Shown here: one piece after another, positions 1 through 64,000 of the stretch
Layout of the letters: each line of letters begins with the position of its first letter
How positions within the stretch are numbered: the stretch's first letter is position 1
From: an uncultured Thermoleophilaceae bacterium
GTDB lineage: Bacteria > Actinomycetota > Thermoleophilia > Solirubrobacterales > JACPNS01
Assembly (NCBI GenBank): GCA_964455545.1
Contig: CAYVWQ010000002.1
Coordinates: 138,596 to 202,595 of the forward strand
Direction of reading: 5' to 3'
DNA: 64,000 bases
Program-made: the position numbers and the translations under genes
Notes under the pieces: model-generated
Told to the model about the DNA's origin: nothing
The model's database searches: none
Seen by the model: only the letters and a program-made list of their open reading frames with translations

Positions 1-1080
1 CGGCACGGCCAGGACGATGCCGGCAAACGCCAGTGCGAACGCGATCAACGTCGAACGCGTGTAGGGAAACAGCCGCAGCCATCGCCGGGTTCGTCTGCCG
101 GTGTAGTCGAACAGGACCTGCGCAATACATCCCATGAAAAACGCTTGAACCCCAACCGCGAGGACGGTCGCCCCCAGGAACTGGAAGTTCAGCGAGAGTT
201 CGATAACGCCGAGGTCGAGGTTGGACCAGCTGACCGGATAGACCAGGAGCGCGCCGATCAGCGCGAGCAACAGCCCTGGACGCAGGAGAAAGAAGTCGGC
301 GCCGTAGATGAACATCGCTCGCAGATTGATCCAGGCGGCCTTCCAAGGCGAGAACCATCCTTCGCGCTTGTGGTGCGAGACCCGTCCCTCCTGGTCCTTC
401 AGGAAGGTGACTGGCACCTCGACCGTTTCGAGCTCCATGTGGACTGACTTGAGCACCAGCTCCGAGGCGTACTCCCATGACTGCGACTGCAGGTCCAGCC
501 GGATCAGCGCGTCACGGGTGATTCCGCGCATTCCACAGTGAATGTCCGAGAACTGGCTCGAGTAGAGGCGGTTGAGGATCCACGTCGTGAGTGGGGTGCC
601 GAAATACTGATGCAACTTGGGCATCGCGCCAGGTTCGATCGAACCCTTCCATCGCGATCCCATCACGTACTCGCCGCCGTTGCGAAAGGCCTCGACGAAC
701 GGCGCGAGATTACGAAAATCGTAGGTGCAGTCAGCGTCGCCCATCACGATCCACTTTCCGCGGATGAACGGGATCGCGTCGATGTACGCGCGTCCAAGGC
801 CGCGCGGGGGCGCCTTCAGCACCCGCGCTCCGTGGGCCAGCGCGATCTCTGCGGTGTCGTCGCTCGAGCTGTCGACGATCAGGATCTCGCCGACCACGCC
901 TGCTTCTGAAAGTCCCTCGTGACACCACTCGACAAACTCTGCGATCGTCAGCGACTCGTTCATCGCTGGAATGACAATCGAGAGTTCGGGCTCGACTGCG
1001 TCGTTGGTCGGGAGCAGCAGTTCGAGTTCCGGATCGAGTGAGCGGATCTCCGCTGGGTTCTCTGCGGTGGTTGTGTTCAT
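1..1080 (-). CDS. Glycosyltransferase family 2 with C-terminal membrane helices (3' end runs off the window)
   Basis: Absent from the ORF track because it has no stop inside the window. My translation of the reverse strand from ATG at 1080 reads MNTTTAENPAEIRSLDPELELLLPTNDAVEPELSIVIPAMNESLTIAEFVEWCHEGL..ILIVDSSSDDTAEIA..VMGDADCTYDF..HCGMRGITRDAL..SWEYASELVLKS. This is a GT-A/GT2 signature. The start makes an ATGA overlap with the stop of the upstream gene at 1077-1080. Confidence 0.8.
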   Translation of the reverse strand, partial: MNTTTAENPAEIRSLDPELELLLPTNDAVEPELSIVIPAMNESLTIAEFVEWCHEGLSEAGVVGEILIVDSSSDDTAEIALAHGARVLKAPPRGLGRAYIDAIPFIRGKWIVMGDADCTYDFRNLAPFVEAFRNGGEYVMGSRWKGSIEPGAMPKLHQYFGTPLTTWILNRLYSSQFSDIHCGMRGITRDALIRLDLQSQSWEYASELVLKSVHMELETVEVPVTFLKDQEGRVSHHKREGWFSPWKAAWINLRAMFIYGADFFLLRPGLLLALIGALLVYPVSWSNLDLGVIELSLNFQFLGATVLAVGVQAFFMGCIAQVLFDYTGRRTRRWLRLFPYTRSTLIAFALAFAGIVLAVP

Positions 1081-1790
1081 CTTCTTCGAGCGAGTAGTTC
1101 GTCGAGTTCGCTGAGTCCGGCAGGAGAGCCGATTTCGTAAAAGCGCCGGTCGGCCTCAAAGGCTGCGAGTAGGCCGTCGGCGGCCAGCTGTCCGAGCGGA
1201 GCGGCCAAGTCTACTTTGGCAATTTTGGGGATCCGATCGATCACGATTTCCCGCGTAAAGGCAAGTAGTCCGTAGTCGATGTAGTCGAAGCCGGCCTCAC
1301 CCGCTGCGGCGGCGCTCTTGTCGTAGCGCCGTACGAACCCGTCTCCTAGCACGACGTTGCTCGTGTCGTGGCGGCCGCTGTTGCGGTAGACGCTCATCAT
1401 CGCCGGCCTCTCCTGGCTTTCGAAAGCGCGCATCATCGCACCTGGGTCGATCTGTAGGTAGGAATCGCCGTAGGTGACCGCAAAGCTCTCTCTGAGGATC
1501 CCCGCCTCGATTGCGAGGCGGAGCGCTCCGCCGGTGCCTCGCAGATTGTCGCCTTCGCGGCAGTACTCAACGCGGATGCCGAAGCGGTTTCCGTCGCCGA
1601 CGTGTGCCTCAATCTGCTCGCCGAGGAATCCGACGCTCAACACCGCGCTGTCGAAGCCGGCGGCGGCGAGCCACTCGAGTTGGTATTCGACGAACGGCCG
1701 CCCGGCTACCGGAAGCAGTGCCTTCGGCGTCGAGCCGGTGAGTGGGCGCATGCGCGTCGCCAAGCCGCCCGCAAGTATCAGGCACTGCAT
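1077..1790 (-). CDS. Sugar-1-phosphate nucleotidyltransferase, HddC-like (candidate D-glycero-D-manno-heptose 1-phosphate guanylyltransferase)
   Basis: The N-terminus LILAGGLATRMRPLTGSTPKALLPVAGRPF is the NTP-transferase G-rich loop. The gene lies directly downstream of a GHMP sugar kinase, the HddA/HddC arrangement. Confidence 0.8.
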   Translation of the reverse strand: MQCLILAGGLATRMRPLTGSTPKALLPVAGRPFVEYQLEWLAAAGFDSAVLSVGFLGEQIEAHVGDGNRFGIRVEYCREGDNLRGTGGALRLAIEAGILRESFAVTYGDSYLQIDPGAMMRAFESQERPAMMSVYRNSGRHDTSNVVLGDGFVRRYDKSAAAAGEAGFDYIDYGLLAFTREIVIDRIPKIAKVDLAAPLGQLAADGLLAAFEADRRFYEIGSPAGLSELDELLARRR

Positions 1791-1801
1791 CGGCGACTCG
1801 C

Positions 1802-2782
1802 TCAGTCGCGCGCGACGACGGTCGCGCCGTCGAGGTCGAAGCGAAAGCGCATTTCGGTTACGTCCTCTTCCGCCATCGCCGCGCGGAGCTTCTCCGGGTC
1901 ATCGGCGTAAAACATCAGGAACCCGCCGGCGCCGGCGCCGACAAGCTTTCCGCCGAGCGCACCGTTTGCCATACCGAGGTCGTACCAGTGGTCGATCTGC
2001 GGATTTGACATCCCCTGGGAACGGGCGCGTTTGCGCTGCCAGTGCTCGTTCATCAGCTCGCCGAAACCGCTCGGGTTTCCGCCCTCGAGCTCGCGGCGGA
2101 TCTCCTCGCCGAGCTGCTTGGTGCGGTCGAGTCCGTCGAGCATGGCGGCGTCGTCGGCTTCGGACCTCTTCTTCTGCTCGTCGAGAACGCCGCCGGCCGA
2201 GCGGGTGTAGCCGGTGAAGAACAGCATCAGCCGCTCCTCGAGCAGTGCGAGCGTTTCCTCATCGATGTTGAGCGGTACGGCCTTCACGCTTCCGTCTGGC
2301 TGGAAGTCAAAACAGGTGATGCCGCCGAACGCAGCGATGTACTGATCCTGCTTGCCGACTGACTCGCCGAGCCGGTCGATCTCGATATGCGCGGCCTGTT
2401 CGGCGAGGGCACCGGCCGTCGCGTGGCGGCGTTGCAACGCGTGGATCGCCCGTAGCAGCGCGACCGTGAAGGTCCCCGACGAGCCCAAACCTGTACCGGC
2501 TGGGATGTCGGCGACGGAGACCATCTCGATTCCTGGCTCGACACCGTGGATGTCGAACGCTTCACGGACGATTCGGTGCTCGATCTCTTCGCGGCGTTCA
2601 ACTCGTTCGAGCTTCGAGTACTTGATCAGGTAGTCGCTTGTGAAGGTGCGGTTGAGTGCGATGAAGATGTACTTGTCGATCGCGGCGGAAATCACGAATC
2701 CGCCGCGGCGTTCGTAGTAAGACGGCAGGTCGGTACCTCCGCCGCCGATCGAAACGCGCAGCGGCGCTCGGGTGATCAGCAT
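1802..2782 (-). CDS. GHMP-family sugar kinase, HddA-like (heptose 7-phosphate kinase candidate)
   Basis: Motifs: MLITRAPLRVSIGGGGTDLPSYY and the GHMP motif PAGTGLGSSG. I chose the internal ATG at 2782 rather than the track start at 2839, which removes the overlap with the upstream gene. Confidence 0.8.
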   Translation of the reverse strand: MLITRAPLRVSIGGGGTDLPSYYERRGGFVISAAIDKYIFIALNRTFTSDYLIKYSKLERVERREEIEHRIVREAFDIHGVEPGIEMVSVADIPAGTGLGSSGTFTVALLRAIHALQRRHATAGALAEQAAHIEIDRLGESVGKQDQYIAAFGGITCFDFQPDGSVKAVPLNIDEETLALLEERLMLFFTGYTRSAGGVLDEQKKRSEADDAAMLDGLDRTKQLGEEIRRELEGGNPSGFGELMNEHWQRKRARSQGMSNPQIDHWYDLGMANGALGGKLVGAGAGGFLMFYADDPEKLRAAMAEEDVTEMRFRFDLDGATVVARD

Positions 2783-2816
2783 GCGTCGCGACCCGGAACT
2801 TGGTACTCGACCCTCA

Positions 2817-4271
2817 TCAGGCGGAAGATCCTTGCACACCCTCGCGCCGCTCGCGCAGCCAATCCCAAGCGAGGCGGCCGAGCGCGACGGCGACGATCAT
2901 CGAGGTCACGACGGTCGGGAATTCAAAGCGAAAGTTCGTTCCCATGGTGCCCAGAAACAGGCCCGACTGATACAGGATCGTCCCGAGCCCGATGCCGCCG
3001 ATCATCATCTGGCCGACCGGACGCGACGGTCGCAAGAACACAATCGCGCCGGCGAGCGAGACGATCAACCAGAGAAATGGCGCGAAGAAGAAGTAGCCGT
3101 CGTTACTGTCGTTCGAGGCGAGGCCGATGTATTGAGCAGCTCTCCTATTGAGCGCCGTGAAGCGGGTTCGGTAGCCGAACGGGTTGCTGTCGATGTACGG
3201 ATGCCAGACCCACATGGCCTGTCGGGTCACTCCGATCTGTCGCAGGTAAGCGTGGGCTCGAACGCGCAGGTAGTCGATCGGGTGCTTGACGATCGCCTCG
3301 CGCCACGCCGATCCGAGAGCGGCGTTCGACGCCTTCGTGAACGGGAAGCGAATCGGCGAATCTGGTGCCAACGCGAGTCCGGTCGAAACGTCGTAGTCCA
3401 TCCGCGCGGTCAGGGCCGGCAGCGTCGGCGTACGCATCACCTCCGCCGGTACCAGCAGCTCGTTTTCCTTGACCGAAAGCGCCGCGAGGTCGTAGATATA
3501 GAGGTGGCTCGCCGGATAGATGTTGGTGACCCCGATCGCGCTCTTCCAGACTTGCTGTGCGCCCATGCCGACGATTGTCAGCATCCCGGCCGCGGCGACG
3601 GCCACCGCCACCTGCGCTGGTTGGCTGCGGCGTGCCACAGATCCGAACCGGAGCGCGTACGGCCAGATCAGGAAAGCCACTCCGACGAGCACCGCCGGAG
3701 CTGCGTTCTGGCGGGTTGCAAGTGCCAGGAAGAAGCTGGCCGCCGCGGCGACTTCGAGCAGGTGGCGCCGGCGCCCGAAATTGCGGTAGGCCTCGCTCAC
3801 GAGGCCGCTGCCAAGGATCACCGCGGAGATGAACCAGGTGTCGCGCCCGACCAGCGCGAACATGCCGACTGCGATTGGGGAGGCGACGATGATCACGCTG
3901 GCGACCGCCGCTCCGAGCCTCTCGAGCAGCGCGCGCAGCAAGAGGTAGGAGCCGGCCATGAAGCTGAAGATCTGCGCAAGCAGGACGAAGCCAGCCTCAA
4001 ATCCGAGTGAGTAGAACGGTGCCCACAGCCACTGCAACACCGGGGCGTGCTGGTTCGTGTAGTTGTTGGTGCCCTGGAAGTTCGTCGCCTGGGCAATCTC
4101 GGACAGCGTGTCGGCGTTCATCTGTCCCGGCCAGAAGAACGCGGCGATCGCCAGGGTCGCGAGGGCCATCCATAGAAACGGCGCCGCCGCATCAACCACC
4201 GCGAGGATCCGCGGACCGTTGCCGGGGCTGCTGGATGCGACCTCCGTCTGCACGGGCCGAAGACTATGCAA
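2817..4271 (-). CDS. Polytopic integral membrane protein, GT-C-like glycosyltransferase candidate
   Basis: 484-aa ORF with many hydrophobic segments, sitting inside the glycan cluster. The start is TTG. No specific family motif was recognised. Confidence 0.6.
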   Translation of the reverse strand: MHSLRPVQTEVASSSPGNGPRILAVVDAAAPFLWMALATLAIAAFFWPGQMNADTLSEIAQATNFQGTNNYTNQHAPVLQWLWAPFYSLGFEAGFVLLAQIFSFMAGSYLLLRALLERLGAAVASVIIVASPIAVGMFALVGRDTWFISAVILGSGLVSEAYRNFGRRRHLLEVAAAASFFLALATRQNAAPAVLVGVAFLIWPYALRFGSVARRSQPAQVAVAVAAAGMLTIVGMGAQQVWKSAIGVTNIYPASHLYIYDLAALSVKENELLVPAEVMRTPTLPALTARMDYDVSTGLALAPDSPIRFPFTKASNAALGSAWREAIVKHPIDYLRVRAHAYLRQIGVTRQAMWVWHPYIDSNPFGYRTRFTALNRRAAQYIGLASNDSNDGYFFFAPFLWLIVSLAGAIVFLRPSRPVGQMMIGGIGLGTILYQSGLFLGTMGTNFRFEFPTVVTSMIVAVALGRLAWDWLRERREGVQGSSA

Positions 4272-5220
4272 GCGTTCGGTCTTGAACGGTCAGCCCGCCG
4301 GCCCGACCTTCAAGCGAGAGGCGGCGCGTGACCCAGACCGGCAGCTTGTCGGCGTGCGATCCGAGTCCGCCGAACAGCACCCGGCAACAGTGCCAGACCG
4401 CTGAGCGTGCGGTCCAGAGAGCCAATCGCAGACCGCTGAATTCGAGTTGCTCACGCAGCCACGCGCGATCCGCGTTGACGCCGCGCCGGATGATCGCGCT
4501 GACGCTGCGACGCCCGGGCGTGTGTACCTCGCCGACCGAGTCGCGCATGCCGCGGTAGTCGTCAAACCACCGACGACAGCTCTCCCAGAGCGAGTAGTCG
4601 TGCGAGTGCAGCGCTCCCGCGGACGGTACGTACGCTTTTTTCCAGCCGGCGGCGAGCAGGTCGGCCCCGAGCGCCTGATCTTCGGCATATGGGATTTCGC
4701 GGAACGGAATTGCCTCCCAGAGTTCGCGGCGGATGCAGGAGTTTGAGTTCGAGAGGTAAGGGATCGCTCCCGCGCCCGCGTGGATCACGACATCGCCGTT
4801 CGGCGACATCTCGCCGAAGAAGTCGGTGAGCATCCGCGCCATGAACGGGTTGTTGCCCGGGCGCGGCAGGTGTGGCCCGTACGCCGCGCCGATCTTCGGA
4901 TCGGAATCAAAAACGTCGACCCAGGCGGCGAGCCAGTCGTCGTTGGCCGGCGTGGCGTCCTGGGTCAGAAAGCAGATCAGACGACCGCTGGTCTCAGCGG
5001 CACCGAGGTTTCGCGTGCGCCCATGCTGAAACTGTCGTTGGTCGATCTCGATCACGCGCGCACCCGCTGCTTTCGCGATCGCGACCGATCCGTCGACCGA
5101 GCCGGAATCGATCACCAAGACCTCGACCTGCTCATCGATCGACTGTCGCGCGATCGCATCAAAGATCTCTTGCAGGTGTTCTGCCCCGTTGAGGACAGGT
5201 ATGACGATCGAAATTCCCAT
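4264..5220 (-). CDS. Glycosyltransferase family 2
   Basis: This is the C-terminal 318 aa of the 772-aa track ORF. It begins MGISIVIPVLNGAEHLQEIFDAIARQS..VLVIDSGSVDGS..FLTQDA, a GT2 signature. The upstream part of that ORF is antisense to a better gene. Confidence 0.85.
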   Translation of the reverse strand: MGISIVIPVLNGAEHLQEIFDAIARQSIDEQVEVLVIDSGSVDGSVAIAKAAGARVIEIDQRQFQHGRTRNLGAAETSGRLICFLTQDATPANDDWLAAWVDVFDSDPKIGAAYGPHLPRPGNNPFMARMLTDFFGEMSPNGDVVIHAGAGAIPYLSNSNSCIRRELWEAIPFREIPYAEDQALGADLLAAGWKKAYVPSAGALHSHDYSLWESCRRWFDDYRGMRDSVGEVHTPGRRSVSAIIRRGVNADRAWLREQLEFSGLRLALWTARSAVWHCCRVLFGGLGSHADKLPVWVTRRLSLEGRAGGLTVQDRTLA

Positions 5221-5241
5221 TGGCGAGCAAAGAACGATAGG

Positions 5242-7281
5242 GTGCCGCGCGTGAATAGGCCGGATTTCCCGCGGATCAGGGCGACCTTGCGCTACCGCGC
5301 GAAGGCGATCTATGACTCCTTGCAACGAGCGTGGATTCGACTGCGCTATCGCGGTCCGCGGTACATGATCAAACGCATCGCGCTCGAGGCAGGTCGCCGG
5401 ACCCCGATCGTTCGCGAACGAATCGCCAAGCGCGCTCAGCTCGTGGACGATCCGTCTGCCACGCGCTGGTTTGCCAAGCATGCACGGCCGGTGACCGTTG
5501 TCATCCCAACGTTCGGTGGCGCAGAGATCACCGCGAAATTGGTCGAGAGCATCCGTGCGACGACTCCTGCAGAACTCGTCAGGATTGTCGTCAGCGACGA
5601 TGCCGGTCCGGCTGCGGAGGCCGAGCAGCTGAAACTGATCACCGGCATCGACGAGCTGTTGTTGAACGAGACGAACGCCGGCTTTGCGGCGAACGTCAAT
5701 CGCGGTCTGCGCCTGCGCGATGGGCGCGATGTAGTCGTGCTCAACAACGATGTGGTCGCACACGAGGGATGGCTCGAAGCGCTGCAGTTCGCGGCGCACT
5801 CCGATCCGTCCTACGGCATCACCGGACCGATGCTGCTCTATCCCGACGGTCGCATCCAGTTTGCCGGCACCGTCCGCAATTTCGCCGCCCCGCAATGGTT
5901 CGACCATCGCTACCGGTTCCAAGAGGCCGACTTCGGTCCGGCGAACGTCGAGGCTCCGGCGCTGGCGATAACCGGTGCATGCATGTACATCCGCAGCGAC
6001 GTGATCGAGGCGGTCGGCGAATTCGACGAGGCCTACCCGATGGCGTTCGAGGACGTCGACTACTGCATTCGCGCGTGGAACGCCGGTTTCCAGTCGCGCT
6101 ACGTACCCACCGCGCGGCTCACTCACCACGAGTCGATTACCCGCGGAAAGGAAGTCGGTGAGCGCGAGCAGCGGTCGATGGATCACTTTTGGGAGACCTG
6201 GGGCGACTGGTTCGACCGTCGCGAACCGCGTACGGAAGATGGCAAACTCCGCGTGATCTACGTGACCGAGGACACCGGTGTCGGCGGCGGGCACCGCGAC
6301 ATTTTTGAGCACCTGAACCGGCTTCAGGACGCCGGTCATGAGGTCGCTCTCTACACCCTGCACGAGGAGCCGGGGTGGTTCCCGCTCAAGGCTCCTGTTC
6401 ACACTTTCAAGGACTACGACGAGCTGACTGCGGCGCTCGCCAAAGAAGATGCGATCAAGGTCGCGACCTGGTGGAACACCGCCGAGAAAGTCCTCAGCGC
6501 GAGCTACGCGAAGGGCATCCCGGTCTTCTTCGTGCAGGACATTGAGACCTCGTACTACGACGGCAACCCGTCGGCGCAACAACGCGTGCTCGCGTCGTAC
6601 CGCCCGGAAATGAACACGATGACGATCTCTGACCGGTCGCAGCGCAAGCTGGCCGAGCTCGGGGTCGATGCGGTGCTCATCCCGCCGGGGATCGACCTCG
6701 ACGTTTTCCGGCCGCTAGGGGTCGAGAGGGACAAGAACGTTCTCTTGGCGCTCGGCCGTTCGAATCCGCTGAAGAACCTCCCGTTGACGATCTCAGGCTG
6801 GAAGGCGATGGGCTCTCGGCGTCCGGAGCTTTGGATGTTTGGAGTCGAACCCAGAATCGGTGCCCGCTACGGCGCGAAGTATTTCACCAGCCCGTCCGAC
6901 GAAGAGGTCAACGAGCTCTACAACAAGTGCGGCGTCTTCATTCAGAATTCCACGCACGAAGGCTTCTGCCTACCGGTACTCGAAGCGATGGCGACCGGCG
7001 CGCCCGTGGTGTGTACGGACATGGTCGGAAACCGCGACTTCTGCGTCGACGGGGAAAACTGTGTGATGGTCGACTTCACGCCGGAGTCCGTCGCGGCCGG
7101 TGTGCGGCGAGCGCTCGACGACGAGGCGCTGCGCGAGAAGCTTCGCGTGACCGGGCCCGAAACGGCCGCCCGGTTCAGCTGGGATATCCGCATCGGCGAG
7201 GTCGAGGCGTTCTACGAATCGCTCACCGAGCCCGGACCGATGGCCCGCAACACGGACGACGCCCAGGCCGGCGTTGGTTGA
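5242..7281 (+). CDS. Bifunctional glycosyltransferase, N-terminal GT2 fused to C-terminal GT4/GT1-type domain
   Basis: GT2 half: VTVVIPTFGG..VSDDAGP..VVLNNDV..FEDVDYC. GT-B half: LRVIYVTEDTGVGGGHRDIF..STHEGFCLPVLEAMATGAPVV. The start is uncertain: in-frame GTG at 5242 or 5251, or ATG at 5365. Confidence 0.8.
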   Translation: MPRVNRPDFPRIRATLRYRAKAIYDSLQRAWIRLRYRGPRYMIKRIALEAGRRTPIVRERIAKRAQLVDDPSATRWFAKHARPVTVVIPTFGGAEITAKLVESIRATTPAELVRIVVSDDAGPAAEAEQLKLITGIDELLLNETNAGFAANVNRGLRLRDGRDVVVLNNDVVAHEGWLEALQFAAHSDPSYGITGPMLLYPDGRIQFAGTVRNFAAPQWFDHRYRFQEADFGPANVEAPALAITGACMYIRSDVIEAVGEFDEAYPMAFEDVDYCIRAWNAGFQSRYVPTARLTHHESITRGKEVGEREQRSMDHFWETWGDWFDRREPRTEDGKLRVIYVTEDTGVGGGHRDIFEHLNRLQDAGHEVALYTLHEEPGWFPLKAPVHTFKDYDELTAALAKEDAIKVATWWNTAEKVLSASYAKGIPVFFVQDIETSYYDGNPSAQQRVLASYRPEMNTMTISDRSQRKLAELGVDAVLIPPGIDLDVFRPLGVERDKNVLLALGRSNPLKNLPLTISGWKAMGSRRPELWMFGVEPRIGARYGAKYFTSPSDEEVNELYNKCGVFIQNSTHEGFCLPVLEAMATGAPVVCTDMVGNRDFCVDGENCVMVDFTPESVAAGVRRALDDEALREKLRVTGPETAARFSWDIRIGEVEAFYESLTEPGPMARNTDDAQAGVG

Positions 7282-7300
7282 GGCGGGAGACCGCCGTCCG

Positions 7301-8290
7301 ATGCTCGCCGACTCCACTGAACTACTCAGCTGCCCAGCTTGCTCGAGTGAAGGCAGGTTCGAACTGCGGCAGATCGCCGTCAACGAACGCGAGGTGCGCG
7401 AAGGCGTGCTCACGTGCGGCGAATGCGGTCACGAGGTGCGCGTGCATGACGGCGTGATCGAGCTGATCCATCGTCCGCCGGAGCACGTGGACCGCGAGGC
7501 TGCGGGCCTCGGTCGTTTCGCCGAGCTGATGCGCAGAGACGGCTGGGACCGCGCAAAAGTCCTGCAGCTTCCCTATATCGACGACGGCTACTGGTTCGCT
7601 CAGGCGGCCGCGATGGAGGCGGTGCTTGAGCGCTTCGATTTCAAGCCCGGCGAGCGAATCCTCGACGTTGGTTCCAACACCTGCTGGGCGTCGTCGACGT
7701 TCGGTCGCCTCGGCATGCGGGTTTTCGCCCTGGACATAACCCGCACATTGATGCAGGGCCTCGACACCGCAGAGTGGTGGATGGACGAGCACGACGTTCA
7801 TATCGAACGGTTACTCGGCAGCATGTTCGACATACCGCTAGCCACTGGCTCGATGGACTACGTGTTCTGTTGCGAAGTTCTACACCACAACGACAGCAGC
7901 GAGCTGCCGCGCACGTTCTCGGAGATCGCCCGCGTGCTGCGCCCTGGTGGGACGCTGATCGTCGTCAACGAGACCCTGAAAACACTGCTCGATCGCGTCG
8001 GCAACCACGCCGAGGAGACTGGTGTGGCCGAATACGAGGGCTATGAGCACGCCTTTTGGGCCAGCCAATACCTGAGCGCCGCTCGGGCCGCCGGTTTCGA
8101 GGTCGAGGTGGTGCCGCCGCCATTCCTGCAGTTCTTTCGTGTCGGCGCGCCGGCGCGCCCGGGCTTCAAGGGCTGGGTGAAACATCGGCTGAAGCGCAGC
8201 TCGCTGGTGCGCGCGGCGGCCTTGAAGTGGGTCACCTACTGCTCGCGCGCGACCAACCTCAACTTCGTCGCGACGAGGACAGAGAAATGA
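7301..8290 (+). CDS. Trm112-like zinc-ribbon fused to class I SAM-dependent methyltransferase
   Basis: Zinc ribbon: CPACS..CGECGHEVRVHDGVIELI. Methyltransferase motifs: ILDVGSNTCW, VFCCEVLHH, LRPGGTLIVVNE. ATG 7301 is preceded by GGCGGGAGA. The stop overlaps the wzt start (ATGA). Confidence 0.8.
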   Translation: MLADSTELLSCPACSSEGRFELRQIAVNEREVREGVLTCGECGHEVRVHDGVIELIHRPPEHVDREAAGLGRFAELMRRDGWDRAKVLQLPYIDDGYWFAQAAAMEAVLERFDFKPGERILDVGSNTCWASSTFGRLGMRVFALDITRTLMQGLDTAEWWMDEHDVHIERLLGSMFDIPLATGSMDYVFCCEVLHHNDSSELPRTFSEIARVLRPGGTLIVVNETLKTLLDRVGNHAEETGVAEYEGYEHAFWASQYLSAARAAGFEVEVVPPPFLQFFRVGAPARPGFKGWVKHRLKRSSLVRAAALKWVTYCSRATNLNFVATRTEK

Positions 8291-9525
8291 GCGCGATGTC
8301 GGAGACCGCTGTCGAGCGCATCGTGGCACTTGACATCGAAGAGGTCGAAAAGCGATTTGTCGTGCCCCACGAGCGAATGAGCACGCTGAAGCAGCGAGTG
8401 CTCAACCCGCGGCGCGGCGGTCGCGACATCTTCAACGCGCTCAAAGGAGTGTCACTCGACGTCGAGCGCGGCGAATTCTTCGGCATCGTCGGCCGCAACG
8501 GCAGCGGCAAGAGCACGCTGCTCAAATGCATCGCCGGCATCTACGTCCCAGACTCGGGAAGCATCCGAGTGCGCGGAAAGCTCTCCGCGTTCATCGAGCT
8601 GGGCGTCGGATTCGACATCGAAATGACCGCGCGGGACAACGTGATCCTCAATGCGACGCTGCTCGGCTTGACGCCGGCTGAGGCCGACGCGCGCTTTGAT
8701 GAGATAATCGCCTTCGCTGAGCTTGAGGAGTTCGTCGACCTGAAGCTGAAGAACTACTCGTCGGGCATGCAAGTGCGCTTGGCGTTTGCCGTCGCGGTGC
8801 ATGTCTCGGCTGACGTTTTCCTGATCGACGAAGTGCTTGCCGTCGGCGACGCCGCCTTCCAGCAGAAGTGCCTCGACACGTTCGAGCAAATGCGCGCGAG
8901 CGGTCGGACGATAGTGCTCGTCACGCACGACATGGGCATGGTCGAAAAGCTCTGCGACCGCGCAGCGCTGATCAACGATGGTGAGCTGATCTGCGTCGAC
9001 GAGCCTGCGAAAGTGGCGCGTGAGTACATGAAGCTGAACTTCGAACGCACGAGCGCCAGCTCGCTCGGCGACGAAGGCGACTTCGATCGCTGGGGCGACG
9101 GAACCGCGGAGGTCGAGGACTGTTGGTTCGAGGACGACGCCGGTCAACGGGTCGAACAGTCACCCCAGGGGGACTGGCTCACCGTGTGCGCGCGCATTCG
9201 TTTCGCCGTCGCGATGGAAAAGCCGATCGTCGGAATCGTGATCACGGACGACACCGGAACCCCGGTATTCGCGACCAACACCGACTGGGATCACGTCGTG
9301 CGTCGCAGCTATTCGGCAGGAGAAGAGGTGATGTTCCGCGTGCGTTTTCAGAATCACCTCGAGGGCGGCCAGTACCACGCGTCGCCGGCTGTGGCCCACG
9401 CGAGCGGCCTGCAGATGGCGGACTGGCGCCAGAACGTCGCGAACGTGTTTGTCGCCGCCGAGCGGCGCACCCCGGGCCGGGTCGTGTTGCCGCACGACAC
9501 CACGCTTGAGCGGGTCGCCCAGTGA
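8287..9525 (+). CDS. wzt: Polysaccharide/O-antigen ABC exporter ATP-binding protein with C-terminal extension (Wzt-type)
   Basis: Walker A GRNGSGKST, signature YSSGMQVRL and Walker B FLIDEVLAVGD. A ~150-aa beta-rich tail follows (WGDGTAEVEDCWFEDDAGQRV..IVGIVITDDTGTPVFATN), resembling the Wzt C-terminal glycan-binding domain. Confidence 0.85.
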   Translation: MSAMSETAVERIVALDIEEVEKRFVVPHERMSTLKQRVLNPRRGGRDIFNALKGVSLDVERGEFFGIVGRNGSGKSTLLKCIAGIYVPDSGSIRVRGKLSAFIELGVGFDIEMTARDNVILNATLLGLTPAEADARFDEIIAFAELEEFVDLKLKNYSSGMQVRLAFAVAVHVSADVFLIDEVLAVGDAAFQQKCLDTFEQMRASGRTIVLVTHDMGMVEKLCDRAALINDGELICVDEPAKVAREYMKLNFERTSASSLGDEGDFDRWGDGTAEVEDCWFEDDAGQRVEQSPQGDWLTVCARIRFAVAMEKPIVGIVITDDTGTPVFATNTDWDHVVRRSYSAGEEVMFRVRFQNHLEGGQYHASPAVAHASGLQMADWRQNVANVFVAAERRTPGRVVLPHDTTLERVAQ

Positions 9526-10409
9526 ACGGCTCTGTGCCACCGCCACCCGCCGCCCGCGGCCCCGAGTCGTCAGAGTTGCCGCCACTCACGCTCGTTCAGC
9601 CGACGGCCTTTCCTTCGCGCGGCGAGTGGTCTCAGTTCTGGCATCTCGCACGCACGCTTGCCACCCACGAGATCCGTCGTCGCTACTTCGGGTCGGCGCT
9701 AGGCCACCTCTGGTCGATCGTCCGCCCGCTGTTCCTCTTCGCGATCATGTACTTCGTCTTCTCCAAAGTCGTCAGAGTCGGCGGAGACGTCCCGCATTAC
9801 CCGATCTACCTGCTCACGGCGATCGTGATGTGGACGTTTTTCGCTGAGGTGACTTCGACGGGCGTCAGCTGTCTCGTCTCACACGAGCACCTGATGCGCA
9901 AGATCAATTTTCCGCGGTTGGTGGTGCCGTTCTCGCTGGCGTTGACCAACGGCTACCAGTTCTTGCTGAACGGAGTCGTCGTGCTCGTCTTCGCGATCGC
10001 CAGCGGAGTGGAGCCGAGACTGAGTTGGCTCGGGATGATCCCGCTGCTCGCCTTTTTTTGGATGTTTTCAGTTGGCGTGGCGCTTTCGCTCGCATCCCTA
10101 TACGTGCGCTATCGCGACGTTCAGCCGATCTGGGAGGTGGCTTCTCAGGTGCTGTTCTGGGCGTCGCCGATCATCTATGTCGCGAGTTTTCCGCCGGAGA
10201 ACATCCGCGTGCCGCTGGCGGCGAGTCCGATCTCGTCTTGCATGACCCAGATGCGATTCTGGTTCATCGATCCCGCCGCGCCGACGGCCGCAAACATCCT
10301 CGGCGGCAGAGTCTGGCTGCTCCTCCCGATCGGCATCGGCATCGGCTGCGCCGTCCTCGGATATCTGCTCTTCCGGTCGGTCGCACCGCGGGTCGCCGAG
10401 CTCTCCTGA
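9522..10409 (+). CDS. wzm: ABC-2 type polysaccharide exporter permease (Wzm-type)
   Basis: Motif HEIRRRYFGSALGHLWSIVRPL plus six hydrophobic segments. GTGA overlap with wzt. Confidence 0.85.
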   Translation: MNGSVPPPPAARGPESSELPPLTLVQPTAFPSRGEWSQFWHLARTLATHEIRRRYFGSALGHLWSIVRPLFLFAIMYFVFSKVVRVGGDVPHYPIYLLTAIVMWTFFAEVTSTGVSCLVSHEHLMRKINFPRLVVPFSLALTNGYQFLLNGVVVLVFAIASGVEPRLSWLGMIPLLAFFWMFSVGVALSLASLYVRYRDVQPIWEVASQVLFWASPIIYVASFPPENIRVPLAASPISSCMTQMRFWFIDPAAPTAANILGGRVWLLLPIGIGIGCAVLGYLLFRSVAPRVAELS

Positions 10410-10412
10410 GCG

Positions 10413-12824
10413 CTAAAGCACTTCGATCCAGTCGACGTTGCGATCGCAATACCGACTGAGGCCAGACGGCTTGACCACCACCAGCTTCGCGCCGGCGGAC
10501 GGTAGGTAGACCGTGCGTCCGACTAGGTCGCCGCGCGCATTGCCGGCTTGGAGACGCGAAGTGGGAGTGGCGCGCAGCAGCACCGACGCCTTGCCGCCTG
10601 CGACAAAGCTTCCGAGCGGCTGCCAGCCGTCTTGAGTTCCGAGCTCTTCCCGCTGCCTCCCCGTCGGGTAGCCGTCGACGCTGTGTGAGAACCCGGGGCC
10701 GAACGATCCCTGCACGAGGACCTCGTAGCGTGTGCCTCGCGCGAGGGTGATCTTCCCGCCATTCGCTGCGTTTCGATTCTTGCGCTGGAAGATTCCTTCC
10801 TGCGGGCCGACCTGGAAGCCGGCCGGGGGCGCTGAGTTCGGCGACAACGGGCGGGCGACCGTCGTCGGCGCCAGTGCAACGCGTAGCCGGGTGCGCTCGG
10901 GGAGCTTGCGCAGGGCGTGAATCTCGGGGCTGGAGCATTGCAATGCAGATCCGCCGCTGAGCTGTTCTGCGCCGAGCGGGATGTGGCGCCGCGGAGCGGG
11001 TCCCAAGCGCTGCCAGAGCACGTAGTGCCGCGAGGACGCAACGGCGTTGAAGTTGCCGGGCGGTCGGCTACCCGGGTTGCGGCGATCGAGGATGAACCTG
11101 TACCGATCCATGAACGAGAGGTCGTAGTCATCTGTGTCAGGCGTGTGGGGCACCCCGGCCGTCCCGCCGCTGATCGTGTAGCGCTCGGCGACTGGCAGCC
11201 ACGAACTCCAAATCTCCGTCGGAGACGCGTCGCGCATCAACAACATCGCGTATGCAGAGCGCTCGTTGACCAGCACCGGCCCCTTCCCGGCAAGCCGGTT
11301 GTTCCAGCCGGCCAACTCATCGAACGTCTGTTTCGGCGACACCCAGACCGAATTGAAAATCATCACCCAGGAGGCGAGGAGTCCGATGACCAGCAGGCCG
11401 GCAAAAGGCGCCGCGATGCGGGGCCGCGAGGCGACGGCGGCGGCGATGCCGATCACGACTGCGGTTACGCAGGCGACCGACAGCACGACGAGGCCCTTGC
11501 CTTCGAAGTAGGCGGAGTAATTGAAGTGCAACCAGATGCAGGCGATGACGCTCGCGCCGACGGCCAGAGGCATCGCCAGCAAACGTCGTCGCAGGGCCAC
11601 GACGAACCCGAAGGCGGCGAAGGCGAAGGCGATCAGCGTCAACGCCTGCTGAATCTTCATGTGCTCCGGGGCGTAGCGGTAATCGCCGACCAGCCAAACT
11701 CCCAGCGTCTCGCTCCAGTTCAAAGATCCGAGCAGGTTGCCGTTCTGCTGGAGCGCCTCGCTACCGCTGTTGGTCGAAGTGAAAGACAGTGCTCCGAGGA
11801 GCTGTGGTATCAGGACCACCACAGTCAATGTCGCTGCCGCCGCAAACGCGCCGATCAGGCGACCGCGCGAGACCTCCTTGGGCGGGTGTGCCAACGCGAT
11901 TCCCGCGACGACCACAATGATCGGAGCGAGCCAGAAGAGCGCGGCCGGCCCCATCGTGGAGATCGCGCCGCCGGCACCAACCACGAACGGGATCAGCGAA
12001 CGAAGGCGAAATTCTTGCCGCCGAGCAAACTCAGCCGTCGTGGCGCAGAGCATTATCAACGCGGCGAAGAGAATCTCTTTCAGCGAGCCCTGCGCAAAGT
12101 AGGAGGCCGGCAGGTAGCTGCACGCGGCGACAACCGCGCCGATCGAGCACGCCCAGCGAGGGAGTTGTGAAGCGGAGAGAATCGCTCGTACCGCGAGCGC
12201 CGCAAAGGCGCCGCAGGCGGCTATCAGCGGGGTCCAGACCAGCAGGGATCGCGTGCCGGCGAGCATGCTTGACACCAAGACGAGCATGTGGCTGCCGATC
12301 GGGTAGCCATCGCCGAGCAATCGAGAGACGGCTTCGTATGAAGACGCCGGCTGCTTGAACTGATGCATGCCTGTCGTGCGCAGGAGCTCTACAACGGTGA
12401 GGTGCCCGGCGGGGTCGTTGTTGAAGACGTAACCAAGCAGCGCAGCGCGTCCGAACGTTACAAGCGGAATCATCAGCAGGACGTACGCAGCTAGCCACGT
12501 GAGCGCGTCGTGGATGAGGTCTTGGCGCCGCTGGTTGCGTTCCGACTGCGACGCGGTCGCCCGTGTTCTGCGGGCGCTGGTGACAATCCCTATGAGGGCT
12601 CCGACAACCGCGACCGCCACGCATCCGCTGGCAGGTATGCCGATCAGCATCGACCCACTGAGCACCACCGTCACTGCGGCTAGGCCGACCGGAATTCGCA
12701 GTGATCGCAGCGAGTCTGCGGCGGCGAGTTCGACCAACGCCCCCCATCCGGTCGAAACTGCCAGCAGTATCAGCGGCGCGACGATCCAGGCGAGGAGCAG
12801 GGTCGATGGCGCGGTTGAATCCAT
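10413..12824 (-). CDS. Large (803 aa) polytopic membrane protein with ~250-aa C-terminal soluble beta-rich domain, GT-C-like candidate
   Basis: A long uninterrupted ORF. The N-terminal ~550 aa are rich in TM helices and the C-terminal domain is hydrophilic. It sits at the end of the glycan cluster. No family motif was recognised. Confidence 0.6.
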   Translation of the reverse strand: MDSTAPSTLLLAWIVAPLILLAVSTGWGALVELAAADSLRSLRIPVGLAAVTVVLSGSMLIGIPASGCVAVAVVGALIGIVTSARRTRATASQSERNQRRQDLIHDALTWLAAYVLLMIPLVTFGRAALLGYVFNNDPAGHLTVVELLRTTGMHQFKQPASSYEAVSRLLGDGYPIGSHMLVLVSSMLAGTRSLLVWTPLIAACGAFAALAVRAILSASQLPRWACSIGAVVAACSYLPASYFAQGSLKEILFAALIMLCATTAEFARRQEFRLRSLIPFVVGAGGAISTMGPAALFWLAPIIVVVAGIALAHPPKEVSRGRLIGAFAAAATLTVVVLIPQLLGALSFTSTNSGSEALQQNGNLLGSLNWSETLGVWLVGDYRYAPEHMKIQQALTLIAFAFAAFGFVVALRRRLLAMPLAVGASVIACIWLHFNYSAYFEGKGLVVLSVACVTAVVIGIAAAVASRPRIAAPFAGLLVIGLLASWVMIFNSVWVSPKQTFDELAGWNNRLAGKGPVLVNERSAYAMLLMRDASPTEIWSSWLPVAERYTISGGTAGVPHTPDTDDYDLSFMDRYRFILDRRNPGSRPPGNFNAVASSRHYVLWQRLGPAPRRHIPLGAEQLSGGSALQCSSPEIHALRKLPERTRLRVALAPTTVARPLSPNSAPPAGFQVGPQEGIFQRKNRNAANGGKITLARGTRYEVLVQGSFGPGFSHSVDGYPTGRQREELGTQDGWQPLGSFVAGGKASVLLRATPTSRLQAGNARGDLVGRTVYLPSAGAKLVVVKPSGLSRYCDRNVDWIEVL

Positions 12825-12944
12825 ATCGGCGGTGAGGTTACGTGTTCACGTGTTCAGACACGTTCGACCCAGGCAATGTTGCGGCCGCAGTGGCGCCGAA
12901 GTCGCCCACCGCGGCCGCAGCAGGCCCATCAGCACTGCGGCTCG

Positions 12945-13895
12945 CTAGCCGCGCTTGGCCAGCTGCTCGACGCGCCGCACGGCACGCCGCCAGACGCTCA
13001 GCAGCGAGCTCGCCCACTCCCGCTCCTCGACCTGCGCCTTGACGGGCAGGCGGTTCGCGGGGTACCACGAAAGTTCGGCCTCGAGTTCGGCGATCCGCGC
13101 CTCTGCGGCCGCCAGCTCTTCGCTCAGGTCGGCGGTCGGGGCCGGCTCGGACTCGCGCGCGGCGAGGTCTTCCTGCGCCAGCTCGAGGCGGTCTGAAAGC
13201 GCGGTGATCTGCTGGCGCTGAGCCTCGATCTGTGCGCTCTGCGAGGCGATCCGCTCTTCCTGGCTGATGATCAGCTCGCGCTGGGCCGAGCCGCTGGCGA
13301 CGGCGAGCTGCGGCGCGAGCTTCGGCATCGGCCCGTGTGCGGCGACGACGATGTGGAAGCGTTCTTCGCCGGGCCGGGCGGCCGCAAGTTTACGCACCGA
13401 GGACTGCACGGCGCGCGCCGGGTGATCGTGCTGAGCCATCGCCTCGCTGAACAGCGAGCTGGTCGTCCACTCCTGTTGAAAGAGCGTTGTCGCGTTGCCG
13501 AACCCGCGGACGAACGAGGCGCGGGCGTCGACAAAGTCGATGTCGTTGGGGAAGCGCGCGACGGCGAATCCGGTCTGCGGATTGACGACGCGCGAGAAGT
13601 CAGAGAGGTCGGCCGACGGGGTGGTGACGTCGATCACGGCGAAGTCGAAGTCGCCGTCGGCGACCACCTCGAGCTCGTTGAGCGGGCGCGAGGTGACGCG
13701 GGTCGCCGCCTCGCGAAGTGCGCCGACGCCGTCGTCGACGACGAGCGCGCTGCGGCCACGGGCGAGCTCGCAGGCGAGGGCGATGTAGACGACGCGCTCA
13801 GCGTCCTCGATTCCCCCTGGCGTAGTGCTTTGCGGCCGTTCGTCGAGTGCGACGGCGACGTGATCTCCCGTGAGTTCGGCCTCCACGACAGCCAC
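12945..13895 (-). CDS. Hypothetical protein: degenerate methyltransferase-like N-domain plus long C-terminal coiled coil
   Basis: ALVVDDGVGAL and FDFAVIDV resemble degraded SAM-MTase motifs. The C-terminal ~110 aa are heptad-like (QRELIISQEERIASQSAQIEAQRQQITALSDRLELAQEDL..AEARIAELEAEL). Start set at GTG 13895 (alternative GTG 13886), because the upstream part of the track ORF overlaps the cupin gene. Confidence 0.55.
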   Translation of the reverse strand: MAVVEAELTGDHVAVALDERPQSTTPGGIEDAERVVYIALACELARGRSALVVDDGVGALREAATRVTSRPLNELEVVADGDFDFAVIDVTTPSADLSDFSRVVNPQTGFAVARFPNDIDFVDARASFVRGFGNATTLFQQEWTTSSLFSEAMAQHDHPARAVQSSVRKLAAARPGEERFHIVVAAHGPMPKLAPQLAVASGSAQRELIISQEERIASQSAQIEAQRQQITALSDRLELAQEDLAARESEPAPTADLSEELAAAEARIAELEAELSWYPANRLPVKAQVEEREWASSLLSVWRRAVRRVEQLAKRG

Positions 13896-13974
13896 CCTAC
13901 CAACGGCCGCTGTCGTGCCCCGAGCGGTATATTGGTGGCAATTTGCAACCGAGCTTGTCAGGGGACTTTGAAAA

Positions 13975-14397
13975 ATGGCGGAAGTACAGATCGAGAAGAT
14001 CGAAGGCGACGGCTGGGCTGCGGCCAGCATCGACGCGATGGGTAAAGGCCCGGGCTTTCGCAAGGTCCGCCGTGAGCTCGACGTCCAGGAGATGGGCATG
14101 AACGTCGTCGTCCTCCCGCCCGGGATCGGCTCTGGAACGCACTGGCACGAGAAGCAGGAAGAGGTCTACTTCGTCCACTACGGGACGCTCCGCTTCACGC
14201 TCGGCGAGGACAAGAACGAGCAGGTCGTGCTTGGTCCCGGCGGCGTGATCCGCGTCAGCCCGGCGACGCACCGCTCGATCGCCAATGTCGGCGACACCGA
14301 CGCCGCGTACTTCTGTGTCGGCGCCCAGGGCGGCTACGTCGGTCGCGACGCCAGCCACCGCGAAGACGAGCCTCGCGTGCAGCAGGTCAACGTTTAA
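13975..14397 (+). CDS. Cupin domain protein
   Basis: Cupin metal motifs: GSGTHWHEKQEEVYFV and GGVIRVSPATHRSIAN. Confidence 0.8.
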   Translation: MAEVQIEKIEGDGWAAASIDAMGKGPGFRKVRRELDVQEMGMNVVVLPPGIGSGTHWHEKQEEVYFVHYGTLRFTLGEDKNEQVVLGPGGVIRVSPATHRSIANVGDTDAAYFCVGAQGGYVGRDASHREDEPRVQQVNV

Positions 14398-14404
14398 CCA
14401 GAAA

Positions 14405-14424
14405 CAGCCGGCCTGGGCCGGCTG
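14405..14424 (+). terminator. Possible GC-rich hairpin terminator after the cupin gene (no U-tract)
   Basis: CAGCCGGC ctgg GCCGGCTG, an 8-bp perfect stem located 8 nt after the stop. Confidence 0.35.
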
Positions 14425-14560
14425 CTCGGGCCCACCTCGGCCTCCGCAGTCGAAGTGGACGTTCCAGCTCCCGAGCAGCTCAGAGAACGGGGGCCAGAAG
14501 TTCGCGATTGCATCCGAAGGGACGAGCCCAACTGATGGGTGTCGTCGATTCGATGCACAC

Positions 14561-14583
14561 TCTCTTTCGGCAGCCGAAAGAGA
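14561..14583 (+). promoter_or_regulatory. Perfect 10-bp-stem hairpin in the 5' leader of the deacetylase gene
   Basis: TCTCTTTCGG cag CCGAAAGAGA, about 60 nt upstream of ATG 14643. Confidence 0.3.
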
Positions 14584-14642
14584 TCGTTGCCAAATCGATG
14601 ACAATTTCAACGTAGGATCGATGTCGCGCGCGCGCAAGAAAG

Positions 14643-15587
14643 ATGGACGAACGTCGTAGAAAGACCTCCTCGAGCCCCAACCCGCCCCTTCGTATAGCGG
14701 TTTTGGGCGCATTTCTAGTGGTTCTGATCGCAATGGTCTGGACCGCGTCGTCCTCGCTCGCCCACACCGAGATCAACCGCCCGGCGATCGAGGTTTCGCC
14801 GGTTGCGAGGGTCACCGGAGCGGCTCTCGCCTCTTCCGACGATCTATTGGTCACTCCGGCCGACAAAGCGGCCGCGGCCAAGCGCCTGGTCCGACTGAAC
14901 CTGCCGCTCTACTGCGGCGGAACGAAGCCGTACGCCGCCATCACGTTCGACGACGGCCCCTCCGAGACGACGCCCAAGCTCGTGAAGATGTTGCGCGACG
15001 CCGGCATCTCGACCACCTTCTTCGACATCGGAGCGAACTCGCAGGCGATGACCGAGAACCTCAAGACCCAAGCCGCGTACGCCCCACTTGCCAATCACTC
15101 GTGGAGCCACCCTAACCTGACGACACTGAGCCCCGAGGACATCAAGAAGCAGCTCACGGACACGCAGGCCGTCTTCAAGGCCCAGACCGGCCAGGACAAC
15201 ATGATCATGCGCCCGCCGTTCGGAGCGCGCGACGCGCAGAGCCAACGCACGATCGACAAACTCGGTTACGCCGAGATGCTCTGGAGCGCCGACTCGCAGG
15301 ACGCGCTCGGCAAGACCGCCGACCAGATCGCAAGTTCGACGATTGCCGGCATTGGCCCGGGCGCGGTGTTGCTGATGCACGATGGACCGGGCGCCACGCT
15401 TGAGGCGCTGCCGAAAGTGATCAAGGCGATCAAGCGCAGCGGCCTGACGATGGTCACGCTGCCGGAACTGCTCGCAATCAATCCTCCCAGCACCGAGCAG
15501 CTGCGGCAAGGTCCCTACGGTTGCTCGCACGCCGGCCGAGTGAACGTCTCGGGAAGCTTCCCGAATCAGCCTGACTACTCGAAATGA
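14643..15587 (+). CDS. Polysaccharide deacetylase (CE4, NodB homology domain), secreted or membrane-anchored
   Basis: CE4 motifs: ITFDDGP, HSWSHP, RPPFG, LLMHDG. An N-terminal hydrophobic anchor is present. Confidence 0.85.
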   Translation: MDERRRKTSSSPNPPLRIAVLGAFLVVLIAMVWTASSSLAHTEINRPAIEVSPVARVTGAALASSDDLLVTPADKAAAAKRLVRLNLPLYCGGTKPYAAITFDDGPSETTPKLVKMLRDAGISTTFFDIGANSQAMTENLKTQAAYAPLANHSWSHPNLTTLSPEDIKKQLTDTQAVFKAQTGQDNMIMRPPFGARDAQSQRTIDKLGYAEMLWSADSQDALGKTADQIASSTIAGIGPGAVLLMHDGPGATLEALPKVIKAIKRSGLTMVTLPELLAINPPSTEQLRQGPYGCSHAGRVNVSGSFPNQPDYSK

Positions 15588-15618
15588 ATTCGGCCGACCG
15601 TCCGGTGCCACCCAAATG

Positions 15619-15647
15619 AAAAGCCCGGGCGCTGCGCCCGGGCTTTT
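15619..15647. terminator. Bidirectional intrinsic terminator between convergent deacetylase and nrdJ
   Basis: AAAA GCCCGGGCG ctg CGCCCGGGC TTTT. A perfect 9-bp GC stem flanked by an A-run and a T-run. Confidence 0.85.
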
Positions 15648-15677
15648 CATAGATGCTCCTTCGAGATTCGCGTCTGA

Positions 15678-18545
15678 TCAGCCGCAGCCGGTGTTGTTGC
15701 CGCAGCTCGAGCAGGTGTAGCAAGAGCCGGTGCGCTGCATCATGCCTCCGCACTGCTGGCAGGCCGGGCCAAGCTCGATGCCGGACAGCTTCGCCGGGGC
15801 GGCAGTCGGCTGGTCGGGGACCAAGGCGTCGGCTGCCGGTTTGGCGGCCTCGACCTTCTTGATCTCAATCGCCGGGATCGCAGTGTCGCCGCGCAGCTCC
15901 ATGCCGGCCTCTTCGCCCATCTTCTTGGCGCGGACGGCCTCGGTCATGATGCCGAGCTCTTCCTGGATGTCCGCTTCGCAGTAACGCGAGGCGAGCCAGC
16001 GCATGATGTAGTCGGGCATCGACTTCGCGAACGGGATCTCCTTGTTCTGCGTCATGCCCTCGGGCTCGAAGCGCATGTAGGAGAACTTGTCGACGAAGGT
16101 CTCGATCGGCACGCCGTACTGGAGGCCGACGGAGATGGCCGTCGCGAACGCGTTCATCATGCCGCGCATCGTCGAGCCTTCCTTGCCGATGTCGGTGAGG
16201 AAGATCTCGCCGACGGTGCCGTCCTCGTACTCACCGGCGGTGATGTAACCCTCGTTGCCGGCGATCGAGAACTTGTGGGTGCGCGACTGGCGCTCGACCG
16301 GCATGCGGCGACGGTTCGGCTTGTTGCCTGCCTCGGCCGCGCCTTCGGCCTTGGCCGTCTCGAGTGCCTTCGCGAAGTCCTCTTCGCTCATCCGGACTTC
16401 GCCTTCAGCCGGCTCATCCTCCTGGGCGTCTGTGCGTAGGGCCTGCGCGGTCTTCGAGCCGTCGCGGTAGATCGCGAGCGCCTTCAGGCCGTACTCCCAG
16501 CCCTTGATGTAGGCGTCGGCGATGTCCTCGATCGTGGCCGTGTTCGGCATGTTCACGGTCTTGGAAATCGCGCCCGAGAGGAACGGCTGGGCCGCGGCCA
16601 TCATCTTGATGTGGCCCATGTGGCTGATCGCGCGCTCACCGACTGCGACGTCGAAGACGTCGAGGTCCTCGGCCTTGAGGCCCGGAGCGTCGACGATCGT
16701 GCCGTTCTCGGCGATGTACGCCTCGATCTGGTCGATCACGGCCTGGTCGTAGCCGAGCGTCTGCAGCGCCAGCGGCACCGTGCGGTTGACGATCGTCATG
16801 TTGCCGCCGCCGACGAGCTCCTTGAACTTGACCAGCGAGAAGTCCGGCTCGATACCGGTCGTGTCGCAGTCCATCAGGAAGGAGATCGTGCCGGTCGGGG
16901 CGAGCACCGTGGCCTGCGCGTTGCGGTAGCCGTGCTGGGCGCCGAACTCGACCGCCTCGTCCCAAGAGCGACGCGCGGCTGCGAGCAGCTCGCCGTCCTC
17001 GAGGGCGTCCGCCGGGATCTCGTAGGCAGCGTCGCGGTGCATGCGCATCACGTTCATCTGCGGCTCGGCGTTCTCCGGGTACTTCTCGTGGACGCCGATC
17101 GCCTCGGCGATCAGTGCCGACTGGCGGTACGCGCGGCCGGTCATCAGAGCGGTGATCGCGGCGGCGTCGGCGCGACCGCGGTCCGAGTCGTAGGGAAGGC
17201 CGTTGCTCATCAGCAGGGCGCCGAGGTTGGCGTAGCCGAGGCCGAGCTGGCGGAACGCGCGCGCGTTGTCGCCGATCTTCTCGGTCGGGTAGCTCGACGG
17301 GCCGACGACGATCTCCTGCGCGAGGAGGACGATGTCGATCGCGTGCTCGTACTGCGCCGTGTCGAAGCTGCCGTCCGGGCGACGGAACTTCATCAGGTTG
17401 AGCGAAGCGAGGTTGCAGGCCGAGTCATCGACGTGCATGTACTCGGAGCACGGGTTGGACGCGTTGATGCGGCCGCTGTTGGGCGACGTGTGCCAACGGT
17501 TGATGATCGTGTCGTACTGGATGCCGGGGTCGGCGCAGCGCCAGGCGGCCTCGGCGATCTCGGCCATCAGCTCGCGCGCGTCCATCTCTTCGACGACCGT
17601 GCCGTCGACGCGCGAGACCGTCGCCCAGGTGTCACCGGCGGCGACCGCCTGCATGAACTCATCGGAGACGCGCACCGAGTTGTTGGCGTTCTGGTACTGG
17701 ATCGAGGTGAAGCCGTCGCCGTCGATCGACATGTCGAACCCGGCGTCGCGCAGGGCCGCGGCCTTGTCTTCTTCCTTGGCCTTGCACCAGATGAAGTCGC
17801 GGATGTCCGGGTGGTCGACGTCGAGCACGACCATCTTCGCCGCACGGCGCGTCTTGCCGCCGGACTTGATCGTGCCGGCCCACGCGTCGGTGCCGCGCAT
17901 GAAGGAGACCGGGCCGGAGGCGGTGCCGCCCTTGCCGAGGTGCTCCATCGAGCCGCGGATGTTCGAGAGGTTGATGCCCGAGCCGGAGCCGCCGCGGAAG
18001 ATCTGGCCTTCCTGCGTGTTCCAGTCGAGGATCGACTCCATCGTGTCCTGCACGGAGAGGATGAAGCAGGCCGAGCACTGCGGGCGCTCTTCAAAACCGA
18101 CGTTGAACCAGACGGGAGAGTTGAAGGCGGCGACCTGGTGGAGGAGGATGTGGGTCAGCTCGTCTTCGAAAGCGTTGCCGTCTTCGTCGCTGGCGAAGTA
18201 GCCCAGCTCACGGCCCCAGTTACTGATCGTGCCGGCGACGCGGCCGATCATCTGCTTGACGGAGTTCTCACGCTGGTCGGTGCCCAGCTGTCCGCGGAAG
18301 TACTTCTGCGAAACGATGTTGGTGGCGTTCTGGCTCCAGGACTTCGGGAACTCGACGCCGCGCTGCTCGAACGCGGGCTTCTCGGGATTGCCGATCACCG
18401 CGTCGCGGATCTCCCATTCGATCGCGTCGAACGGGTGGACGCCGGCTTCTGTGTAGCGGCGGTTGATCTTCAGGCCCTGGCCGTGGCCTTCAAGCGTGAA
18501 GCCTGCAGCTGGCGCTGCGCCTGTGAGAACTTCCGGTGGGTTCAT
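15678..18545 (-). CDS. nrdJ: Class II (adenosylcobalamin-dependent) ribonucleoside-diphosphate/triphosphate reductase
   Basis: 955 aa. Motifs: NATNIVSQKYFRG, the active-site region ASNPCSEYMHVDDSACNLASLNL, and a C-terminal Cys cluster CQQCGGMMQRTGSCYTCSSCG. A strong SD (GGAGGAGGAGAGG) precedes the ATG. Confidence 0.9.
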   Translation of the reverse strand: MNPPEVLTGAAPAAGFTLEGHGQGLKINRRYTEAGVHPFDAIEWEIRDAVIGNPEKPAFEQRGVEFPKSWSQNATNIVSQKYFRGQLGTDQRENSVKQMIGRVAGTISNWGRELGYFASDEDGNAFEDELTHILLHQVAAFNSPVWFNVGFEERPQCSACFILSVQDTMESILDWNTQEGQIFRGGSGSGINLSNIRGSMEHLGKGGTASGPVSFMRGTDAWAGTIKSGGKTRRAAKMVVLDVDHPDIRDFIWCKAKEEDKAAALRDAGFDMSIDGDGFTSIQYQNANNSVRVSDEFMQAVAAGDTWATVSRVDGTVVEEMDARELMAEIAEAAWRCADPGIQYDTIINRWHTSPNSGRINASNPCSEYMHVDDSACNLASLNLMKFRRPDGSFDTAQYEHAIDIVLLAQEIVVGPSSYPTEKIGDNARAFRQLGLGYANLGALLMSNGLPYDSDRGRADAAAITALMTGRAYRQSALIAEAIGVHEKYPENAEPQMNVMRMHRDAAYEIPADALEDGELLAAARRSWDEAVEFGAQHGYRNAQATVLAPTGTISFLMDCDTTGIEPDFSLVKFKELVGGGNMTIVNRTVPLALQTLGYDQAVIDQIEAYIAENGTIVDAPGLKAEDLDVFDVAVGERAISHMGHIKMMAAAQPFLSGAISKTVNMPNTATIEDIADAYIKGWEYGLKALAIYRDGSKTAQALRTDAQEDEPAEGEVRMSEEDFAKALETAKAEGAAEAGNKPNRRRMPVERQSRTHKFSIAGNEGYITAGEYEDGTVGEIFLTDIGKEGSTMRGMMNAFATAISVGLQYGVPIETFVDKFSYMRFEPEGMTQNKEIPFAKSMPDYIMRWLASRYCEADIQEELGIMTEAVRAKKMGEEAGMELRGDTAIPAIEIKKVEAAKPAADALVPDQPTAAPAKLSGIELGPACQQCGGMMQRTGSCYTCSSCGNNTGCG

Positions 18546-18710
18546 CTTCCTCTCCTCCTCCTATGCCGTTGAAACGGCTGAGTGCGGCGGCCTTGCCTCG
18601 TCTGGGCTCCGCCGCAAAACAAATTGCATACTGGGAACACCCGCCGGACCGCCTGCGCTTCGCTCGAAGAACAAGGCGCTGAAGCCCTGTTTTTCGCCAT
18701 TTTGCGAAGT

Positions 18711-18736
18711 GAGTTACCGCCCTTAGGGGGTAACTC
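18711..18736. promoter_or_regulatory. Near-perfect 26-nt palindrome/hairpin in the nrdJ upstream region
   Basis: GAGTTACC gCCCttaGGGg GGTAACTC, about 165-190 nt upstream of the nrdJ ATG. Confidence 0.35.
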
Positions 18737-18952
18737 GACAAACAATCACTTGGCTCGGACGGAAACTCTTGGGAGGAACCGCCAGACCCGCCGAGAATCC
18801 CATCTGGTTCTCAACACATTTTAGGCCGTAAGCCCGCTCTGGGAGCCGGTTTCAGCCTGCAAAAGACGCTATTTGCGGGGGGCGGAGCCGAACCGGAAAA
18901 CTCGCGATTTGCGAAGTCCCACGCGCCAAAATCGACCAATTTCCGGCTCAAG

Positions 18953-19107
18953 CCGCTCCTCCTCGCGAAATCCTGAGGAGCAACCGCTACTCCTCACGAA
19001 ATCCCTAAGAGCAACCGCTCCTCCTCGCGAAATCCTGAGGAGCAACCGCGCCTCCTCCGGAAAACGCGAGGAGCGACGGCTCTTCCTCACGAAATCCTGA
19101 GGAAGCC
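18953..19107. repeat. Five head-to-tail 31-bp tandem repeats, each with an internal CTCCTC/GAGGAG inverted repeat
   Basis: Units start at 18953, 18984, 19015, 19046 and 19077. Units 1 and 3 are identical (CCGCTCCTCCTCGCGAAATCCTGAGGAGCAA). A 31-bp period is not a multiple of 3. The array is intergenic, 50 nt upstream of ATG 19158. Confidence 0.9.
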
Positions 19108-19157
19108 CAGGTTGCGGGGCGGCGGAATGCGGGATCGGGTGGCGAATCACGTTTCTG

Positions 19158-20390
19158 ATGTTCGGCCGCAAGCCCAAACCTGAGAAGACGCCGGAAGAAC
19201 TCGACGCGGAGCGCGTCGAGACGGCCGAGTACGAGGCGCTCGAAAAGGCCGAGCCTTCGCGCTACTGGTTCTGGGTGCTCGTGATCGCGATGCTCGGCCT
19301 GGCCGGGCGGCTCGCGTTCTTCGCCAAGTTCGGCCACGAGATCGCCTACGAGAAGACCGGCGCATTGACGAACACGTTCGCACCCGGCTACGGCCAACTG
19401 ATGCACCTGATCGACAGCGGCAGCAGCAGCGACCCGCGTCTGATCGCCGAAACCCTCTGGGTCCTTCAGTCCGGGATGATCGTCCTCGCGACGCTGATGG
19501 TCTTCGCGCTCGGCCGGCGCGTCATCTTCGGCCCTGCCGAACTCGTCCCGCCGATCCTGCTCAATCTCTCGATCGCCGGCGTCGACCTGGTCGGCGAGGT
19601 GGCGCCGGTCATTCCGGCGATGTTCTTCCTCACGACCGGAGTCTGGTTGGCGACGATGCTGCGCGAGCGTCCGCCGGCGGATCGCTCCACGACCTCGGTC
19701 CTGCTCGCGCTCGGCGCCGGCCTCAGCGTCGGCCTCAGCGTTCTCTTCAGTCCGGCCATCGCGATCGCGGCGGTCTTCATCGCCTGGTGGTCATTCCGCG
19801 GACTCACGCGCGAATTCGCTGTGCTTTTCCTAGTCGCGATCCTGATCCTTCCCGCCAGCTGGTACGCCACTCACCTGACGAACAGCAGCGGCGTCACGGT
19901 CAGCGACGCGACCGACTGGGTCTCCGACAACTCCGTCAAAGACGGCCCCGACGCGCTCGAACACGCCTACGCGGTCGGCACCACCTGGAACCCGCGCTTC
20001 GCCCGCGGCGCGTACGCAAGTACCGACTGGAATTACGAGTGGATCATTCCGAAAGCGACGCGCCAAGACACGAGCTACATCAGCTCAACCCGGATCGCCG
20101 CGGGCATCTTCATGGTCGCCTATGCGCTGCTGGTGATTGCCGGAGTCGCGTCGCTCTTTCTCGAACTCGCCGGTTCCGAAGCGCGTCTTCTGGCGATTCC
20201 GATCGTCACGGTGCCGCTGATCACCTTTCTGACCCAGGAGGGAAATGCGCTGCGCATCCTGATCCTGCCGTTTCTCGCCATATCCCTCACTTTGGGCGGC
20301 ATCCTGGCTACCGAAGCGCTACGCAGCGGAAAATCCGCCGGTCGGCCCGACATGGACAAAGATTCGAATTTTCGGCCAACTGGCCAGTAA
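19158..20390 (+). CDS. Polytopic membrane protein (possible GT-C/PMT-like), charged cytoplasmic N-terminus
   Basis: 410-aa ORF with ~10 hydrophobic segments. It begins MFGRKPKPEKTPEELDAERVETAEYEALEK. No family motif was recognised. Confidence 0.6.
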   Translation: MFGRKPKPEKTPEELDAERVETAEYEALEKAEPSRYWFWVLVIAMLGLAGRLAFFAKFGHEIAYEKTGALTNTFAPGYGQLMHLIDSGSSSDPRLIAETLWVLQSGMIVLATLMVFALGRRVIFGPAELVPPILLNLSIAGVDLVGEVAPVIPAMFFLTTGVWLATMLRERPPADRSTTSVLLALGAGLSVGLSVLFSPAIAIAAVFIAWWSFRGLTREFAVLFLVAILILPASWYATHLTNSSGVTVSDATDWVSDNSVKDGPDALEHAYAVGTTWNPRFARGAYASTDWNYEWIIPKATRQDTSYISSTRIAAGIFMVAYALLVIAGVASLFLELAGSEARLLAIPIVTVPLITFLTQEGNALRILILPFLAISLTLGGILATEALRSGKSAGRPDMDKDSNFRPTGQ

Positions 20391-20548
20391 CCGCTAAAGG
20401 CGCCTGCTGACTGATCCGACACCTCAAATGCGTTAGCAATCCGGACGGCTTCGGAGTCTGCCCCGAACACCGTTTCCACGTCTGACGCGAATGGGGTTAC
20501 AAGGCCGAGACTCGAATGTCCCCGATCGTCAACGCCACCCTTCTGAAT

Positions 20549-20576
20549 CGGCGACCGTGCGTCCTCGCGGTCGCCG
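20549..20576. terminator. GC-rich hairpin between convergent genes (putative bidirectional terminator, no clear U-tract)
   Basis: CGGCGACCG tgcgtcctcg CGGTCGCCG, ending 8 nt from the hydrolase stop at 20584. Confidence 0.4.
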
Positions 20577-20583
20577 GTTCCTG

Positions 20584-21459
20584 TTAAGCGGCCAGCCTCA
20601 CGCGTGAGTCGATCCGTTCGACGACTGCGCGGGCGAACTCGTCGGCCTTCTCGAACGGCAGAAACGTCTGCCCGTGCTCCAGAGGGACGAGCTCGCCGTG
20701 CGGCATCGAGGCTGCCAGTCGTGAGCCGTCCTCGAACGTGAAAAAGCGGGTGTCACGCCCCCAGATGATCGTTGTCGGCAGGTCGACCGTGGCCATCGCG
20801 TTCGACGCGGCCTCGAGCTCGTCCGGGTCGGCCGAGGTGACGAAGCGAAATCCGTCGATCAGGATGCGCTTGTCCCGTCTGGCCGGCTCGTACCAGCGGC
20901 GCACCAGTTCGGCGTCCCACGCCGAGCCGAGCAGCGGCGCGAACCCGGCCCAGCGTCCGAGCCTGCTCGCGCTCAGGCGGAAGACCGGCCCGATCAACGG
21001 CCCGAGCTTGTCGACGTGGCGCAGCGCGTTGTATGGGAACGGCGGGAACTTGCGGTAGGTGTCGCAGGGACTGAGGACCAGGTGGCCGATGCGATCGGTC
21101 GACTCGGTCACGAGCATCTGGCAGATTGCGCCGCCGCTGTCGTTACCGACGATCACGACGTCGTCGAGGTCGAGCTTCTCGATCAGTTCGCGGACCGCTC
21201 CGGCGACAGAGCGCGGCGTCAGCTGACGGTCGCGGCCGATCGGCTCGACGTGGGCGCCGAGCGGCAGGTCGGGGGTGATGCAGCGGAAGCCGGCGGCGGA
21301 GATCGTCGGCACCGCCTCGCGCCAGAGCTCGCCGTCGACGAGATAGCCGTGAACGAATACGACGGGGCGGCCTTCGCCGGTCTCGCGGTAACGGATGCGC
21401 CCGAGCGAGAGGTCGATCATCTTCTCGTCACCGCGCTTGTCTGCTTTCGGGTCAGTCAT
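20584..21459 (-). CDS. Alpha/beta hydrolase fold protein
   Basis: Motifs: GRPVVFVHGY and the nucleophile-elbow-like VIVGNDSGGA. Start moved to ATG 21459 (MTDPKADK) so that the intergenic operator lies outside the gene. Confidence 0.8.
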   Translation of the reverse strand: MTDPKADKRGDEKMIDLSLGRIRYRETGEGRPVVFVHGYLVDGELWREAVPTISAAGFRCITPDLPLGAHVEPIGRDRQLTPRSVAGAVRELIEKLDLDDVVIVGNDSGGAICQMLVTESTDRIGHLVLSPCDTYRKFPPFPYNALRHVDKLGPLIGPVFRLSASRLGRWAGFAPLLGSAWDAELVRRWYEPARRDKRILIDGFRFVTSADPDELEAASNAMATVDLPTTIIWGRDTRFFTFEDGSRLAASMPHGELVPLEHGQTFLPFEKADEFARAVVERIDSRVRLAA

Positions 21460-21477
21460 CGGTCCGTCCTCCAAAGA

Positions 21478-21508
21478 GATATACATACATACTGTTGGTA
21501 TGTATATC
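21478..21508. promoter_or_regulatory. Probable TetR operator: 11-bp inverted repeat in the divergent promoter region
   Basis: GATATACATAC atactgttg GTATGTATATC, an AT-rich palindrome between the hydrolase start (21459) and the TetR start (21533). Confidence 0.7.
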
Positions 21509-21532
21509 AGAAACCGCCATACTTTGCCGACG

Positions 21533-22126
21533 ATGTCCGCAACCGTCTCCAACGCCGACCGCACAGCCGCCACGCGCGCTGCGCTCGTCCGGGCCGGTGG
21601 TGAGTTGTTCGGCGAGCGGGGCTACGCGAACGTGTCGATTGAGCAGGTCGTGGTCGCCGCCGGCGTCACGCGCGGCGCGTTGTACCACCACTTCAAGGAC
21701 AAGCGCGAACTGTTTCGGGCGGTCTTCGAGCAGGCCGAGGCCGACGTGATCCCGCGCGTCGTCAAAAAGCTGAGCAAAGTGACCGACCCGTGGGAGGCGG
21801 CGATCACCGGCAGCAAGGTGTTCCTCGACATCTGCCTCGAGCCGGCCTTCCAGCAGATCGCGCTGATCGATGCGCCGGCTGTGCTGGGCGTGGCTGAGCA
21901 GCAGGCCGTCGTCGACGAGCACGGAGGGGCGATGGTCACGGCGATGCTGACCGCGCTGATCGACTCAGGCCAGATCAAGCCTCAGCCAGTCGACGCGCTG
22001 GCGCCGATGCTCTCGGGCGCGCTGATCGCCGGCGCGAGCACGATCGCTCGCGCGGGCAACCAGCGCAAGGCGCGCAAGGAGGTCGGCCAGGTCGTCGAGG
22101 CCTTGCTGACCGGTCTGAAGAATTAG
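21533..22126 (+). CDS. TetR/AcrR family transcriptional regulator
   Basis: HTH region: GYANVSIEQVVVAAGVTRGALYHHFKDKRELF. Start set at ATG 21533. Confidence 0.85.
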   Translation: MSATVSNADRTAATRAALVRAGGELFGERGYANVSIEQVVVAAGVTRGALYHHFKDKRELFRAVFEQAEADVIPRVVKKLSKVTDPWEAAITGSKVFLDICLEPAFQQIALIDAPAVLGVAEQQAVVDEHGGAMVTAMLTALIDSGQIKPQPVDALAPMLSGALIAGASTIARAGNQRKARKEVGQVVEALLTGLKN

Positions 22127-23067
22127 CCGAGCTCGGAGCGGGCCGAATCGAGCGTGGTGCCGAGGCCCTCCGACAGATCGACCTGCGCGCTCCACCCGAG
22201 CACTTCCGATGCGCGCGACACGTCAAGCGCGCTGCGTGGCAACTCGCCAAGGCGAGCCGGCTCGAAGTTGGGCTCGAAGTCGGCCGTCGCGTACGGCTTC
22301 AGCGCCGCGATCAGATCGAGCACCGACGTTTCGCGACCGGTGCCGATGTTGATCGGTCCGTTGAAGTCGGACTCGGCCGCAGCAAGGTTGGCGGCGACGA
22401 CGTCGCCGACGTACACATAGTCACGCGTCTGTGTGCCGTCACCGAACACGGTCGGCTTCTCGCCGCCGAGCAGCTTGCCGCAGAAGATCGCGATCACGCC
22501 GGCTTCGCCGAGCGGGTCCTGGCGCGGACCGTAAACGTTGCCGTAGCGAAGCGCCACCACCGACTGGTCGTAAAGGCGCTCGTTCAGCCACATGTACCCC
22601 TCGGCCGCGTACTTTGCCTGCCCGTACGGTGCTTCCGGCGCCGGCACGAAAGACTCGGGCGTCGGGATCTGGTCGTCCGGCGCCTCGCCATAGATTGCGC
22701 CGCCCGTCGAGCTGAAGACCAGGCGCGGACCGCCGTGCTCGCGGGCGCTCTCCAAGAGGTTGATCGTCCCGCCGACGTTGACCTGCGAGTCGAAGACCGG
22801 GTCAGCGACCGACTTGCGCACGTCGATCTGCGCGCCGAGGTGAAAGATCACCTCGGGCTCGAAGTCGGCGAGCAGTGAATCGACCGCCGCTCGGTCGGTG
22901 ATCGAGGCTTCGACCAGAGTCGCGCCGCCCGCGATCGCGTCGTCGAGGTTCGCGCGACGACCTGTGGCGAGATCGTCGATCACGCGCACCTCGTCCCCGC
23001 GGGCTACGAGCGCGTCGACGACATTCGAACCGATGAATCCGGCACCGCCGGTGACAAGAGATTTCAT
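22123..23067 (-). CDS. NAD-dependent nucleotide-sugar epimerase/dehydratase (SDR family)
   Basis: Motifs: MKSLVTGGAGFIGSNVV and the catalytic YGQAKYAAE. Start at ATG 23067. Confidence 0.85.
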   Translation of the reverse strand: MKSLVTGGAGFIGSNVVDALVARGDEVRVIDDLATGRRANLDDAIAGGATLVEASITDRAAVDSLLADFEPEVIFHLGAQIDVRKSVADPVFDSQVNVGGTINLLESAREHGGPRLVFSSTGGAIYGEAPDDQIPTPESFVPAPEAPYGQAKYAAEGYMWLNERLYDQSVVALRYGNVYGPRQDPLGEAGVIAIFCGKLLGGEKPTVFGDGTQTRDYVYVGDVVAANLAAAESDFNGPINIGTGRETSVLDLIAALKPYATADFEPNFEPARLGELPRSALDVSRASEVLGWSAQVDLSEGLGTTLDSARSELG

Positions 23068-23208
23068 GCGCGTCAGCGTAGGCCAAACGGCCGGTGGAAC
23101 GCTCGCGCATCGATGGATACAACGTTGTACACAGGGACAAACGCTCTTGTACGCAATTGTTACCAATCGGCCTTGCCGAACTGGTTTCTCTCCAGTAACT
23201 TAGTCCGC

Positions 23209-26200
23209 ATGCGACGCGCTCTCGGCGGCCTCGCATGCGCGGGGAAGCCTGCGTACGCGTGCTCAAACAACATTTTCCTCCTCCGCGGACACTCGGCTCG
23301 ACTGGCTCTGGCGATCCTGATCGCGGCTTTCACCACGTGTCTGATCGCAGGGTCGGCCGGTGCCGCCGTCTTCCAGGACAACGGCAGCCGGGACGACTCG
23401 GCGTTCGCCGGATTCGGTCAGGTCTACACGGAAGGGACCGACGGCATCGGCAAGTACGTCTGGGTCGTCGACCACCGCGACGGTGAGGACGTGCTGCGTG
23501 GCTTCGACCAGTCGAACCCGGCGCTGTCGACCCAGACGGGCATCCTCAACGGAAATGAAGACGTCGGTCCGGGACCGATCAGCTCGATCTCCGCGGCGGC
23601 TTTTTCGCCGCTCCACAGCCTTCTTTTTGTCGCCGACGACGGAGACGATCGCCTGATCGCGTATCCGCGCTCGAACACGATGCCGTGGGCGCCGATCGAC
23701 TACATGAACGCGATCGAGATATCGAGCTTCTCGCCGGTGTCGTTCCCGGTCGACAACCCGCGCGGGTTGGCGATCGACCCGCGCGGCTCTGAGAGGGGCT
23801 ACATGTCGTTGACCAACGAGAGCGGTTACCGCGGAATTCTTCAGTTCGCGACTGCGCCGAACGGCTCTTCCTTCTCGTGGATCCGGTTCACGTACATACC
23901 CGGAGCATGGGGCGGCGCAAATGGGCCGGGAGCGATGACGGTCGATCCGTCGAACGGAAACGTCTACGTGGCGATGGACGGCCTGAACCAGATTCAGGGA
24001 TACACCCCGGACATCGACAACGTCGCCGGCACGTTCCACTCGAGTACGTTGGGCGACTACGTCGGCGTCAGCGTCGACCGGCCGGGCAACCGTCTGTTTG
24101 GGGTCAAGACCGATTCGGTGGATGTCTTCGACCTGACGACTGCGAAGCTGCTCGGAACCCTTTGGGACAACGAGTTTGAACAGAACACCGGCTTCGCAGG
24201 GCTGCCGGGCACAACGAACTACTTCCTCGCCAGTGACGAGGCGCCGCACGTGAGAAACCTCGTGACCGGCAGCGCGCCGACCTGCACGCCCGGCCCGGCG
24301 GTCCAGGTCACCTACCAGTCAAGCAAGGAAATCACGCCCGACTGCACCGATCCCGACGGCTCGACGATCAGGCAGTTCTCGATCGTGAGTCCGCCCGCGC
24401 GGGGCACCGCAACGCCGACCAGCGGCGGCCAGTCGATCGGATACACCGCCGGAGCGGAGCAGCTCGGCGCCGACCAGCTGAGCTACACGGTCACCACGCA
24501 GGACGGCATCAGCGCGACGTACACCCAGGACATCGAGATCGTCGAACCGGACACGACGCCGCCGACGGTGACGATCACCTCTCCGAGCGACGGACTGCTG
24601 ACCACGGTCGGCGAGACGACGGTCCACTACACCGTCGCCGACGACCGGGACGAGACACCTGAATGCGACGTCGAGGATGGCGCGACGGCCGGCCTCGAGG
24701 TTGGCGCCACAACGCTCTCAGTGAGTTGCACCGACGACGCCGGCAACACCGGCTCGGATTCCGTGACGGTTTACTTCGACGCTTCGCCGCCGACGGTCGA
24801 GATCACCTGGCCGTGGTTCGACGGATGGGTCGTCAACTGGGACACGGTCGAAATTGAATACAGCGTCAACGATGACGTCGACAACTCCCCCGAGTGCGAC
24901 TACCCGAGCGGCGCCAGCTTCCCGATCGAGCACGGTTCGAACACCTTCACGATCAGCTGCACGGACGACGCCGGTCGGACCGGCACCGACTCGGTGACCC
25001 TGATCGGGGACCAGTCACCGCCGGAGATAACCGTGACTTCGCCGGCTGACGGAGCGGCCGTGACCGCCTCGACGCTTTACGTGGATTACGTCGTTTCCGA
25101 CGATCTCGCGACCGAGCCGTACTGCGCGGTCTACAACGACACCACCTATGACGGAGGCGAAGGCGAAGGTGAGGGACCGCCGACCGACGCTCACGAGGTT
25201 GAGCTGGTCCCTGGACTTAACGAGATCGCGGTCTACTGCAGCGACGACGCCGGCAACTCGTCGGAGGTGCCATTCGACGTCTTCTACGACACTGATGACC
25301 CGACCGTCTCAATCACCGCACCGACCGAAGGCGCACTCGTCACGACGTCGAGCATCCCGGTCGCCTTCACCGCGACCGACGACACCGATACCTCGCCGTC
25401 CTGCAACATCACCAGCGGCCAGTCGGTATCGCTGACGCCCGGTGCCAACACGATCACGGTCACCTGCACCGACGACGCCGGCCGCTCGGGCAGCGCCAGC
25501 GTTCACGTCACCTACGACGCCACCGCGCCGACCGTCTCAATCACCGCACCGACCGAAGGCGCACTCGTCACCACGCCGAGCATCCCGGTCACCTTCACGG
25601 CGACCGACGACACCGACGCCTCGCCCTCCTGCGATCTCACCAGCGGCCAGTCAGTATCGCTGACGCCCGGCGCCAACACGATCACCGTCACCTGCACCGA
25701 CGACGGCGGCCGTTCGGGCAGCGCGAGCGTTCACGTCACCTACGACGCGACGGCGCCGGAGGTGGAGATCACAGCTCCGGCGGACGGCTCGCTGGTCACC
25801 GCGCCGGCGGTCGACCTGACCTTCACCGTTTCCGACGACACCGACTCGGAGCCGACCTGCGACCACGCCGCCTCAAGCACCGCGAACCTCAGCCCCGGCC
25901 CGAACACGATCACCGTGACTTGCACCGACGCGGCCGGCCGGACCGGCAGCGACTCGGTCGACGTCGTCTACGACGCGTCCGCCCCGACGGTCGAGATCAC
26001 TGCACCCACAGACGGCCTGCTCGTCACCGACCCCGAGATCGCGGTCGACTACTCGGTCTCGGACGACGGAGAGGTCGCGCCCGACTGCGACATCGCTCCG
26101 GGATCCCTGGTCACGCTCTCCCCGGGTGAGAACACGATCACGGTCACCTGCACTGACTCGGCCGGCCACGCCGGTTCCGCATCGACTCACGTCACCTACG

Positions 26201-27087
26201 ACGCGGCGCCACCGGACGTGGCGATCACGTCGGTTGAGAACGGCGCGACCGTCTCATCCAACACGGCCGTCATCACCTACGAAGTCAGCGATGACGCCGA
26301 CTCCGCTCCGACCTGCACGCCCGCCAGCGGCACGGTCGTGTCGCTCCAGGAAGGCGCCAACGTCATCACGGTCACCTGCACCGACGCCAGCGGTCGCACG
26401 ACCGCCCGCTCGGTGACGCTCAACTACTCGCCGACGGTGACGACGCTCGCGGCCCCGTTCGTCCGCGAAACGACCAACCTCGTCCCGACCTCCGGCAGCG
26501 TGAAGATCAAGCTCCCCGGCTCCGACGAGTTCATCTCGATCAGCGAGGCCGTCTCGGTCCCGGTCGGGACGATCATCGACGCGCGTGAGGGCACCGCTCA
26601 GATCACGCTCGCAAACGCCGACGGTTCGACCTACACCGCCAAGTTCTGGGACGGCGTTTTCCAGGTCTTCCAGGGCGCGGGCAACGACCCTTACGCGATC
26701 ATCAAGCTTCGCAATGACCTCGCCGGTGGTTCCGCCAGCTCGAGTTCGTACGGCCCGTCTGCCAAGTCCGGATCGACCGACGCCCAGATCGCACGCCGCC
26801 GCAAGCGCAACGGCGTCTGGGGTGACGGCAAGGGCAAATTCCGCACCAGCGGCAGCGGTGGCTCGGCGAGTGTGCGCGGAACGCGCTGGTACGTCGCCGA
26901 CTACACCGACGGCACGCTCTTCAAGGTCGCGCGCGGCGAGGTGCTCGTCCGGCCGACCCACGGCGAGTGCTTCATCCTCAAGGCTGGCCAGCAGAAGTTC
27001 ATCAAGTACAAGCCTTTGACGGCCAAGCAGAAGGCCAGATTGAAGAAGCGCAAGAAGAAGACCACAAAGAAGACTTGTGACCTCTAG
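23209..27087 (+). CDS. Giant secreted protein: beta-propeller (NHL-like) + Ig-like domain + 8 x ~76-aa Cys-pair Ig-like repeats + FecR-like C-terminal module + Lys-rich tail
   Basis: Signal-like region LALAILIAAFTTCLIAGSAGAA. Propeller motifs NPRGLAIDPRG and GNVYVAMDGLNQIQGY. Repeats of the form PTVxITxPxDGxxV..DDxDxxPxC..GxNTITVTCTDxAGxxGS. The C-terminal module is VKIKLPGSDEFISISEAVSVPVGTIIDAREGTAQITL..SASVRGTRWYVADYTDGT. Start ATG 23209 is uncertain. Confidence 0.8.
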   Translation: MRRALGGLACAGKPAYACSNNIFLLRGHSARLALAILIAAFTTCLIAGSAGAAVFQDNGSRDDSAFAGFGQVYTEGTDGIGKYVWVVDHRDGEDVLRGFDQSNPALSTQTGILNGNEDVGPGPISSISAAAFSPLHSLLFVADDGDDRLIAYPRSNTMPWAPIDYMNAIEISSFSPVSFPVDNPRGLAIDPRGSERGYMSLTNESGYRGILQFATAPNGSSFSWIRFTYIPGAWGGANGPGAMTVDPSNGNVYVAMDGLNQIQGYTPDIDNVAGTFHSSTLGDYVGVSVDRPGNRLFGVKTDSVDVFDLTTAKLLGTLWDNEFEQNTGFAGLPGTTNYFLASDEAPHVRNLVTGSAPTCTPGPAVQVTYQSSKEITPDCTDPDGSTIRQFSIVSPPARGTATPTSGGQSIGYTAGAEQLGADQLSYTVTTQDGISATYTQDIEIVEPDTTPPTVTITSPSDGLLTTVGETTVHYTVADDRDETPECDVEDGATAGLEVGATTLSVSCTDDAGNTGSDSVTVYFDASPPTVEITWPWFDGWVVNWDTVEIEYSVNDDVDNSPECDYPSGASFPIEHGSNTFTISCTDDAGRTGTDSVTLIGDQSPPEITVTSPADGAAVTASTLYVDYVVSDDLATEPYCAVYNDTTYDGGEGEGEGPPTDAHEVELVPGLNEIAVYCSDDAGNSSEVPFDVFYDTDDPTVSITAPTEGALVTTSSIPVAFTATDDTDTSPSCNITSGQSVSLTPGANTITVTCTDDAGRSGSASVHVTYDATAPTVSITAPTEGALVTTPSIPVTFTATDDTDASPSCDLTSGQSVSLTPGANTITVTCTDDGGRSGSASVHVTYDATAPEVEITAPADGSLVTAPAVDLTFTVSDDTDSEPTCDHAASSTANLSPGPNTITVTCTDAAGRTGSDSVDVVYDASAPTVEITAPTDGLLVTDPEIAVDYSVSDDGEVAPDCDIAPGSLVTLSPGENTITVTCTDSAGHAGSASTHVTYDAAPPDVAITSVENGATVSSNTAVITYEVSDDADSAPTCTPASGTVVSLQEGANVITVTCTDASGRTTARSVTLNYSPTVTTLAAPFVRETTNLVPTSGSVKIKLPGSDEFISISEAVSVPVGTIIDAREGTAQITLANADGSTYTAKFWDGVFQVFQGAGNDPYAIIKLRNDLAGGSASSSSYGPSAKSGSTDAQIARRRKRNGVWGDGKGKFRTSGSGGSASVRGTRWYVADYTDGTLFKVARGEVLVRPTHGECFILKAGQQKFIKYKPLTAKQKARLKKRKKKTTKKTCDL
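25300..25755 (+). repeat. Two adjacent 228-bp coding repeat units about 90 percent identical at DNA level
   Basis: Units 25300-25527 and 25528-25755 both begin CCGACCGTCTCAATCACCGCACCGACCGAAGGCGCACTCGTCAC. I count roughly 19 mismatches in 228 by eye. Confidence 0.85.
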
Positions 27088-27189
27088 CGCCGGCAGAAAG
27101 CGCTTTGTCCCGCTGGACAAGCTCACATGCGGGATTTGAGGGCGGCGTACAAGCGCCCTTGTATACAGACCCATACCCTTGAGTGCACG

Positions 27190-29133
27190 ATGCGTTGCTC
27201 GGATCGGCCCGCCGCGCGCGAACTCGGACGCGCGCTCCTCTTCACCTGCATCGCGATTGGCTTGCTGCTGGTCGCTTCGCCGCGGGCCGCGCATGCCGAG
27301 GGTTTCGCCCCGTTGGATCCCTACGACGCGAACGGGGACACCTTCATCGGCAGCTTCGTCGGCCCCGTCACGGTCGAAGCGCCGGGCAATGGGGGCGAGT
27401 ACGCCTGGTACGCGGGTTACTCATCCGGCGAGTACGTGTTCAACGGTTTCACGCCCGGCGGCGGGGAAGAGGACCCGCCGGCCTCGTTCCCCGGCGGCAC
27501 CACGGCCGGAACAATCCCAAGCGTCAGTGGGACCGTCGTCGACAACCTCTTCACCGCGTCGCCGTGGATGTTCATCAGCGTTCCGACTCAGAACCGAGTG
27601 CTCGCCTACGAGCGCGTGTACCCGAGCGCCGGTCTCGGCGTCGATCAGTCGTCGGTGAAGCAGATTCCCGGTCCGGCCGCGCCGGGAGACGCCGGAGCCG
27701 GGAGCGGTGATGGTCAGTTCAACCAGCCGCGTGGGCTGGCGATCGGCCCCGAGGGGTTGGCGACCGATCTGTACGTGGCGGACTGGGGGAACCAGCGGAT
27801 TCAGGTCTTTGACAGCACGACGCTTGCGTACAAGCGCCAGATCGACAACCCCGGCTGGAGTGACTACCCGGTTGATCCGCTGGCGGTCGACAACTCCACC
27901 GGCGAGCTGTACGCCGGTGCTCCGGGAGTGTCTTCGATTGACGTCTTCGATGCCGGCGCGCAGAATCAGATCGACACGATCTTCACGAACGGCACGATCC
28001 ACACGATGACGATCGACCAGAACGCCCACCTGCTCTACGTCGGAACGGCCGGTTCGCCGAGCTCGATCGAGGTCTTCTCGTTGCCCGACCGCACCCCGCT
28101 CGGAACGTTCCAGCTCCCGGATGAAGACTCTGACCCCGCCGCCGAGTTTGCGTTCATCGATTCGCTCAGCTTCGAGCCGAGCACCCGCACGCTCTACACG
28201 ACGCTTCAGAACGGCAGCCTGTACGTCGCCAAGCCCTACGCGATGCAGCAGCTGTACTGCGATGACCCGGCGCCCGTCACGGTCGCTCCCGGCGATTCGA
28301 TCACTGTGGAGCTGACCGGTTGTCAACGCAGCACGTCACCGCGTCAGTACCGCGTCACGCAGCAGCCGACCAACGGCACCGCGACCGTCGAACAGTCGCC
28401 GGACCAGATCACCTACACCGCCTCGCCGAGCGCGACCGGCCAGGACAGTTTCAAGTTCCTCGCCGTAGACCGCTACGGCGGGATGGCCGAGAAGACGCTC
28501 GTGATCAACCCCGATCCGCCCGCACAGCCCGTCACTCCTCCGCCTCCGGCGAACCCGCCGACCTACAAGGAAGACGCCAACCTCTCGCGCTCGACCGGCA
28601 CGATTCTCGTCAAGCTGCCCGGCAGCGATCAGTACGTGAGCGTCGCCAGCACGGCAGCAGTGCCGATCGGAACGATCGTCGACGCGCGCGACGGCGTCGC
28701 CTTCATCACCTGGGCTCGGCCCGACGGCACGACCTACAGCGGGCAGTTCTCGGGCGGGATCTTTGAGATCAAGCAGGACAAGGGCAAGGACCCGTACGCG
28801 GTTGTGAAACTGCGCACGGACCTGGTGGCCGGGGCCTCGGCTGCACGTGCATTGATGTCCGCGGCCGACTCGGTCGACGCCTACATCGCGCGCAAGAAGG
28901 GCAAGCGCCGCAATCGTGTGTGGGGCAACGCAAAGGGCAAGTTCCGCACCGAGGGCAGCAACTCCTCGGCGAGCGTTCGCGGCACCAACTGGCTCGTCGA
29001 GGACTACGCCAACGGCACGCGCACCTATGTGAAGACAGGTGTGGTCGTTGTGAAGCCGTACAAGAAGCGGAAGACCAAGGGCCAGAAGACGAAGACGCTG
29101 AAGAAGGGCCAGAGCTACTTCGTATGGCGTTGA
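27190..29133 (+). CDS. Secreted NHL-repeat beta-propeller protein with Ig-like domain and FecR-like C-terminal module (paralogue of the end of the upstream gene)
   Basis: Signal LLFTCIAIGLLLVASPRAAHA. NHL motif GDGQFNQPRGLAIGPEG..LYVADWGNQRIQVFD. C-terminal module ILVKLPGSDQYVSVASTAAVPIGTIVDARDGVAFITW..SASVRGTNWLVEDYANGT. Confidence 0.8.
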   Translation: MRCSDRPAARELGRALLFTCIAIGLLLVASPRAAHAEGFAPLDPYDANGDTFIGSFVGPVTVEAPGNGGEYAWYAGYSSGEYVFNGFTPGGGEEDPPASFPGGTTAGTIPSVSGTVVDNLFTASPWMFISVPTQNRVLAYERVYPSAGLGVDQSSVKQIPGPAAPGDAGAGSGDGQFNQPRGLAIGPEGLATDLYVADWGNQRIQVFDSTTLAYKRQIDNPGWSDYPVDPLAVDNSTGELYAGAPGVSSIDVFDAGAQNQIDTIFTNGTIHTMTIDQNAHLLYVGTAGSPSSIEVFSLPDRTPLGTFQLPDEDSDPAAEFAFIDSLSFEPSTRTLYTTLQNGSLYVAKPYAMQQLYCDDPAPVTVAPGDSITVELTGCQRSTSPRQYRVTQQPTNGTATVEQSPDQITYTASPSATGQDSFKFLAVDRYGGMAEKTLVINPDPPAQPVTPPPPANPPTYKEDANLSRSTGTILVKLPGSDQYVSVASTAAVPIGTIVDARDGVAFITWARPDGTTYSGQFSGGIFEIKQDKGKDPYAVVKLRTDLVAGASAARALMSAADSVDAYIARKKGKRRNRVWGNAKGKFRTEGSNSSASVRGTNWLVEDYANGTRTYVKTGVVVVKPYKKRKTKGQKTKTLKKGQSYFVWR

Positions 29134-30998
29134 TGACCAAACGCAGGCTTTCGGCGTTGACGCTCGTCGGGCTGCTGTTGACCGGCTTCGCACTGCTCGC
29201 GTACGCATTCGGCTCGCTGACTTCGCTCGAGAACTCGAGCGTGGACAAGCGGTTCGAATGGCGCGGGACGAAGAGCACAGCGCAGACCCGCGACATCGTG
29301 ATGGTGAAGATCGACGACAAGTCGTTTTCTGAACTCAACACGACTTTCCCGTTCCCGCGCGGCCTCCACGCGCAGATGGTCGATGACCTGAAGAAGGACG
29401 GCGCGAAGCTGATCCTCTACGACGTGCAGTTCACCGAGCCGAGCGATGATCCCGATCAGGACGACGATCTGATCTACGCGGTCCAAGATGCCGGCAACGT
29501 AGTGCTCGTCACCTCCGAGACCTATGTCAAGAAGGGCAAGACCCGCACGAAAGTCTTCGGTGGGGACGATGTCGTGAAGGAGGCGCGCGCGACCGTCGGG
29601 AACTCGGTCGTCCCGAATGACACAGGAAACGTGGTTCGGTCCTTGTACTACGAGTTCGGGGGGCTGCAGAGCGCACCCGTCGCTGTCGCGCGACGACTTG
29701 GGAGGACCGTCGAGCGCTCGGAGTTCAACGAGAATGGCCGGGCGCTTGTCAATTTCGCCGGCCCCCCAAGCACCATCCCGTCCGTTTCCTTCAGCAGCGT
29801 TATTGACGGCAAAGTCGACCCGAAGTTCTTTAAGGACAAGATCGTCATTGTCGGAGCTTTCGCCGTGACATTGCAGGACTTCCATAGAACCCCGACGAGT
29901 GGGGAAAGCAGGATGCCCGGGCCGGAGCTCCTGGCCAACTCGATCGGCACGATCCTCGACGACTTCCCGCTACGAAACGCCCCGGCCTGGCTCGACGTCC
30001 TGCTGATCATCCTGCTCGGAATGACCACCCCGCTCGCCTCGCTCAAGTTCAATCCTCGTGGCGCCTTCATCGCGGCCCTCACCACGGCGTTCTTCTTCAC
30101 GGTCTTCACCTACATGGCCTTCAACAACGGCCTGATCTGGGTCTACGTCTATCCGATGCTCGCGCTGACGCTGACGACGATCGCCGCGCTCGGTGTCAAC
30201 TACCTCGCCGCCTCGTACGACCGGCAGCTCGTGCGCGGGGAGTTCGCGCGGTTTGCGCCCGACAGCGTCGTCGATCAGATCCTCGAGAACGCGGACGGCG
30301 AGGCCACGCGTCTCGGCGGCAAACGCCTGACGGCGACGCTGCTCTTCTCAGACCTTCGCGGCTTCACCAGCTTCAGTGAAAAGATGACTCCCGAGCAGGT
30401 GATCGCGATCCTCAACGACTACCTGACCGAGATGAGCGACGCGATCATGGACCACGGCGGCACGCTCGTGTCCTACATGGGCGACGGAATCATGGCGGTG
30501 TTCGGCGCCCCGATCGCGAGCGAGGATCACGCCGACCGTGGCCTTGCGGCCGCTCGCGAGATGCTCGAGCGACTCGGCCACTTCAATGCGCGGCTCGCAC
30601 GCGACCACGGAATCGACAAGCACTTCAAGATGGGCATCGGTCTCAACACCGGACCCGTCATGAGCGGAAACGTCGGATCCGAACGACGCATGGAGTACAC
30701 GGCGATCGGCGACACGACCAACACTGCCGCGCGGCTGGAAGCGCTGACCAAGGGCAGCGGCTACCAGCTGTTCCTCTCCGAGTCGACGAAGATGGCGCTG
30801 CACGAGGTGCACGACGACATCAAGTTCGTGCGCACGATGGAGGTGCGCGGGCGCGAGCAGGGCGTGAACGTGTGGGGTCTCGACGAGCCGCACTCCGACG
30901 ACGAAGGCGAACACTTTGAGTCGGTCAGCCAGTCGCCGATGGAGACTGTCGTGGCCGTCGAGACTGCGCCCGAGGCGATCGAGACGCCGACCGACTAG
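29124..30998 (+). CDS. CHASE2 extracytoplasmic sensor + TM segments + class III adenylate/guanylate cyclase
   Basis: An N-terminal TM helix is followed by a CHASE2-like region (IVMVKIDDKSFSELNTTFPFPRGLHAQMVDDL..VLYDVQF), four hydrophobic segments, and the cyclase core LLFSDLRGFTSFSE..GDGIMAVFGAP..IGLNTGPVMSGNVGS..YTAIGDTTNTAARLE. The start (ATG 29124 or 29133) overlaps the stop of the upstream gene. Confidence 0.85.
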   Translation: MALMTKRRLSALTLVGLLLTGFALLAYAFGSLTSLENSSVDKRFEWRGTKSTAQTRDIVMVKIDDKSFSELNTTFPFPRGLHAQMVDDLKKDGAKLILYDVQFTEPSDDPDQDDDLIYAVQDAGNVVLVTSETYVKKGKTRTKVFGGDDVVKEARATVGNSVVPNDTGNVVRSLYYEFGGLQSAPVAVARRLGRTVERSEFNENGRALVNFAGPPSTIPSVSFSSVIDGKVDPKFFKDKIVIVGAFAVTLQDFHRTPTSGESRMPGPELLANSIGTILDDFPLRNAPAWLDVLLIILLGMTTPLASLKFNPRGAFIAALTTAFFFTVFTYMAFNNGLIWVYVYPMLALTLTTIAALGVNYLAASYDRQLVRGEFARFAPDSVVDQILENADGEATRLGGKRLTATLLFSDLRGFTSFSEKMTPEQVIAILNDYLTEMSDAIMDHGGTLVSYMGDGIMAVFGAPIASEDHADRGLAAAREMLERLGHFNARLARDHGIDKHFKMGIGLNTGPVMSGNVGSERRMEYTAIGDTTNTAARLEALTKGSGYQLFLSESTKMALHEVHDDIKFVRTMEVRGREQGVNVWGLDEPHSDDEGEHFESVSQSPMETVVAVETAPEAIETPTD

Positions 30999-31963
30999 CC
31001 GTCGGAAGCGAACGCGAGCACCAGCGGAAGCGGGTGCTCCCCGTACTGCACGGCGCGCACGACGTCGGTCCAAACCGCGTCCGAGAACTTCCGGCCCAGG
31101 CGGTCATCGCGTTCGATCAGCTCCCACGCCCGTGGCCAAGGCACTATGAGCACGACGGTGTCCTCGCGCGCGCGGCTCTCCACGGCCGTCGAGTCCATGT
31201 CACCGCCGAGAAAGCCGATCACTCCAACGCCGCGGCCGGGGCCGGAGAGGCGCATGCGGCGCGCCCGGTCCTTGCCGCGGATTGATGTCTCGACGGCGCC
31301 TCGCAGCACGATGCCGAAGGCGTGAGGCGCCTGGCTCGATGACCACAGCACCGCGCCGCGGGGAACGAAGACGGTGTCCAGTCCCTCGGTGAACTCCTCG
31401 ATCTCGGCCGTCGTGAACGCCTCGAAGAAGAGTGTCGTCTGGATGTACTCCGCGGCCTCGGGCTCGCGCAGCTCGAACTGGTCGACGTCGATCGGCGCCG
31501 GCTCGCCGTCTCCGCCGACGGTCTCGCGGAGCGCTTTGTAGAGCGCGTGAAGACGCTCGACGGCCTGCCTGCCGATCCGCTCGACGATCCTCGCGCTGGC
31601 GTGGCGCGTGTCGTTGCGCAGCACGTCGAAGGCGGCGCGATCGAGTGACCAGACGACCGTGTCTTCAAGCGCGACCAGCGTCGCACCCCGCACGCCGTCA
31701 CCGAGCAGTGCGAGCTCACCGATCGTGTCGCCCGGCTCGACGTCGATCAGCTTGCGCCGTTTGCCGTTGGCGATCGCGAGGTTTGAACTCATCAGACCGC
31801 TCTCGACGATCATCATGCTCGAGCCGGGCGCGTCCTGTTCGAACACTGTCTCGCCGGCGGCATACTCCTCGCGCTGCATCAACCGACCGATGTCGACGAG
31901 CGTTTCCTCGTCGAGGTCGCCGAAGAGCTTGCTTGCACGCAAGGCGTTGGCTGCGTCGGTCAC
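30995..31963 (-). CDS. Tandem cyclic-nucleotide-binding (CAP-effector-like) domain protein without recognisable output domain
   Basis: First domain: LFGDLDEETL..GDTIGELALLGDGVRGATLVALEDTVV. The second domain is more divergent. There is a 4-nt overlap with the upstream GATase gene, and the 3' end overlaps the cyclase stop. Confidence 0.75.
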   Translation of the reverse strand: MTDAANALRASKLFGDLDEETLVDIGRLMQREEYAAGETVFEQDAPGSSMMIVESGLMSSNLAIANGKRRKLIDVEPGDTIGELALLGDGVRGATLVALEDTVVWSLDRAAFDVLRNDTRHASARIVERIGRQAVERLHALYKALRETVGGDGEPAPIDVDQFELREPEAAEYIQTTLFFEAFTTAEIEEFTEGLDTVFVPRGAVLWSSSQAPHAFGIVLRGAVETSIRGKDRARRMRLSGPGRGVGVIGFLGGDMDSTAVESRAREDTVVLIVPWPRAWELIERDDRLGRKFSDAVWTDVVRAVQYGEHPLPLVLAFASDG

Positions 31964-32889
31964 AGGTTCAGCTCCCGTAGTTCGAGCGTGACGCCCTCGT
32001 CGCCGCGCTCTAGCACAATCATCGAGTACTCCGGCACTTCCATCCAGTTCAGCGGCTCACCCCCGATCGGCTCAGAGGCCACGATCGCCGCGCCGAAACG
32101 CAGCTCGTCGTTGTACTGCATCGCCCATTCACCGGAAGAATTGTCGAAGCTGCGCCCGAGCGCGCACCACAGCGTCGTGTAGTCGAACTGGCGCTCGCCG
32201 GCGAAGAACGACTCGTCGTCCGGATACCAGCCGTAGTCAAAACAGAAGCGTGTCGCGACCAGCGAGTCGCCGTCGCTGGCGACGATGTTGACCGGCGACT
32301 GGGTGCGCAGGTCGAGCTCATCGCGGACCTCGCGGATCGTGCGGATCGCGCCGGCGACGGCGTCGGCCAGTTGCGCAGCGGACGCCTTGCCCCACGGGTT
32401 CTCGAGTTGGCTGAGCACCGTCGCATAGACCCACTCGGTGTCCGTCGAGCCCTCGACGTGACGGATGATCTCGGCGGGAAGCCGGTCGGCCAGCGCATGC
32501 TTCATCTTCCCGAAGTCGTAGAGGTCGCCGTTCTGCGCGAGGATCACCTGCGCGCCGGGGAAGCGGAACGGGTGGAGGTTCTGCGGGCCGACGACCTCGG
32601 ACGGGTCGTAGACCACGCCGCGCACGTGGCTGAGCGCGGCCGTGGCCTGGACCTTCTCCGTCAGCGACTTGAGGTTGCGATCAAAGACCGGGACGTTCGG
32701 CGTCTTGTAGTAGTACGGCCGCGACGGGTCGGGGGAGGAATCGTTCCAGGCGGCCAGGCCGAAGCCGCCGATGTTCAGCAGCGACATCAGCCGCGCACTG
32801 ACCGACTGGTTGACGAGTGAGTTGTCGGCCTCAAACAGCGGGCCGTCGAGCAGGACGGGCTCGCCGAGGTATCCGAAGACGCGGCACAC
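31960..32889 (-). CDS. Class II (Ntn) glutamine amidotransferase-like protein (YafJ/EgtC-like)
   Basis: The N-terminal MCRVFGYLG supplies a Cys2 nucleophile. Also present: GFGLAAW and HVRGV..NLHPF. Confidence 0.7.
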   Translation of the reverse strand: MCRVFGYLGEPVLLDGPLFEADNSLVNQSVSARLMSLLNIGGFGLAAWNDSSPDPSRPYYYKTPNVPVFDRNLKSLTEKVQATAALSHVRGVVYDPSEVVGPQNLHPFRFPGAQVILAQNGDLYDFGKMKHALADRLPAEIIRHVEGSTDTEWVYATVLSQLENPWGKASAAQLADAVAGAIRTIREVRDELDLRTQSPVNIVASDGDSLVATRFCFDYGWYPDDESFFAGERQFDYTTLWCALGRSFDNSSGEWAMQYNDELRFGAAIVASEPIGGEPLNWMEVPEYSMIVLERGDEGVTLELRELNL

Positions 32890-32898
32890 GGGGTCAGA

Positions 32899-33804
32899 CT
32901 ATGCGTTGACGGTGATGCTGAAGCTGGCCGTGAACGGTTCTCCCGGCTTCGCGGTATGCGTGTAGGTGCCGGCGACGAGCGCGTTGGTCTCGGCGGTCAT
33001 CGGCTCGACGCAGATGAAGTGCTCCCCCTCTGGGCGCCAGATGATCACGACGGGATAGCCACGCTCGAACTCGATCTGCGTGCCGCCGACCTTGAACGTG
33101 GTCGGGCCGTCGAGGCGGAAGCCGTCGTCCCAGGTGCGCTCGCCGAGCGGCCCGGGCTCGATCGGCTGGTCGTCGGTGTCGCCGGTCGGGATCGATCGAC
33201 TGTCGGTGACGATGTGCCGGCCAACCGGGAAGTCGATCTCCGGATTGTCGGTGAACTTGAAGTACGGGTGGAAGCCGAAGGCGATCGGGGTCGGTTGGTC
33301 GGCTTCGATGGTTGTCGCGATCGTGAGCTTGTTGGTTTCGAGCGTGACCGCTTGGGTGACCGTGTGGGGGTAGGGGAAGACTTCGAGGAGGTCTTCCGTG
33401 TCGTAGTGGAATGTGGCGACGAGGGTGGCGTGGTCGGCTTCGACTTCCGTCGTCGTGACCTGCCATCTGTCGTCGGCTGCGAGGGCCCCGTGGATTGGGA
33501 GGCCGTTGGGGTCGGCTCTCAGCGGCGGGACCTGGGTGGTCATGTCGATCTCGGCGCGCTTGCCCTCTGCCTCGTAGCTGCCGGCGATGCGGTTGCCCCA
33601 GGGGTGGAGGAAGGGGATGCCCATCGTGGATCGGCGCTCGATGTAGTCCTCGAGGCCGCCGCGTGTTTCGAGGAGGTTCTCGCCTTTGCTCATGAGCGCG
33701 GTCGCGACCATCCCGGCGCTCGGGACGAAAGTGGCGCTCAAGGATGGCGACGAAAGAGTGATGGTCTCCAGCCCAACTTCCTCGCCAATGGTGATCTCGT
33801 GCAT
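32899..33804 (-). CDS. Aldose 1-epimerase (galactose mutarotase-like) family protein
   Basis: Motifs: GIPFLHPWGNRI, LPIHGAL, FGFHPYF. Start at ATG 33804. The rest of the 489-aa track ORF is antisense to tmk. Confidence 0.8.
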   Translation of the reverse strand: MHEITIGEEVGLETITLSSPSLSATFVPSAGMVATALMSKGENLLETRGGLEDYIERRSTMGIPFLHPWGNRIAGSYEAEGKRAEIDMTTQVPPLRADPNGLPIHGALAADDRWQVTTTEVEADHATLVATFHYDTEDLLEVFPYPHTVTQAVTLETNKLTIATTIEADQPTPIAFGFHPYFKFTDNPEIDFPVGRHIVTDSRSIPTGDTDDQPIEPGPLGERTWDDGFRLDGPTTFKVGGTQIEFERGYPVVIIWRPEGEHFICVEPMTAETNALVAGTYTHTAKPGEPFTASFSITVNA

Positions 33805-33828
33805 GCCCTGATTCAAGCGGGTTCCGTT

Positions 33829-33859
33829 GCTTAACCCCGTCTTCGAGACGGGGTTAAGC
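33829..33859. repeat. Copy 1 of a conserved palindromic element (13-bp perfect stem)
   Basis: GCTTAACCCCGTC ttcga GACGGGGTTAAGC followed by AGGATTTCTGGCTTGG. Located 25 nt upstream of the epimerase start, in a divergent intergenic region. Confidence 0.8.
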
Positions 33860-33921
33860 AGGATTTCTGGCTTGGACTGGGGCCCGCCGCCGAGGCCCGG
33901 GTGATGGCATAGGCTGATCGC

Positions 33922-34545
33922 ATGGCACCCGGGGGCTACTTCATCTCGTTTGAGGGGATCGATCGGAGCGGGAAATCGACCCAGGCCGGCGTGCTCGCCG
34001 AGACGCTCGGTAGCGACAACGTCCTCTTCGTCCGTGAGCCAGGTGGCACGCATTTCAGCGAGCGGGTGCGGGGGATCCTGAAGGACCCGGAGATCCCGCT
34101 CACCCCGCGCGCCGAGGCCCTGCTCTTCGCCGCCGCCCGAGCCGACCTCGTCGACGAGGTGATCAAGCCTGCGCTGGCGGAAGGGATGACCGTGATCGCC
34201 GACCGCTACATCGACAGCTCGCTCGCCTACCAAGGTGTGGCGCGCGGCCTGGGCATCGACGACATCGCGCGGCTCAACCGCTGGGCGGCCGACGAGACGA
34301 TGCCGAACCTGACGATCCTGATCGAGGTCGACGCGGCCACCGCGCGTGAGCGCGGCGCGGAGGAGCACGACCGTTTCGAGAACGAGGGCGAGTCCTTCCA
34401 GCAGCAGGTCGCAGACGCGTATGACCAGATCGCGCGGCTCAACCCCGACCGCATCGTCCGCATCGATGGCGCGCGCTTCCCCGACGAGGTCGCGCGCGAC
34501 GTTCAGCAGCTCGTCTTCGACCGGCTCGGGATCACGCTCGCGTGA
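33922..34545 (+). CDS. tmk: Thymidylate kinase
   Basis: P-loop FISFEGIDRSGKSTQ, plus REPGGT and DRYIDSSLAYQG. Confidence 0.9.
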   Translation: MAPGGYFISFEGIDRSGKSTQAGVLAETLGSDNVLFVREPGGTHFSERVRGILKDPEIPLTPRAEALLFAAARADLVDEVIKPALAEGMTVIADRYIDSSLAYQGVARGLGIDDIARLNRWAADETMPNLTILIEVDAATARERGAEEHDRFENEGESFQQQVADAYDQIARLNPDRIVRIDGARFPDEVARDVQQLVFDRLGITLA

Positions 34546-35657
34546 ATCTGATCGAGGCGACCGAGCAGCACCCGCACGCGCGGGTGATCCTGACGGCGGC
34601 CGCCCAGGGCGAGTCGAACCACGCCTACCTCTTCCACGGACCCCGGGGCGTCGGCAAGTCTGAGGCGGCCCGCGCGTTCGCGGCGGAGCTGCTTGCCGAC
34701 GGCGCGCCCGACCCCGACTCCGCGCGCCTGCGCGCGATGCATGGCTCGCACCCTGATCTCACCTGGGTGACGCCGAGCGGCGCGCACGAGATGCTCAAGG
34801 AGGACATCATCCCCGTCGTCCGCGCGGCGGCGATGACGCCGATCGAGGGCACGCGCCGCGTGTTCGTGATCGAGGGCGCCGAGCTGCTGCACGAGGGCTC
34901 GGCCAACCGCATGCTGAAGACACTTGAGGAGCCGGCTCCGGGTACGCACTTCATCCTTCTCTCCGCCTTCCCGGACCAGGTGCTGCCGACGATCATGTCG
35001 CGCTGCCAGCGGGTGCGCTTCGACGCGATCCCGGCCACGGCGATCGCAAAAGCCCTCGAGGCTGAAGGAGTGGCGGCCGACCGCGCGATCAGCTGCGCCG
35101 CGCTGTCGGGCGGAGACGTCGCGCTCGCTCGCGAGCTGGCCAGCGACGAGGGCGACCAACTGCGCAACGAGGCAAATCGCATCGTCGGCTGCGCGCTCGT
35201 GGGAGCGAGTGGCCGTGAGCGGCCGTGGGAGCCCGTGCTCCAGCGCGCCGTTCAGGCCGGTGAACTGGCAGAGCAGCAGCGCCTCGCCAAACTCGAAGCC
35301 GATCTCGAGGCCTTCCCGAAGGGCCGCGAGAAGACCGCCGCCCAGAAGGAGGGTGAGCAGTCGGCCCACCGCATCGCTCGACGCGTGCGGGCCGGATCGA
35401 TCGACAAGTCGCTGCGGATCAGCGCGCTGCTGCTGCGCGACCTGGCGGTGAGCGCCGCCGGCGCCGACGATCTGGTCTTCGCTCAGGACCGCGCGCCGAC
35501 GATCGCCAAGACGGCGAGTGGCCGGCGCATCGGCCCGCTGCTCGCGGCGGCCGAGCAGGTCGAGGACACACGTGACCAGCTCACCCGCAACGTCGCCGAA
35601 GAGCTGACCCTGCAGGCGCTCTCCTTCCGGCTTGACCGGCTGCTCGCCGGGGTCTGA
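34542..35657 (+). CDS. holB: DNA polymerase III delta-prime subunit
   Basis: Motifs: HAYLFHGPRGVGKS, ANRMLKTLEEP, SRCQRVRF. GTGA overlap with tmk. Confidence 0.85.
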   Translation: MNLIEATEQHPHARVILTAAAQGESNHAYLFHGPRGVGKSEAARAFAAELLADGAPDPDSARLRAMHGSHPDLTWVTPSGAHEMLKEDIIPVVRAAAMTPIEGTRRVFVIEGAELLHEGSANRMLKTLEEPAPGTHFILLSAFPDQVLPTIMSRCQRVRFDAIPATAIAKALEAEGVAADRAISCAALSGGDVALARELASDEGDQLRNEANRIVGCALVGASGRERPWEPVLQRAVQAGELAEQQRLAKLEADLEAFPKGREKTAAQKEGEQSAHRIARRVRAGSIDKSLRISALLLRDLAVSAAGADDLVFAQDRAPTIAKTASGRRIGPLLAAAEQVEDTRDQLTRNVAEELTLQALSFRLDRLLAGV

Positions 35658-35659
35658 CG

Positions 35660-36193
35660 GTGGCGCAGTTCGCAGCGCTGCTCCGCGGCGTCAACGTCGG
35701 CCCGACGACGAAGGTGCCGATGGCCGAGCTACGGGCAGTGCTCGAGGAAGAGCTCGGCGCGACGGATGTGAAGACCCTCCTCAACAGCGGCAACGTCGTC
35801 TTCCACCTCCACGCATCACCGAAGTCGGTCGCCGACGACGTCAGCAAGGTCATCAGCAAGAAGTTCGGCTTTGAGATCGACGTCGTCTGCCGCACGAAGA
35901 AGCAACTCGAGAGCGTGCTCGCGCACGACCCGATCAAGGCGGCCGACGATGATTCGAAGTACCTCGTGCTGTTCATGCCGGAGCCGCCGAACAAGTCGAA
36001 GGTGAAGCAGGTGGTCGAGGCCGAATATCCGGCCGGCGAGCAGTGCGCGTTGAGGGGCCGCGAGTTCTGGATCTGGTCTCCGAACGGGATCAGCAAGAGC
36101 AAGTCGGCCGAAGCGCTCGCGAGGTCAAAGGCCGCGCCGTTCACGACCGGCCGCAACGTGCGGACGATCAGGAAGCTGATCGACCTCTTCTAG
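35660..36193 (+). CDS. DUF1697 family protein
   Basis: ALLRGVNVGPTTKVPMAELRAVLEE..LLNSGNVVF matches the DUF1697 N-terminal pattern. Confidence 0.75.
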   Translation: MAQFAALLRGVNVGPTTKVPMAELRAVLEEELGATDVKTLLNSGNVVFHLHASPKSVADDVSKVISKKFGFEIDVVCRTKKQLESVLAHDPIKAADDDSKYLVLFMPEPPNKSKVKQVVEAEYPAGEQCALRGREFWIWSPNGISKSKSAEALARSKAAPFTTGRNVRTIRKLIDLF

Positions 36194-37125
36194 GGAAGCG
36201 TGACCGTCGCGGCGATCGCGTTGTGGTCGCTGGGGGTGAGATCGAACACGCGGTAGTCCGACACCGCCGCGCGCTCGTCGAAGATCACGTGGTCGATCGT
36301 CAACTTGAACGGGCGCGGACCAGGTGCCCAGGTCCACTCGAAACCCTTGCCGGTCTCGCGGCCGGCGTCGTGGTAGCCGCGGCCAAGCACGGTACGGAAG
36401 GAGCGGTGATCGAGCGTGGCATTGAAGTCGCCGACGACGATTCGCGGGGCGCGCAGCCCGGTCGGCGCGATGCCCGATAGCGCCTTGTGCCAACTCGAAG
36501 TTGGACCGCCGGGTTTGACCGGCGGCGCGGGATGGATGTTGCGGAAGAGGAAGCCCTTGCCGAGCACCCGGTAGGTCGGCCACGGCGGATAGGTGACGCG
36601 CTTGAGCGGCCAGCGCGAGAAGGTCACGTAGCCGAGCGTTCCGAACTCGGGATCGCCCTCGACGTAGCGCAGCTCGCCGAGAATGCCGGCGTCCCGAAGT
36701 TGCTGGACATTCTCCGGAGTGGCCTCCTGCAGGGCGACGATGTCGGGGTCGTACTGCTTGATCGCTCCGGTCAACAGTTCGGGGTTTGCCGAACCGTGCA
36801 GCAGGTTGGCGCTGAAGATCCGCACCTTTTGCCCATGCACATCCGGCTGGTCATGCTTGATCGCACGCGGCGCCATCAGTCCGACAAGTACCGCGGTCAG
36901 CCCGACGAGAACGAGCAGCATCCACTTCGCCCGGAAGAGCAGCGCGATGATCAAGGGGATCACCACGCCGGCCGTCACCCAGGGCGTGAACGCAACAGCA
37001 GGTATCAGCGGCCAGACCACGTCGAGGCTGAGGATCCGCATCAGTGCGAACAACCACCAGGGTGAAGTGACGACCAGAACGATCAAGTTCCGGCGCAAAG
37101 AGTTGGAGTCACCAAGCAAGGTCAT
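36190..37125 (-). CDS. Endonuclease/exonuclease/phosphatase (EEP) family protein with N-terminal TM helices
   Basis: Motifs: VRIFSANLLHG, IVALQE, VVGDFN, IDHVIF, SDHNAI. Confidence 0.8.
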   Translation of the reverse strand: MTLLGDSNSLRRNLIVLVVTSPWWLFALMRILSLDVVWPLIPAVAFTPWVTAGVVIPLIIALLFRAKWMLLVLVGLTAVLVGLMAPRAIKHDQPDVHGQKVRIFSANLLHGSANPELLTGAIKQYDPDIVALQEATPENVQQLRDAGILGELRYVEGDPEFGTLGYVTFSRWPLKRVTYPPWPTYRVLGKGFLFRNIHPAPPVKPGGPTSSWHKALSGIAPTGLRAPRIVVGDFNATLDHRSFRTVLGRGYHDAGRETGKGFEWTWAPGPRPFKLTIDHVIFDERAAVSDYRVFDLTPSDHNAIAATVTLP

Positions 37126-37171
37126 CTCACCTTAGGCGCGCCACGGACGACAAACGCAAGCCTCAAACGCC

Positions 37172-37202
37172 GCTTAACCCCGTCGCCGGGACGGGGTTAA
37201 GC
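37172..37202. repeat. Copy 2 of the conserved palindromic element
   Basis: GCTTAACCCCGTC gccgg GACGGGGTTAAGC followed by AAGATTTGCGCCTTAGG. Located 13 nt downstream of the NUDIX stop and 47 nt upstream of the EEP start. Confidence 0.8.
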
Positions 37203-37214
37203 AAGATTTGCGCC

Positions 37215-37784
37215 TTAGGCGAGGAGGCCGCGGGCGACGGATTTGTCGGCCATGCGGCGTACGCCGACATCTACGCCTATCGCGGCGATCTCATCGCGAG
37301 TGAGCCAGCGGGCTTCGGCGGCGTCGGTGGCCGGCTTGAGCTCGACCGGCTCGATCACCGCGAGCGAGCGGAAGTCGAAGTGCAGGTGGGATGGCAGTCC
37401 GCCACGGGGCGCGATCCGGTGCACGTCGAGATCGAAGATCTCCGGAACGACGTTCATCTCGACGCCCAACTCCTCCGACGCCTCGCGGGCAGACACGAGC
37501 GACGGATCTGTCTCGCCCGCTTCGGCGTGCCCGCCCGGCTGCACCCACAGCTTGAGGTTGCGATGGAAGATCAGGGCCGCCCGGCCCTCGGTCGAGACCA
37601 CGAAGCACGAGCCCGTCGCGTGCCCGGGCTCAAACACGCCGCGATCGAACGGGTCGTCGTCCGAACGCACCGAGAGCCAGTCGATCATCGCCAGCTGGTG
37701 TCGCCGCTCGGCCTCGTCGGCAGGGGCGTGCCGCCGGGCGATGGCGAGCAGCTGATCCCGGGTAGATTGCGCGGGTGAATCCAA
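37215..37784 (-). CDS. NUDIX hydrolase
   Basis: Nudix box: GGHAEAGETDPSLVSAREASEELGV. Confidence 0.85.
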   Translation of the reverse strand: MDSPAQSTRDQLLAIARRHAPADEAERRHQLAMIDWLSVRSDDDPFDRGVFEPGHATGSCFVVSTEGRAALIFHRNLKLWVQPGGHAEAGETDPSLVSAREASEELGVEMNVVPEIFDLDVHRIAPRGGLPSHLHFDFRSLAVIEPVELKPATDAAEARWLTRDEIAAIGVDVGVRRMADKSVARGLLA

Positions 37785-37797
37785 GGGGGGAGAGACT

Positions 37798-38625
37798 ATG
37801 AGCGAGACTTACAAAGTTGCGGCGATCGACGACATGGAGTCGATCTGGAAGGGCAGCTACAAGAAGGCGCGCGCGGCGCTCGAGCTGGACGCTTTCGGGC
37901 TCGGCGTGCAGTACATCCCGCCCGACTTCGACCGGATGCCTCCCCACGTTCATTTGCACGACGGACAGGAAGAGGTGTACGTCGCGATCGATGGCAGTGG
38001 CTGGATCGAGCTGGGCGCGGGCGATGAGGCGCATCGCGCCGAGATCGACACCGGCCTCGCGCTTCGAGTCGGACCGGCGGTCACCCGGCGGCCGATCGGC
38101 GGATCCGACGGACTCACGGTCGTGATCGTCGGCGGCACTCCCGGGCGGGCCTACGAGTCGTTCGCCCCGATGGAAGGCGGCGCGCCTGAGCCGAACCCGA
38201 AGGAGCTTCCCGGCGTCGTCGGTGCCGTCGGTCACGAGTCAGGCGACGACAGCTCTTCGGTCGCAATGGACCAGGTGGCGATCACCGGAGTGGTCCCGGG
38301 CGTCGCTTTCTCACCGGTCGGCAAGGCCCTCGGCACCGAGGCGTTCGGAATGGCGCTGATCGAGATCGAGCCCGGCGACGACAGCAACTACCCGATCCAC
38401 AGCCATGAAGCGGACGGCCAGACCGAGGTGTACGTCGTGACCGAAGGCGAGGGCCGAGTCGTGATCGACGGCGAGGCCGTGACCGTGAAGGCCGGCGAGA
38501 TGATCAGCATCGCGCCCAAGGCCGTGCGCCAGTGGTTTGCAGAGGGCGACGAAACGTTGCGGCTGCTCGTCTTCGGCGCGCCGAGCGGGAAGCCTTACGA
38601 GGGGAACAGCCCGACTCAGCTCTAA
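37798..38625 (+). CDS. Bicupin protein
   Basis: Two cupin cores: PPHVHLHDGQEEVYVAIDGSG and YPIHSHEADGQTEVYVVTEGEG. Confidence 0.75.
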   Translation: MSETYKVAAIDDMESIWKGSYKKARAALELDAFGLGVQYIPPDFDRMPPHVHLHDGQEEVYVAIDGSGWIELGAGDEAHRAEIDTGLALRVGPAVTRRPIGGSDGLTVVIVGGTPGRAYESFAPMEGGAPEPNPKELPGVVGAVGHESGDDSSSVAMDQVAITGVVPGVAFSPVGKALGTEAFGMALIEIEPGDDSNYPIHSHEADGQTEVYVVTEGEGRVVIDGEAVTVKAGEMISIAPKAVRQWFAEGDETLRLLVFGAPSGKPYEGNSPTQL

Positions 38626-39380
38626 GCCGGTGCCCCGCCGCGCCCGGCACCGTCTGCAAATCGCTGGGCGCCCTTCAAAGCAACCTCGAGCGTCTCGATC
38701 CCGGCGGCCTTCTCGATCGCGATTCCCTCGTCGAGCGTCCGGCCGCGCCCGGCGAGCATCGAGGCGCGGTCAGCCAGCATCGTTTCGCGCGGGAAGCTCG
38801 CGAGCATCTCGGCATACTCAAGCGCGGCTTCGAGGTGGCCGCCCGCCGGGGCGCGCCGCGTGACAAGGCCGATCTGCTCGGCCTCGTCGAGCTCGACCAT
38901 CCGCCCCGAGAGAACCAGGTCCATCGCGCGCCCGAGTCCGACGATCGGCGCGATGCGCTGGGTTCCGCCGTCGATCAGCGGCACGCCCCAGCGGCGCTCC
39001 GGGAAGCCGAACACAGCGCTCTCCGCGCAGATTCGTAGGTCGCACCACAGCGCAAGCTCGAATCCGCCGGCGACCGCATAGCCGGAGATGGCGGCGATCG
39101 TCGGCTTCGGCGAAGTCTGGTGCGTGAAGCCCATCGGGTCCTTGCCGGCGCGCAGGCGCGGCTCGTAGGAGGCGAGACCCTTGAGGTCCGCGCCGGCGCA
39201 GAAGGCTTCGGTGCCGGCCCCGGTGAGGATCATCGTCAGGGCGTCATCGTCGGCGAGGAACTCCGCGTAGGCCGCCTCGAGCTGGTCGGCCGTCGGGCCA
39301 TTGACCGCGTTGCGCCGTTCGGGCCGGTTGATCGTGACGATCGCGGCCGAGCCGGTGCGCTCGTAAAGCACTTCGGGCAT
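38622..39380 (-). CDS. Enoyl-CoA hydratase/isomerase (crotonase) family protein
   Basis: Motifs: ITINRPERRNAV, FCAGADLK, AISGYAVAGGFELAL. Confidence 0.85.
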   Translation of the reverse strand: MPEVLYERTGSAAIVTINRPERRNAVNGPTADQLEAAYAEFLADDDALTMILTGAGTEAFCAGADLKGLASYEPRLRAGKDPMGFTHQTSPKPTIAAISGYAVAGGFELALWCDLRICAESAVFGFPERRWGVPLIDGGTQRIAPIVGLGRAMDLVLSGRMVELDEAEQIGLVTRRAPAGGHLEAALEYAEMLASFPRETMLADRASMLAGRGRTLDEGIAIEKAAGIETLEVALKGAQRFADGAGRGGAPA

Positions 39381-39423
39381 GGAGTCAGGCTAACGGCGCC
39401 CGGCCCCGGGATAGATTCGCGTC

Positions 39424-40383
39424 GTGAAATTCCTCGGGCGATCGGTTGGGATGTTGCTGGTTGCGGTGCTGGCAGCGCTCGCGCTCGCGGGCTGCGAGAA
39501 CGGCGACATCAAGCCCGCGACAGGACCGGTCACGCCGATCAGGCGCAACCCCGCCAACGCCGACGTGAACCTGACGATCGGCGGCAAGAACTTCACCGAG
39601 CAGGAGATCCTCGCGCAGATCTACTCGCAGGGCCTACGCGCTGCTGGCTACAACGTGACGATCGACACCGGCTTCGAGGACGAGAACGCGGCCCTCAGCG
39701 CGCTGAAGGACGGAAAGATCAGCGGCTACGGCGAGTACGTCGGGACCGCCCTGTTGAGCTTCTTCGACACTCAGGCAACGGACATGCCGCATACACAGGA
39801 CAAGGCGTACAAGCTCGCGGTCACGGACTTCGGCGAGATTGGGATTGACGCCTTCGCGCCGACGCCGTTCTCCAACTCGAACGCGCTGGCGATGACGAAG
39901 GCGCGCGCGAAAGAACTGCACGTCTCGAGGATCGACCAGTTGACGGGCAAGCAGGGGCAGCTGACGATGGCGGGAGCCCCCGAGTGCAAGTTCCGCGCGG
40001 ACTGCCTGAAGGGGCTGTCGGACGAGTACGCACTTGATTTCAACAAGTTCCTGCCGACCCCGCCGGTCGACCGCCACGAAGTGCTGCTCGACGGGAGCGC
40101 TGACGTATCGGTCGTTTATGAGACGGACCCGCAGATCATCCGTGACCGCCTGAAGGTGCTCGACGACTCGGCCGGGATCTTCCCGCCCGACAACGTCACG
40201 TTCATCACGCTCGACGAGACGAACGAGAAAGCCGGCCCGGATTATCGGAAGACGATCGAGGCGGTGGGTTCCAGACTGACGACTCCGAAGATGCGCGCGC
40301 TGAACGCGCAAGTCGACTTCGACAAGAAGTCGCCGGCCGTGGTCGCGGCGGGGTATCTGCGCTCGGAGGGGTTCGTTCAGTAG
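39424..40383 (+). CDS. Glycine betaine/choline-type ABC transporter substrate-binding lipoprotein (OpuAC-like), orphan
   Basis: Lipobox-like LALAGC. Also IGGKNFTEQEILAQIYSQGLRAAGY and LKDGKISGYGEYVGT. No permease or ATPase gene is adjacent. Confidence 0.75.
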   Translation: MKFLGRSVGMLLVAVLAALALAGCENGDIKPATGPVTPIRRNPANADVNLTIGGKNFTEQEILAQIYSQGLRAAGYNVTIDTGFEDENAALSALKDGKISGYGEYVGTALLSFFDTQATDMPHTQDKAYKLAVTDFGEIGIDAFAPTPFSNSNALAMTKARAKELHVSRIDQLTGKQGQLTMAGAPECKFRADCLKGLSDEYALDFNKFLPTPPVDRHEVLLDGSADVSVVYETDPQIIRDRLKVLDDSAGIFPPDNVTFITLDETNEKAGPDYRKTIEAVGSRLTTPKMRALNAQVDFDKKSPAVVAAGYLRSEGFVQ

Positions 40384-40478
40384 CGGCCGCGGGCATTCAG
40401 GATGCCCTCGAGATGCCGATACGATTCCTCGTGCTGCTTGGGGAAGCGGTTCCCAACCCACCGCCACCTCAAGTTCGC

Positions 40479-40551
40479 GCCGACGTAGCTCAGTTGGTAG
40501 AGCACTTCACTCGTAATGAAGGGGTCCCCGGTTCGAATCCGGGCGTCGGCT
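40479..40551 (+). tRNA. tRNA-Thr (anticodon CGT)
   Basis: Hand-folded cloverleaf: acceptor GCCGACG/CGTCGGC, D arm GCTC-AGTTGGTA-GAGC, anticodon arm CTTCA-CTCGTAA-TGAAG, T arm CCCGG-TTCGAAT-CCGGG. 73 nt. CCA is not encoded. Confidence 0.9.
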
Positions 40552-40579
40552 TCAAGCTAGTTCCCGGCCTCCCGCTCGA

Positions 40580-41455
40580 ATGCGACCAACCGAACTCGCA
40601 AGTCAGCTTGGAATCTCACCAAAGTCGTTGCGTGCGTGGTTGCGCGCGACGTTCCCGCGGACATCCGATGAACATGGGTCTGAATGGGTTCTGACGCAGG
40701 AACAGGTGGAGGCTGCCACCGACTACTGGCGACCGCGGGATAGTTCGAAGAGCGCAGCGCTTCGTTCACGGCGACACGGCTGGGTAGAAGATGAGGTCAT
40801 ATTGGCTCTCGAGCTGTATGTCCGCGAAGGCGTTGGAGCGTCTCCCGATTCGGTGAACAGACTCAGCTCGATTCTTCGGGGGCTGCCGATCGAAAAAGAG
40901 CTAGCGAAGGACGAGGCGTTTCGCAGTCCATCGAGCGTGAAGTTCAAGTTGGGAAACCTTGACTCAATCGCCTCAGGCGGCGCCTCAGGGTTTGCAAACG
41001 CAAGCATGCTTGATCGAGAGATTTGGTTTGCCTACGCGGACGAGCGCGAGCAGCTCGAGATAGATGCCATTTCGATTCTCGAGAACATTGAGGAGGCTGG
41101 TGAGGTCGGCCAGTTGGAGCTCGAAGAAGAGCCGCCAATAGAGGGCCGCATCGTCGCCGCCGTGCACAAGAGGAGAGAAAGAGACTCCCGCCTGCGAAGG
41201 CGGAAGATCCAGGCCGCCGAAACACTCGCCTGCGAAGCCTGCGGCTTTGATTTTGAGGACTCTTACGGTGAAAGGGGCGCCGGCTTCGTTGAATGTCACC
41301 ACCTGGTTCCACTCGCGGAACTCGGAGCGAGCGGTCGTCGTACTTCGTTGGACGACCTTGCGTTGCTTTGTGCCAATTGCCATCGAATGATTCATCGAGA
41401 GCGCCCCTGGCTAACCCTGCCTGAGCTCAGGGCGTCGATAAATCGGCGCATCTAG
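40580..41455 (+). CDS. HNH nuclease of the predicted restriction-endonuclease type (COG3183-like)
   Basis: C-terminal HNH/zinc motif CEACGFDFEDSYGERGAGFVECHHLVPLAE..LLCANCHRMIH. The middle region WVEDEVILALELY..FRSPSSVKFKLGNL is typical of this group. Confidence 0.75.
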   Translation: MRPTELASQLGISPKSLRAWLRATFPRTSDEHGSEWVLTQEQVEAATDYWRPRDSSKSAALRSRRHGWVEDEVILALELYVREGVGASPDSVNRLSSILRGLPIEKELAKDEAFRSPSSVKFKLGNLDSIASGGASGFANASMLDREIWFAYADEREQLEIDAISILENIEEAGEVGQLELEEEPPIEGRIVAAVHKRRERDSRLRRRKIQAAETLACEACGFDFEDSYGERGAGFVECHHLVPLAELGASGRRTSLDDLALLCANCHRMIHRERPWLTLPELRASINRRI

Positions 41456-41522
41456 TAGCCGCGACCCGGGACTGCCTAGGTCTCGAGGCAGGTTCGCATT
41501 CAGATAGCTGGAACCAGAACAC

Positions 41523-42521
41523 GTGAACGAGGAACAGTTGGATCCCGCCGACTTTGCCGTTCGGCCGCAGCAAGCGCTCGATGGCGAAATCACGCGCGTA
41601 GTAGAGGCGATCAAGAGTGCGGATCCGGACGGCTCGCGCTTTGCCGAGACGATCCGAGCTACCTACGACCAGATTTACGACGGCCAGCACACCGGTCGCT
41701 ACTCCGTTGAGGAGTTGATGAAGACCGAGAAGACTCACATCGGAACGATTGTCGAGATCAATCTCCAACGTGAATTTGAGTGGGATGACGGAACGCTGTT
41801 CGATTACACCATCGCCGACGCCGACATCGACTGCAAATTCGCACAGAAGTTTGGCTCATGGATGATCCCGCCTGAGCTCTATGACAACAATGGACTAGCG
41901 CTCGTGGTTTGGGCCGACGATGCTGTAGGCAGATGGTCCGTTGGAGTCGTGCGGACTACCGACGACGTGCTCCGGGAAGGCAAGAACCGAGACGGCAAGA
42001 AGTCGCTTCGCGCGGGGTCGCTTGAGACCGTGACCTGGATTTGGCGAGACGCACATCTTCCTGAAAACACGCTCCTTCACCTCGATCCTTTCATTCGAGA
42101 TCGTGTTCTCGCCGCTGAGGGCTCGAAGCAAAACAGCGGTGCGGGCCGTGTTCGCGCGCTATTTCGCCTCGTCCAAGCACGAGTGATAAACCGTGCGACT
42201 GTTGTGACTGTTGCGCGCCAAGATGACCCCATGAAGCGCGCTCGAGAGGTTCGCGAAAAGAAGTGGCTCGGGAGGGAAGGAATCGTTGTTCTGGGTCACT
42301 GGAATGAGCACGCGGACATTGCAAGAGCTCTCGGACTCCCGGTTCCTTCGCGTGGCAGTTTTGTGAGCTCACGTGTGGTCGTCGCCGCACCTGACTGGAG
42401 CGGTCCTTCCGCCCAGATCGGTCAGGATCGATTTCGAGTCGCGACGGAGTCAGATCCTGTGACTCCCGCCCCCAGCGTCCGTTGGCGGCCACCCAGAAAC
42501 GACGACGAGTCCGCTGCTTAG
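41523..42521 (+). CDS. Type II restriction endonuclease, NaeI-like family
   Basis: YDGQHTGRYSVEELMKTEKTHIGTIVEINLQREFEWDDGTLFDYTIADADIDCKF and VTVARQDDPMKR match my recollection of the NaeI family core. A C5-MTase lies convergently adjacent. Needs HMM confirmation. Confidence 0.65.
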   Translation: MNEEQLDPADFAVRPQQALDGEITRVVEAIKSADPDGSRFAETIRATYDQIYDGQHTGRYSVEELMKTEKTHIGTIVEINLQREFEWDDGTLFDYTIADADIDCKFAQKFGSWMIPPELYDNNGLALVVWADDAVGRWSVGVVRTTDDVLREGKNRDGKKSLRAGSLETVTWIWRDAHLPENTLLHLDPFIRDRVLAAEGSKQNSGAGRVRALFRLVQARVINRATVVTVARQDDPMKRAREVREKKWLGREGIVVLGHWNEHADIARALGLPVPSRGSFVSSRVVVAAPDWSGPSAQIGQDRFRVATESDPVTPAPSVRWRPPRNDDESAA

Positions 42522-42579
42522 TGGCGGGCAACAGACGGGTCTGCGAGCGACCTCTGCGCCTTAGCGGCAGATGACGCCC

Positions 42580-43677
42580 TCACGCCGCGAGGGCTGGCAC
42601 GCGGGTGTGCCCTGCTTCGAGATGCGACGCGCGCAGTGCCTGGGAGATGGCGACACCGACCGCGTTCGCCACGGGGGGTGGGAATGCATTCCCGACCTGT
42701 CGATAGCTCGCGGTTTTCTTGCCCGCGAAGTTCCAGGAATCCGGGAACCCCTGAAGCCGGGCAGTCATGCGAACTGTGAGCCGAGGCATCCCTTGAAACT
42801 GCACCGTGGGCGGGAAGTCGGCGAGCCCTCTCCCGTCGACTCCAAGTGATTCCCACTCCGCCCGCGCACGAGTTGGTCCTAGGTCCGGGCCACCGTGCTT
42901 CTTTGATCCTCCAACGAGAGTGGGACCAATCTTGTCGGCTTTCGATTTCCATTCTTCAGCACCGATCCACCCGTCTTCAGCGAGCAGGTCAAACAGGAAC
43001 TCGCCCACCGTTGGGGTGGACTCGGGATTTCCTTCCGGCCACATGAAGTGTTCCCATGCATCGGGGCGAAGCGCGACGAGTATCGCTCGCGGCCGAAGCT
43101 GCGGAACTCCGAAGTCCGCCGCGTGAAGCAATTTCCATTCGGAGACGTAGCCAAGCTCCTCGAGTTCCTCTTGGAGATCGTTGCGGTAGTCGTCGAACTT
43201 GGGCGAGAGCAGGCCTCTAACGTTTTCTAGAAGGACTGCTTCGGGCCGACATTCTCTCGCAAGCCGCAGCGCCTGTGGAAAGAGATCGCGTTCGTCGGCT
43301 CCGCCGAGCTGTTTTCCTGCAAGCGAAAACGGAGGACAAGGAACGCCTCCTGCGAGAAGGTGAATTTTTCCTCGCCACGGAGCCGCGGAAAATGCTCGAA
43401 CGTCGCCGGGTCCGCCACTCGCGTCAGTTACGCCGGGCGCAGGGCCAATCACGTTCCAGTTTGGTCGGTTCAGACGGAGGGTTGCTGCTGCCCAGTGGTC
43501 TATTTCGACTACTGCCTCGTGAGAGAACCCAGCTTCCTCTAGGCCTAGTGCCTGGCCGCCTGCACCGGCACAGATCTCGATCGAAGTCAGCTCTCCAACA
43601 AACGTTTCGGCGTTCGGCAAGCTCTGGGGATCGCGTGTCCACGGGGGATTGTCTGAAATCAAACTCATTTGCTCCAA
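42580..43677 (-). CDS. DNA (cytosine-5)-methyltransferase
   Basis: Motif I EICAGAGGQALGLEEAGF, motif IV GGVPCPPFSLAGK, motif VI LLENVRGL, plus QVGNAFPPPVA. The start is TTG 43677 or ATG 43668. Confidence 0.9.
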   Translation of the reverse strand: MEQMSLISDNPPWTRDPQSLPNAETFVGELTSIEICAGAGGQALGLEEAGFSHEAVVEIDHWAAATLRLNRPNWNVIGPAPGVTDASGGPGDVRAFSAAPWRGKIHLLAGGVPCPPFSLAGKQLGGADERDLFPQALRLARECRPEAVLLENVRGLLSPKFDDYRNDLQEELEELGYVSEWKLLHAADFGVPQLRPRAILVALRPDAWEHFMWPEGNPESTPTVGEFLFDLLAEDGWIGAEEWKSKADKIGPTLVGGSKKHGGPDLGPTRARAEWESLGVDGRGLADFPPTVQFQGMPRLTVRMTARLQGFPDSWNFAGKKTASYRQVGNAFPPPVANAVGVAISQALRASHLEAGHTRVPALAA

Positions 43678-43988
43678 TGGGTTCGTGCCTTTCGGATCGA
43701 CGACTCGCGCCAGCAGGTCTGACGCTGGATCGTTCGCGTCGCCGGTTCATGCACGAACGGATGTTCGATCATGTACCACTCATCGGACAGAATGATGAGG
43801 GGATCCTAGGCAGGAGAATTGACGCCTGAATTGGCGTTTGCCGCTCACACGCGTCCGACGCGCGGCCTGCCCGTCGTGAATGATCACGGCGCCAACTACA
43901 TGCCGCTCTCGCCCCATCGACCCTTCCGTTTGAGTCTGGGAGTTACTGGTTTGTGCCGAGGTAGTGGCGGAGGGCTGGTCTTGGCGGC

Positions 43989-44738
43989 TCAGCCGTACGC
44001 CCCAAGCTCGACCCCATCGGGCATCCGCTCGATTGCACCCGCGATCTCCTCGATCTCTTGGCGACTCAGTTTGGTCTCGAGCGAATAGAGCCAAGCGGAG
44101 AGCGTGTCGCCGGCGACATACGTGACGTTGTCAATGCTCAAGTGGTTTTGAGGGAAATCGGCCCAAAGCACTATCACAGCCTGCACCCATGGATTCGTAG
44201 AAGTCGAGCTCTTCAGCTCGCGATTGATTTGTGCCGCGGTTCGTCGGGCGGCATCGGGTAGGCGCGGTTGCGCGAAGCCGTCCCTCCGGACCACCCCGTC
44301 GACGATCTCGACCATGCCACTCCAGTTCTTGGAGTCGATGGCAAGGACGCCACCCGGACCAACCAAAACATGGTCGACGTTCTTTCGGCCAAGCGCGCGG
44401 TCGTGGACGGTCTTCCATCCTAAGTCGTTGAGTTTCTCGAGCTCAATCGCAGTCGACGCCTCGCCTTCCGCTCCCCGGCGCCAGTTTCCGACTCGCAGCG
44501 GAGGAATGGTGAACGCCACTAACGAGGCAAGGAGTCCTACTCCGGACATGAGTCCGAGCAGGAAGCTCAAGAACGGATTCACGTCAAAGAAGATCATCGC
44601 TCCAACGGCGACGACTGGTAGGAGGAGCAGATAAATGAGGGAGTACCGATTCTCCCACCACCACTCATTCATCTGGCGCCGATACTCCTGCTCACTTGAA
44701 GCGCCTGCCGCCTTCTTATCGAGCTTGCTTGTCCACAT
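43989..44738 (-). CDS. NERD (nuclease-related) domain protein with N-terminal TM helices
   Basis: GAEGEASTAIELEKL..VHDRALGRKNVDHVLVGPGGVLAIDSKNWSG. Start at ATG 44738. Confidence 0.7.
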   Translation of the reverse strand: MWTSKLDKKAAGASSEQEYRRQMNEWWWENRYSLIYLLLLPVVAVGAMIFFDVNPFLSFLLGLMSGVGLLASLVAFTIPPLRVGNWRRGAEGEASTAIELEKLNDLGWKTVHDRALGRKNVDHVLVGPGGVLAIDSKNWSGMVEIVDGVVRRDGFAQPRLPDAARRTAAQINRELKSSTSTNPWVQAVIVLWADFPQNHLSIDNVTYVAGDTLSAWLYSLETKLSRQEIEEIAGAIERMPDGVELGAYG

Positions 44739-44830
44739 GGCTCCACTATCGGCAACTGATGGACTCGTCAGAAAACCACTTCGCCGAACGGCCACCCCTG
44801 GCAATCGCTCATCCAAACCAGGAGACCAGT

Positions 44831-45370
44831 ATGCGAAAGGCCCTACTCGCAGCATTCGCGCTGCTCATGCTCTTCGGCCTCACAGCAGAAAGCTGCGAGA
44901 CCACCACCAACTCCACGCCCGACGCCTCGAGCTCAAGTGACTCGAAGAGTGAGGCAAAGACCGCCGCGAAGGTCGGCGACACGCTGACCCTCCACGACTC
45001 GAACGACAACGAGTACAAGGTCACCCTCACAAAGTTCCTCCGCAACGCCGAAGGCGGCGAGTTCGATGAGCCGGATGCCGGCAACAGGTTCGTCGGCGTC
45101 AAGCTCACGATCAAGAACGTCAGCGAGGCGACGTACTCCGACTCGCCGTCGAACGGATCTGTCCTGATCGACACACGCGACGACCAGTACGACGCGGCGC
45201 TCTTGACTGACGGGAACTGCGAACTCCCTGCCTCGGTGAAGATCGCTCCAGGCGATCAGCGCCGCGTCTGTATTCCGTTCGAAATGCCGAAGAAGCGCAT
45301 GGCCGCGAAGTTCCAGTTCGCGCTCGACTCCGGGTTCTCCGACGAGAACGGCGAGTGGTCGCTGCGATGA
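44831..45370 (+). CDS. DUF4352-like lipoprotein
   Basis: Signal plus lipobox-like MRKALLAAFALLMLFGLTAESC, RBS GGAGA. Beta-sandwich pattern VGDTLTL..YKVTLTKF..FVGVKLTIKNVS. Confidence 0.7.
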   Translation: MRKALLAAFALLMLFGLTAESCETTTNSTPDASSSSDSKSEAKTAAKVGDTLTLHDSNDNEYKVTLTKFLRNAEGGEFDEPDAGNRFVGVKLTIKNVSEATYSDSPSNGSVLIDTRDDQYDAALLTDGNCELPASVKIAPGDQRRVCIPFEMPKKRMAAKFQFALDSGFSDENGEWSLR

Positions 45371-45912
45371 GCTCGCGGCAGATCGAGACCTTGAAGAAGC
45401 AAGTCGGCCTGGCGCTCGTGCGCCAAGGCCGGCTGCTTCTCGACATCGACCAGGCGCTTGCCGAACAGCGTCCGACCGGACCGTCAAGCGAAGACACGCG
45501 CCCGGCGATGACCACCGAACTCACGGTCATCCTGTCCCACCACGCGATCGACCGTTACGGCGAGCGCACCGGCCGTGAGCTGGGCCGCACTCTCCAGGTG
45601 GAGGAGATCCGTCACGTCTGGCCGCACGCCGAAATCACGTCGGTACCTCCGGACTGGCACAAGCCGACGCGCGAGCACCCGGCCGGCACGCTCTACGCCG
45701 AGATCGCCGATCTGCTCATCCCGCTCGTTCCGTACGAGCGCTCATCAAACACCTATGTCGCCACGACGGTCCTGTCGAAGCTCGGCGACCGCGGCGCGAA
45801 ACGCGCAGGCTCGAAACTGCCGCGTCGTGTCCGATCGGGCGCGAAGTTCAAGCGGCGCAAGTGGTCGGACGGCCCCCGGCGCCGGCCGGAAGACTTCGGG
45901 TTCGACGCCTGA
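45367..45912 (+). CDS. Hypothetical protein (weak DUF4258/RelE-fold toxin-like motif, basic C-terminal tail)
   Basis: ATGA overlap with the DUF4352 stop. SHHAIDRYGERTG..VEEIRHV..YVATTVLSK is reminiscent of HA..R..ER toxin families. This is weak evidence. Confidence 0.45.
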   Translation: MSSRQIETLKKQVGLALVRQGRLLLDIDQALAEQRPTGPSSEDTRPAMTTELTVILSHHAIDRYGERTGRELGRTLQVEEIRHVWPHAEITSVPPDWHKPTREHPAGTLYAEIADLLIPLVPYERSSNTYVATTVLSKLGDRGAKRAGSKLPRRVRSGAKFKRRKWSDGPRRRPEDFGFDA

Positions 45913-45915
45913 GCG

Positions 45916-46218
45916 TCAGTCCCAGATCAACGGATCGCCGTCGGGGTCTTGGGTGCGCGTCCCGCCGCAGCGCGGGCAAGGCGCAGACCCATCCTCGAGC
46001 AATTCGATCATCCTCGCCCCTGGATGCTCTGGGCATCGCGGCAAGTTCCGCAGCTTGAACTCGTTGTCAACCTCACGGTCGAAGCCAATGAACTCGTAGT
46101 CGATCTTCCCGCACACGTCGCAGTAGTGCGGCGTCTGACAGCCGCGAAATCCGCATCCGAACGAAACCATCTCCCGAACCCCGCACGAGCCGCAAACAAA
46201 CTCGAAACCGTCACCCAT
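45916..46218 (-). CDS. Small multi-CxxC zinc-ribbon protein
   Basis: Cys motifs: CGSC, CDVC, CPEH, CPRC. Head-to-tail with the upstream small ORF (stop/start abut at 46218/46219). Confidence 0.5.
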   Translation of the reverse strand: MGDGFEFVCGSCGVREMVSFGCGFRGCQTPHYCDVCGKIDYEFIGFDREVDNEFKLRNLPRCPEHPGARMIELLEDGSAPCPRCGGTRTQDPDGDPLIWD

Positions 46219-46503
46219 TCAGCGCACCCGCCCCTGGTAGTCCTGACCCTCATCGTCGTCATAGCCTGCGCTCTCCCGCTCGGAGTAGCTCGAGACAACC
46301 GCGTCATACGTCGCCTCGTCCACGCAACCGATCGTCGGACTCGTGACGACGCAGGACGGGTCGTACGGCTCAGCTGCAGGTTCGGCCGGACCGGGATCGC
46401 TGGTCGCTGCCAGGTAGATGAGGACGCCGGGAAATCCGAGCATGAGGACGATGACCGTCACGGTTGCAGCGACATCTGCTTTGTCCGGAAGTTGAAGTTT
46501 CAC
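46219..46503 (-). CDS. Small single-pass membrane protein (hypothetical)
   Basis: GTG 46503 gives VKLQLPDKADVAATVTVIVLMLGFPGVLIYLAATS, followed by an acidic C-terminus. Low support. Confidence 0.35.
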   Translation of the reverse strand: MKLQLPDKADVAATVTVIVLMLGFPGVLIYLAATSDPGPAEPAAEPYDPSCVVTSPTIGCVDEATYDAVVSSYSERESAGYDDDEGQDYQGRVR

Positions 46504-46538
46504 TTCAACTGGGCCGGTCGGCGTCAGACTGGTCTGAC

Positions 46539-47099
46539 ATGAACCAGCGCGAAGAACTCGACGCCTCCACTCTCGATCGAAAAGTCTGGGACCTGTGCGA
46601 CGGGTACCTCGCACTCGATTCCGCGTTTCGCGCGCTCGATGAGTCGCCCGAAGGTGACTGGCAGCTGTCCGATGAATGGATCACGTTGCCCGGCAAGATC
46701 GAGTACCGCCGCTCGTACTTCCAAGCGCGCGCCAAAGACCCCGACGTCGTTCGCGAGATCCGCCGCGCCTACCTGAGCGGCGCGATCCTCACGGTGGGGG
46801 AGTTGCTCGCCGGCGCCGGCTACCTGGATCGATCGCCGGAGTTCGAGTTCGTCCGTCACGTCCGAAACGCAGTGGCGCACGGCAACGTCTTCAAGCTTGA
46901 GCCTCGGGCGGTCAACGAACTTGCCAAGCACCCCGCCTGCTTGGTCGGTCGCGACGGCACCCGGACCCACAGGGTCAAGGCCGAACTCAACGGGCGCGAA
47001 TGCCTCTTCTCGTTCCTCGGTCCGAACCACGCGCTCGAGGCGATTCAGGCTGCGGCCGCGCGTCTGGAATCGATCGAGCTCGATCACCTGACGCGCTGA
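46539..47099 (+). CDS. Hypothetical protein with RNxxxH (HEPN/Abi-like) motif
   Basis: EFEFVRHVRNAVAHGNVF contains R-x4-H with N after R, as in HEPN RNase families. 186 aa from ATG 46539. Confidence 0.5.
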   Translation: MNQREELDASTLDRKVWDLCDGYLALDSAFRALDESPEGDWQLSDEWITLPGKIEYRRSYFQARAKDPDVVREIRRAYLSGAILTVGELLAGAGYLDRSPEFEFVRHVRNAVAHGNVFKLEPRAVNELAKHPACLVGRDGTRTHRVKAELNGRECLFSFLGPNHALEAIQAAAARLESIELDHLTR

Positions 47100-47117
47100 C
47101 GCGCCGCAGCCTGCGTC
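47094..47117 (+). terminator. Possible hairpin terminator overlapping the stop of the RNxxxH gene
   Basis: CTGACGC gccgcagcct GCGTCAG. Confidence 0.35.
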
Positions 47118-47204
47118 AGATGTGATCCTGCCGAGACGGCCTTCGAATCGGCCTCTCTGCCCACGGCCACCTCGCTCTCAACCGGGCAGATCTCGGAAAA
47201 GAAA

Positions 47205-48116
47205 ATGTTCAAGAAATCATTGTTTGCCGTCGCGGTCGCAGTGAGCGCGATCGCGGCGGTTCCCGTCGGCGCCAACGCCGCACCTTGCTATTCATCGACG
47301 CCGACCGGCAACGTCGTCTACGACGCGACATCCGACTCGGACTACGGCCTCGCACCCGAGCTCGCCGCGATGCGCGTGGGGATCGACTCTGCATGCAACG
47401 CGACGTTCTCGTACGACGTGCTCGGCCAGTCGGCTCCGATCCCCGGCGACTTCTACTCGTGGTGGATCGACAGCGACAACAACGACTACACCGGGGCGCC
47501 GACCGGATTCCCGGGCGCCGACTACGCAGTCAGCCTGCTCTCGACCGGCAGTGCCGCGATCTCTCAGTGGAACGGTTCGAGCATGGTCTCGAGCGGTGCG
47601 ATCACGCGCGCCGGCACTTTCGCCGTGGCGACGTCACTGTCGAGCATCAATGCCACGCCGGGAGTGCCGATCTGGGTCGCCGGAGGATCCTCCTGGAAGG
47701 GGAGCTCGGGCACGACCTACTTCGATTTCCTCCCGGATCTCGGATATTCCTGGCTCGGCCTTACTCCGACTTTCTCGACGACCCCACCGGCCGGCAGCGG
47801 CGGAGGCGGGAACAGCAGCGCCCAGTGTGTCGTGCCGCAGGTGCGCGGCTACACGCTTCGCCACGCCAAGTCGCGAATCCGCGCCGCCGGCTGCAAGGTC
47901 GGTGCGGTCAAGAAGCGCGTCGCCGGCCGTTCGCGGATCGGGCTTGCGATCGGCAGCAGCCCCTCGAAGGGCTCTCACCTGAGCGCCGGTGCCAAAGTCA
48001 CCATCTACGTCGGGAAGCGCGCACCGCGTCGCCAACGGAAGTCGCTCAGCGCGAGCGGCTCACCCGATCTGATCGCCGCCCACCTGAACCAGCAGCTCGC
48101 CGCGGCGAGGAAGTAG
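47205..48116 (+). CDS. Secreted protein with C-terminal PASTA-like domain
   Basis: Signal MFKKSLFAVAVAVSAIAAVPVGANA. C-terminus VVPQVRGYTLRHAKSRIRAAGCKVGAV..SPSKGSHLSAGAKVTIYVG. Confidence 0.7.
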   Translation: MFKKSLFAVAVAVSAIAAVPVGANAAPCYSSTPTGNVVYDATSDSDYGLAPELAAMRVGIDSACNATFSYDVLGQSAPIPGDFYSWWIDSDNNDYTGAPTGFPGADYAVSLLSTGSAAISQWNGSSMVSSGAITRAGTFAVATSLSSINATPGVPIWVAGGSSWKGSSGTTYFDFLPDLGYSWLGLTPTFSTTPPAGSGGGGNSSAQCVVPQVRGYTLRHAKSRIRAAGCKVGAVKKRVAGRSRIGLAIGSSPSKGSHLSAGAKVTIYVGKRAPRRQRKSLSASGSPDLIAAHLNQQLAAARK

Positions 48117-48153
48117 GCGCTGACATCCGGGCGCAGACCGAGGATTGTTGCCC

Positions 48154-48876
48154 ATGACCGACCTGACCGACCCCCACATCCGCGACGCCACCGCAGCAGC
48201 TCGCGCGCTGCGCGAGCGACTCGGCGTTCCGATGGTCGGTCCGATCCCGAGAGACATCCTTGCCCTGGTTGAGGATGACCTCGGGATCCCGGTCTGCGTT
48301 CTGGAGATGCCTGACGGGTTGGCGGGCGCCTATCTGAAGGTGCGCGGCCAAGACCTCATCTTTCTTCAGGCGACCGACTTCCCGACGCGTCAGCGGTTCA
48401 CGCTCGCGCACGAGGTCGGCCACCACGTCCTCAATCACAAGGGCCGGGTCGACGCGAGCAAGGACGTCGGCGGCAGCCCGGTCGATCCGAACGAACAGCA
48501 GGCGAACTACTTCGCGAGTGAGTTCCTCGTGCCGGTCGAGGCGATGCGGGACTGGCTCGCGCGAAACAGCGACGGCCAGCTCGACCTGCGTTCGCTCGTG
48601 ATCGCCGCCGACCATTTCCAGGTCAGCCCGCCGGCGATGCTCTACCGATTGAGCAAGGGCGAATTCGGCTTCTCCGAGGACGAGATCCAGGCTCTGTGGA
48701 CCGAGGTCAAGGCGAGACGGCACCTGCCCGTGGTCGAGGAGCTCGGGATCGGAGCTGGCGACGACCAACTGGCAGTGATTGAGGCGAGCAGGAGCTGGCC
48801 GAGGGTGCCCGCGGCGATCGACGCCGCCAAGGCCGCCGAGGTCGCGGCCTTCATCAACTCTCAGCGATTGAAATGA
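48154..48876 (+). CDS. ImmA/IrrE-family zinc metallopeptidase (DUF955-like)
   Basis: HEXXH in FTLAHEVGHHVLNH, followed by EQQANYFASEFLVP. ATG 48154 is preceded by AGGA. Confidence 0.75.
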   Translation: MTDLTDPHIRDATAAARALRERLGVPMVGPIPRDILALVEDDLGIPVCVLEMPDGLAGAYLKVRGQDLIFLQATDFPTRQRFTLAHEVGHHVLNHKGRVDASKDVGGSPVDPNEQQANYFASEFLVPVEAMRDWLARNSDGQLDLRSLVIAADHFQVSPPAMLYRLSKGEFGFSEDEIQALWTEVKARRHLPVVEELGIGAGDDQLAVIEASRSWPRVPAAIDAAKAAEVAAFINSQRLK

Positions 48877-49610
48877 CTTCCGCCGCGACAGCGATCCGCG
48901 CGTCTGGCAGAATGGCCGTCATCGAAATTGAGGATGCGACAGGCGTGCAGATCGAGTCCGTGGGCGGCGGTGAGCCGGCCGCGGATCTCGGCATGCTGCT
49001 CCGTCGCGCCAACCGGTTCCGCAGCCATCGCGGTCCGGAAGCCGCCCGCAGGTTGACCGAGACTTGGCAGGAGATCTGGGCGCTCGAGGCCTACGCGATC
49101 CGCCAGCAGGTGATCAGCAAGGGCTACTCGGTGACCGGCAACGCATGGGTGAACGAGAGCGACGTCGACGACGTGCTCGCCGACCTCATGCTCGACGCCA
49201 CCAAGATGTTCATTGCCTTCCGAGGAATCGAGGTCGGGCAGTTCCGCGCAGCGATGAACAAGCGGATCCACTGGACCGTCATCAACTACATCCGCAAGGA
49301 CCAGTCCAACAAGGCCAAGCCGGTCGACCCTGCGGCGTTCGACCCGAACGGATTCGACGAGACAGACTCCCGTCACGCCGAGATCGCCGGGCTGGCGGCC
49401 AAGGGCGGCGCCGAGGACCGCGCGGATTTCAAGGAGACGCTCTCGGGCATCACTGAGCTCGAGCCGCGGGCGGCCGATGTGGTGACACTCCGACTGTCGG
49501 GGATGTCCGCGAAAGAGGTCGCCGAAAAACTCGATCTCTCTCCCGCCAATGTCGACCAGATCTTCTCGCGCAGCGTCAGGACCATGCGAAAGTTGTTGAC
49601 CGATGACTGA
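48873..49610 (+). CDS. Sigma-70 family (ECF-like) RNA polymerase sigma factor
   Basis: Region 2-like FRAAMNKRIHWTVINYIRKDQ. Region 4 HTH: VVTLRLSGMSAKEVAEKLDLSPANVDQIFSRSVRTMRKLL. ATGA overlap with the peptidase gene. Confidence 0.75.
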   Translation: MTSAATAIRASGRMAVIEIEDATGVQIESVGGGEPAADLGMLLRRANRFRSHRGPEAARRLTETWQEIWALEAYAIRQQVISKGYSVTGNAWVNESDVDDVLADLMLDATKMFIAFRGIEVGQFRAAMNKRIHWTVINYIRKDQSNKAKPVDPAAFDPNGFDETDSRHAEIAGLAAKGGAEDRADFKETLSGITELEPRAADVVTLRLSGMSAKEVAEKLDLSPANVDQIFSRSVRTMRKLLTDD

Positions 49611-50226
49611 TGTGGCAACACTGCTCGGCGAGTTCGTCGACGATTTGAACGCCGGTCGTGGACCCGAGGCGGCGGCGTTCATCGAGAAGGCCGAGAGCGA
49701 AGCCGACCGCAAAGAGCTCGCTCAGGGAATCGAAGCGGTGCTCGCGTTCGCCCCTGACGGTGCCCGCCAAGCGGCCGCTGCGACCAGCCCGATCGACGCG
49801 TCGCAACTCGCAGCGGCGATCGAGAATGCGCTCGAGTCGACCAGCGAGCTCGCCGAGGCAGTGCCTGGCTGGCGCGAAACCTTCGGCGCATCGGTGGCGG
49901 ATTTCGCCCGTCGCGTGCTCACGGCCGGCGGATTGAGCACGACCGACGAGAACGTCGCGGTCGCCACGCAATGGGTCACCGGCATGGAGTCGGGTGCCGT
50001 AATCGCAGAAAGTCTCAGTGACCGGGCGATGCGGGCCGTGTCGACGGTCCTCGGCTCGGGGGGCGAAGAGCTCGACTTCGCGTTCAGGGCCGAGAACGAC
50101 GTCGCCGACGATGAGGTCGCGGCGAAGCTCGGTGGGATCGCTGAAGCACTGAGCGATGCACTGGTCGACGCGTCTGCGGCGGACGAGGACGTCGAAGCCT
50201 GGTTCGCGACCGACGCTCCGGCCTGA
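49603..50226 (+). CDS. Acidic hypothetical protein (possible sigma-associated partner)
   Basis: 8-nt overlap with the sigma gene. Ala/Glu/Asp-rich. No known motif. Confidence 0.5.
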   Translation: MTDVATLLGEFVDDLNAGRGPEAAAFIEKAESEADRKELAQGIEAVLAFAPDGARQAAAATSPIDASQLAAAIENALESTSELAEAVPGWRETFGASVADFARRVLTAGGLSTTDENVAVATQWVTGMESGAVIAESLSDRAMRAVSTVLGSGGEELDFAFRAENDVADDEVAAKLGGIAEALSDALVDASAADEDVEAWFATDAPA

Positions 50227-50282
50227 TCCAGACCGCGCGTCCACCCGAGACTCAACCGACGCGCCGTGATCCCGATAGATAT

Positions 50283-51818
50283 GTGGTGCGCCTCCTTTCC
50301 ATCGCCATCGCGTTAATCGTCTGCCTGTCGGCAATGGCTGCCACCGCCGTCGCCTCACCGATCAAAGTCCAGATCGCAAACAACTCAGCCAAAACCCCCC
50401 AAAACGTCTGGCTGACCCTCCACGGCGCCGCAAGCACCGACGGCCAACTCCCCGCCGACACCCCGGTCCAGCTCAGCTCAATCGCCAACAACTCCTTCAC
50501 GATCGGCGACATCAACGCCGGCCGCCTCTTCGTCTCCTACGACCAGGGCGTCGGCCCGGCCGAGCCGATCACCACGCCGATCCGCAACGACAAGATCGAG
50601 TTCACCAACCCGGGCGTCGTCAACCTCACGTCTGTCGACTACTTCGGGATTCCGATCGACGTGCAGACCCTCAACTCCGGCGGCACGGTGATCGACACGC
50701 TTGCCTATCGCTGCCACACCTCGACGATCCTGCCGAAGCTGCAGGGCATCGCGGGCGTCACGGGGGCGCAGATCAACACCACGGGCGGCAACTTCGCCCG
50801 TTTCCTCTCGCCGCAGATCGACCCGCCGGCCAGCTACCCACTGATGACCGGCTACCTCGCGTCCATGACCGGCAAGACGATCACCGTCGACAGCACCTAC
50901 TACGGCAAGCCGCTCACGACCACCAACTACACCGGCACGTTCGCGGCGGACGGTTCGATCACGCTCACCGGCACGATCACGACGCCCTCCACTTCTTCCA
51001 CCGTCACCGGTCAGCCGCTCGCCATCAGCGGCGCGCAGCTGCTCCAAGGGATCTACACCGGCAACGGCAGCTACACCGTCGGCGGCCAGCCGGCGGCCGT
51101 CTCCGACAACGACGTATACGCCGTGATCTACCGCGACGTCGCGGCCGGCTTCGCGCTCGGCTACTGGGGCGGGAAGTACGGCAACTCCACCTCGAGCTGG
51201 AAGGGCCAGCCGCCGTTCGCCGCCGCCTGGAACACCCCGCCGGCCTTCACCCCCTACTTCAACCAGTACGCGCAGATCATCGGCGAGTACTCCGACTCGT
51301 ACGGCTTCTCGTTCTCGGACGTCGGTCCCGCACCCGTGCAGGCCGGGCTCGACTCCGAGGTGGCGACGATGCTCGTGACGATCGACTCCGACTCGGGACC
51401 GCAGGTTCCGGGCTGCGTCGGTCAGGCGACCCCGCCGACCTCGGCCCCGACTCCGTCCGCACCCGTCGCCAAGAAGAAGCGTGCGAAGGCCGTCGTGCTG
51501 ACCGGTCGCCTGCGGATCGACCGCCGCGGCCGCGCCCGCCTGAAGATCCGTTGCACCGGCGACCCGTGCAAGGGCGAGGTCGTGATGACCGTTCGTCGCC
51601 GTGAGGGCCGCAAGCTCAAGACGATCGTCGTCGGCCGCGCCCGGATCGCGGTCCCTGAACGCCGCACGCGCTTCGTCTTCATGCCACTCACGCGCGCCGG
51701 CCGAACGCTGCTCGACCGCGCAAGACACGGGATGTGGACGAGATCGAGCGTGATCCTCGGCCCGCGGAGCCGGCACTACCGGTCGTCGGTGCGGTCGGTG
51801 AAGTTGTACCGGCGCTGA
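50283..51818 (+). CDS. Secreted GH64/thaumatin-like superfamily protein (beta-1,3-glucanase-like) with basic Cys-pair C-terminal module
   Basis: Signal LLSIAIALIVCLSAMAATAVA. AGRLFVSY, DKIEFTN, VDYFGIPI and YSDSYGFSFSDVGP resemble GH64 patterns. The family call is tentative. Confidence 0.5.
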   Translation: MVRLLSIAIALIVCLSAMAATAVASPIKVQIANNSAKTPQNVWLTLHGAASTDGQLPADTPVQLSSIANNSFTIGDINAGRLFVSYDQGVGPAEPITTPIRNDKIEFTNPGVVNLTSVDYFGIPIDVQTLNSGGTVIDTLAYRCHTSTILPKLQGIAGVTGAQINTTGGNFARFLSPQIDPPASYPLMTGYLASMTGKTITVDSTYYGKPLTTTNYTGTFAADGSITLTGTITTPSTSSTVTGQPLAISGAQLLQGIYTGNGSYTVGGQPAAVSDNDVYAVIYRDVAAGFALGYWGGKYGNSTSSWKGQPPFAAAWNTPPAFTPYFNQYAQIIGEYSDSYGFSFSDVGPAPVQAGLDSEVATMLVTIDSDSGPQVPGCVGQATPPTSAPTPSAPVAKKKRAKAVVLTGRLRIDRRGRARLKIRCTGDPCKGEVVMTVRRREGRKLKTIVVGRARIAVPERRTRFVFMPLTRAGRTLLDRARHGMWTRSSVILGPRSRHYRSSVRSVKLYRR

Positions 51819-51977
51819 CGGATCGCCTGCGGGGCGGAAGCGAGGCGCGCTCCCTCGCGACGCGCCCGGCGCGCGGCAAAGAGGTGCCACTTGGTACGAA
51901 GCTGACCGTGTACGTGGGCGGGTCCAAGTAGGGGCCGCACGGAAATCCACCGGCGTTTTCACGGGTACGCTGCGGGC

Positions 51978-52439
51978 ATGCCCTACACGGTCGATTTCAA
52001 AGAAGTCTCCACGGTCGGTCTCGAGTCCTCGCCCCATGCCGAGGCGCTCGCCGGCCTGCGAGCCAACGAGGCTCGCTACTTCAAGAACAAGTACGACTTC
52101 ACTTACGTCACCAAGCCGGCCGACAAGTCCAAGCGCCTGCTGAACTGGGTGAGCAAGGTCCTCAAGGAGGAGCGCGACATCGTCATCGCCTCGCCGGCGC
52201 TCGAAATCGCGGACGTCGAGGTCGACGGGATCAAGTGGCCGGGCGTCTTCTACGAGAGTGGCCTCGCACTCAACGTCCTTTACACACTCGAGGACGGCGG
52301 CAAACGCGCCGTCGGCTTCAAGCTCTGCGAGGGGATGGACCCGCCGGAGGAGCTGTCCGCCTTCAAATGGGCGCGCCAGAAGTCGAAGCTGGCCGGGACG
52401 ATCCGTGGGTCCTACTTTGTGATCAAGGGTGAGTACTGA
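51978..52439 (+). CDS. Hypothetical protein
   Basis: 153-aa ORF with plausible composition. Its stop overlaps the next ORF. No motif recognised. Confidence 0.5.
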   Translation: MPYTVDFKEVSTVGLESSPHAEALAGLRANEARYFKNKYDFTYVTKPADKSKRLLNWVSKVLKEERDIVIASPALEIADVEVDGIKWPGVFYESGLALNVLYTLEDGGKRAVGFKLCEGMDPPEELSAFKWARQKSKLAGTIRGSYFVIKGEY

Positions 52440-53010
52440 GCTGATCTCAACTGCAGGCTCGCGGAGCCGGTGGGATGACTCAGCAGCCCGAACGGATCTA
52501 GCCGTCTGGGTCGGGTTGGTGGTACTCGCCGGAGTCACGATCTGGGAGTCGACCTACCCGTCCATGAGCTTCGACTCGTTCGTGTGGCTGATGATTGCGT
52601 GGGCGATCGTCGGCGTCATCTGGCTGGGCATGATCGCGGTGCGGATCTATCGCCGAAGCGTCGGCCTGAGCGATTCAGTTGCACCCGCCATCGCGATCGC
52701 GGTATTGCTTCTCGTCGCCTCCGGACTGCCCTTCGACACTCGATTCCACCTCGCCGAACCGTCGATGACTGTCGACGCCGAGCGCGTCATGGCGACTCCG
52801 AAGCTGGCCCAACGTGTGGGAAGCATCGGGCCCTGGGAGGTCGAGGAGGCAGAAGTCTTCGACGGGGGTATGCGCTTCACCATCCCCGATCTCGGTTGGC
52901 TCGACTCTGTCGGCTTTGCCTATTCGGTCGATGGGCCGCCGCCGAACATGGGCGAGGACGCGTACACCTCGCTCGGCGACCACTGGTGGATCTGGGAGGA
53001 GAGCTGGTAA
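52429..53010 (+). CDS. Hypothetical membrane protein (3-4 TM) with C-terminal soluble domain
   Basis: Hydrophobic segments LAVWVGLVVLAGV, FVWLMIAWAIVGVIWLGMIAV and AIAIAVLLLVASG. Confidence 0.5.
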   Translation: MSTELISTAGSRSRWDDSAARTDLAVWVGLVVLAGVTIWESTYPSMSFDSFVWLMIAWAIVGVIWLGMIAVRIYRRSVGLSDSVAPAIAIAVLLLVASGLPFDTRFHLAEPSMTVDAERVMATPKLAQRVGSIGPWEVEEAEVFDGGMRFTIPDLGWLDSVGFAYSVDGPPPNMGEDAYTSLGDHWWIWEESW

Positions 53011-53082
53011 CCGCTGCTGGCCGCAGGAACGTTCGAAGGACGCTCGGCGATCGGCCACAACGGCGAGTCGTGACAGACAAAG

Positions 53083-53100
53083 ATGAACAAAAGCGTTCAT
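53083..53100 (+). terminator. Small AT-rich hairpin followed by TTT
   Basis: ATGAAC aaaagc GTTCAT TTTG. Confidence 0.3.
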
Positions 53101-53165
53101 TTTGAGGTAAGCTGGCCTCGAAGACGCAGCTGGGGAGCCGCGCTCACAACTAGGGGGACTGAGCA

Positions 53166-64000: not shown

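Follow-up and report, generated by a model that had tools for sequence, protein, structure and literature searches.

A locus-specific minisatellite of palindromic 31-bp units between nrdJ and a divergent membrane-protein gene in an uncultured Thermoleophilia bacterium

Five head-to-tail units of 31 bp, each of them palindromic, occupy positions 18953-19107 of the 64,000-nucleotide stretch of DNA analysed here (the window), between nrdJ and a membrane-protein gene that points the other way; the array is non-coding. It is well supported as a lineage-restricted, copy-number-variable minisatellite of 31-32-bp palindromic (stem-loop) units, and equally well supported is its place of insertion, flanked by a conserved (C/T)AATTTCCG motif and by the start codon of the gene for a GT-C-like protein. 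As a whole, we tentatively read it as a locus-specific stem-loop minisatellite, expanded by slippage or template switching, that lies in leader or promoter-proximal DNA and tunes the GT-C-like gene. On the same tentative footing, it would be an accessory repeat, and neither a riboswitch nor a part of nrdJ regulation.

The array, its units and its neighbours are arranged as follows.

15678-18545, minus strand: nrdJ, class II B12-dependent ribonucleotide reductase, divergent from the gene downstream of the array
18937-18945, plus strand: motif CAATTTCCG, directly 5' of the array and conserved in the array-bearing and clade-B loci
18953-18983: unit 1, CCGCTCCTCCTCGCGAAATCCTGAGGAGCAA; stem GCTCCTC/GAGGAGC, or CTCCTC/GAGGAG with a 10-nt loop
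18984-19014: unit 2, degenerate, with mismatches at several places in the stem
19015-19045: unit 3, identical to unit 1
19046-19076: unit 4, with the loop variant CGGAAAACGC and a stem lengthened by CG/CG
19077-19107: unit 5, with arms CTTCCTCA..TGAGGAAGCC, the form common to the relatives L083 and L087
19158-20390, plus strand: the downstream gene, encoding a 410-aa polytopic membrane protein with no Pfam domain; ATG without a Shine-Dalgarno (SD) sequence

The initial annotation, made from the letters of the window, gave the distances correctly: 50 nt from the end of the array to the ATG at 19158, and 408 nt from its start to position 18545, where the start codon of nrdJ lies on the minus strand. 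Its description of five 31-bp units, the first and third of them identical, is likewise confirmed by TRF, by a repeat search and by pairwise identity. TRF reports a single array at 18953-19103, with a period of 31, 4.9 copies, 79% matches, no indels and a score of 197, and a super-period of 62 bp also fits, at 86%. The repeat search places the unit register at 18953, 18984, 19015 and 19046, with the fifth unit at 19077. Units 1 and 3 agree at 31/31 bases and the remaining pairs at 19-26/31. With up to three mismatches allowed, the 22-nt core CTCCTCNCGAAATCCTGAGGAG has four matches, all within the array, where shuffled sequences lead one to expect 0.01. A contig of an independent Logan assembly (L001), which ends inside the array, has the same last three units, so the array sequence is real; the count of five units rests on the window's own assembly. 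A coding repeat, already thought unlikely in the initial annotation, is ruled out: the period is 31 or 32, and the ORFs that overlap the array, at 18873-19100 on the plus strand and 18869-19177 on the minus strand, have no Pfam match and are not conserved.

Each unit holds an imperfect palindrome of the type GCTCCTC..GAGGAGC, which in unit 5 becomes CTTCCTCA..TGAGGAAG; written out, unit 5 is CTTCCTCAcGA-AA-TCcTGAGGAAG, with 11-nt arms that are 91% complementary. The description of each unit as a hairpin or palindrome thus stands, since inverted repeats are found and the predicted fold of the array is better than that of shuffled sequences on both strands (-83.8 kcal/mol and z -4.9 on the plus strand; -105.2 kcal/mol and z -5.9 on the minus strand). 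As RNA, the hairpin of unit 1 is predicted at -11.2 kcal/mol on the plus strand and -12.2 on the minus strand, and unit 2, which barely folds on the plus strand (-0.9 kcal/mol), reaches -6.7 on the minus strand. Eight of 12 units, as well as the whole array, fold better as minus-strand RNA, a lean that is confounded by the C-rich plus strand (38% C and 23% G in the array) and by the non-independence of copied units. The stem cells that are not Watson-Crick are C.A or A.C in five cases and G.T in one; a C.A becomes G.U on the minus strand. A covariance model, R1, was built from the 12 units of four lineages and run on the window with filters off; it scores the units of the window at 26-36 bits each, with unit 5 at the top (36.4 bits).

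Among related soil actinobacteria, about 12 lineages, found through homologues of both proteins, share the arrangement of nrdJ and the membrane-protein gene, and four of them have the array, with 5, 2, 3 and 3 units; the copy numbers in the relatives come from short-read contigs, in which identical units could be collapsed. TRF describes the four arrays as follows.

Window: period 31 bp, 4.9 copies
L082 (membrane protein 96% identical): period 31 bp, 1.9 copies
L083 (membrane protein 67% identical): period 31 bp, 3.0 copies
L087 (membrane protein 42% identical): period 32 bp, 2.5 copies plus one inverted unit

By TRF, there is no such array in the homologous intergenic regions of L089, L163, L164, L167, L168 and L169, and R1 finds no unit in L167-L174; at least eight lineages have the same gene without the array. 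The initial annotation had named absence or high variability in close relatives as a finding that would tell against it, and this is what is seen (5/2/3/3/0/0/0 copies). In the alignment of these loci (A1), the array appears as an insertion relative to the array-less loci, and the nrdJ-proximal ~330 nt are conserved in all of them. The neighbouring protein P0003, which comes with the array, has 83% identity with P0004 and 74% with P0005, both of which come without it, and the presence of the array therefore does not follow phylogeny. Around the array lies a hypervariable island (18880-19157), with 28-68% identity to L082 between flanks that are 94-100% identical. L082 and L087/L088, whose run accessions fall in one numerical block (SRR249058xx), have a common loop and 3' flank. 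Horizontal transfer of a cassette into the L087 lineage was considered and is suggestive only, the TTGCGGG flank being found also in the array-less L089.

The consensus unit is GGCTTCCTCA-N8-9-TGAGGAAGCC, with a spacer of 8 or 9 nt and a period of 31-32 bp. The arms in the relatives are either GGCTTCCTCA/TGAGGAAGCC or GGCTTCCGC/GCGGAAGCC, and those of L082 read GCGGAAG/CUUCCGC as RNA. They are conserved across L083, L087 and unit 5 of the window and differ in units 1-4 and in L082; the GGCTTCCTCA/TGAGGAAGCC arms do not differ even between lineages in which the neighbouring proteins have only about 42% identity. Across the 10-bp stem, 83% of the cells are paired, against 36-54% when the partners are slid. 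Two stem pairs are changed on both sides among the 12 units, U-A to or from C-G in units 1, 3 and 4 of the window and U-A to or from G-C in both units of L082, and 1 shuffle in 500 gives a covariation score as high. The loops vary (ACGAAATCCT, CGGAAAACGC, CGAAAAACGT, GGATTTCTC and CGCGGCGCGT), and the first unit of L087 scores better on the opposite strand (42 against 38 bits), with a loop that is the reverse complement of the usual one. In other words, symmetry is kept, loop sequence and orientation are not, and structure appears to outweigh loop sequence. Such a pattern agrees with an element that forms a structure, as RNA or as single-stranded DNA, and also with palindromes that are held symmetric by hairpin-templated mutation. 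Quasi-palindrome template switching is an established mutational mechanism by which symmetric arm changes can arise with no need for selection.

Searches for further copies were made at several scales. In the 64-kb window, R1 finds nothing beyond the five units (the next match has 11.5 bits and an E-value of 0.86), and in the related loci (715 kb and a further 52 kb) it finds no unit outside the homologous site. A dispersed REP-like element was rejected on these results, and the alternative raised in the initial annotation, that the array is one copy of a widespread minisatellite, is not borne out in the window and the related loci searched. Metagenome contigs of 40-71% GC contain the exact consensus hairpin, GCTTCCTCA-N7-11-TGAGGAAGCC, 71 times, always as an isolated single in an unrelated context and never in tandem, and viral contigs contain it twice. 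BLAST against plasmid and phage collections gave no match to the array. The nrdJ sequence places the organism of the window in the Solirubrobacterales (Thermoleophilia), and the nrdJ genes of the 80 closest GTDB genomes do not exceed 76-78% amino-acid identity in the segment matched; none of these 80 Solirubrobacterales nrdJ loci has a unit. The repeats that TRF finds upstream of the GTDB nrdJ genes are of unrelated sequence and, because many have a period of 33 bp or another multiple of 3, were read as coding. A search of the literature on similar arrays found nothing relevant.

No known riboswitch had been recognised from the letters alone, and Rfam agrees, at gathering and at permissive thresholds, for the window and its relatives. 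At the gathering threshold, nothing in the whole window matches the array, and the sole match is a tRNA gene at 40479-40551; at E<=10 over 18300-19400 there is only noise, the best being a model of a plant miRNA, with 23.9 of 90 bits. Six related loci gave no credible match either. A known cis-regulatory RNA was therefore rejected, the array being also absent before the same gene in L089 and L163-L174. A CRISPR array was rejected too, since the units abut and have no spacers.

The gene downstream belongs to a very rare family, with 19 matches among 1.8 billion representative proteins. Its most distant members carry PMT_2, and the sequences point to a protein that is probably a divergent GT-C glycosyltransferase, distantly related to PMT_2; the AlphaFold model (pLDDT 53) is not good enough to be used in a fold search. 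At the ATG of the gene, a TGATG stop/start overlap (19156-19160) is kept in L082 and L083; no start codon is found in the upstream frame between the array and the TGA of this TGATG, so that no coupled upstream ORF is evident. In other lineages, one or two genes with a prepilin N-terminal methylation domain (PF07963) lie between nrdJ and the membrane-protein gene (L168, 1978-2466; L169/L170/L171, 1072-2345; L172, 1268-2562), and these neighbours suggest that the GT-C-like protein may act on pilin-like proteins. Further along the window, a 228-bp tandem repeat (25300-26037; 2-3.2 copies, 79-92% matches) lies in a long ORF, the one called at 5030-7150 in L082, and at 76 codons per unit it is probably a repeated protein domain.

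Two further short elements were observed in the intergenic regions of relatives. One is a short hairpin motif, GTCCATGGGGT-N4-5-ACCCCAnnGTCAAG, which has no Rfam match and is conserved before each pilin-like gene and, in L173, before the membrane-protein gene; it roughly occupies the place that the array has in the window.

L168, about 1687-1712: GTCCATGGGGT-N4-5-ACCCCAnnGTCAAG
L169, about 929-957 and about 1695-1722: GTCCATGGGGT-N4-5-ACCCCAnnGTCAAG
L173, about 2638-2665: GTCCATGGGGT-N4-5-ACCCCAnnGTCAAG

The other, seen in array-less lineages, is a G-rich/C-rich hairpin (e.g. GCGGG..CCCGC or GCCGCCGGG..CCCGGCGGC) followed by ACGGCGAAG, with the membrane-protein gene starting at a GTG 13-20 nt further on. 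The window retains only GGCGAA of it (19142-19147).

L164, about 1107-1135: G-rich/C-rich hairpin and ACGGCGAAG
L167, about 1390-1420: G-rich/C-rich hairpin and ACGGCGAAG
L169, about 2383-2412: G-rich/C-rich hairpin and ACGGCGAAG
L087, about 1279-1310: G-rich/C-rich hairpin and ACGGCGAAG

On the plus strand, the array begins 10 nt after a conserved CAATTT hexamer. The clade-B loci without the array keep the motif, as TAATTT in L163 and CAATTT in L164, where it stands 40-60 nt from the start codon. Since (C/T)AATTT is the only TANNNT-like hexamer found upstream of the membrane-protein gene in L163, it is taken as a candidate -10 of the plus-strand gene. A scan for sigma-70 promoters and terminators near the array gave no sites, and inspection by eye showed no TANNNT-like -10 for the minus strand on the right-hand side of the array. 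The motif overlaps a same-strand cluster of direct words, ATTTGCG at 18871-18877 and 18907-18913 and ATTTCCG at 18939-18945, with a further occurrence at 18699-18707; the words TTTGCGAAGT, noted in the initial annotation as related to the array, are indeed present, at 18701 and 18908. Three of the nine ATTT(G/C)CG matches in the 64 kb fall within these 75 bp. The last two words are separated by 22 or 32 bp in relatives, distances that differ by one turn of the helix, and all three are possible candidates for protein-binding direct repeats in the divergent promoter region.

The initial annotation had also connected the array with nrdJ, and saw in each hairpin an SD-like GAGGAG paired with its anti-SD-like complement. 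Neither idea fares well. The ~265-nt nrdJ leader and its candidate -10 are conserved in every lineage examined, yet no more than 4 of about 12 have the array, which makes a part in the control of nrdJ unlikely. A TANNNT hexamer, TAAAAT at 18818-18823 on the minus strand, is kept in all ten aligned lineages (as TAGAAT or TAGACT in some) and is likely the -10 of nrdJ; it lies 130 bp downstream of the array in the minus-strand sense. The array is thus upstream of the probable promoter of nrdJ, and this speaks against a core role in its control. As to the SD reading, the arms of the relatives are weak or not SD-like, the consensus GAGGAAG being a poor SD, and the last hairpin, ending at 19107, stands 50 nt before a start codon, ATG 19158, that has no SD to sequester; an SD-sequestering RNA thermometer was rejected on these grounds, the SD-like arms not being conserved. 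The NrdR box is a 16-bp palindrome close to acaCwAtATaTwGtgt, of which two usually lie near the nrd promoter. It was rejected as well: the sequence of the unit does not resemble it, and there are relatives that have the same nrdJ leader and no array. In sum, the array is real, and its functional readings as a phased protein site or as an SD/anti-SD device for nrdJ are mostly not supported.

The nrdJ leader deserves a description in its own right.

18546-18815, minus strand: nrdJ leader, with a core that is near-invariant in 10 aligned lineages, GTGATTGWTTRTCGAGTTACCCSCT.A..GCGG, preceded by TTYCCGTCCGA
18562-18581: 20-nt insertion by the nrdJ SD region, TATGCCGTTGAAACGGCTGA, with the hairpin GCCGTT-GA-AACGGC
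18836-18846: conserved palindrome just upstream of the likely nrdJ -10, GCTCCAGGAGC in most aligned lineages and GCTCTGGGAGC in the window

The leader has no Rfam match, and RNAalifold gives two short helices only, with no compensatory changes. It was not found in the 80 GTDB Solirubrobacterales loci, and a metagenome scan for its core had no matches. It may represent either an uncharacterised leader element of nrdJ or an operator in the DNA. The TATGCCGTTGAAACGGCTGA insertion is absent from L082 (96% identical) and from all other lineages.

How might such an array have arisen, and what might it do? In our preferred reading, a hairpin-forming unit would have been duplicated head-to-tail by replication slippage or template switching, and with this origin the symmetric arm changes, the inversion of one unit and the fast turnover would be explained. 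Should (C/T)AATTT be the -10, the units would be transcribed as the first 150 nt of the leader of the plus-strand gene. The string of 5'-proximal stem-loops, predicted at -11 to -25 kcal/mol each, might then tune the amount of mRNA, by protecting the 5' end or by hindering RNA polymerase, with the copy number as an adjustable setting; this last step is the least certain. Against this reading stand the GGCTTCCTCA/TGAGGAAGCC arms, identical at about 42% protein identity, which a purely structural role does not predict, the better fold of most units as minus-strand RNA, and the promoter scan that gave no site at the proposed -10. The absence of the array from most relatives is equally compatible with no function.

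A functionless or selfish repeat, multiplied in place through hairpin slippage, template switching or an enzyme that recognises hairpins, and harmless and non-regulatory, is somewhat unlikely in our judgement, although much of the variation described above is what it would lead one to expect: the patchy occurrence in 4 of about 12 lineages with a gap in an 83%-identical sister, a copy number of 2 to 5, a decayed unit 2, an inverted unit and a hypervariable island, together with arm changes whose symmetry template switching alone can give. It accounts poorly for one insertion site and near-identical arms in distant lineages, which call for selection, horizontal exchange or a site-specific mechanism, and, unlike known selfish palindromes, the array is without a further copy in the 64 kb of the window and in related loci of about 770 kb. 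Those same conserved arms, with their variable spacer, would be natural in an operator array, that is, palindromic sites GGCTTCCTCA-N8-9-TGAGGAAGCC for a dimeric DNA-binding protein, spaced by about three helical turns on one face of the DNA. Orientation would then be irrelevant, as appears to be the case, the period of 31-32 bp and the position between divergent genes would be suitable, and half-site-like words, ATTT(G/C)CG and ATTTCCGCC, occur in all lineages at a spacing of 22 or 32 bp. We nevertheless regard operators as unlikely. The arms differ in a compensatory manner within the array and between sister strains (CTCCTC/GAGGAG, CTTCCTC/GAGGAAG and TTCCGC/GCGGAA), the spacer is 8 or 9, and the array insertions relative to the flanking conserved motifs (about 176 and 134 bp) are not whole helical turns; moreover, no other gene of the window has a similar site upstream, most relatives with the same genes have none, and no candidate regulator was found. 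A TetR gene lies two genes downstream and was rejected as the binder; it has a divergent intergenic region of its own, in which a motif search found no similar palindrome. A regulatory cassette that moves between lineages to one site, either as an operator array for a dimeric regulator of a pilin-associated glycosyltransferase locus or as a self-propagating hairpin element of a single locus that a dedicated enzyme recognises, would explain together the near-identical arms at about 42% identity, the difference between P0003 and its sister, and the hypervariable island; we consider it decidedly unlikely.

Two further possibilities look away from the plus-strand gene. The better fold on the minus strand (-105 against -84 kcal/mol), where C.A mismatches become G.U, would agree with an RNA directed toward nrdJ, a distal leader or a small RNA, whose CUCCUC/CUUCCUC arms could pair with the purine-rich nrdJ ribosome-binding site GGAGGAGGAGAGGAAG AUG, and in the window this site does contain GAGGAG and GAGGAAG. 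Such an RNA is very unlikely, for the array has no TANNNT-like -10 seen by eye to its right and lies upstream of the conserved nrdJ -10, the CUUCCGC arms of L082 mismatch its identical ribosome-binding site, and most lineages with the same nrdJ leader lack the array; the strand asymmetry may reflect only the C-rich plus strand. The palindromes might instead act as DNA, extruding as cruciforms under negative supercoiling between the divergent polymerases and so coupling or insulating the two promoters, with no dedicated protein. There are five near-perfect palindromes with 7-10-bp arms and 8-10-nt centres between divergent genes, and orientation would be irrelevant. Loops of 8-13 nt with short arms extrude poorly as cruciforms, the array has just such loops and arms, and most relatives do without it; this supercoil buffer is extremely unlikely.

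Among known systems, the array has both defining features of a bacterial VNTR or minisatellite, namely non-coding repeats arranged head-to-tail and a copy number that varies at the locus. Some promoter-proximal VNTRs affect expression. Like the MIRU-VNTRs, it consists of head-to-tail intergenic repeats of tens of bp in an actinobacterium, varies in copy number and is absent from some members; however, MIRUs are 40-100 bp long and dispersed over about 40 loci, mostly in operons, with small ORFs that overlap the flanking genes, whereas the array is found at a single locus between divergent genes, with palindromic units of 31-32 bp and no ORF, and is not a MIRU. With REP/BIME elements it shares imperfect palindromes of ~30 nt, conserved arms, a variable loop, clustering and occurrence in either orientation. 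REPs are present in tens to hundreds of dispersed copies, usually at gene 3' ends and with a RAYT transposase, but the array has no second copy in 64 kb or about 770 kb of related loci, and its units abut and are almost all direct.

The likeness to regulatory elements is more limited. The 5'-terminal stabilising stem-loops of E. coli ompA and of B. subtilis aprE and ermC are comparable, in position and in that structure counts for more than loop sequence, only if the inferred transcription start is right; those leaders have single, experimentally shown hairpins, whereas the array has 2-5 tandem copies of predicted ones. CIRCE resembles the units in having 9-10-bp arms with an 8-9-nt spacer, in lying between promoter and start codon, and in its possible action as both DNA and RNA. 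CIRCE itself, whose 9-bp inverted repeat has a 9-nt spacer and which HrcA binds, acts in the mRNA too and is strictly conserved wherever the regulon occurs, but the array is unrelated in sequence, varies and is mostly absent. Finally, the ToxI-like RNAs of type III toxin-antitoxin systems also have 2-5.5 tandem repeats of 30-45 nt directly upstream of a gene on the same strand; in the present case, however, the downstream gene encodes a 410-aa membrane protein that is not ToxN/AbiEii-like, and relatives keep this gene without the array.

The array is thus a new example of an ordinary kind of element, made mildly intriguing by the identical arms in distant lineages and by the hypervariable island. 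An annotation as conserved regulatory RNA should be avoided, and the array represents no new riboswitch, NrdR-type site or SD-sequestering device for nrdJ. The hypervariable island, set in an otherwise near-identical locus, offers a small example of the evolution of promoter-proximal repeats. Should the leader-hairpin reading be true, the relatives would provide a natural series of 0, 2, 3 and 5 stem-loops before the same gene, and this series could be used to relate the dosage of 5'-proximal hairpins to expression in Thermoleophilia, a poorly studied class.

Follow-up and report, generated by a model that had tools for sequence, protein, structure and literature searches.

A window of 64,000 nucleotides of DNA from an uncultured soil actinobacterium of the order Solirubrobacterales carries three consecutive forward-strand genes, here termed A, B and C, whose layout identifies them as one predicted operon. 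Gene A (23209..27087, + strand) is an open reading frame (ORF) of 1292 amino acids encoding a signal peptide, a propeller-like region, a Big_9 domain, Ig-like repeats, a C-terminal module and a tail, and gene B (27190..29133, + strand) is an ORF of 647 amino acids encoding a signal peptide, a beta-propeller, a Big_9 domain and a basic FecR-like module; public gene callers agree on the ends of both (P0009, P0011; L002). Gene C (29124..30998, + strand) encodes a CHASE2-TM-class III cyclase of 624 amino acids when read from the ATG at 29124, with an alternative ATG at 29133. The start of C overlaps the end of B at a junction that reads ...GTATGGCGTTGATGACC, where the TGA of B occupies 29131-29133 and both candidate ATG codons of C (29124 and 29133) are found, as the initial annotation of this DNA had described. 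A promoter and terminator scan, otherwise uninformative, revealed no terminator-like site between A, B and C, and an Rfam search returned one tRNA and nothing else.

The products of A and B each have one N-terminal hydrophobic segment of the signal-peptide type and no further TM segment. In B, a beta-propeller at approximately residues 55-352, with an NHL repeat scoring 26.1 bits against a Pfam cut-off of 20 (E = 8e-6), precedes a Big_9 Ig domain at residues 362-441 (Pfam, E = 7e-7). AF2 models B as an all-beta protein (pLDDT 82), for which Foldseek ranks 1l0q, a surface-layer protein combining a tandem YVTN propeller with PKD, first among PDB structures (E = 8e-12), with further matches to the propellers 1rwi and Pizza6. 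No NHL repeat was matched in A by the Pfam search, and a propeller is predicted there solely because its first approximately 450 amino acids are paralogous to those of B (24% identity, E = 6e-7). Protein A shares the Big_9 Ig domain (Pfam) and adds eight tandem Ig-like repeats of approximately 76 amino acids (24553..26433, + strand; repeat listing and Pfam), each bracketed by two Cys (...PxCD...[ST]C[TS]D...), in a region matching Glucodextran_B (5.5e-25), Big_7 and Big_13; these eight repeats could serve as a stalk. The net charge of A is -117 outside the C-terminal module versus +19 within it. The two ORFs with signal-like N-termini, the propeller repeats and the Cys-bracketed Ig-like domains reported in the initial annotation were all borne out, the propeller of A by paralogy alone.

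Both proteins end in the same module, located at 26464..27006 in A (+ strand; family Hidden Markov Model (HMM) 7e-62) and at 28567..29130 in B (+ strand; family HMM 6e-56). The two copies are 47% identical over 188 amino acids (E = 6e-48), a sequence likeness that is far beyond chance and that upholds the paralogy noted before us. A Lys/Arg-rich tail had been described after each module; such a tail follows the module of A (27007-27084, + strand), whereas the K-rich stretch of B was located inside the last hairpin of the module. The B module has a K/R-rich internal loop. The modules are strongly basic, with net charges of +19 (A) and +20 (B).

Pfam and NCBIfam lack a model for the module, and a profile search of PDB sequences with it returned nothing meaningful. 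The Pfam FecR model PF04773 scored 12.9 bits (E = 0.16) against the module of A, under the gathering threshold of 24 bits, and matched nothing in the module of B; across 33 family members, 14 matched FecR, all below threshold (best E = 0.0032), while no other family was matched by more than two. Weak matches to Lsa33 were also seen. Comparison of the module profile with Escherichia coli FecR by hhalign was not significant (E = 0.6-0.7). The AF2 model of the B module is confident (pLDDT 88, pTM 0.85), and its top four Foldseek matches in the PDB are the FecR-family periplasmic domains of PupR and BDI_1681, the PupR CCSSD (6ovk) and BDI_1681 (4m0h, 4m0n) being the only PDB matches with a Foldseek probability of 1.0. 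The predicted structure has the CJM-type twisted beta-solenoid fold. By this model and the recurrent sub-threshold matches, the module is nevertheless FecR-like. The initial annotation had used this label and had listed a lack of significant HMM hits among the findings that would refute its reading: the label is retained on the fold and on the matches in 14 of 33 members, and significance by HMM did not materialize. A Gly-Thr self-cleavage site is present in FecR and FoxR and absent from some FecR-domain members. Within the module, G139 is invariant and T140 at least 90% conserved (motif VRGTNW in B), and the best, non-significant hhalign alignment sets this Gly-Thr on FecR G181-T182, the self-cleavage site (PMC12036975).

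Protein C has hydrophobic segments at residues 8-33 and three more within residues 286-363, flanking a CHASE2 domain that is predicted to be extracytoplasmic, between TM1 and TM2-4 (29172..30038, + strand; clade HMM 2e-105). Pfam places CHASE2 at residues 22-300 (160.6 bits against a cut-off of 26.3, E = 6.8e-47) and also matches Guanylate_cyc PF00211 (91.3 bits against 21.9, E = 7.3e-26), in agreement with the architecture first proposed; the class III catalytic domain (30309..30878, + strand) was delimited by alignments to Cya2 (2w01) and CyaB (3r5g). Both metal-binding Asp residues, the transition-state Asn and the Arg are present in C, each position showing at most one exception among 120 homologs, and C is probably an active cyclase because all catalytic residues are kept. 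The substrate-specifying pair is Ser-Thr in place of Lys-Asp/Thr: in the motif LVSYMGDG, the Ser aligns with the Lys of Pseudomonas aeruginosa CyaB and the Glu of Synechocystis Cya2. Across the 120 homologs, the first position is Ala (93) or Ser (27) and the second is always Thr (120/120), so the earlier suspicion of a non-canonical Lys position in LVSYMGDGIM extends to the whole clade. Reference pairs are Lys-Asp/Thr for ATP and Glu-Cys/Ser/Gly for GTP (PMC6005667). The pair in C fits neither the adenylyl nor the guanylyl signature, and its nucleotide product therefore cannot be read from the sequence; we flag the clade as one for which product prediction of this kind does not hold. The CHASE2 ectodomain of C carries a mild negative charge (-5) and includes an acidic loop.

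Gene D (30995..31963, - strand; 322 amino acids) is convergent with C, their 3′ ends overlapping by 4 nucleotides, and encodes two cNMP-binding domains (Pfam cNMP_binding PF00027 in two stretches, 97.1 bits against 27.5, E = 5.9e-28) without an output domain, as originally described. Read by eye, its second domain apparently lacks the phosphate-binding Arg (GGDMDSTAV). D belongs to a separate minus-strand operon, its start overlapping the stop codon of the GATase-like gene at 31960-32889, and it adjoins the cyclase in one of four syntenic relatives (present in L005; absent from L006, L007 and L010). D is thus not a conserved partner of the cyclase; it may read the cyclase product, but at best locally and optionally.

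The module belongs to a large domain family, defined here, that has no model in either domain database: an exhaustive profile search recovered 6056 clusters at 50% identity. An impression of rarity, from a word-indexed search that gave only three relatives, was discarded. The module is nearly always C-terminal (median of two residues after it), has a median net charge of +25 and follows varied domains (SpaA_2, beta-helix, DUF11, Big, fn3 and NHL). One family member has a 'choice-of-anchor Q' domain, which fits a generic C-terminal anchor. Small 'module-only' proteins (P0048, P0053 and L001 4324-4812) were rejected as evidence for an autonomous function; since they lack signal peptides and start inside conserved sequence, they are apparently fragments or frameshift products.

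In Solirubrobacterales, all ten of the loci selected by their cyclase have one to three module genes directly upstream. These loci come from two unrelated genomic settings, their cyclases have either one or two CHASE2 domains, and the co-conservation check proposed in the initial annotation is passed strongly; a contig scan with a single cyclase protein as query had given no relatives. Genes in the linked loci are spaced by -10 to +20 nucleotides, an operon-like arrangement. Among 65 loci selected by the module, CHASE2 lies within 10 kb in 35 and directly downstream on the same strand in 29, a sample drawn with narrow patterns from alignment A1 and thus with a taxonomic picture biased towards Thermoleophilia. 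Module genes occur in tandem arrays of 1-14, one array holding 14; it is not easy to imagine so many proteins as co-receptors for one cyclase. About a third of the module-selected loci (approximately 20 of 65) contain a solitary module gene with unrelated neighbours (TPP enzyme, patatin, MFS transporter and amidase), which implies that the module needs no CHASE2 gene in cis. A divergent CHASE2 missed by the HMM beside these genes was ruled out, the neighbours being ordinary metabolic and transport genes. One module gene is also found near a CHASE2-HD protein, and the link thus appears to be to CHASE2, not to the cyclase domain. Systems of this kind are standard in the order, the present locus being a small example, and 'giant' and 'unusual architecture', as the initial annotation put it, were overstatements. 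As read from gene order, the linkage suggests that CHASE2 works with partner proteins.

The CHASE2 domain, described some two decades ago, is widespread in bacteria, where cyclases, kinases and c-di-GMP enzymes carry it. Neither its ligand nor its mechanism has been established (PMC5192318). In Proteobacteria and Campylobacterota, FecR-domain genes adjoin those of CHASE2 kinases and cyclases (PMC5192318, PMC9239204), an association to which the initial annotation had pointed and which is documented in several systems: a Burkholderia 'BiofilmReg' operon pairs a LysM-FecR protein with a CHASE2 histidine kinase, and a Campylobacterota cAMP cluster combines a CHASE2 cyclase with a FecR-domain protein, a TPR protein and a phosphodiesterase, the mechanism being unknown in both and in the S. 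meliloti pair cyaD1/smc02177 (PMC5192318, PMC9239204, PMC5498481). In the only tested FecR-CHASE2 cyclase case, Sinorhizobium meliloti SMc02177, a FecR-domain gene near cyaD1, is activated by cAMP-Clr and gives the same mutant phenotype as the cyclase, and it is dispensable for signal perception (PMC5498481). The S. meliloti CHASE2 cyclases receive their signal via another envelope protein, NsrA, the only prior mechanistic clue on CHASE2 (PMC13001267).

The locus is a variant of this known pairing, with which it shares an exported FecR-fold protein encoded beside a CHASE2 membrane protein and an output that can be a class III cyclase. It differs in that the module is too divergent for PF04773, spans about 175-185 amino acids with a K/R-rich insert and a charge of approximately +20, is appended to the C terminus of large, variable heads where the known partners are small stand-alone or LysM-linked proteins, and is found in 1-14 tandem copies. 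Solirubrobacter is a Gram-positive-type actinobacterium without an outer membrane; a host of this type offers no outer-membrane partner, unlike the known pairs. With the sigma regulators FecR, PupR and FoxR, the module has in common a twisted beta-solenoid-like fold (the CJM subdomain, equivalent to Pfam FecR; 6ovk, 4m0h and 4m0n), while sequence similarity is not significant. Unlike those Tat-inserted, bitopic regulators, A and B have Sec-type signal peptides and are devoid of a cytoplasmic anti-sigma domain, TM helix and STN subdomain, and neither ECF sigma factor nor TonB-dependent transducer genes were found in the flanks of the locus. For C, Synechocystis Cya2 has the same CHASE2-TM-class III architecture and the closest solved catalytic domain (2w01, E = 4e-39), a homodimeric class III enzyme with all catalytic residues, yet its Glu-Gly pair makes cGMP (PMC6005667), in contrast to the Ser/Ala-Thr of the present clade.

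We propose, with about even confidence for and against, that the module docks the secreted proteins A and B at CHASE2 and couples them to the cyclase that is their operon partner. A and B would be exported by Sec; their acidic propeller and Ig heads, to which A adds an eight-domain Ig stalk, may bind a ligand or surface. The basic beta-solenoid module would tether the secreted protein to the membrane surface, either on the CHASE2 domain or next to it, and the cytoplasmic class III domain would then have its activity set by how partner proteins bind, load or are lost. The anatomy of the three proteins, the fold of the module and the tight and widespread linkage of module genes to CHASE2 are the observations from which we infer a physical contact between module and CHASE2 and a flow of information that starts at A and B and reaches the cyclase. 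In favour of docking are the paralogous modules, the size of their family, the FecR-type fold, linkage seen from both sides, the module gene near a CHASE2-HD protein, the operon structure, the charge of the modules against that of the CHASE2 ectodomain of C (+19 and +20 versus -5), and the precedents of FecR-CHASE2 neighbours elsewhere and of the NsrA-relayed S. meliloti cyclases. Against it stand a FecR homology below every curated threshold, the solitary module genes, the arrays of up to 14 module genes, the 'choice-of-anchor Q' member and the dispensability of SMc02177 for perception.

Some of these same observations suit a generic envelope anchor, in which the module would be a non-covalent retention domain fixing its secreted carriers to the anionic polymers of the wall, or to the membrane, of a monoderm cell. 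CHASE2, unbound, would monitor or regulate the surface layer that these proteins build, for example envelope state or export load. Its extreme C-terminal position after many unrelated extracellular domains, its very high charge (median +25) opposite acidic heads (-117 in A), the anchor-type domain in one member, the scattering of solitary genes in the genome and the resemblance of the B head to an archaeal S-layer propeller-PKD protein would all be expected of such an anchor. It leaves unexplained, however, why a module gene lies directly upstream, with overlapping or nearly overlapping codons, in every sampled CHASE2 cyclase of the clade, and why CHASE2 repeatedly has this very fold as its neighbour in other phyla, and we consider it rather unlikely.

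A and B might alternatively be outputs, that is, effectors such as adhesins or surface enzymes placed under cyclic-nucleotide control within one regulon, as in S. meliloti. The adhesin-like or glycan-binding-like look of the heads favours this reading, as does SMc02177, activated by cAMP-Clr and not needed for perception (PMC5498481), which also weakens the original inference that A and B are sensory inputs. We nonetheless regard it as improbable: the module genes are upstream of the cyclase and translationally coupled to it, an arrangement usual for subunits of one complex and not for a regulator and its target, and none of the genes conserved at the locus encodes a cNMP-dependent transcription factor. 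Synteny inherited among close relatives could place these genes side by side with no functional tie, and the short-form loci (the window, L005-L007 and L010) do have housekeeping neighbours such as tmk, holB and nrdJ in common. This explanation is largely refuted, and we give it hardly any weight, since the pairing is kept in the entirely different contexts of the double-CHASE2 loci L008, L009 and L077-L079 and in Patulibacter, Thermoleophilaceae and Gaiellaceae, the module genes differing in number and type yet keeping their adjacency. For the DNA as first annotated, the observations are confirmed and the interpretation is partly supported.

Together with its relatives, the locus provides the cleanest genetic statement yet of CHASE2 with FecR-fold partners (10/10 cyclase-selected loci), and the system should be simpler here, there being no outer membrane in these organisms. 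The partner module is compact, confidently modelled and expressible alone, which makes CHASE2 binding and cyclase switching directly testable under the docking proposal. A bolder extension, which we offer tentatively and consider doubtful, is that CHASE2 is a receptor for FecR-fold proteins and not a small-molecule sensor, a dockerin-like module in Thermoleophilia plugging up to 14 different secreted binders into one single- or double-CHASE2 cyclase to build a combinatorial surface-sensing antenna, possibly with FecR-like Gly-Thr self-cleavage and with a cyclic nucleotide as the output of a cyclase clade whose Ser/Ala-Thr specificity pair would be new to characterisation. By analogy only, the cohesin-dockerin cellulosome likewise joins varied heads to one C-terminal module encoded in clusters with the gene of a membrane or surface scaffold; its folds are unrelated, and the putative scaffold here is a signalling enzyme where a cellulosome has a structural protein. 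Extracellular propellers, with Ig or PKD domains, also act as sensor or surface domains in Mycobacterium tuberculosis PknD (1rwi) and the archaeal S-layer protein 1l0q, although PknD joins propeller and signalling enzyme in one chain and here the propeller is carried on a separate secreted polypeptide.

The region, at ~65% G+C, holds three genes on one strand followed by one convergent gene: A and B, which encode the propeller/Ig proteins, C, the CHASE2 cyclase, and D, a tandem cNMP-binding protein. A (23209–27087, plus strand; 1,292 aa) has a single N-terminal hydrophobic segment of the signal-peptide type, and its N-terminal ~360 aa are paralogous to the propeller of B (24% identity, E = 6e-7). 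It further contains a Big_9 Ig domain recognized by Pfam and eight Ig-like repeats in tandem, each of ~76 aa with two Cys and matching Glucodextran_B, Big_7 or Big_13, and its C-terminal end is formed by a ~180-aa module followed by a K/R-rich tail. B (27190–29133, plus strand; 647 aa) combines a signal peptide, an NHL repeat exceeding the Pfam cut-off and a Big_9 domain with a C-terminal module that shares 47% identity with that of A across 188 aa (E = 6e-48). The AF2 model of full-length B (pLDDT 82) comprises a propeller region that is all-beta, an Ig domain and the module; its top PDB match is 1l0q (E = 8e-12), a tandem YVTN propeller–PKD fragment of an archaeal surface-layer protein, and the matches also include the sensor propeller of PknD. 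Both proteins (23209–29133) display a strong charge asymmetry, with acidic heads (net charge outside the module −117 in A and −28 in B) and basic C-terminal modules (+19 and +20, respectively). In essentially every detail, the sequence-level description in the initial annotation was borne out.

The A–B–C gene order is operon-like, with C (29124 or 29133 to 30998, plus strand) overlapping the end of B at the junction ...GTATGGCGTTGATGACC, and a scan found no terminator-like sites between the three genes. The product of C runs from a transmembrane (TM) segment through CHASE2 (E = 6.8e-47) and three further TM segments to a class III cyclase domain (E = 7.3e-26). D (30995–31963, minus strand) encodes two cNMP-binding domains and nothing else, and the 3′ ends of C and D share 4 nt. 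An overlap of the same length joins the start of D to the stop of an upstream class-II glutamine-amidotransferase-like gene, to which it is translationally coupled (the pair spans 30995–32889, minus strand); D thus lies in a different operon from A–B–C. Of four syntenic relatives, one alone has a cNMP-binding gene next to its cyclase. The pair of D and the amidotransferase-like gene is also kept in a close relative (locus L005), and the second cNMP domain of D, inspected by eye, lacks the phosphate-binding Arg.

The FecR label that the initial annotation had attached to the module was not recovered by direct Pfam search (E = 0.16 for the A module, no match for B), and no Pfam model covers the module. 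NCBIfam yielded only weak matches, to the Leptospira adhesin Lsa33, a FecR-type protein. A word-indexed search returned three relatives; when a profile was run exhaustively against 1.84 billion cluster representatives, 6,056 were recovered at E ≤ 1e-3 and 2,513 at E ≤ 1e-30. Among the best 150 matches, the module nearly always sits at the extreme C-terminus (median of 2 residues beyond it; fewer than 30 in 142 of 152 matches), preceded by very varied extracellular domains, among them SpaA_2, right-handed beta-helix, DUF11, Big, fn3, NHL/SGL propellers, PhoD_N, RCC1 and FG-GAP. The module family stands out as highly basic, its median net charge being +25 over 174 aa.

The AF2 model of the B module is confident (pLDDT 88, pTM 0.85) and describes an elongated, all-beta domain with a single disordered K/R-rich loop. 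Foldseek comparison with the PDB placed periplasmic domains of FecR-family regulators in the top four positions, as the sole matches of probability 1.0 (PupR, 6ovk; BDI_1681, 4m0h and 4m0n; E = 3e-3 to 2e-2, TM ~0.4). Sub-threshold matches to PF04773 were found in 14 of 33 module-only sequences (best E = 0.0032), every other family being matched by at most two of the 33. We conclude that the module belongs to the FecR-fold superfamily as a divergent member and that the libraries searched contain no model covering it. Within its VRG-T-x-W motif, the Gly is invariant and the Thr is kept in at least 90% of members; in the best hhalign alignment to Escherichia coli FecR, which is non-significant, this Gly-Thr falls on FecR G181-T182, the presumed site of self-cleavage by N–O acyl shift (PMC12036975). 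It is not a sigma regulator of the FecR type: the module proteins lack an anti-sigma domain, a TM helix and an STN subdomain, and neither an ECF sigma factor nor a TonB-dependent transducer is encoded nearby.

Homologs of the cyclase number in the thousands, those with names coming from Solirubrobacter and other Solirubrobacterales. Relatives at 45–61% identity on long contigs were sampled, and purpose-built HMMs for the module, CHASE2 and the cyclase domain were run over all six frames of their loci. The initial annotation had proposed A and B as sensory or ligand-presenting partners of the cyclase, and module and cyclase genes proved to be co-conserved: one to three module genes lie directly upstream on the same strand in all ten distinct cyclase-selected loci (the window, L005–L010 and L077–L079). 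Housekeeping synteny with the window is seen in five of the ten. The remaining five occupy unrelated contexts and encode ~960–980-aa cyclases with two tandem CHASE2 domains (about 9600–12900 in L008, L009, L077 and L079; 2225–5541 in L078), and in each of them a ~130-aa DUF3307 gene separates the proximal module gene from this long-form cyclase. In L077, the module–DUF3307 pair is duplicated.

Approached from the module side with one genome per species, 65 loci were obtained from Solirubrobacteraceae, Thermoleophilaceae, Patulibacter and Gaiellaceae, the exceptions being one record with the title Bifidobacterium breve and a few whose titles go no further than Actinomycetota or Actinomycetes. 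CHASE2 lies within 10 kb in 35 of them, 29 of these having it directly downstream on the same strand, and ~20 of the 65 are solitary with unrelated neighbours. Many loci carry tandem arrays of module genes; on CAVRFQ010000012.1 (1,062,765–1,095,562; L021, L038 and L037 combined), 14 such genes on one strand fill ~30 kb and end at a double-CHASE2 cyclase. In locus L039 (6876–10420), a CHASE2 protein whose output is HD (HD_5) in place of a cyclase has a module gene ~1.9 kb downstream, which suggests that the link is to CHASE2 and not to the cyclase domain.

Among the comparison loci, other Solirubrobacteraceae MAGs commonly carry arrays of five to nine module genes (L015, L017, L019, L024 and L025). 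L016, titled ‘MAG: Bifidobacterium breve’, is a typical Solirubrobacterales-type module, CHASE2 and cyclase locus, and the bin is probably mislabelled or contaminated. In the long-read metagenome locus L001 (12983–14969), the gene caller gives no more than a 372-aa cyclase plus an ORF on the minus strand, and the CHASE2 HMM detects a full domain on the plus strand (13025–13840), a discrepancy probably due to a frameshift or mis-call; split module or CHASE2 matches occur in several other MFD long-read MAG loci.

The nearest solved relative of the catalytic domain of C (30309–30878, plus strand) is that of Synechocystis Cya2 (2w01; E = 4e-39), a guanylyl cyclase that is likewise CHASE2-linked and has Glu-Gly as its specificity pair (PMC6005667). 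The Ser of LVSYMGDG in C aligns with Lys in CyaB or Glu in Cya2, and the Thr of EYTAIG with Thr or Gly, respectively. Across 120 homologs (P0154–P0273), the substrate-specifying Lys/Glu position holds Ala in 93 and Ser in 27, and the Asp/Cys specificity position is Thr in every one; the Ala/Ser-Thr pair characterizes the entire clade and did not arise as a mutation at this locus. The two metal-binding Asp are conserved, as are the Asn and the Arg, so C looks catalytically competent, with a specificity pair from which the nucleotide product cannot be read.

A and B are secreted modular proteins with a basic, FecR-fold C-terminal module, and the linkage of this module to CHASE2 is clade-wide. 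A functional link between module proteins and CHASE2 proteins is very likely; that their adjacency is mere coincidence is scarcely credible. We postulate that the module docks A and B on or beside the CHASE2 ectodomain, where the state of the docked proteins could control cyclase output, and we give even odds to contact between module and CHASE2 together with a flow of information into the latter. Docking is supported by the recurrence of this fold next to CHASE2 proteins elsewhere, namely in a LysM-FecR protein beside a CHASE2 kinase in Burkholderia (PMC5192318), a FecR-domain protein in the CHASE2 cyclase cluster of Campylobacterota (PMC9239204) and the CHASE2 cyclase/FecR-fold pair cyaD1/smc02177 of Sinorhizobium meliloti (PMC5498481), and by the triggering of S. 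meliloti CHASE2 cyclases via a partner envelope protein (PMC13001267).

Counting against docking are the solitary module genes and a ‘choice-of-anchor’ domain in one family member, and it is difficult to reconcile arrays of up to 14 module genes with co-receptor function. The module could instead be a generic anchor, a reading that we regard as unlikely, if not negligibly so. SMc02177 of S. meliloti, a downstream target dispensable for signal perception (PMC5498481), also speaks against docking. That A and B act purely as output seems improbable.

Pairing of FecR with CHASE2 is already on record, and taken singly the domain families are unremarkable. What appears new is the divergent basic module family, used as a C-terminal appendage of many kinds of secreted protein, together with its tandem gene arrays, the double-CHASE2 plus DUF3307 variant and the conserved Ser/Ala-Thr cyclase clade. 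The system opens the CHASE2 question to experiment.

Elsewhere in the window, a gene for a 955-aa ribonucleotide reductase of the B12-dependent type (15678–19157, minus strand) is preceded by a ~600-nt non-coding region in which no Rfam family was matched at the gathering threshold. At 40479–44855, a small islet for restriction-modification or defence adjoins a tRNA-Thr(CGT). This stretch after the tRNA is low in GC (0.59–0.61 versus ~0.65), and its genes specify an HNH endonuclease, a restriction endonuclease of the NaeI family (Pfam, 2e-104), a C5 cytosine methylase and a protein with a NERD domain.

Follow-up and report, generated by a model that had tools for sequence, protein, structure and literature searches.

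Do four small genes packed side by side close to restriction-modification (R-M) and NERD genes make up one defence or toxin-antitoxin system, or do they lie together by chance? The genes, named A to D here, are located in a 64,000-nucleotide stretch of DNA from an uncultured Thermoleophilaceae bacterium, referred to as the window. An earlier note on this DNA had proposed a four-gene toxin or abortive-infection module. The comparison of the genes and their relatives favours chance: the four would share a variable part of the chromosome without being a conserved system, with D as a stand-alone protein of the HEPN superfamily and A, B and C separate from it. The probability of this reading is put at about 0.6. 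The features of the region are as follows.

44831..45370, plus strand: DUF4352 lipoprotein-like gene, a neighbour and no part of a system (mechanical ORF from 44696)
45367..45912, plus strand: gene A, 181 aa, conserved hypothetical protein (7 homologues; alignment A2)
45916..46218, minus strand: gene B, 100 aa, Cys-rich putative double zinc ribbon (Cys pairs; GC3 0.76)
46219..46461, minus strand: gene C, 80 aa, from public gene calls (GTG start at 46461)
46490..46510, no strand: perfect 9-3-9 palindrome AGTTGAAGT-ttc-ACTTCAACT between the divergent genes C and D, candidate operator
46523..46538, no strand: perfect 7-2-7 palindrome GTCAGAC-tg-GTCTGAC, directly 5′ of the ATG of D
46539..47099, plus strand: gene D, 186 aa, HEPN-like family member, putative metal-independent RNase (alignments A1, A3)
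46836..46892, plus strand: conserved block P100-F118 of D, PEFEFVRHVRNAVAHGNVF, with the putative catalytic R109, N110 and H114 encoded at 46863-46880

Coding capacity, packing and composition of the region

All four ORFs were found where the earlier note had placed them, and the motifs quoted for A (LSHHAIDRYGERTG) and D (VRHVRNAVAHGN) are present. GC3 is 0.76-0.84 in the annotated frames of the four genes and lower in the overlapping alternative frames, in support of all four being coding. The genes are tightly arranged. A is start/stop-coupled to the DUF4352 gene as described before (ATG at 45367, stop at 45370, an overlap of 4 bp), C abuts B, and the C/B pair and D diverge around the two palindromes. 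The 9-3-9 palindrome occurs once in the window, with 0.02 matches expected by chance. No sigma-70-type promoter was detected by consensus scan, and terminator-like sites were not more frequent than in shuffled sequence. The DUF4352 gene (179 aa in the public gene call) matches Pfam DUF4352 at E=3.6e-12 and phrog_806 at E=1e-17.

The four genes had also been assigned to a low-GC island. Such an island is seen at 40.58-44.86 kb only, where it contains R-M, HNH and NERD genes and nothing else, but its composition does not extend to the four genes. GC3 is 0.61-0.67 for the HNH, NaeI, C5-methyltransferase and NERD genes, 0.81-0.84 for DUF4352, A and D, which is near the 0.85-0.90 of host genes, and intermediate (0.76-0.78) for B and the 80-aa form of C. 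Boundaries of an integrative element were sought and not found: no integrase gene bounds the region (40-64 kb examined), no second copy of the tRNA-Thr 3′ end does so, and no meaningful direct repeats were found.

Gene D probably belongs to the HEPN superfamily

A profile search with D retrieved a family of 404 representative clusters (50% identity) at E<=1e-3 and 197 at E<=1e-10, distributed over Actinomycetota, Alphaproteobacteria, Bacteroidota and soil metagenomes. Pfam, NCBIfam and PADLOC do not contain the family. In an alignment of 117 sequences with 20-57% identity to D, conservation is 90% or higher at each of P100, E103, H107, R109, N110, H114, G115, N116 and F118, and R109, N110 and H114 are invariant in the 7 closest relatives. 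The RNxxxH motif is thus retained in homologues. HEPN proteins are defined by a conserved Rx4-6H in which a polar amino acid (N, D or H) directly follows the Arg (PMC3710099), and D has R109-N110-A-V-A-H114 at this place. In known members the motif lies where helix-3 ends and the next loop begins (PMC3710099). The AF2 model of D made from the 117-sequence alignment (pLDDT 94.7, pTM 0.88) is mainly helical; its helix 100-113, assigned by DSSP, ends at the motif and H114 is the first residue beyond, so that the predicted structure agrees with the helix-end position. Membership of D in its own family, the conservation of the motif and the place of the motif in the predicted structure are thereby shown. 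A first AF2 model from 7 sequences (pLDDT 69) gave an uninformative Foldseek search and was replaced.

Profile matches of the family point in the same direction. Every Pfam family matched by more than one of the 117 members belongs to the HEPN clan, all by weak matches: pEK499_p136 (28), RiboL-PSP (12), Ribonuc_2-5A (5), and Swt1, MAE_28990 and Abi_2 (2 each). The PADLOC models matched by more than one member, RTasHEPN (19) and CARF2-CARF_HEPN (14), are both HEPN models; PADLOC AbiD has one match. D itself reaches E=0.3 (Pfam) and 0.015 (PADLOC) with HEPN models.

The other way to read these data is that D is not a HEPN RNase and that its RNxxxH is convergent or structural, the protein being helical but unrelated, perhaps with a role in regulation or ligand binding. 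In favour of this, none of the HEPN matches of the family reaches a curated threshold (best E=6.6e-4), the similarity extends over about 20 residues only, and many members are surrounded by housekeeping genes. Foldseek retrieved no HEPN structure from PDB or BFVD despite the high confidence of the second model (best E-values 0.24 and 0.15, respectively). Set against this, Foldseek performs poorly on small helical bundles. The recurrence of six different HEPN Pfam families together with PADLOC HEPN models, while no non-HEPN family recurs, argues against the convergent reading; so do the polar, catalytic-type nature of the near-invariant residues (E, H, R, N, H, N) and the fit of the modelled helix end. 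A non-HEPN protein is therefore considered unlikely. E103 stands six residues before R109, in the form E-x-x-R-H, and on the same modelled helix as the motif, whereas the acidic residue of canonical HEPN proteins (typically Ex3[KR]) is in helix-2; this counts against the HEPN assignment.

Further searches with D returned little. Its profile gave only noise against PDB sequences, tblastn against 50,697 phage records detected no related sequence, and a genome-collection search yielded a single distant relative, in Algoriphagus. The HEPN-like character proposed for D thus stands with respect to the conserved motif, the HEPN-only recurrent matches and the helix-end position, but not with respect to a curated-threshold match or a solved HEPN structure. 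Because these two are missing, D is regarded as a probable member of the HEPN superfamily, belonging to a previously uncatalogued family.

Comparison of D with known HEPN systems

The most frequent weak match of the family (28 of 117, best E=6.6e-4) is pEK499_p136 (PF18736), represented by the 'HEPN family nuclease' WP_000528932.1 of the E. coli plasmid pEK499. Both have an extended motif P-E...E-(L/F)-(I/V)-x-x-(M/V)-R-N-x-V-A-H, and both are small, stand-alone and part of the accessory genome. The motif is at a similar relative position in the two proteins (166 aa for the nuclease, 186 aa for D), and hhalign aligns the motif block of D to GPEMNLRELIHKMRNSVAH of the nuclease over about 20 residues (P=0.0017, probability 15%). 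No D-family member, however, reaches the pEK499_p136 gathering score of 26.6 bits, and the D family differs from pEK499_p136 in a G-N-x-F extension of its own, which follows the His, and in the conservation of H107.

AbiD/AbiF (Abi_2), AbiU2 and AbiJ each stand alone, carry a motif of the R-N-x-x-A-H type and are encoded in variable or mobile regions (PMC3710099). The D family resembles such single-gene HEPN Abi proteins in its weak matches to Abi_2 (2 members) and PADLOC AbiD (1). It differs from them in having no significant profile match and no known phage-resistance phenotype, and in that many of its loci are outside recognisable defence islands. The HEPN-MNT type II/VII toxin-antitoxin systems (DUF86 HEPN plus minimal nucleotidyltransferase) also have a small HEPN RNase as toxin, with the Rx4H site across the dimer, but the D family has no DUF86 match, and neither a nucleotidyltransferase nor any other conserved partner adjoins it.

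A precedent is Butters gp57r, a small cytoplasmic stand-alone HEPN-like prophage defence protein of a mycobacteriophage, whose sole database signal consists of weak pEK499_p136 and Abi-like matches centred on Rx4H, and which is necessary and sufficient for phage defence (bioRxiv 10.1101/2023.01.03.522681). Motif-level HEPN similarity can therefore mark a real solo defence gene. Both proteins come from an actinobacterial setting. They differ in the motif (RDRCAH in gp57r, RNAVAH in D) and in location, D being chromosomal with a host-like codon composition and gp57r a prophage protein.

The D family normally occurs alone

The 322 neighbour ORFs of 88 D-family loci fall into 275 clusters, none of which recurs outside near-identical contigs, and no Pfam family recurs among the 130 immediate neighbours. 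Neither membrane proteins nor zinc ribbons are enriched beside D. The 5′ neighbour of the closest homologues of D (47-58% identity) is a YccF gene, which overlaps them by 4 bp; this overlap, in L001, L002 and L004, together with C in the window, had prompted the idea of a membrane-protein partner, which was rejected as membrane proteins occupy 16 of 71 places at position -1 and 14 of 47 at -2. Some contexts belong to the accessory genome: relatives on Rhodococcus and Acidisoma plasmids are found beside IS66, recombinase and AbiE genes, and one on an IMG/VR contig adjoins an AAA_15/AAA_21 ATPase. Many members are among housekeeping genes. The D family normally occurs alone, without a recurrent neighbour.

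Genes B and C are strain-specific

The four Cys pairs reported for B were confirmed (C9xxC12, C22x4C27, C33xxC36 and C81xxC84), with an additional C62. Its matches to Zn_Ribbon_TF (E=0.006; 16.5 bits, cutoff 29 bits) and to the PaaD zinc ribbon (E=0.0097) were below threshold. For C, the ORF 46219-46503 given earlier exists, but its start is uncertain: public calls use the GTG at 46461, and the alternative GTG at 46503 gives 94 aa. As proposed, C is a putative membrane protein, with a single N-terminal segment of strong hydrophobicity (Kyte-Doolittle 19-residue mean, maximum 2.36-2.42). This anchor or signal-like segment is followed by an acidic tail. The gap between the two genes is indeed 0, the stop codon of C ending at 46219 and the ATG of B starting at 46218, and they are probably co-translated in the order C to B.

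Among 5.8 billion proteins B matches only itself. C, a singleton cluster, has no homologue there and no family match in Pfam, PADLOC, NCBIfam or phrog, and both genes are absent from every related locus fetched. Such singletons could be chance ORFs, since spurious long ORFs arise in GC-rich DNA, and many overlapping ORFs are listed in the window; the ambiguous start of C would fit this as well. The codon positions of B and C are of coding type, however, with GC3 (0.76-0.78) above GC1 and GC2, compared with a GC3 of just 0.64 for the overlapping plus-strand ORF 45949-46542. The regular spacing of the Cys pairs, the clean hydrophobic segment and the exact abutment of the B start and the C stop also speak for genes, and it is improbable that one or both are spurious. 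B, a putative zinc ribbon, and C, a putative small membrane or secreted protein, are taken as strain-specific and have no detectable relatives.

Gene A and its possible link to D

Only 7 homologues of A are found among 5.8 billion proteins. Invariant in their alignment (A2) are the block S-x-H-A-x-x-R-x-G-E-R-T-G-R and, in the basic tail, K-x-K-R-R-K. This tail, noted previously, has 15 Lys/Arg among the final 42 residues of A and is probably nucleic-acid-binding. The H-A-x-x-R-x-x-E-R of A has some resemblance to DUF4258/BECR-fold toxins. A toxin of this kind was rejected for lack of profile support, as none of the 7 family members matches DUF4258 or a toxin model at Pfam E<=5. Pfam gave no match to A itself, and neither did PADLOC or NCBIfam at E<=1. 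The family profile found nothing meaningful in PDB at E<=10 and no match in JGI metagenome contigs or IMG/VR, and tblastn of A against plasmids and phages gave no match. All 7 members weakly match phrog_8252 (best 4.9e-4) and phrog_6182. The latter two are small phage families of unknown function.

In L014, too, the DUF4352 gene overlaps A, and the products of both genes share about 81% identity with their counterparts in the window. The contexts of the A family vary, with integrase, Pif1 helicase, sigma factor or ADP-ribosylglycohydrolase genes nearby. A stands apart as a conserved hypothetical protein restricted to its lineage, and in related bacteria it recurs in variable or integrative regions.

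A adjoins a member of the D family only in the window and on one other contig, L012. There too A is 5′ of D on the same strand, at a spacing of 179 bp; the proteins are 51% (A) and 39% (D) identical to those of the window, and the surrounding gene order differs while A and D remain close. A and D might thus be a two-gene toxin-antitoxin or abortive-infection pair of this lineage, with A as regulator, antitoxin or sensor, D as the HEPN RNase effector, and B and C as inserted passengers. Against this, A is present in only 2 of 88 D-family loci, is absent within 8 kb upstream and 2 kb downstream of the closest homologues of D, and stands without D at the other A loci examined (long L008/L009 and L010; short contigs L011, L014 and L015). 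L012 and the window also share sigma-factor and 207-aa homologues and an M78-like fragment, so the adjacency of A and D may be inherited synteny. A dedicated pair is accordingly rated as quite improbable. We likewise see little chance that the D family is a new, widespread single-gene HEPN RNase class of defence or abortive infection to which A was recruited here as partner, giving a two-component system. Because the same-strand order of A then D recurs in L012 at 39-51% identity, some functional link between the two may nevertheless exist.

The weakest reading, that all four genes are one novel defence or toxin-antitoxin module, has their packing and the nearby R-M and NERD genes in its favour but is very improbable and was rejected on co-occurrence: the four genes do not travel together in other genomes, B is missing 3′ of A in the closest relative of A (81% identity), B and C are without homologues, D lacks recurrent neighbours, and the R-M and NERD genes differ from the four in composition. 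PADLOC assigned no named defence system to the four genes, in line with the earlier note, and gave no system-level match. The four-gene reading is largely refuted by this missing co-occurrence.

A proposed mode of action for D

In the preferred reading, D would act without A, B or C. By analogy with characterised HEPN enzymes, it would do so as a dimer, in which the two R-N-x3-H motifs, each closing helix-3, would together make up a composite RNase site that needs no metal, with E103, H107 and N116 predicted to lie close to it. Cleavage of RNA by such a site would leave 2′,3′-cyclic phosphate ends. D would then likely serve as a toxin-like or abortive-infection-type RNase that is inactive until triggered, like other solo HEPN proteins. 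RNase activity, dimerisation and a role in defence are all carried over from those proteins, as we infer them for D.

Implications

At this locus, tight packing beside R-M genes did not suffice as the mark of a system. Two of the four genes, B and C, give no comparative signal, being without detectable relatives. D alone of the four has a likely function, as a putative RNase of HEPN type. If D is an active RNase, the solo HEPN effectors, already numerous, would be extended by another family, and about 400 clusters now labelled 'hypothetical protein', including the Rhodococcus and Acidisoma plasmid copies, would gain an annotation. Given a phenotype, the profile from alignment A3 could join the libraries of defence finders.

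Composition and gene order of the region

Genes A to D lie at 45367-47099, and the region is arranged as follows:

40479-40551, tRNA-Thr(CGT)
40580-41455 (+), HNH endonuclease, downstream of tRNA-Thr
41523-42521 (+), NaeI-type restriction enzyme
42580-43677 (-), C5 DNA methyltransferase (name from the public gene call)
43989-44855 (-), NERD protein
ending at 45370 (+), DUF4352 lipoprotein-like gene
45367-45912 (+), A
45916-46218 (-), B
46219-46461 or 46503 (-), C
46490-46510, palindrome AGTTGAAGT-ttc-ACTTCAACT
46523-46538, palindrome GTCAGAC-tg-GTCTGAC
46539-47099 (+), D
47205-48116 (+), PASTA-domain protein
48145-48876 (+), ImmA/IrrE M78 peptidase
48873-49610 (+), sigma-70/ECF-like factor

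A toxin-antitoxin or abortive-infection module of four genes, set in a low-GC island, had been proposed in the earlier note. The sequence features described there were all recovered: A carries the SHHAIDRYGERTG block and a basic tail and overlaps DUF4352 by 4 bp, B has its four Cys pairs, C has a hydrophobic segment and adjoins B with no gap, and D contains VRHVRNAVAHGN. The coding status of the four genes is supported by codon-position GC (GC at third positions, GC3, 0.76-0.84). The island context stands only in part. In the window, whose GC is ~65%, only the HNH, NaeI-type, methyltransferase and NERD genes are compositionally foreign by codon-position GC (GC3 0.61-0.67; host ~0.87), whereas DUF4352, A, D and the subsequent genes (0.78-0.91) are near the flanking host genes (0.86-0.90), with B and C intermediate (0.76-0.78). 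The compositionally distinct stretch of these four foreign genes, at 40580-44855 immediately after tRNA-Thr, is probably a recent insertion; an integrase and a repeat of the tRNA 3' end were both searched for around the region and neither was found.

The 77 bp separating the divergent genes C and D contain two perfect palindromes. The first occurs only once in the window, where 0.02 chance matches would be expected, and the second abuts the ATG of D, upstream of which no obvious Shine-Dalgarno sequence was seen. They may serve as operators or form a hairpin.

At 48145-50226, overlaps of 4 and 8 bp join the genes for the M78 peptidase, the sigma factor and an unknown protein of 207 aa. Homologues of the sigma factor (42% identity) and of the 207-aa protein (40%) keep the same order at 33-1577 of L012, a fetched contig; a short stretch resembling M78, with 54 aligned residues, precedes the sigma homologue at the contig end. 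The set could be a protease/sigma/anti-sigma regulatory module. The window peptidase also matches the PADLOC capP (1e-22) and RmrA models. A 511-aa secreted-looking protein with a strongly basic C-terminal region is encoded at 50283-51818; its match to GH64 beta-1,3-glucanase is sub-threshold (E=1.9e-5, 24.5 bits vs a 27-bit cutoff).

D belongs to a family of probable HEPN-like proteins

Among 5.8 billion proteins, word-indexed searching returned only six relatives of D, in which the block DRSPEFEFxRHxRNAVAHGN is invariant. With a HMMER profile against 1.84 billion cluster representatives, the family grew to 404 representatives at E<=1e-3, of which 197 have E<=1e-10. When 117 members sharing 20-57% identity with D were aligned, residues P100, E103, H107, R109, N110, H114, G115, N116, F118 and A133 each proved at least 90% conserved. 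Because of this conservation, RNxxxH is a signature of the family and not a chance string. In HEPN proteins the motif Arg is followed by a polar residue, and an acidic residue upstream is often conserved (PMC3710099).

The earlier assignment of D as HEPN-like holds, although all matches lie below curated Pfam thresholds, reached by none of the 117 members. Every Pfam family matched by more than one member was a HEPN model: pEK499_p136 (28 of 117), HEPN_RiboL-PSP (12), Ribonuc_2-5A (5), and HEPN_Swt1, HEPN_MAE_28990 and Abi_2 (2 each), all sub-threshold. No non-HEPN Pfam family was matched more than once. The PADLOC models matched by more than one member were RT-associated HEPN (19) and CARF2-CARF_HEPN (14). 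When D was compared by hhalign with the 'HEPN family nuclease' of plasmid pEK499, taken from the annotated record, PEF---EFVRHVRNAVAH paired with GPEMNLRELIHKMRNSVAH over 20 columns (P=0.0017, probability just 15%). A confident AlphaFold2 model built from the 117-sequence alignment (pLDDT 94.7, pTM 0.88) has long helices at 9-35, 68-92, 100-113 and 162-185; R109 and N110 are predicted to occupy the final turn of helix 100-113, and H114 comes directly after this helix. A new family of stand-alone HEPN-like proteins is a credible assignment.

A, B and C do not form a conserved module with D

Seven relatives of A were found among the 5.8 billion proteins, with S-x-H-A-x-x-R-x-G-E-R-T-G-R, N-T-x-V-A-T-T-V-L and the tail K-x-K-R-R-K invariant. 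The toxin-like character ascribed to A found no supporting match in Pfam, PADLOC, NCBIfam or PDB; all 7 of 7 members weakly match phrog_8252 (best 4.9e-4) and phrog_6182, small phage families of unknown function. In contigs L008/L009 the A homologue adjoins an integrase and excisionase, with Eco57I, T5orf172 and GmrSD genes, and in L011 it lies downstream of a nuclease-helicase. In L010 its neighbours are a Pif1 helicase and a CARDB protein, and the contig also carries a NERD homologue (46% identity).

The Pif1 and CARDB genes directly follow the A homologue in L010 (6817-8708); in the window, a Pif1-family helicase is encoded together with a CARDB (plus PLAT) protein at 55360-58987, ~9 kb downstream of A. 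This suggests an accessory region common to related bacteria but rearranged.

The closest relative of A (81% identical, L014) keeps the DUF4352-A overlap, and B is not encoded in the 77 bp downstream. B has no homologue except itself, C is a singleton cluster, and neither was detected by tblastn in ~98 fetched loci. Co-occurrence in other genomes, the lack of which had been set beforehand as grounds for rejecting the four-gene module, was checked and not found, and the module is abandoned. Outside the window A and D are adjacent only in L012, where a sigma factor, the 207-aa homologue and an Rv1352-like protein come first, followed by A and then the D homologue. Given adjacency in two diverged loci, a lineage-specific A-D two-gene system was considered, and is improbable.

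D is a solo accessory gene

For the neighbourhood of D, 80 loci from metagenomes and one from IMG/VR were fetched and earlier-found loci added; ORFs were called by a simple script and three neighbours on either side of D were clustered. The 322 neighbour ORFs gave 275 clusters, none common to more than one locus beyond near-identical contigs. Pfam scanning of 130 immediate neighbours revealed no recurrent family; integrases, DDE and IS elements, a resolvase, TIR_2, DUF4238, AAA_15/AAA_21 and GIY-YIG were scattered among them, interspersed with ordinary metabolic genes. Membrane or small Cys-rich proteins were not enriched. Thus, D is a solo accessory gene without a conserved partner.

The three closest homologues of D (47-58% identity) are preceded by a YccF (DUF307) inner-membrane gene, whose stop they overlap by 4 bp (L001 7600-8492, L002 6351-7243, L004 400-1367). 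The overlap suggests translational coupling; YccF is not recurrent in the wider family. Relatives on Acidisoma and Rhodococcus plasmids, all annotated 'hypothetical protein', adjoin IS66 elements, a recombinase and an AbiE pair. The sole virus-tagged contig (L096 3499-6886, IMG/VR UViG_3300031236_000933) has a Rap1a-like immunity protein and an adhesin-E-like protein before the D-family gene and a 608-aa AAA_15/AAA_21 ATPase after it; ten ORFs were scanned, and none was recognised as a phage structural gene.

The closest functional precedent for D is gp57r of mycobacteriophage Butters, likewise a solo protein, whose sole database signal is a weak match of the pEK499_p136 or Abi-like type with an Rx4H motif at its centre. 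It has nonetheless proved both necessary and sufficient for phage defence (bioRxiv 10.1101/2023.01.03.522681). By analogy with gp57r, D may be a latent abortive-infection-type RNase.

Follow-up and report, generated by a model that had tools for sequence, protein, structure and literature searches.

To our knowledge, the only role described for pairs of an M78 protease and an XRE-type protein (ImmA-ImmR, IrrE-DdrO, CapP-CapH) is that of a switch by which a DNA-bound repressor is removed. CapP-CapH is a regulator of CBASS and other immune operons. In ImmA-ImmR (ICEBs1, phages) and IrrE/PprI-DdrO (Deinococcus) the substrate binds DNA and represses genes of mobile elements or of repair, whereas the output of the locus described here would be a sigma factor. 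ECF sigma factors are known to be released mainly by membrane proteolysis, partner switching and phosphorylation; RseA (with DegS/RseP), RsiW (with PrsW/RasP) and RsiV belong to the sigma/anti-sigma pairs that are freed by regulated proteolysis. In the type III-E CRISPR system Craspase-Csx30-RpoE, a sigma-bound partner is cut by an RNA-guided protease with a caspase-like CHAT domain. Our literature search on M78, COG2856, DUF955 or ImmA in combination with sigma or anti-sigma factors retrieved nothing relevant, and no description of the trio of genes reported here was found.

The window, that is, the whole stretch of 64,000 nucleotides analysed, contains three ORFs at the positions given by the initial annotation, which encode a protease, a sigma factor and an acidic protein of 207 aa, hereafter XRE' (Table 1). 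All three ORFs are intact, with a coding-type GC3 of 0.78-0.85. As shown below, the three genes stay together in other loci and are a conserved regulatory set, which probably works as a protease-released sigma switch.

Table 1. Features of the locus, in window coordinates.
Feature	Position	Strand	Evidence or remark
Promoter motif copy	44767..44793	+	37 nt 5' of DUF4352 lipoprotein gene (ATG 44831)
Promoter motif copy	46512..46538	-	8 nt 5' of leaderless 94-aa membrane-protein ORF (46503 down to 46219)
Promoter motif copy GTCAGA-N16-CGGCC	47115..47141	+	exact match; 63 nt 5' of PASTA-protein gene
PASTA-domain protein, secreted	47205..48116	+	PF03793, E=2.1e-9; GC3 0.84; first gene 3' of promoter motif
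Protease, CapP/ImmA/IrrE-type zinc metalloprotease (Peptidase_M78), 240 aa	48154..48876	+	PF06114
DNA block TCTGGCAGAATGGCCGTCATCGAAATTGAGGATGC around sigma start	48902..48936	+	kept in all near-clade loci
ECF-superfamily sigma factor	48912..49610 (conserved start); longest ORF 48873-49610	+	TIGR02937, Sigma70_r4_2
XRE' (acidic protein, 207 aa)	49603..50226	+	HTH_31 matches in the family, AF2, Foldseek

That the first gene encodes an HEXXH peptidase of the ImmA/IrrE type, as originally annotated, was borne out by the Peptidase_M78 profile (E=1.1e-18), where it scored 67.7 bits and the cut-off is 22. The protein carries the motif H86-E87-x-x-H90 and the conserved E114-x-x-A-N-x-F-A, its catalytic residues are intact, and H86, E87, H90 and E114 are invariant in an alignment of four proteases; by analogy with H97/E98/H101/E128 of CapP, these would be the zinc-site residues. 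Its best PADLOC match was capP (E=9.8e-23), and it also matched IrrE (3dte) and CapP (7t5t) in the PDB. However, the capP profile aligned only over positions 6-151 of 242 and, unlike CapP, the proteases of the module lack the GAF domain (ssDNA-binding, CapP/IrrE subtype). The cysteine switch, recognisable by a Cys some 13 positions past the second His, is likewise absent from the window protease, which has Lys at this place; the short proteases of loci L017-L019 do carry a Cys there, 13 residues on from that His, comparable to C114 after H101 in CapP. As both the GAF sensor and the cysteine switch are missing, the activating signal is not transferable from the CapP/IrrE systems. The homologues begin with MTELTDPHI, which matches the ATG at 48154, and TTG 48145 was therefore ruled out as the start codon. 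The window protein has 240 aa, against 179-194 aa in relatives; its C-terminus is cut short relative to homologues, ending in QRLK* where L001, L004, L006 and L008 have QRLD(S/T)VLR..A*.

The assignment of the middle gene to the sigma factors also stood. It passed TIGR02937, the model of the sigma70-ECF superfamily (44.4 bits, the cut-off being 42.9, with residues 91-241 aligned to model positions 25-164; 47-58 bits for its relatives), and Sigma70_r4_2 (33.1 against 25.7). Pfam Sigma70_r2 was undetected in the window sigma; it is weak in most of the relatives and over its cut-off in L020. The sigmas match NF041236 (CAS_III-E_sigma, NCBIfam) weakly, with E-values of 0.036 to 4e-5 that lie far under the model cut-off. 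The resemblance to Craspase-Csx30-RpoE is that a dedicated protease would here, too, cut a sigma-bound partner and so alter sigma activity, but the protease and the partner of that system are unrelated to those of the module, and no CRISPR genes are present. Among the named ECF groups, ECF130, for which an HTH neighbour has been reported (PMC7826278), is one to which the sigma might belong.

The initial annotation had proposed that protease and sigma factor are coupled translationally through an overlapping ATGA. The sequence ATGA is indeed present at 48873-48876, where it is shared by the protease and the longest sigma ORF. However, the sigma homologues (239 aa, four lineages) begin with MP(V/I)IEIGDA, aligned with the window ATG at 48912, and DNA homology to the relatives picks up again only from about 48897. 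Therefore, the coupling may be a by-product of the longest-ORF reading, and the true gap between the two genes may be 35 nt. Most likely, the ATGA junction stems from a deletion peculiar to the window, which took the last codons of the protease and the sigma's own promoter. The DNA block around the conserved sigma start is 92% identical to L004 and 87% identical to L001 over 36-39 nt, whereas protein identity to L001 is only about 41%; RNAalifold gave -0.84 kcal/mol at this place without covariation, i.e. no conserved RNA structure. At the other junction, the 8-nt overlap of sigma and XRE' (49603-49610) is as first described, and an overlap of 4 or 8 nt recurs in 10/11 annotated loci. An ATGA/GTGA junction of these two genes was found in at least 24 of the 53 unique soil loci.

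XRE' is acidic, as had been noted, with a net charge of -28 in the window and a mean of -15 in the family. The initial annotation had further taken the sigma factor to replace the XRE repressor that usually accompanies such a protease. This part did not hold, because the acidic protein is itself a divergent XRE-fold protein of the CapH/ImmR kind and looks like the substrate of the protease. The window protein has no direct Pfam match; HTH_31 was matched by 30 of 71 family members (best E=1.2e-8), one of them, P0183, above the Pfam cut-off (27.7 against 27). In the PDB sequence search the whole-XRE' profile found no match, and the profile of the N-terminal domain gave noise only. From its N-terminus on, the protein comprises an acidic domain (residues 1-55), a linker, an XRE-fold HTH (88-151), a loop with A-F161-R162, a helix (170-187) and a C-terminal DVEAWF motif; its AF2 model has a pLDDT of 82. 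Foldseek matches of this model are nearly all XRE-fold (ClgR, HipB, CapH N-domain 7t5u), with TM scores of 0.5-0.75 on the target but E-values >0.8. Over the HTH and the F-R tail, XRE' is also homologous to a canonical protease-linked XRE of L004-L008 (hhalign E=0.0018).

The dipeptide F161-R162 lies soon after the HTH, within a flexible stretch (153-166, pLDDT <50), and is followed by the helix. R162 is present in 70/71 family members, as is F201, and the residue before R162 is F, Y, M, L or W in 59/71. The order of XRE HTH, F-R site and C-terminal helix is that of CapH, which is cut at F82-R83 (PMC13228613). By this correspondence A-F161-R162 is a candidate cleavage site, and we infer from the sequences that the protease would cut XRE' at or near it. 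A single cut C-terminal to the HTH, made by an M78 protease encoded beside the XRE-type protein, is how ImmR and DdrO are inactivated as well. XRE' has double the length of CapH and carries, in addition, a conserved domain at its N-terminus and a DxWF/LF motif at its C-terminus. It is also coupled translationally to a sigma factor, whereas the CapH system is divergent from its immune operon. The N-terminal domain (55 aa) is the most conserved part of XRE' and has no counterpart in the separate XRE found alongside XRE' in L004-L008. None of the 71 members matched an anti-sigma domain known to Pfam or NCBIfam (zf-HC2/ASD class I-II, RskA and others), and the N-terminal domain has no H-x3-C-x2-C or other Cys/His motif; the lack of such a match counts against the anti-sigma role proposed below. 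XRE' has no transmembrane segment and is cytoplasmic.

The association of the three genes, on which the initial annotation had rested its reading, is conserved. Among the annotated loci 13/13 keep the trio, and two gene orders occur. A metagenome scan with a narrow alignment (A10) provided soil loci, in which sigma lies directly 5' of XRE' in 59/59 and the protease adjoins on the convergent strand in 30/32. Three arrangements are thus seen: protease-sigma-XRE', sigma-XRE'-protease (the order immR-immA) and sigma-XRE' with a convergent protease. Through all of them adjacency persists, at identities as low as about 25%, whereas every other neighbour varies; this supports the earlier suggestion of a functional tie between the protease and the pair of sigma factor and acidic protein. 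Two of the three refuting outcomes named in the initial annotation, a middle gene that fails the sigma models and a gene association found nowhere else, did not occur. An XRE-type partner adjoins the protease in 13/13 annotated and 30/32 soil loci; in the window XRE' is the third gene. The closest relatives, L004-L008, have a second, canonical XRE of 116 aa directly 5' of the protease, of which no relic was found in the window (tblastn with the L004/L006 protein, E up to 1). So far the XRE' family has been seen mainly in one lineage (named members Thermoleophilia; loci 67-78% GC) and comprises at least 158 clusters at 50% identity, widespread in soil Thermoleophilia-like Actinomycetota. In contrast to ImmA-ImmR, no link to mobile elements emerged from tblastn searches with one XRE' query each: P0183, from the soil clade, matched neither phages nor plasmids, the window XRE' (P0018) matched no plasmid, and a phage or plasmid origin was rejected on these searches.

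Upstream of the sigma operon most loci have a two-block motif of the ECF type, GTCAGA-N16-CGGCC or CGAC, similar to the promoter that precedes the operon of ECF sigma/anti-sigma pairs. In the soil loci 68 copies were counted against 1.6 expected. A copy stands just before the sigma gene in 35/45 of these loci; the two blocks are 16 nt apart in 33/36, and in 34/36 the distance from CGAC to the start codon is 9-11 nt. In the near clade 21/22 copies precede a coding-like ORF, at a distance of 7-14 or 37-63 nt (119 nt in one case). The -10 block changes by clade (CGGCC versus CGAC) along with sigma. By association, the window sigma may read GTCAGA-N16-CGGCC. The window holds 3 copies against 0.51 expected, all within 2.4 kb adjoining the cluster, and the copy before the PASTA-protein gene is the only one directed into the protease-sigma-XRE' gene run. 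The PASTA-protein gene is outside the conserved module, for it is missing from the equivalent position in all related loci. Unlike most loci, the window has no promoter copy of the sigma's own; with this copy lost, the circuit here may have been rewired or be in decay. The opposite reading, GGCCG-N16-TCTGAC as a promoter toward the protease, was rejected: many copies then seemed antisense at gene 3' ends, whereas in the soil clade TGTCAGA-N16-CGAC is followed by a start codon and 21/22 copies precede an ORF the other way. With the strand so corrected, a degenerate copy at 48098-48124 upstream of the protease is irrelevant. The initial annotation had pointed to the secreted GH64-like gene downstream as a possible target. 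This gene, whose GH64-like match is under the Pfam cut-off (24.5 against 27), recurs in none of the related loci, lacks its own promoter motif, and was dropped as a conserved target; it is co-directional with the module and no terminator-like site lies between, so that some read-through could occur.

From these data a mechanism can be proposed, to which we give about an even chance: sigma drives its own operon, XRE' restrains sigma, and the protease cleaves XRE'. Sigma would recognise GTCAGA-N16-CGGCC, and the window promoter would then drive the run of PASTA protein, protease, sigma and XRE' together with two neighbouring envelope-protein units. Because sigma would read the promoter of its own gene run, the proposed circuit would be self-amplifying. 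XRE' would be made in step with sigma via the overlapping stop and start codons and would hold sigma off as an anti-sigma factor, most likely bound through the family-specific acidic N-terminal domain. The CapH/ImmR-like part of XRE', with its HTH, exposed F161-R162 and helix, would be the substrate. On a signal, the protease would cut XRE' at or near F161-R162, sigma would be freed, and the regulon and the operon would be turned on. Such a circuit would share with ECF sigma/anti-sigma pairs a sigma co-transcribed and translationally coupled with its putative inhibitor, and activation through proteolysis of that inhibitor. It would differ from them in that the inhibitor is cytoplasmic, with neither a transmembrane segment nor a recognisable anti-sigma domain, and in that a dedicated cytoplasmic M78 enzyme in the module takes the place of a membrane site-1/site-2 protease. 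Somewhat short of even is the chance we give to the stronger claim, that XRE' represents a new class of cytoplasmic anti-sigma factor, in which a novel sigma-binding domain is fused to a CapH/ImmR-like protease-sensitive module and a dedicated M78 protease turns a signal directly into the release of an autoregulated ECF sigma.

XRE' might instead be a DNA-binding autorepressor of the CapH/ImmR/DdrO kind that acts on the sigma-XRE' operon. The protease would still cleave XRE', sigma would be a derepressed cargo, and the N-terminal domain would serve oligomerisation without contacting sigma. This is the mode of all characterised M78-XRE pairs (PMC13228613), and XRE' does have the HTH of the XRE fold as well as an F-R site like that of CapH. 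With a mean net charge of +0.9 the HTH domain is almost neutral, so that XRE' might bind DNA, a point against the anti-sigma model. Some promoter copies also show a partial inverted repeat, TGTGACA-G-TGTCAGA or TCTGAC..GTCAGA, but conservation of the left half of this palindrome stays below 70%. A comparison across loci shows just two conserved blocks 5' of sigma, which are asymmetric, separated by a constant 16 nt and followed 9-11 nt on by a start codon; this is the signature of a promoter; no conserved dyad operator was found upstream of sigma, and none is evident at the module, unlike at CapP-CapH. Moreover, L004-L008 hold a separate canonical XRE for the protease besides XRE', the protein is extremely acidic overall, and the nearly universal stop-start overlap with sigma resembles that of sigma/anti-sigma pairs. 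We therefore regard an autorepressor as doubtful, if worth serious attention.

Sigma itself could be the protein that the protease processes or inactivates, XRE' being an accessory. A stretch of the L004 sigma, FRNQGGPDAAK, resembles the XRE tail FRNEGGADAAR, and R-F-R-(S/N) occurs in the N-terminal region of the sigmas of the window and of L004-L008. However, other near-clade sigmas have L-R or V-R there, the motif is missing in the distant clade, and the stretch is the usual 'G-D-x-x-A' segment of ECF region 2.1, so that the likeness may be due to chance; the F/Y-R kept throughout the family belongs to XRE', not to sigma. Hence it seems very improbable that sigma is the substrate. Only slightly more credit is due to the notion of mere inherited synteny, or of a TA-like M78/XRE pair beside a sigma gene with no joint mechanism, the window cluster being a decaying remnant. 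M78-XRE pairs also go under TA or antitoxin-like labels (spr1629 family of NCBIfam), the window deletion took the sigma promoter and shortened the protease, and the family comes mainly from the single lineage named above. Against this, the trio stays adjacent through three orders and orientations while its other neighbours all change, and the three window ORFs are intact and coding-type. The protease-released sigma switch is the reading we prefer.

If the anti-sigma reading is true, a third route of sigma activation would stand beside membrane regulated proteolysis and partner switching: a protease switch of the damage or infection type would have been rewired to govern a whole sigma regulon, and a new anti-sigma architecture would be added. 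The model predicts that cleavage at F161-R162 releases transcription from GTCAGA-N16-CGGCC. Being compact and probably orthogonal, the components could serve synthetic circuits. In addition, as in this window, an ImmA-like protease that appears to be an orphan may have its XRE partner two genes off and past the reach of Pfam.

The protease gene of the window encodes an M78 peptidase, as the initial annotation had it, with intact catalytic residues (H86-E87-x-x-H90 and E114). Of the defence-system models capP matched it best (E=9.8e-23), and among solved structures IrrE (3dte) and CapP (7t5t) were matched; in contrast to both of these proteins, which contain an ssDNA-binding GAF domain, the window protease is without GAF. 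The second gene, previously called a sigma factor, passed TIGR02937 (sigma70-ECF superfamily, 44.4 bits with a cut-off of 42.9) as well as Sigma70_r4_2; its best subfamily match was Sig-70_plancto1, at 36.6 bits far under the model cut-off of 183.75. GC3 is 0.78-0.85 in all three genes, which supports the protease, the sigma factor and the third product (XRE') as real genes. The short M78 proteases of three distantly related loci (L017, 6656-7195; L018, 7007-7567; L019, 6678-7262) have a Cys exactly 13 residues past the second His of HExxH and then acidic residues, matching the published cysteine-switch loop of CapP, whereas the window protease has a Lys there.

Features of the trio region and its surroundings (window positions)
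Feature	Position	Strand	Remarks
HNH endonuclease, NaeI-family restriction enzyme (E=2e-104), C5 cytosine methylase	40479-43677		lower-GC stretch
NERD-domain protein	43989-44738	-	flanks trio region
Motif copy	44767-44793	+	precedes DUF4352 lipoprotein gene
185-aa protein	45355-45912	+	homologue of 224-aa gene of related locus L001 (tblastn E=6e-17)
94-aa ORF	46219-46503	-	one transmembrane-like stretch; starts 8 nt past motif copy (leaderless)
Motif copy	46512-46538	-	precedes leaderless 94-aa membrane ORF
Motif copy	47115-47141	+	precedes PASTA-protein gene heading co-directional PASTA, protease, sigma, XRE'
Protease, Peptidase_M78	48154-48876		PF06114, E=1.1e-18
Sigma factor, ECF type	48873/48912-49610		TIGR02937, Sigma70_r4_2
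XRE', 207 aa	49603-50226		net charge -28
PIF1-like helicase	55360-56748	-	flanks trio region

The XRE' protein of the window had no direct Pfam or NCBIfam match. When a profile of close homologues was run against 50%-identity representatives, 158 clusters were found at E<=0.001, the members being nearly all full-length (about 200-220 aa). Pfam HTH_31 was matched by 30 of 71 diverse members (best E=1.2e-8), one of which passed the cut-off over residues 85-155, and HTH_3 by 7/71. The AF2 model from a 71-sequence alignment (mean pLDDT 82) has confident domains at residues 1-55 and 81-150 (pLDDT 91-97 each). Foldseek matches in the PDB were nearly all XRE-fold proteins (ClgR, HipB, C.BclI and the CapH N-terminal domain 7t5u), with TM-scores on the target of 0.5-0.75 and E-values all above 0.8, so that Foldseek supports the XRE fold only jointly with the Pfam HTH matches. 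The acidic N-terminal domain (L8, G18, P21, R36, L39) and the HTH domain are both conserved family-wide, as is the C-terminal motif E-V-D-x-[LW]-F (F201 in 70/71). R162 is found in 70 of 71 members and is preceded by F/Y/M/L/W in 59; it falls within residues 153-166, the sole long stretch of the model with pLDDT <50, ahead of a helix at 170-187. CapP cuts CapH at F82-R83, just past the CapH HTH and before the protease-docking helix (PMC13228613), and the candidate [F/Y]-R162 of XRE' is likewise predicted to lie in an exposed loop before a helix. In addition, XRE' can be aligned (hhalign E=0.0018) with the canonical 116-aa XRE that adjoins the protease in its closest relatives, the matched parts being the HTH and a tail reading F-R-N-E-G-G. 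Because of the HTH matches, the fold, the F/Y-R site and this alignment, XRE' is read as a putative substrate module of the CapH/ImmR kind that carries a further domain at its N-terminus. The third gene, earlier described as acidic and of unknown function, is acidic indeed and belongs to a divergent XRE-type family, and the view that the sigma factor stands in place of an XRE repressor has to be abandoned. The N-domain consensus over residues 8-40 (window 49624-49722), L-x-x-F-I-D-A-W-N-A-G-R-R-P-x-V-x-D-Y-L, may resemble a motif at the N-terminus of ECF-sigma-linked Ser/Thr kinases in planctomycetes and myxobacteria.

The association of the three genes proved to be conserved in the near clade (sigma 40-79% identical to that of the window), in distant relatives and in soil-metagenome loci, although the gene order varies. 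In the near clade, L004-L008 carry XRE and protease, then a protein of 158-165 aa, a hydrophobic ORF of 38 aa, sigma and XRE'; L002/L003 carry a 69-aa XRE-tail remnant, protease, sigma and XRE'; L001 has two genes between protease and sigma-XRE'; and L011 and L012-L016 have protease, sigma and XRE' as abutting or overlapping ORFs. All five distant XRE' relatives (L017-L021, 25-30% identity) show sigma (matching TIGR02937 or Sigma70_r2/r4), XRE' and, as the next gene, an M78 protease of short length (179-194 aa). One metagenome scan gave 80 further loci (GC 67-78%), with sigma immediately upstream of XRE' in 59/59 having enough sequence and, in 30/32, an oppositely oriented M78 gene immediately downstream, the gaps being mostly 3-80 nt. 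In the window the sigma stop and the XRE' start overlap by 8 nt (49603-49610), as already reported. An overlap of 4 or 8 nt is seen in 10 of 11 annotated loci, and at least 24 of the 53 unique soil loci have ATGA/GTGA at this junction. Neighbours other than the trio members are all variable; adjacency kept through three arrangements is the main argument for shared function.

Upstream of sigma, the soil-clade consensus is TGTCAGA-N16-CGAC. The soil loci contain 68 copies in 262 kb (1.6 expected); a copy stands just before the sigma gene in 35/45, the spacer is 16 nt in 33 of 36 unique cases, and the first in-frame start codon follows CGAC by 9-11 nt in 34/36. The near-clade element is GTCAGA-N15/16-CGGCC, with a coding-like ORF after 21 of 22 exact copies, either 7-14 nt away, which is a leaderless geometry, or 37-63 nt away, and once at 119 nt. 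Judged from sequence, the element is laid out like an ECF-type promoter and resembles Bacillus ECF sigma elements (-35 TGTAAC/TGAAAC, -10 CGAC/CGTC). The -10 block, CGGCC or CGAC, changes together with the sigma clade. From association, we infer that the trio sigma recognises the motif. Three exact copies occur in the window where 0.51 would be expected; they fall in a 2.4-kb stretch adjoining the trio cluster, and downstream of the copy at 47115-47141 no terminator-like site occurs on the + strand until 52690. The predicted regulon products in the window are envelope or secreted ones (lipoprotein, membrane peptide, PASTA protein). The 185-aa protein is likely a further member; its L001 homologue lies between protease and sigma, also downstream of a promoter copy. 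The 94-aa ORF overlaps an opposite-strand longest-ORF call; a plain list of ORFs would overlook it.

At the protease-sigma junction, the ATGA at 48873-48876 is present as annotated. A promoter copy lies between protease and sigma, or within the protease 3' end, in L001, L002 (GTCAGG variant), L004-L008, L012 and L015, and none is found at either place in the window. The protease ends QRLK* in the window and QRLD(S/T)VLR..A* in L001, L004, L006 and L008; DNA homology to L006/L008 stops at about 48866 and picks up at 48897, about 700 nt of theirs being skipped. The simplest reading is that a lineage deletion took the last protease codons, any intervening genes and sigma's own promoter, and made the ATGA. 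The overlap would then be a local accident, the conserved sigma start being ATG 48912. L012 (~6329-6340), L015 (~7040-7050) and L002 (~5985-5990) have CTG, ATC or ATT where other loci have the sigma ATG; either an upstream ATG or a near-cognate start codon beside the protease stop is used.

The observed basis for a mechanism consists of the identity of the domains, the conservation of the trio, the coupling of sigma and XRE', an F/Y-R site resembling that of CapH and placed in an exposed loop, and the ECF-type promoter before the operon. The sigma factor may drive its own operon from this promoter, co-translated XRE' would restrain it via the family-specific N-terminal domain, and cutting of XRE' by the M78 protease would release it; we give this scheme an even chance. 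XRE' is the candidate brake because an autoregulated sigma needs a post-translational one and XRE' is its sole conserved co-transcribed partner. Of the protease-gated sigma factor proposed initially, the association stands as conserved adjacency, and the gating is what we infer. As the main alternative, XRE' might be a DNA-binding autorepressor and the sigma merely cargo, with which the near-neutral charge of the HTH domain and partial dyads at some motif sites agree; this seems less likely. In L004-L008 the protease keeps a canonical XRE of its own, which suggests a different job for XRE'.

The genomic context points two ways: the predicted regulon is envelope/secreted, versus an island with R-M, helicase and DNA-repair or conflict-type neighbours. 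Window GC is ~65%, and the named relatives of its proteins come from MAGs of Solirubrobacterales and Thermoleophilaceae. The trio cluster is part of an island next to tRNA-Thr that also contains an R-M system, the NERD protein and the PIF1-like helicase. At 40479-43677, DNA of lower GC (0.59-0.62) comes after tRNA-Thr (CGT) and looks like a tRNA-adjacent island running on into the trio cluster. Neighbours in related loci include AdnAB-like helicase-nucleases, RNaseH_2-AAA_11/12 helicases, a RecD2-like helicase, MGMT, ARPP-1/REase-ARP and MmeI; like NERD and PIF1, these are DNA-repair or conflict-type genes.

In the full-text literature searched on M78/ImmA/IrrE proteases together with sigma or anti-sigma factors, no account of the trio was found; each component family is already known, and the combination and the XRE' architecture are without description there. 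The ECF reclassification lists an unexplained HTH neighbour for groups ECF130 and ECF201 (PMC7826278).

The 158-165-aa protein downstream of the protease (L004, 5261-5758; L006/L008, 5306-5782) had no Pfam or PADLOC match; judged by eye, its N-terminal stretch LYVDTTVFINL resembles that of PIN proteins. Together with XRE and M78, this protein would make up a set of three genes. The conserved 38-aa hydrophobic ORF (MVEFFNTVGIAVCALYVV...KMFSR; L004, 5778-5894; L006/L008, ~5822-5938) starts 8 nt past a promoter copy, between that gene and sigma, and is absent from the window. In soil loci L023-L095, a conserved upstream gene ends within or just before the sigma promoter (0-60 nt upstream) and is of two types, one ending ...KSRKRGRG and the other a CxxC...DLPQW zinc-ribbon-like protein. 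Residues ~40-55 of the L004 sigma, RFRNQGGPDAAK, resemble the L004 XRE tail FRNEGGADAAR (residues 84-95) around the putative F-R cleavage site; the resemblance may be fortuitous or may mark another site for the protease.
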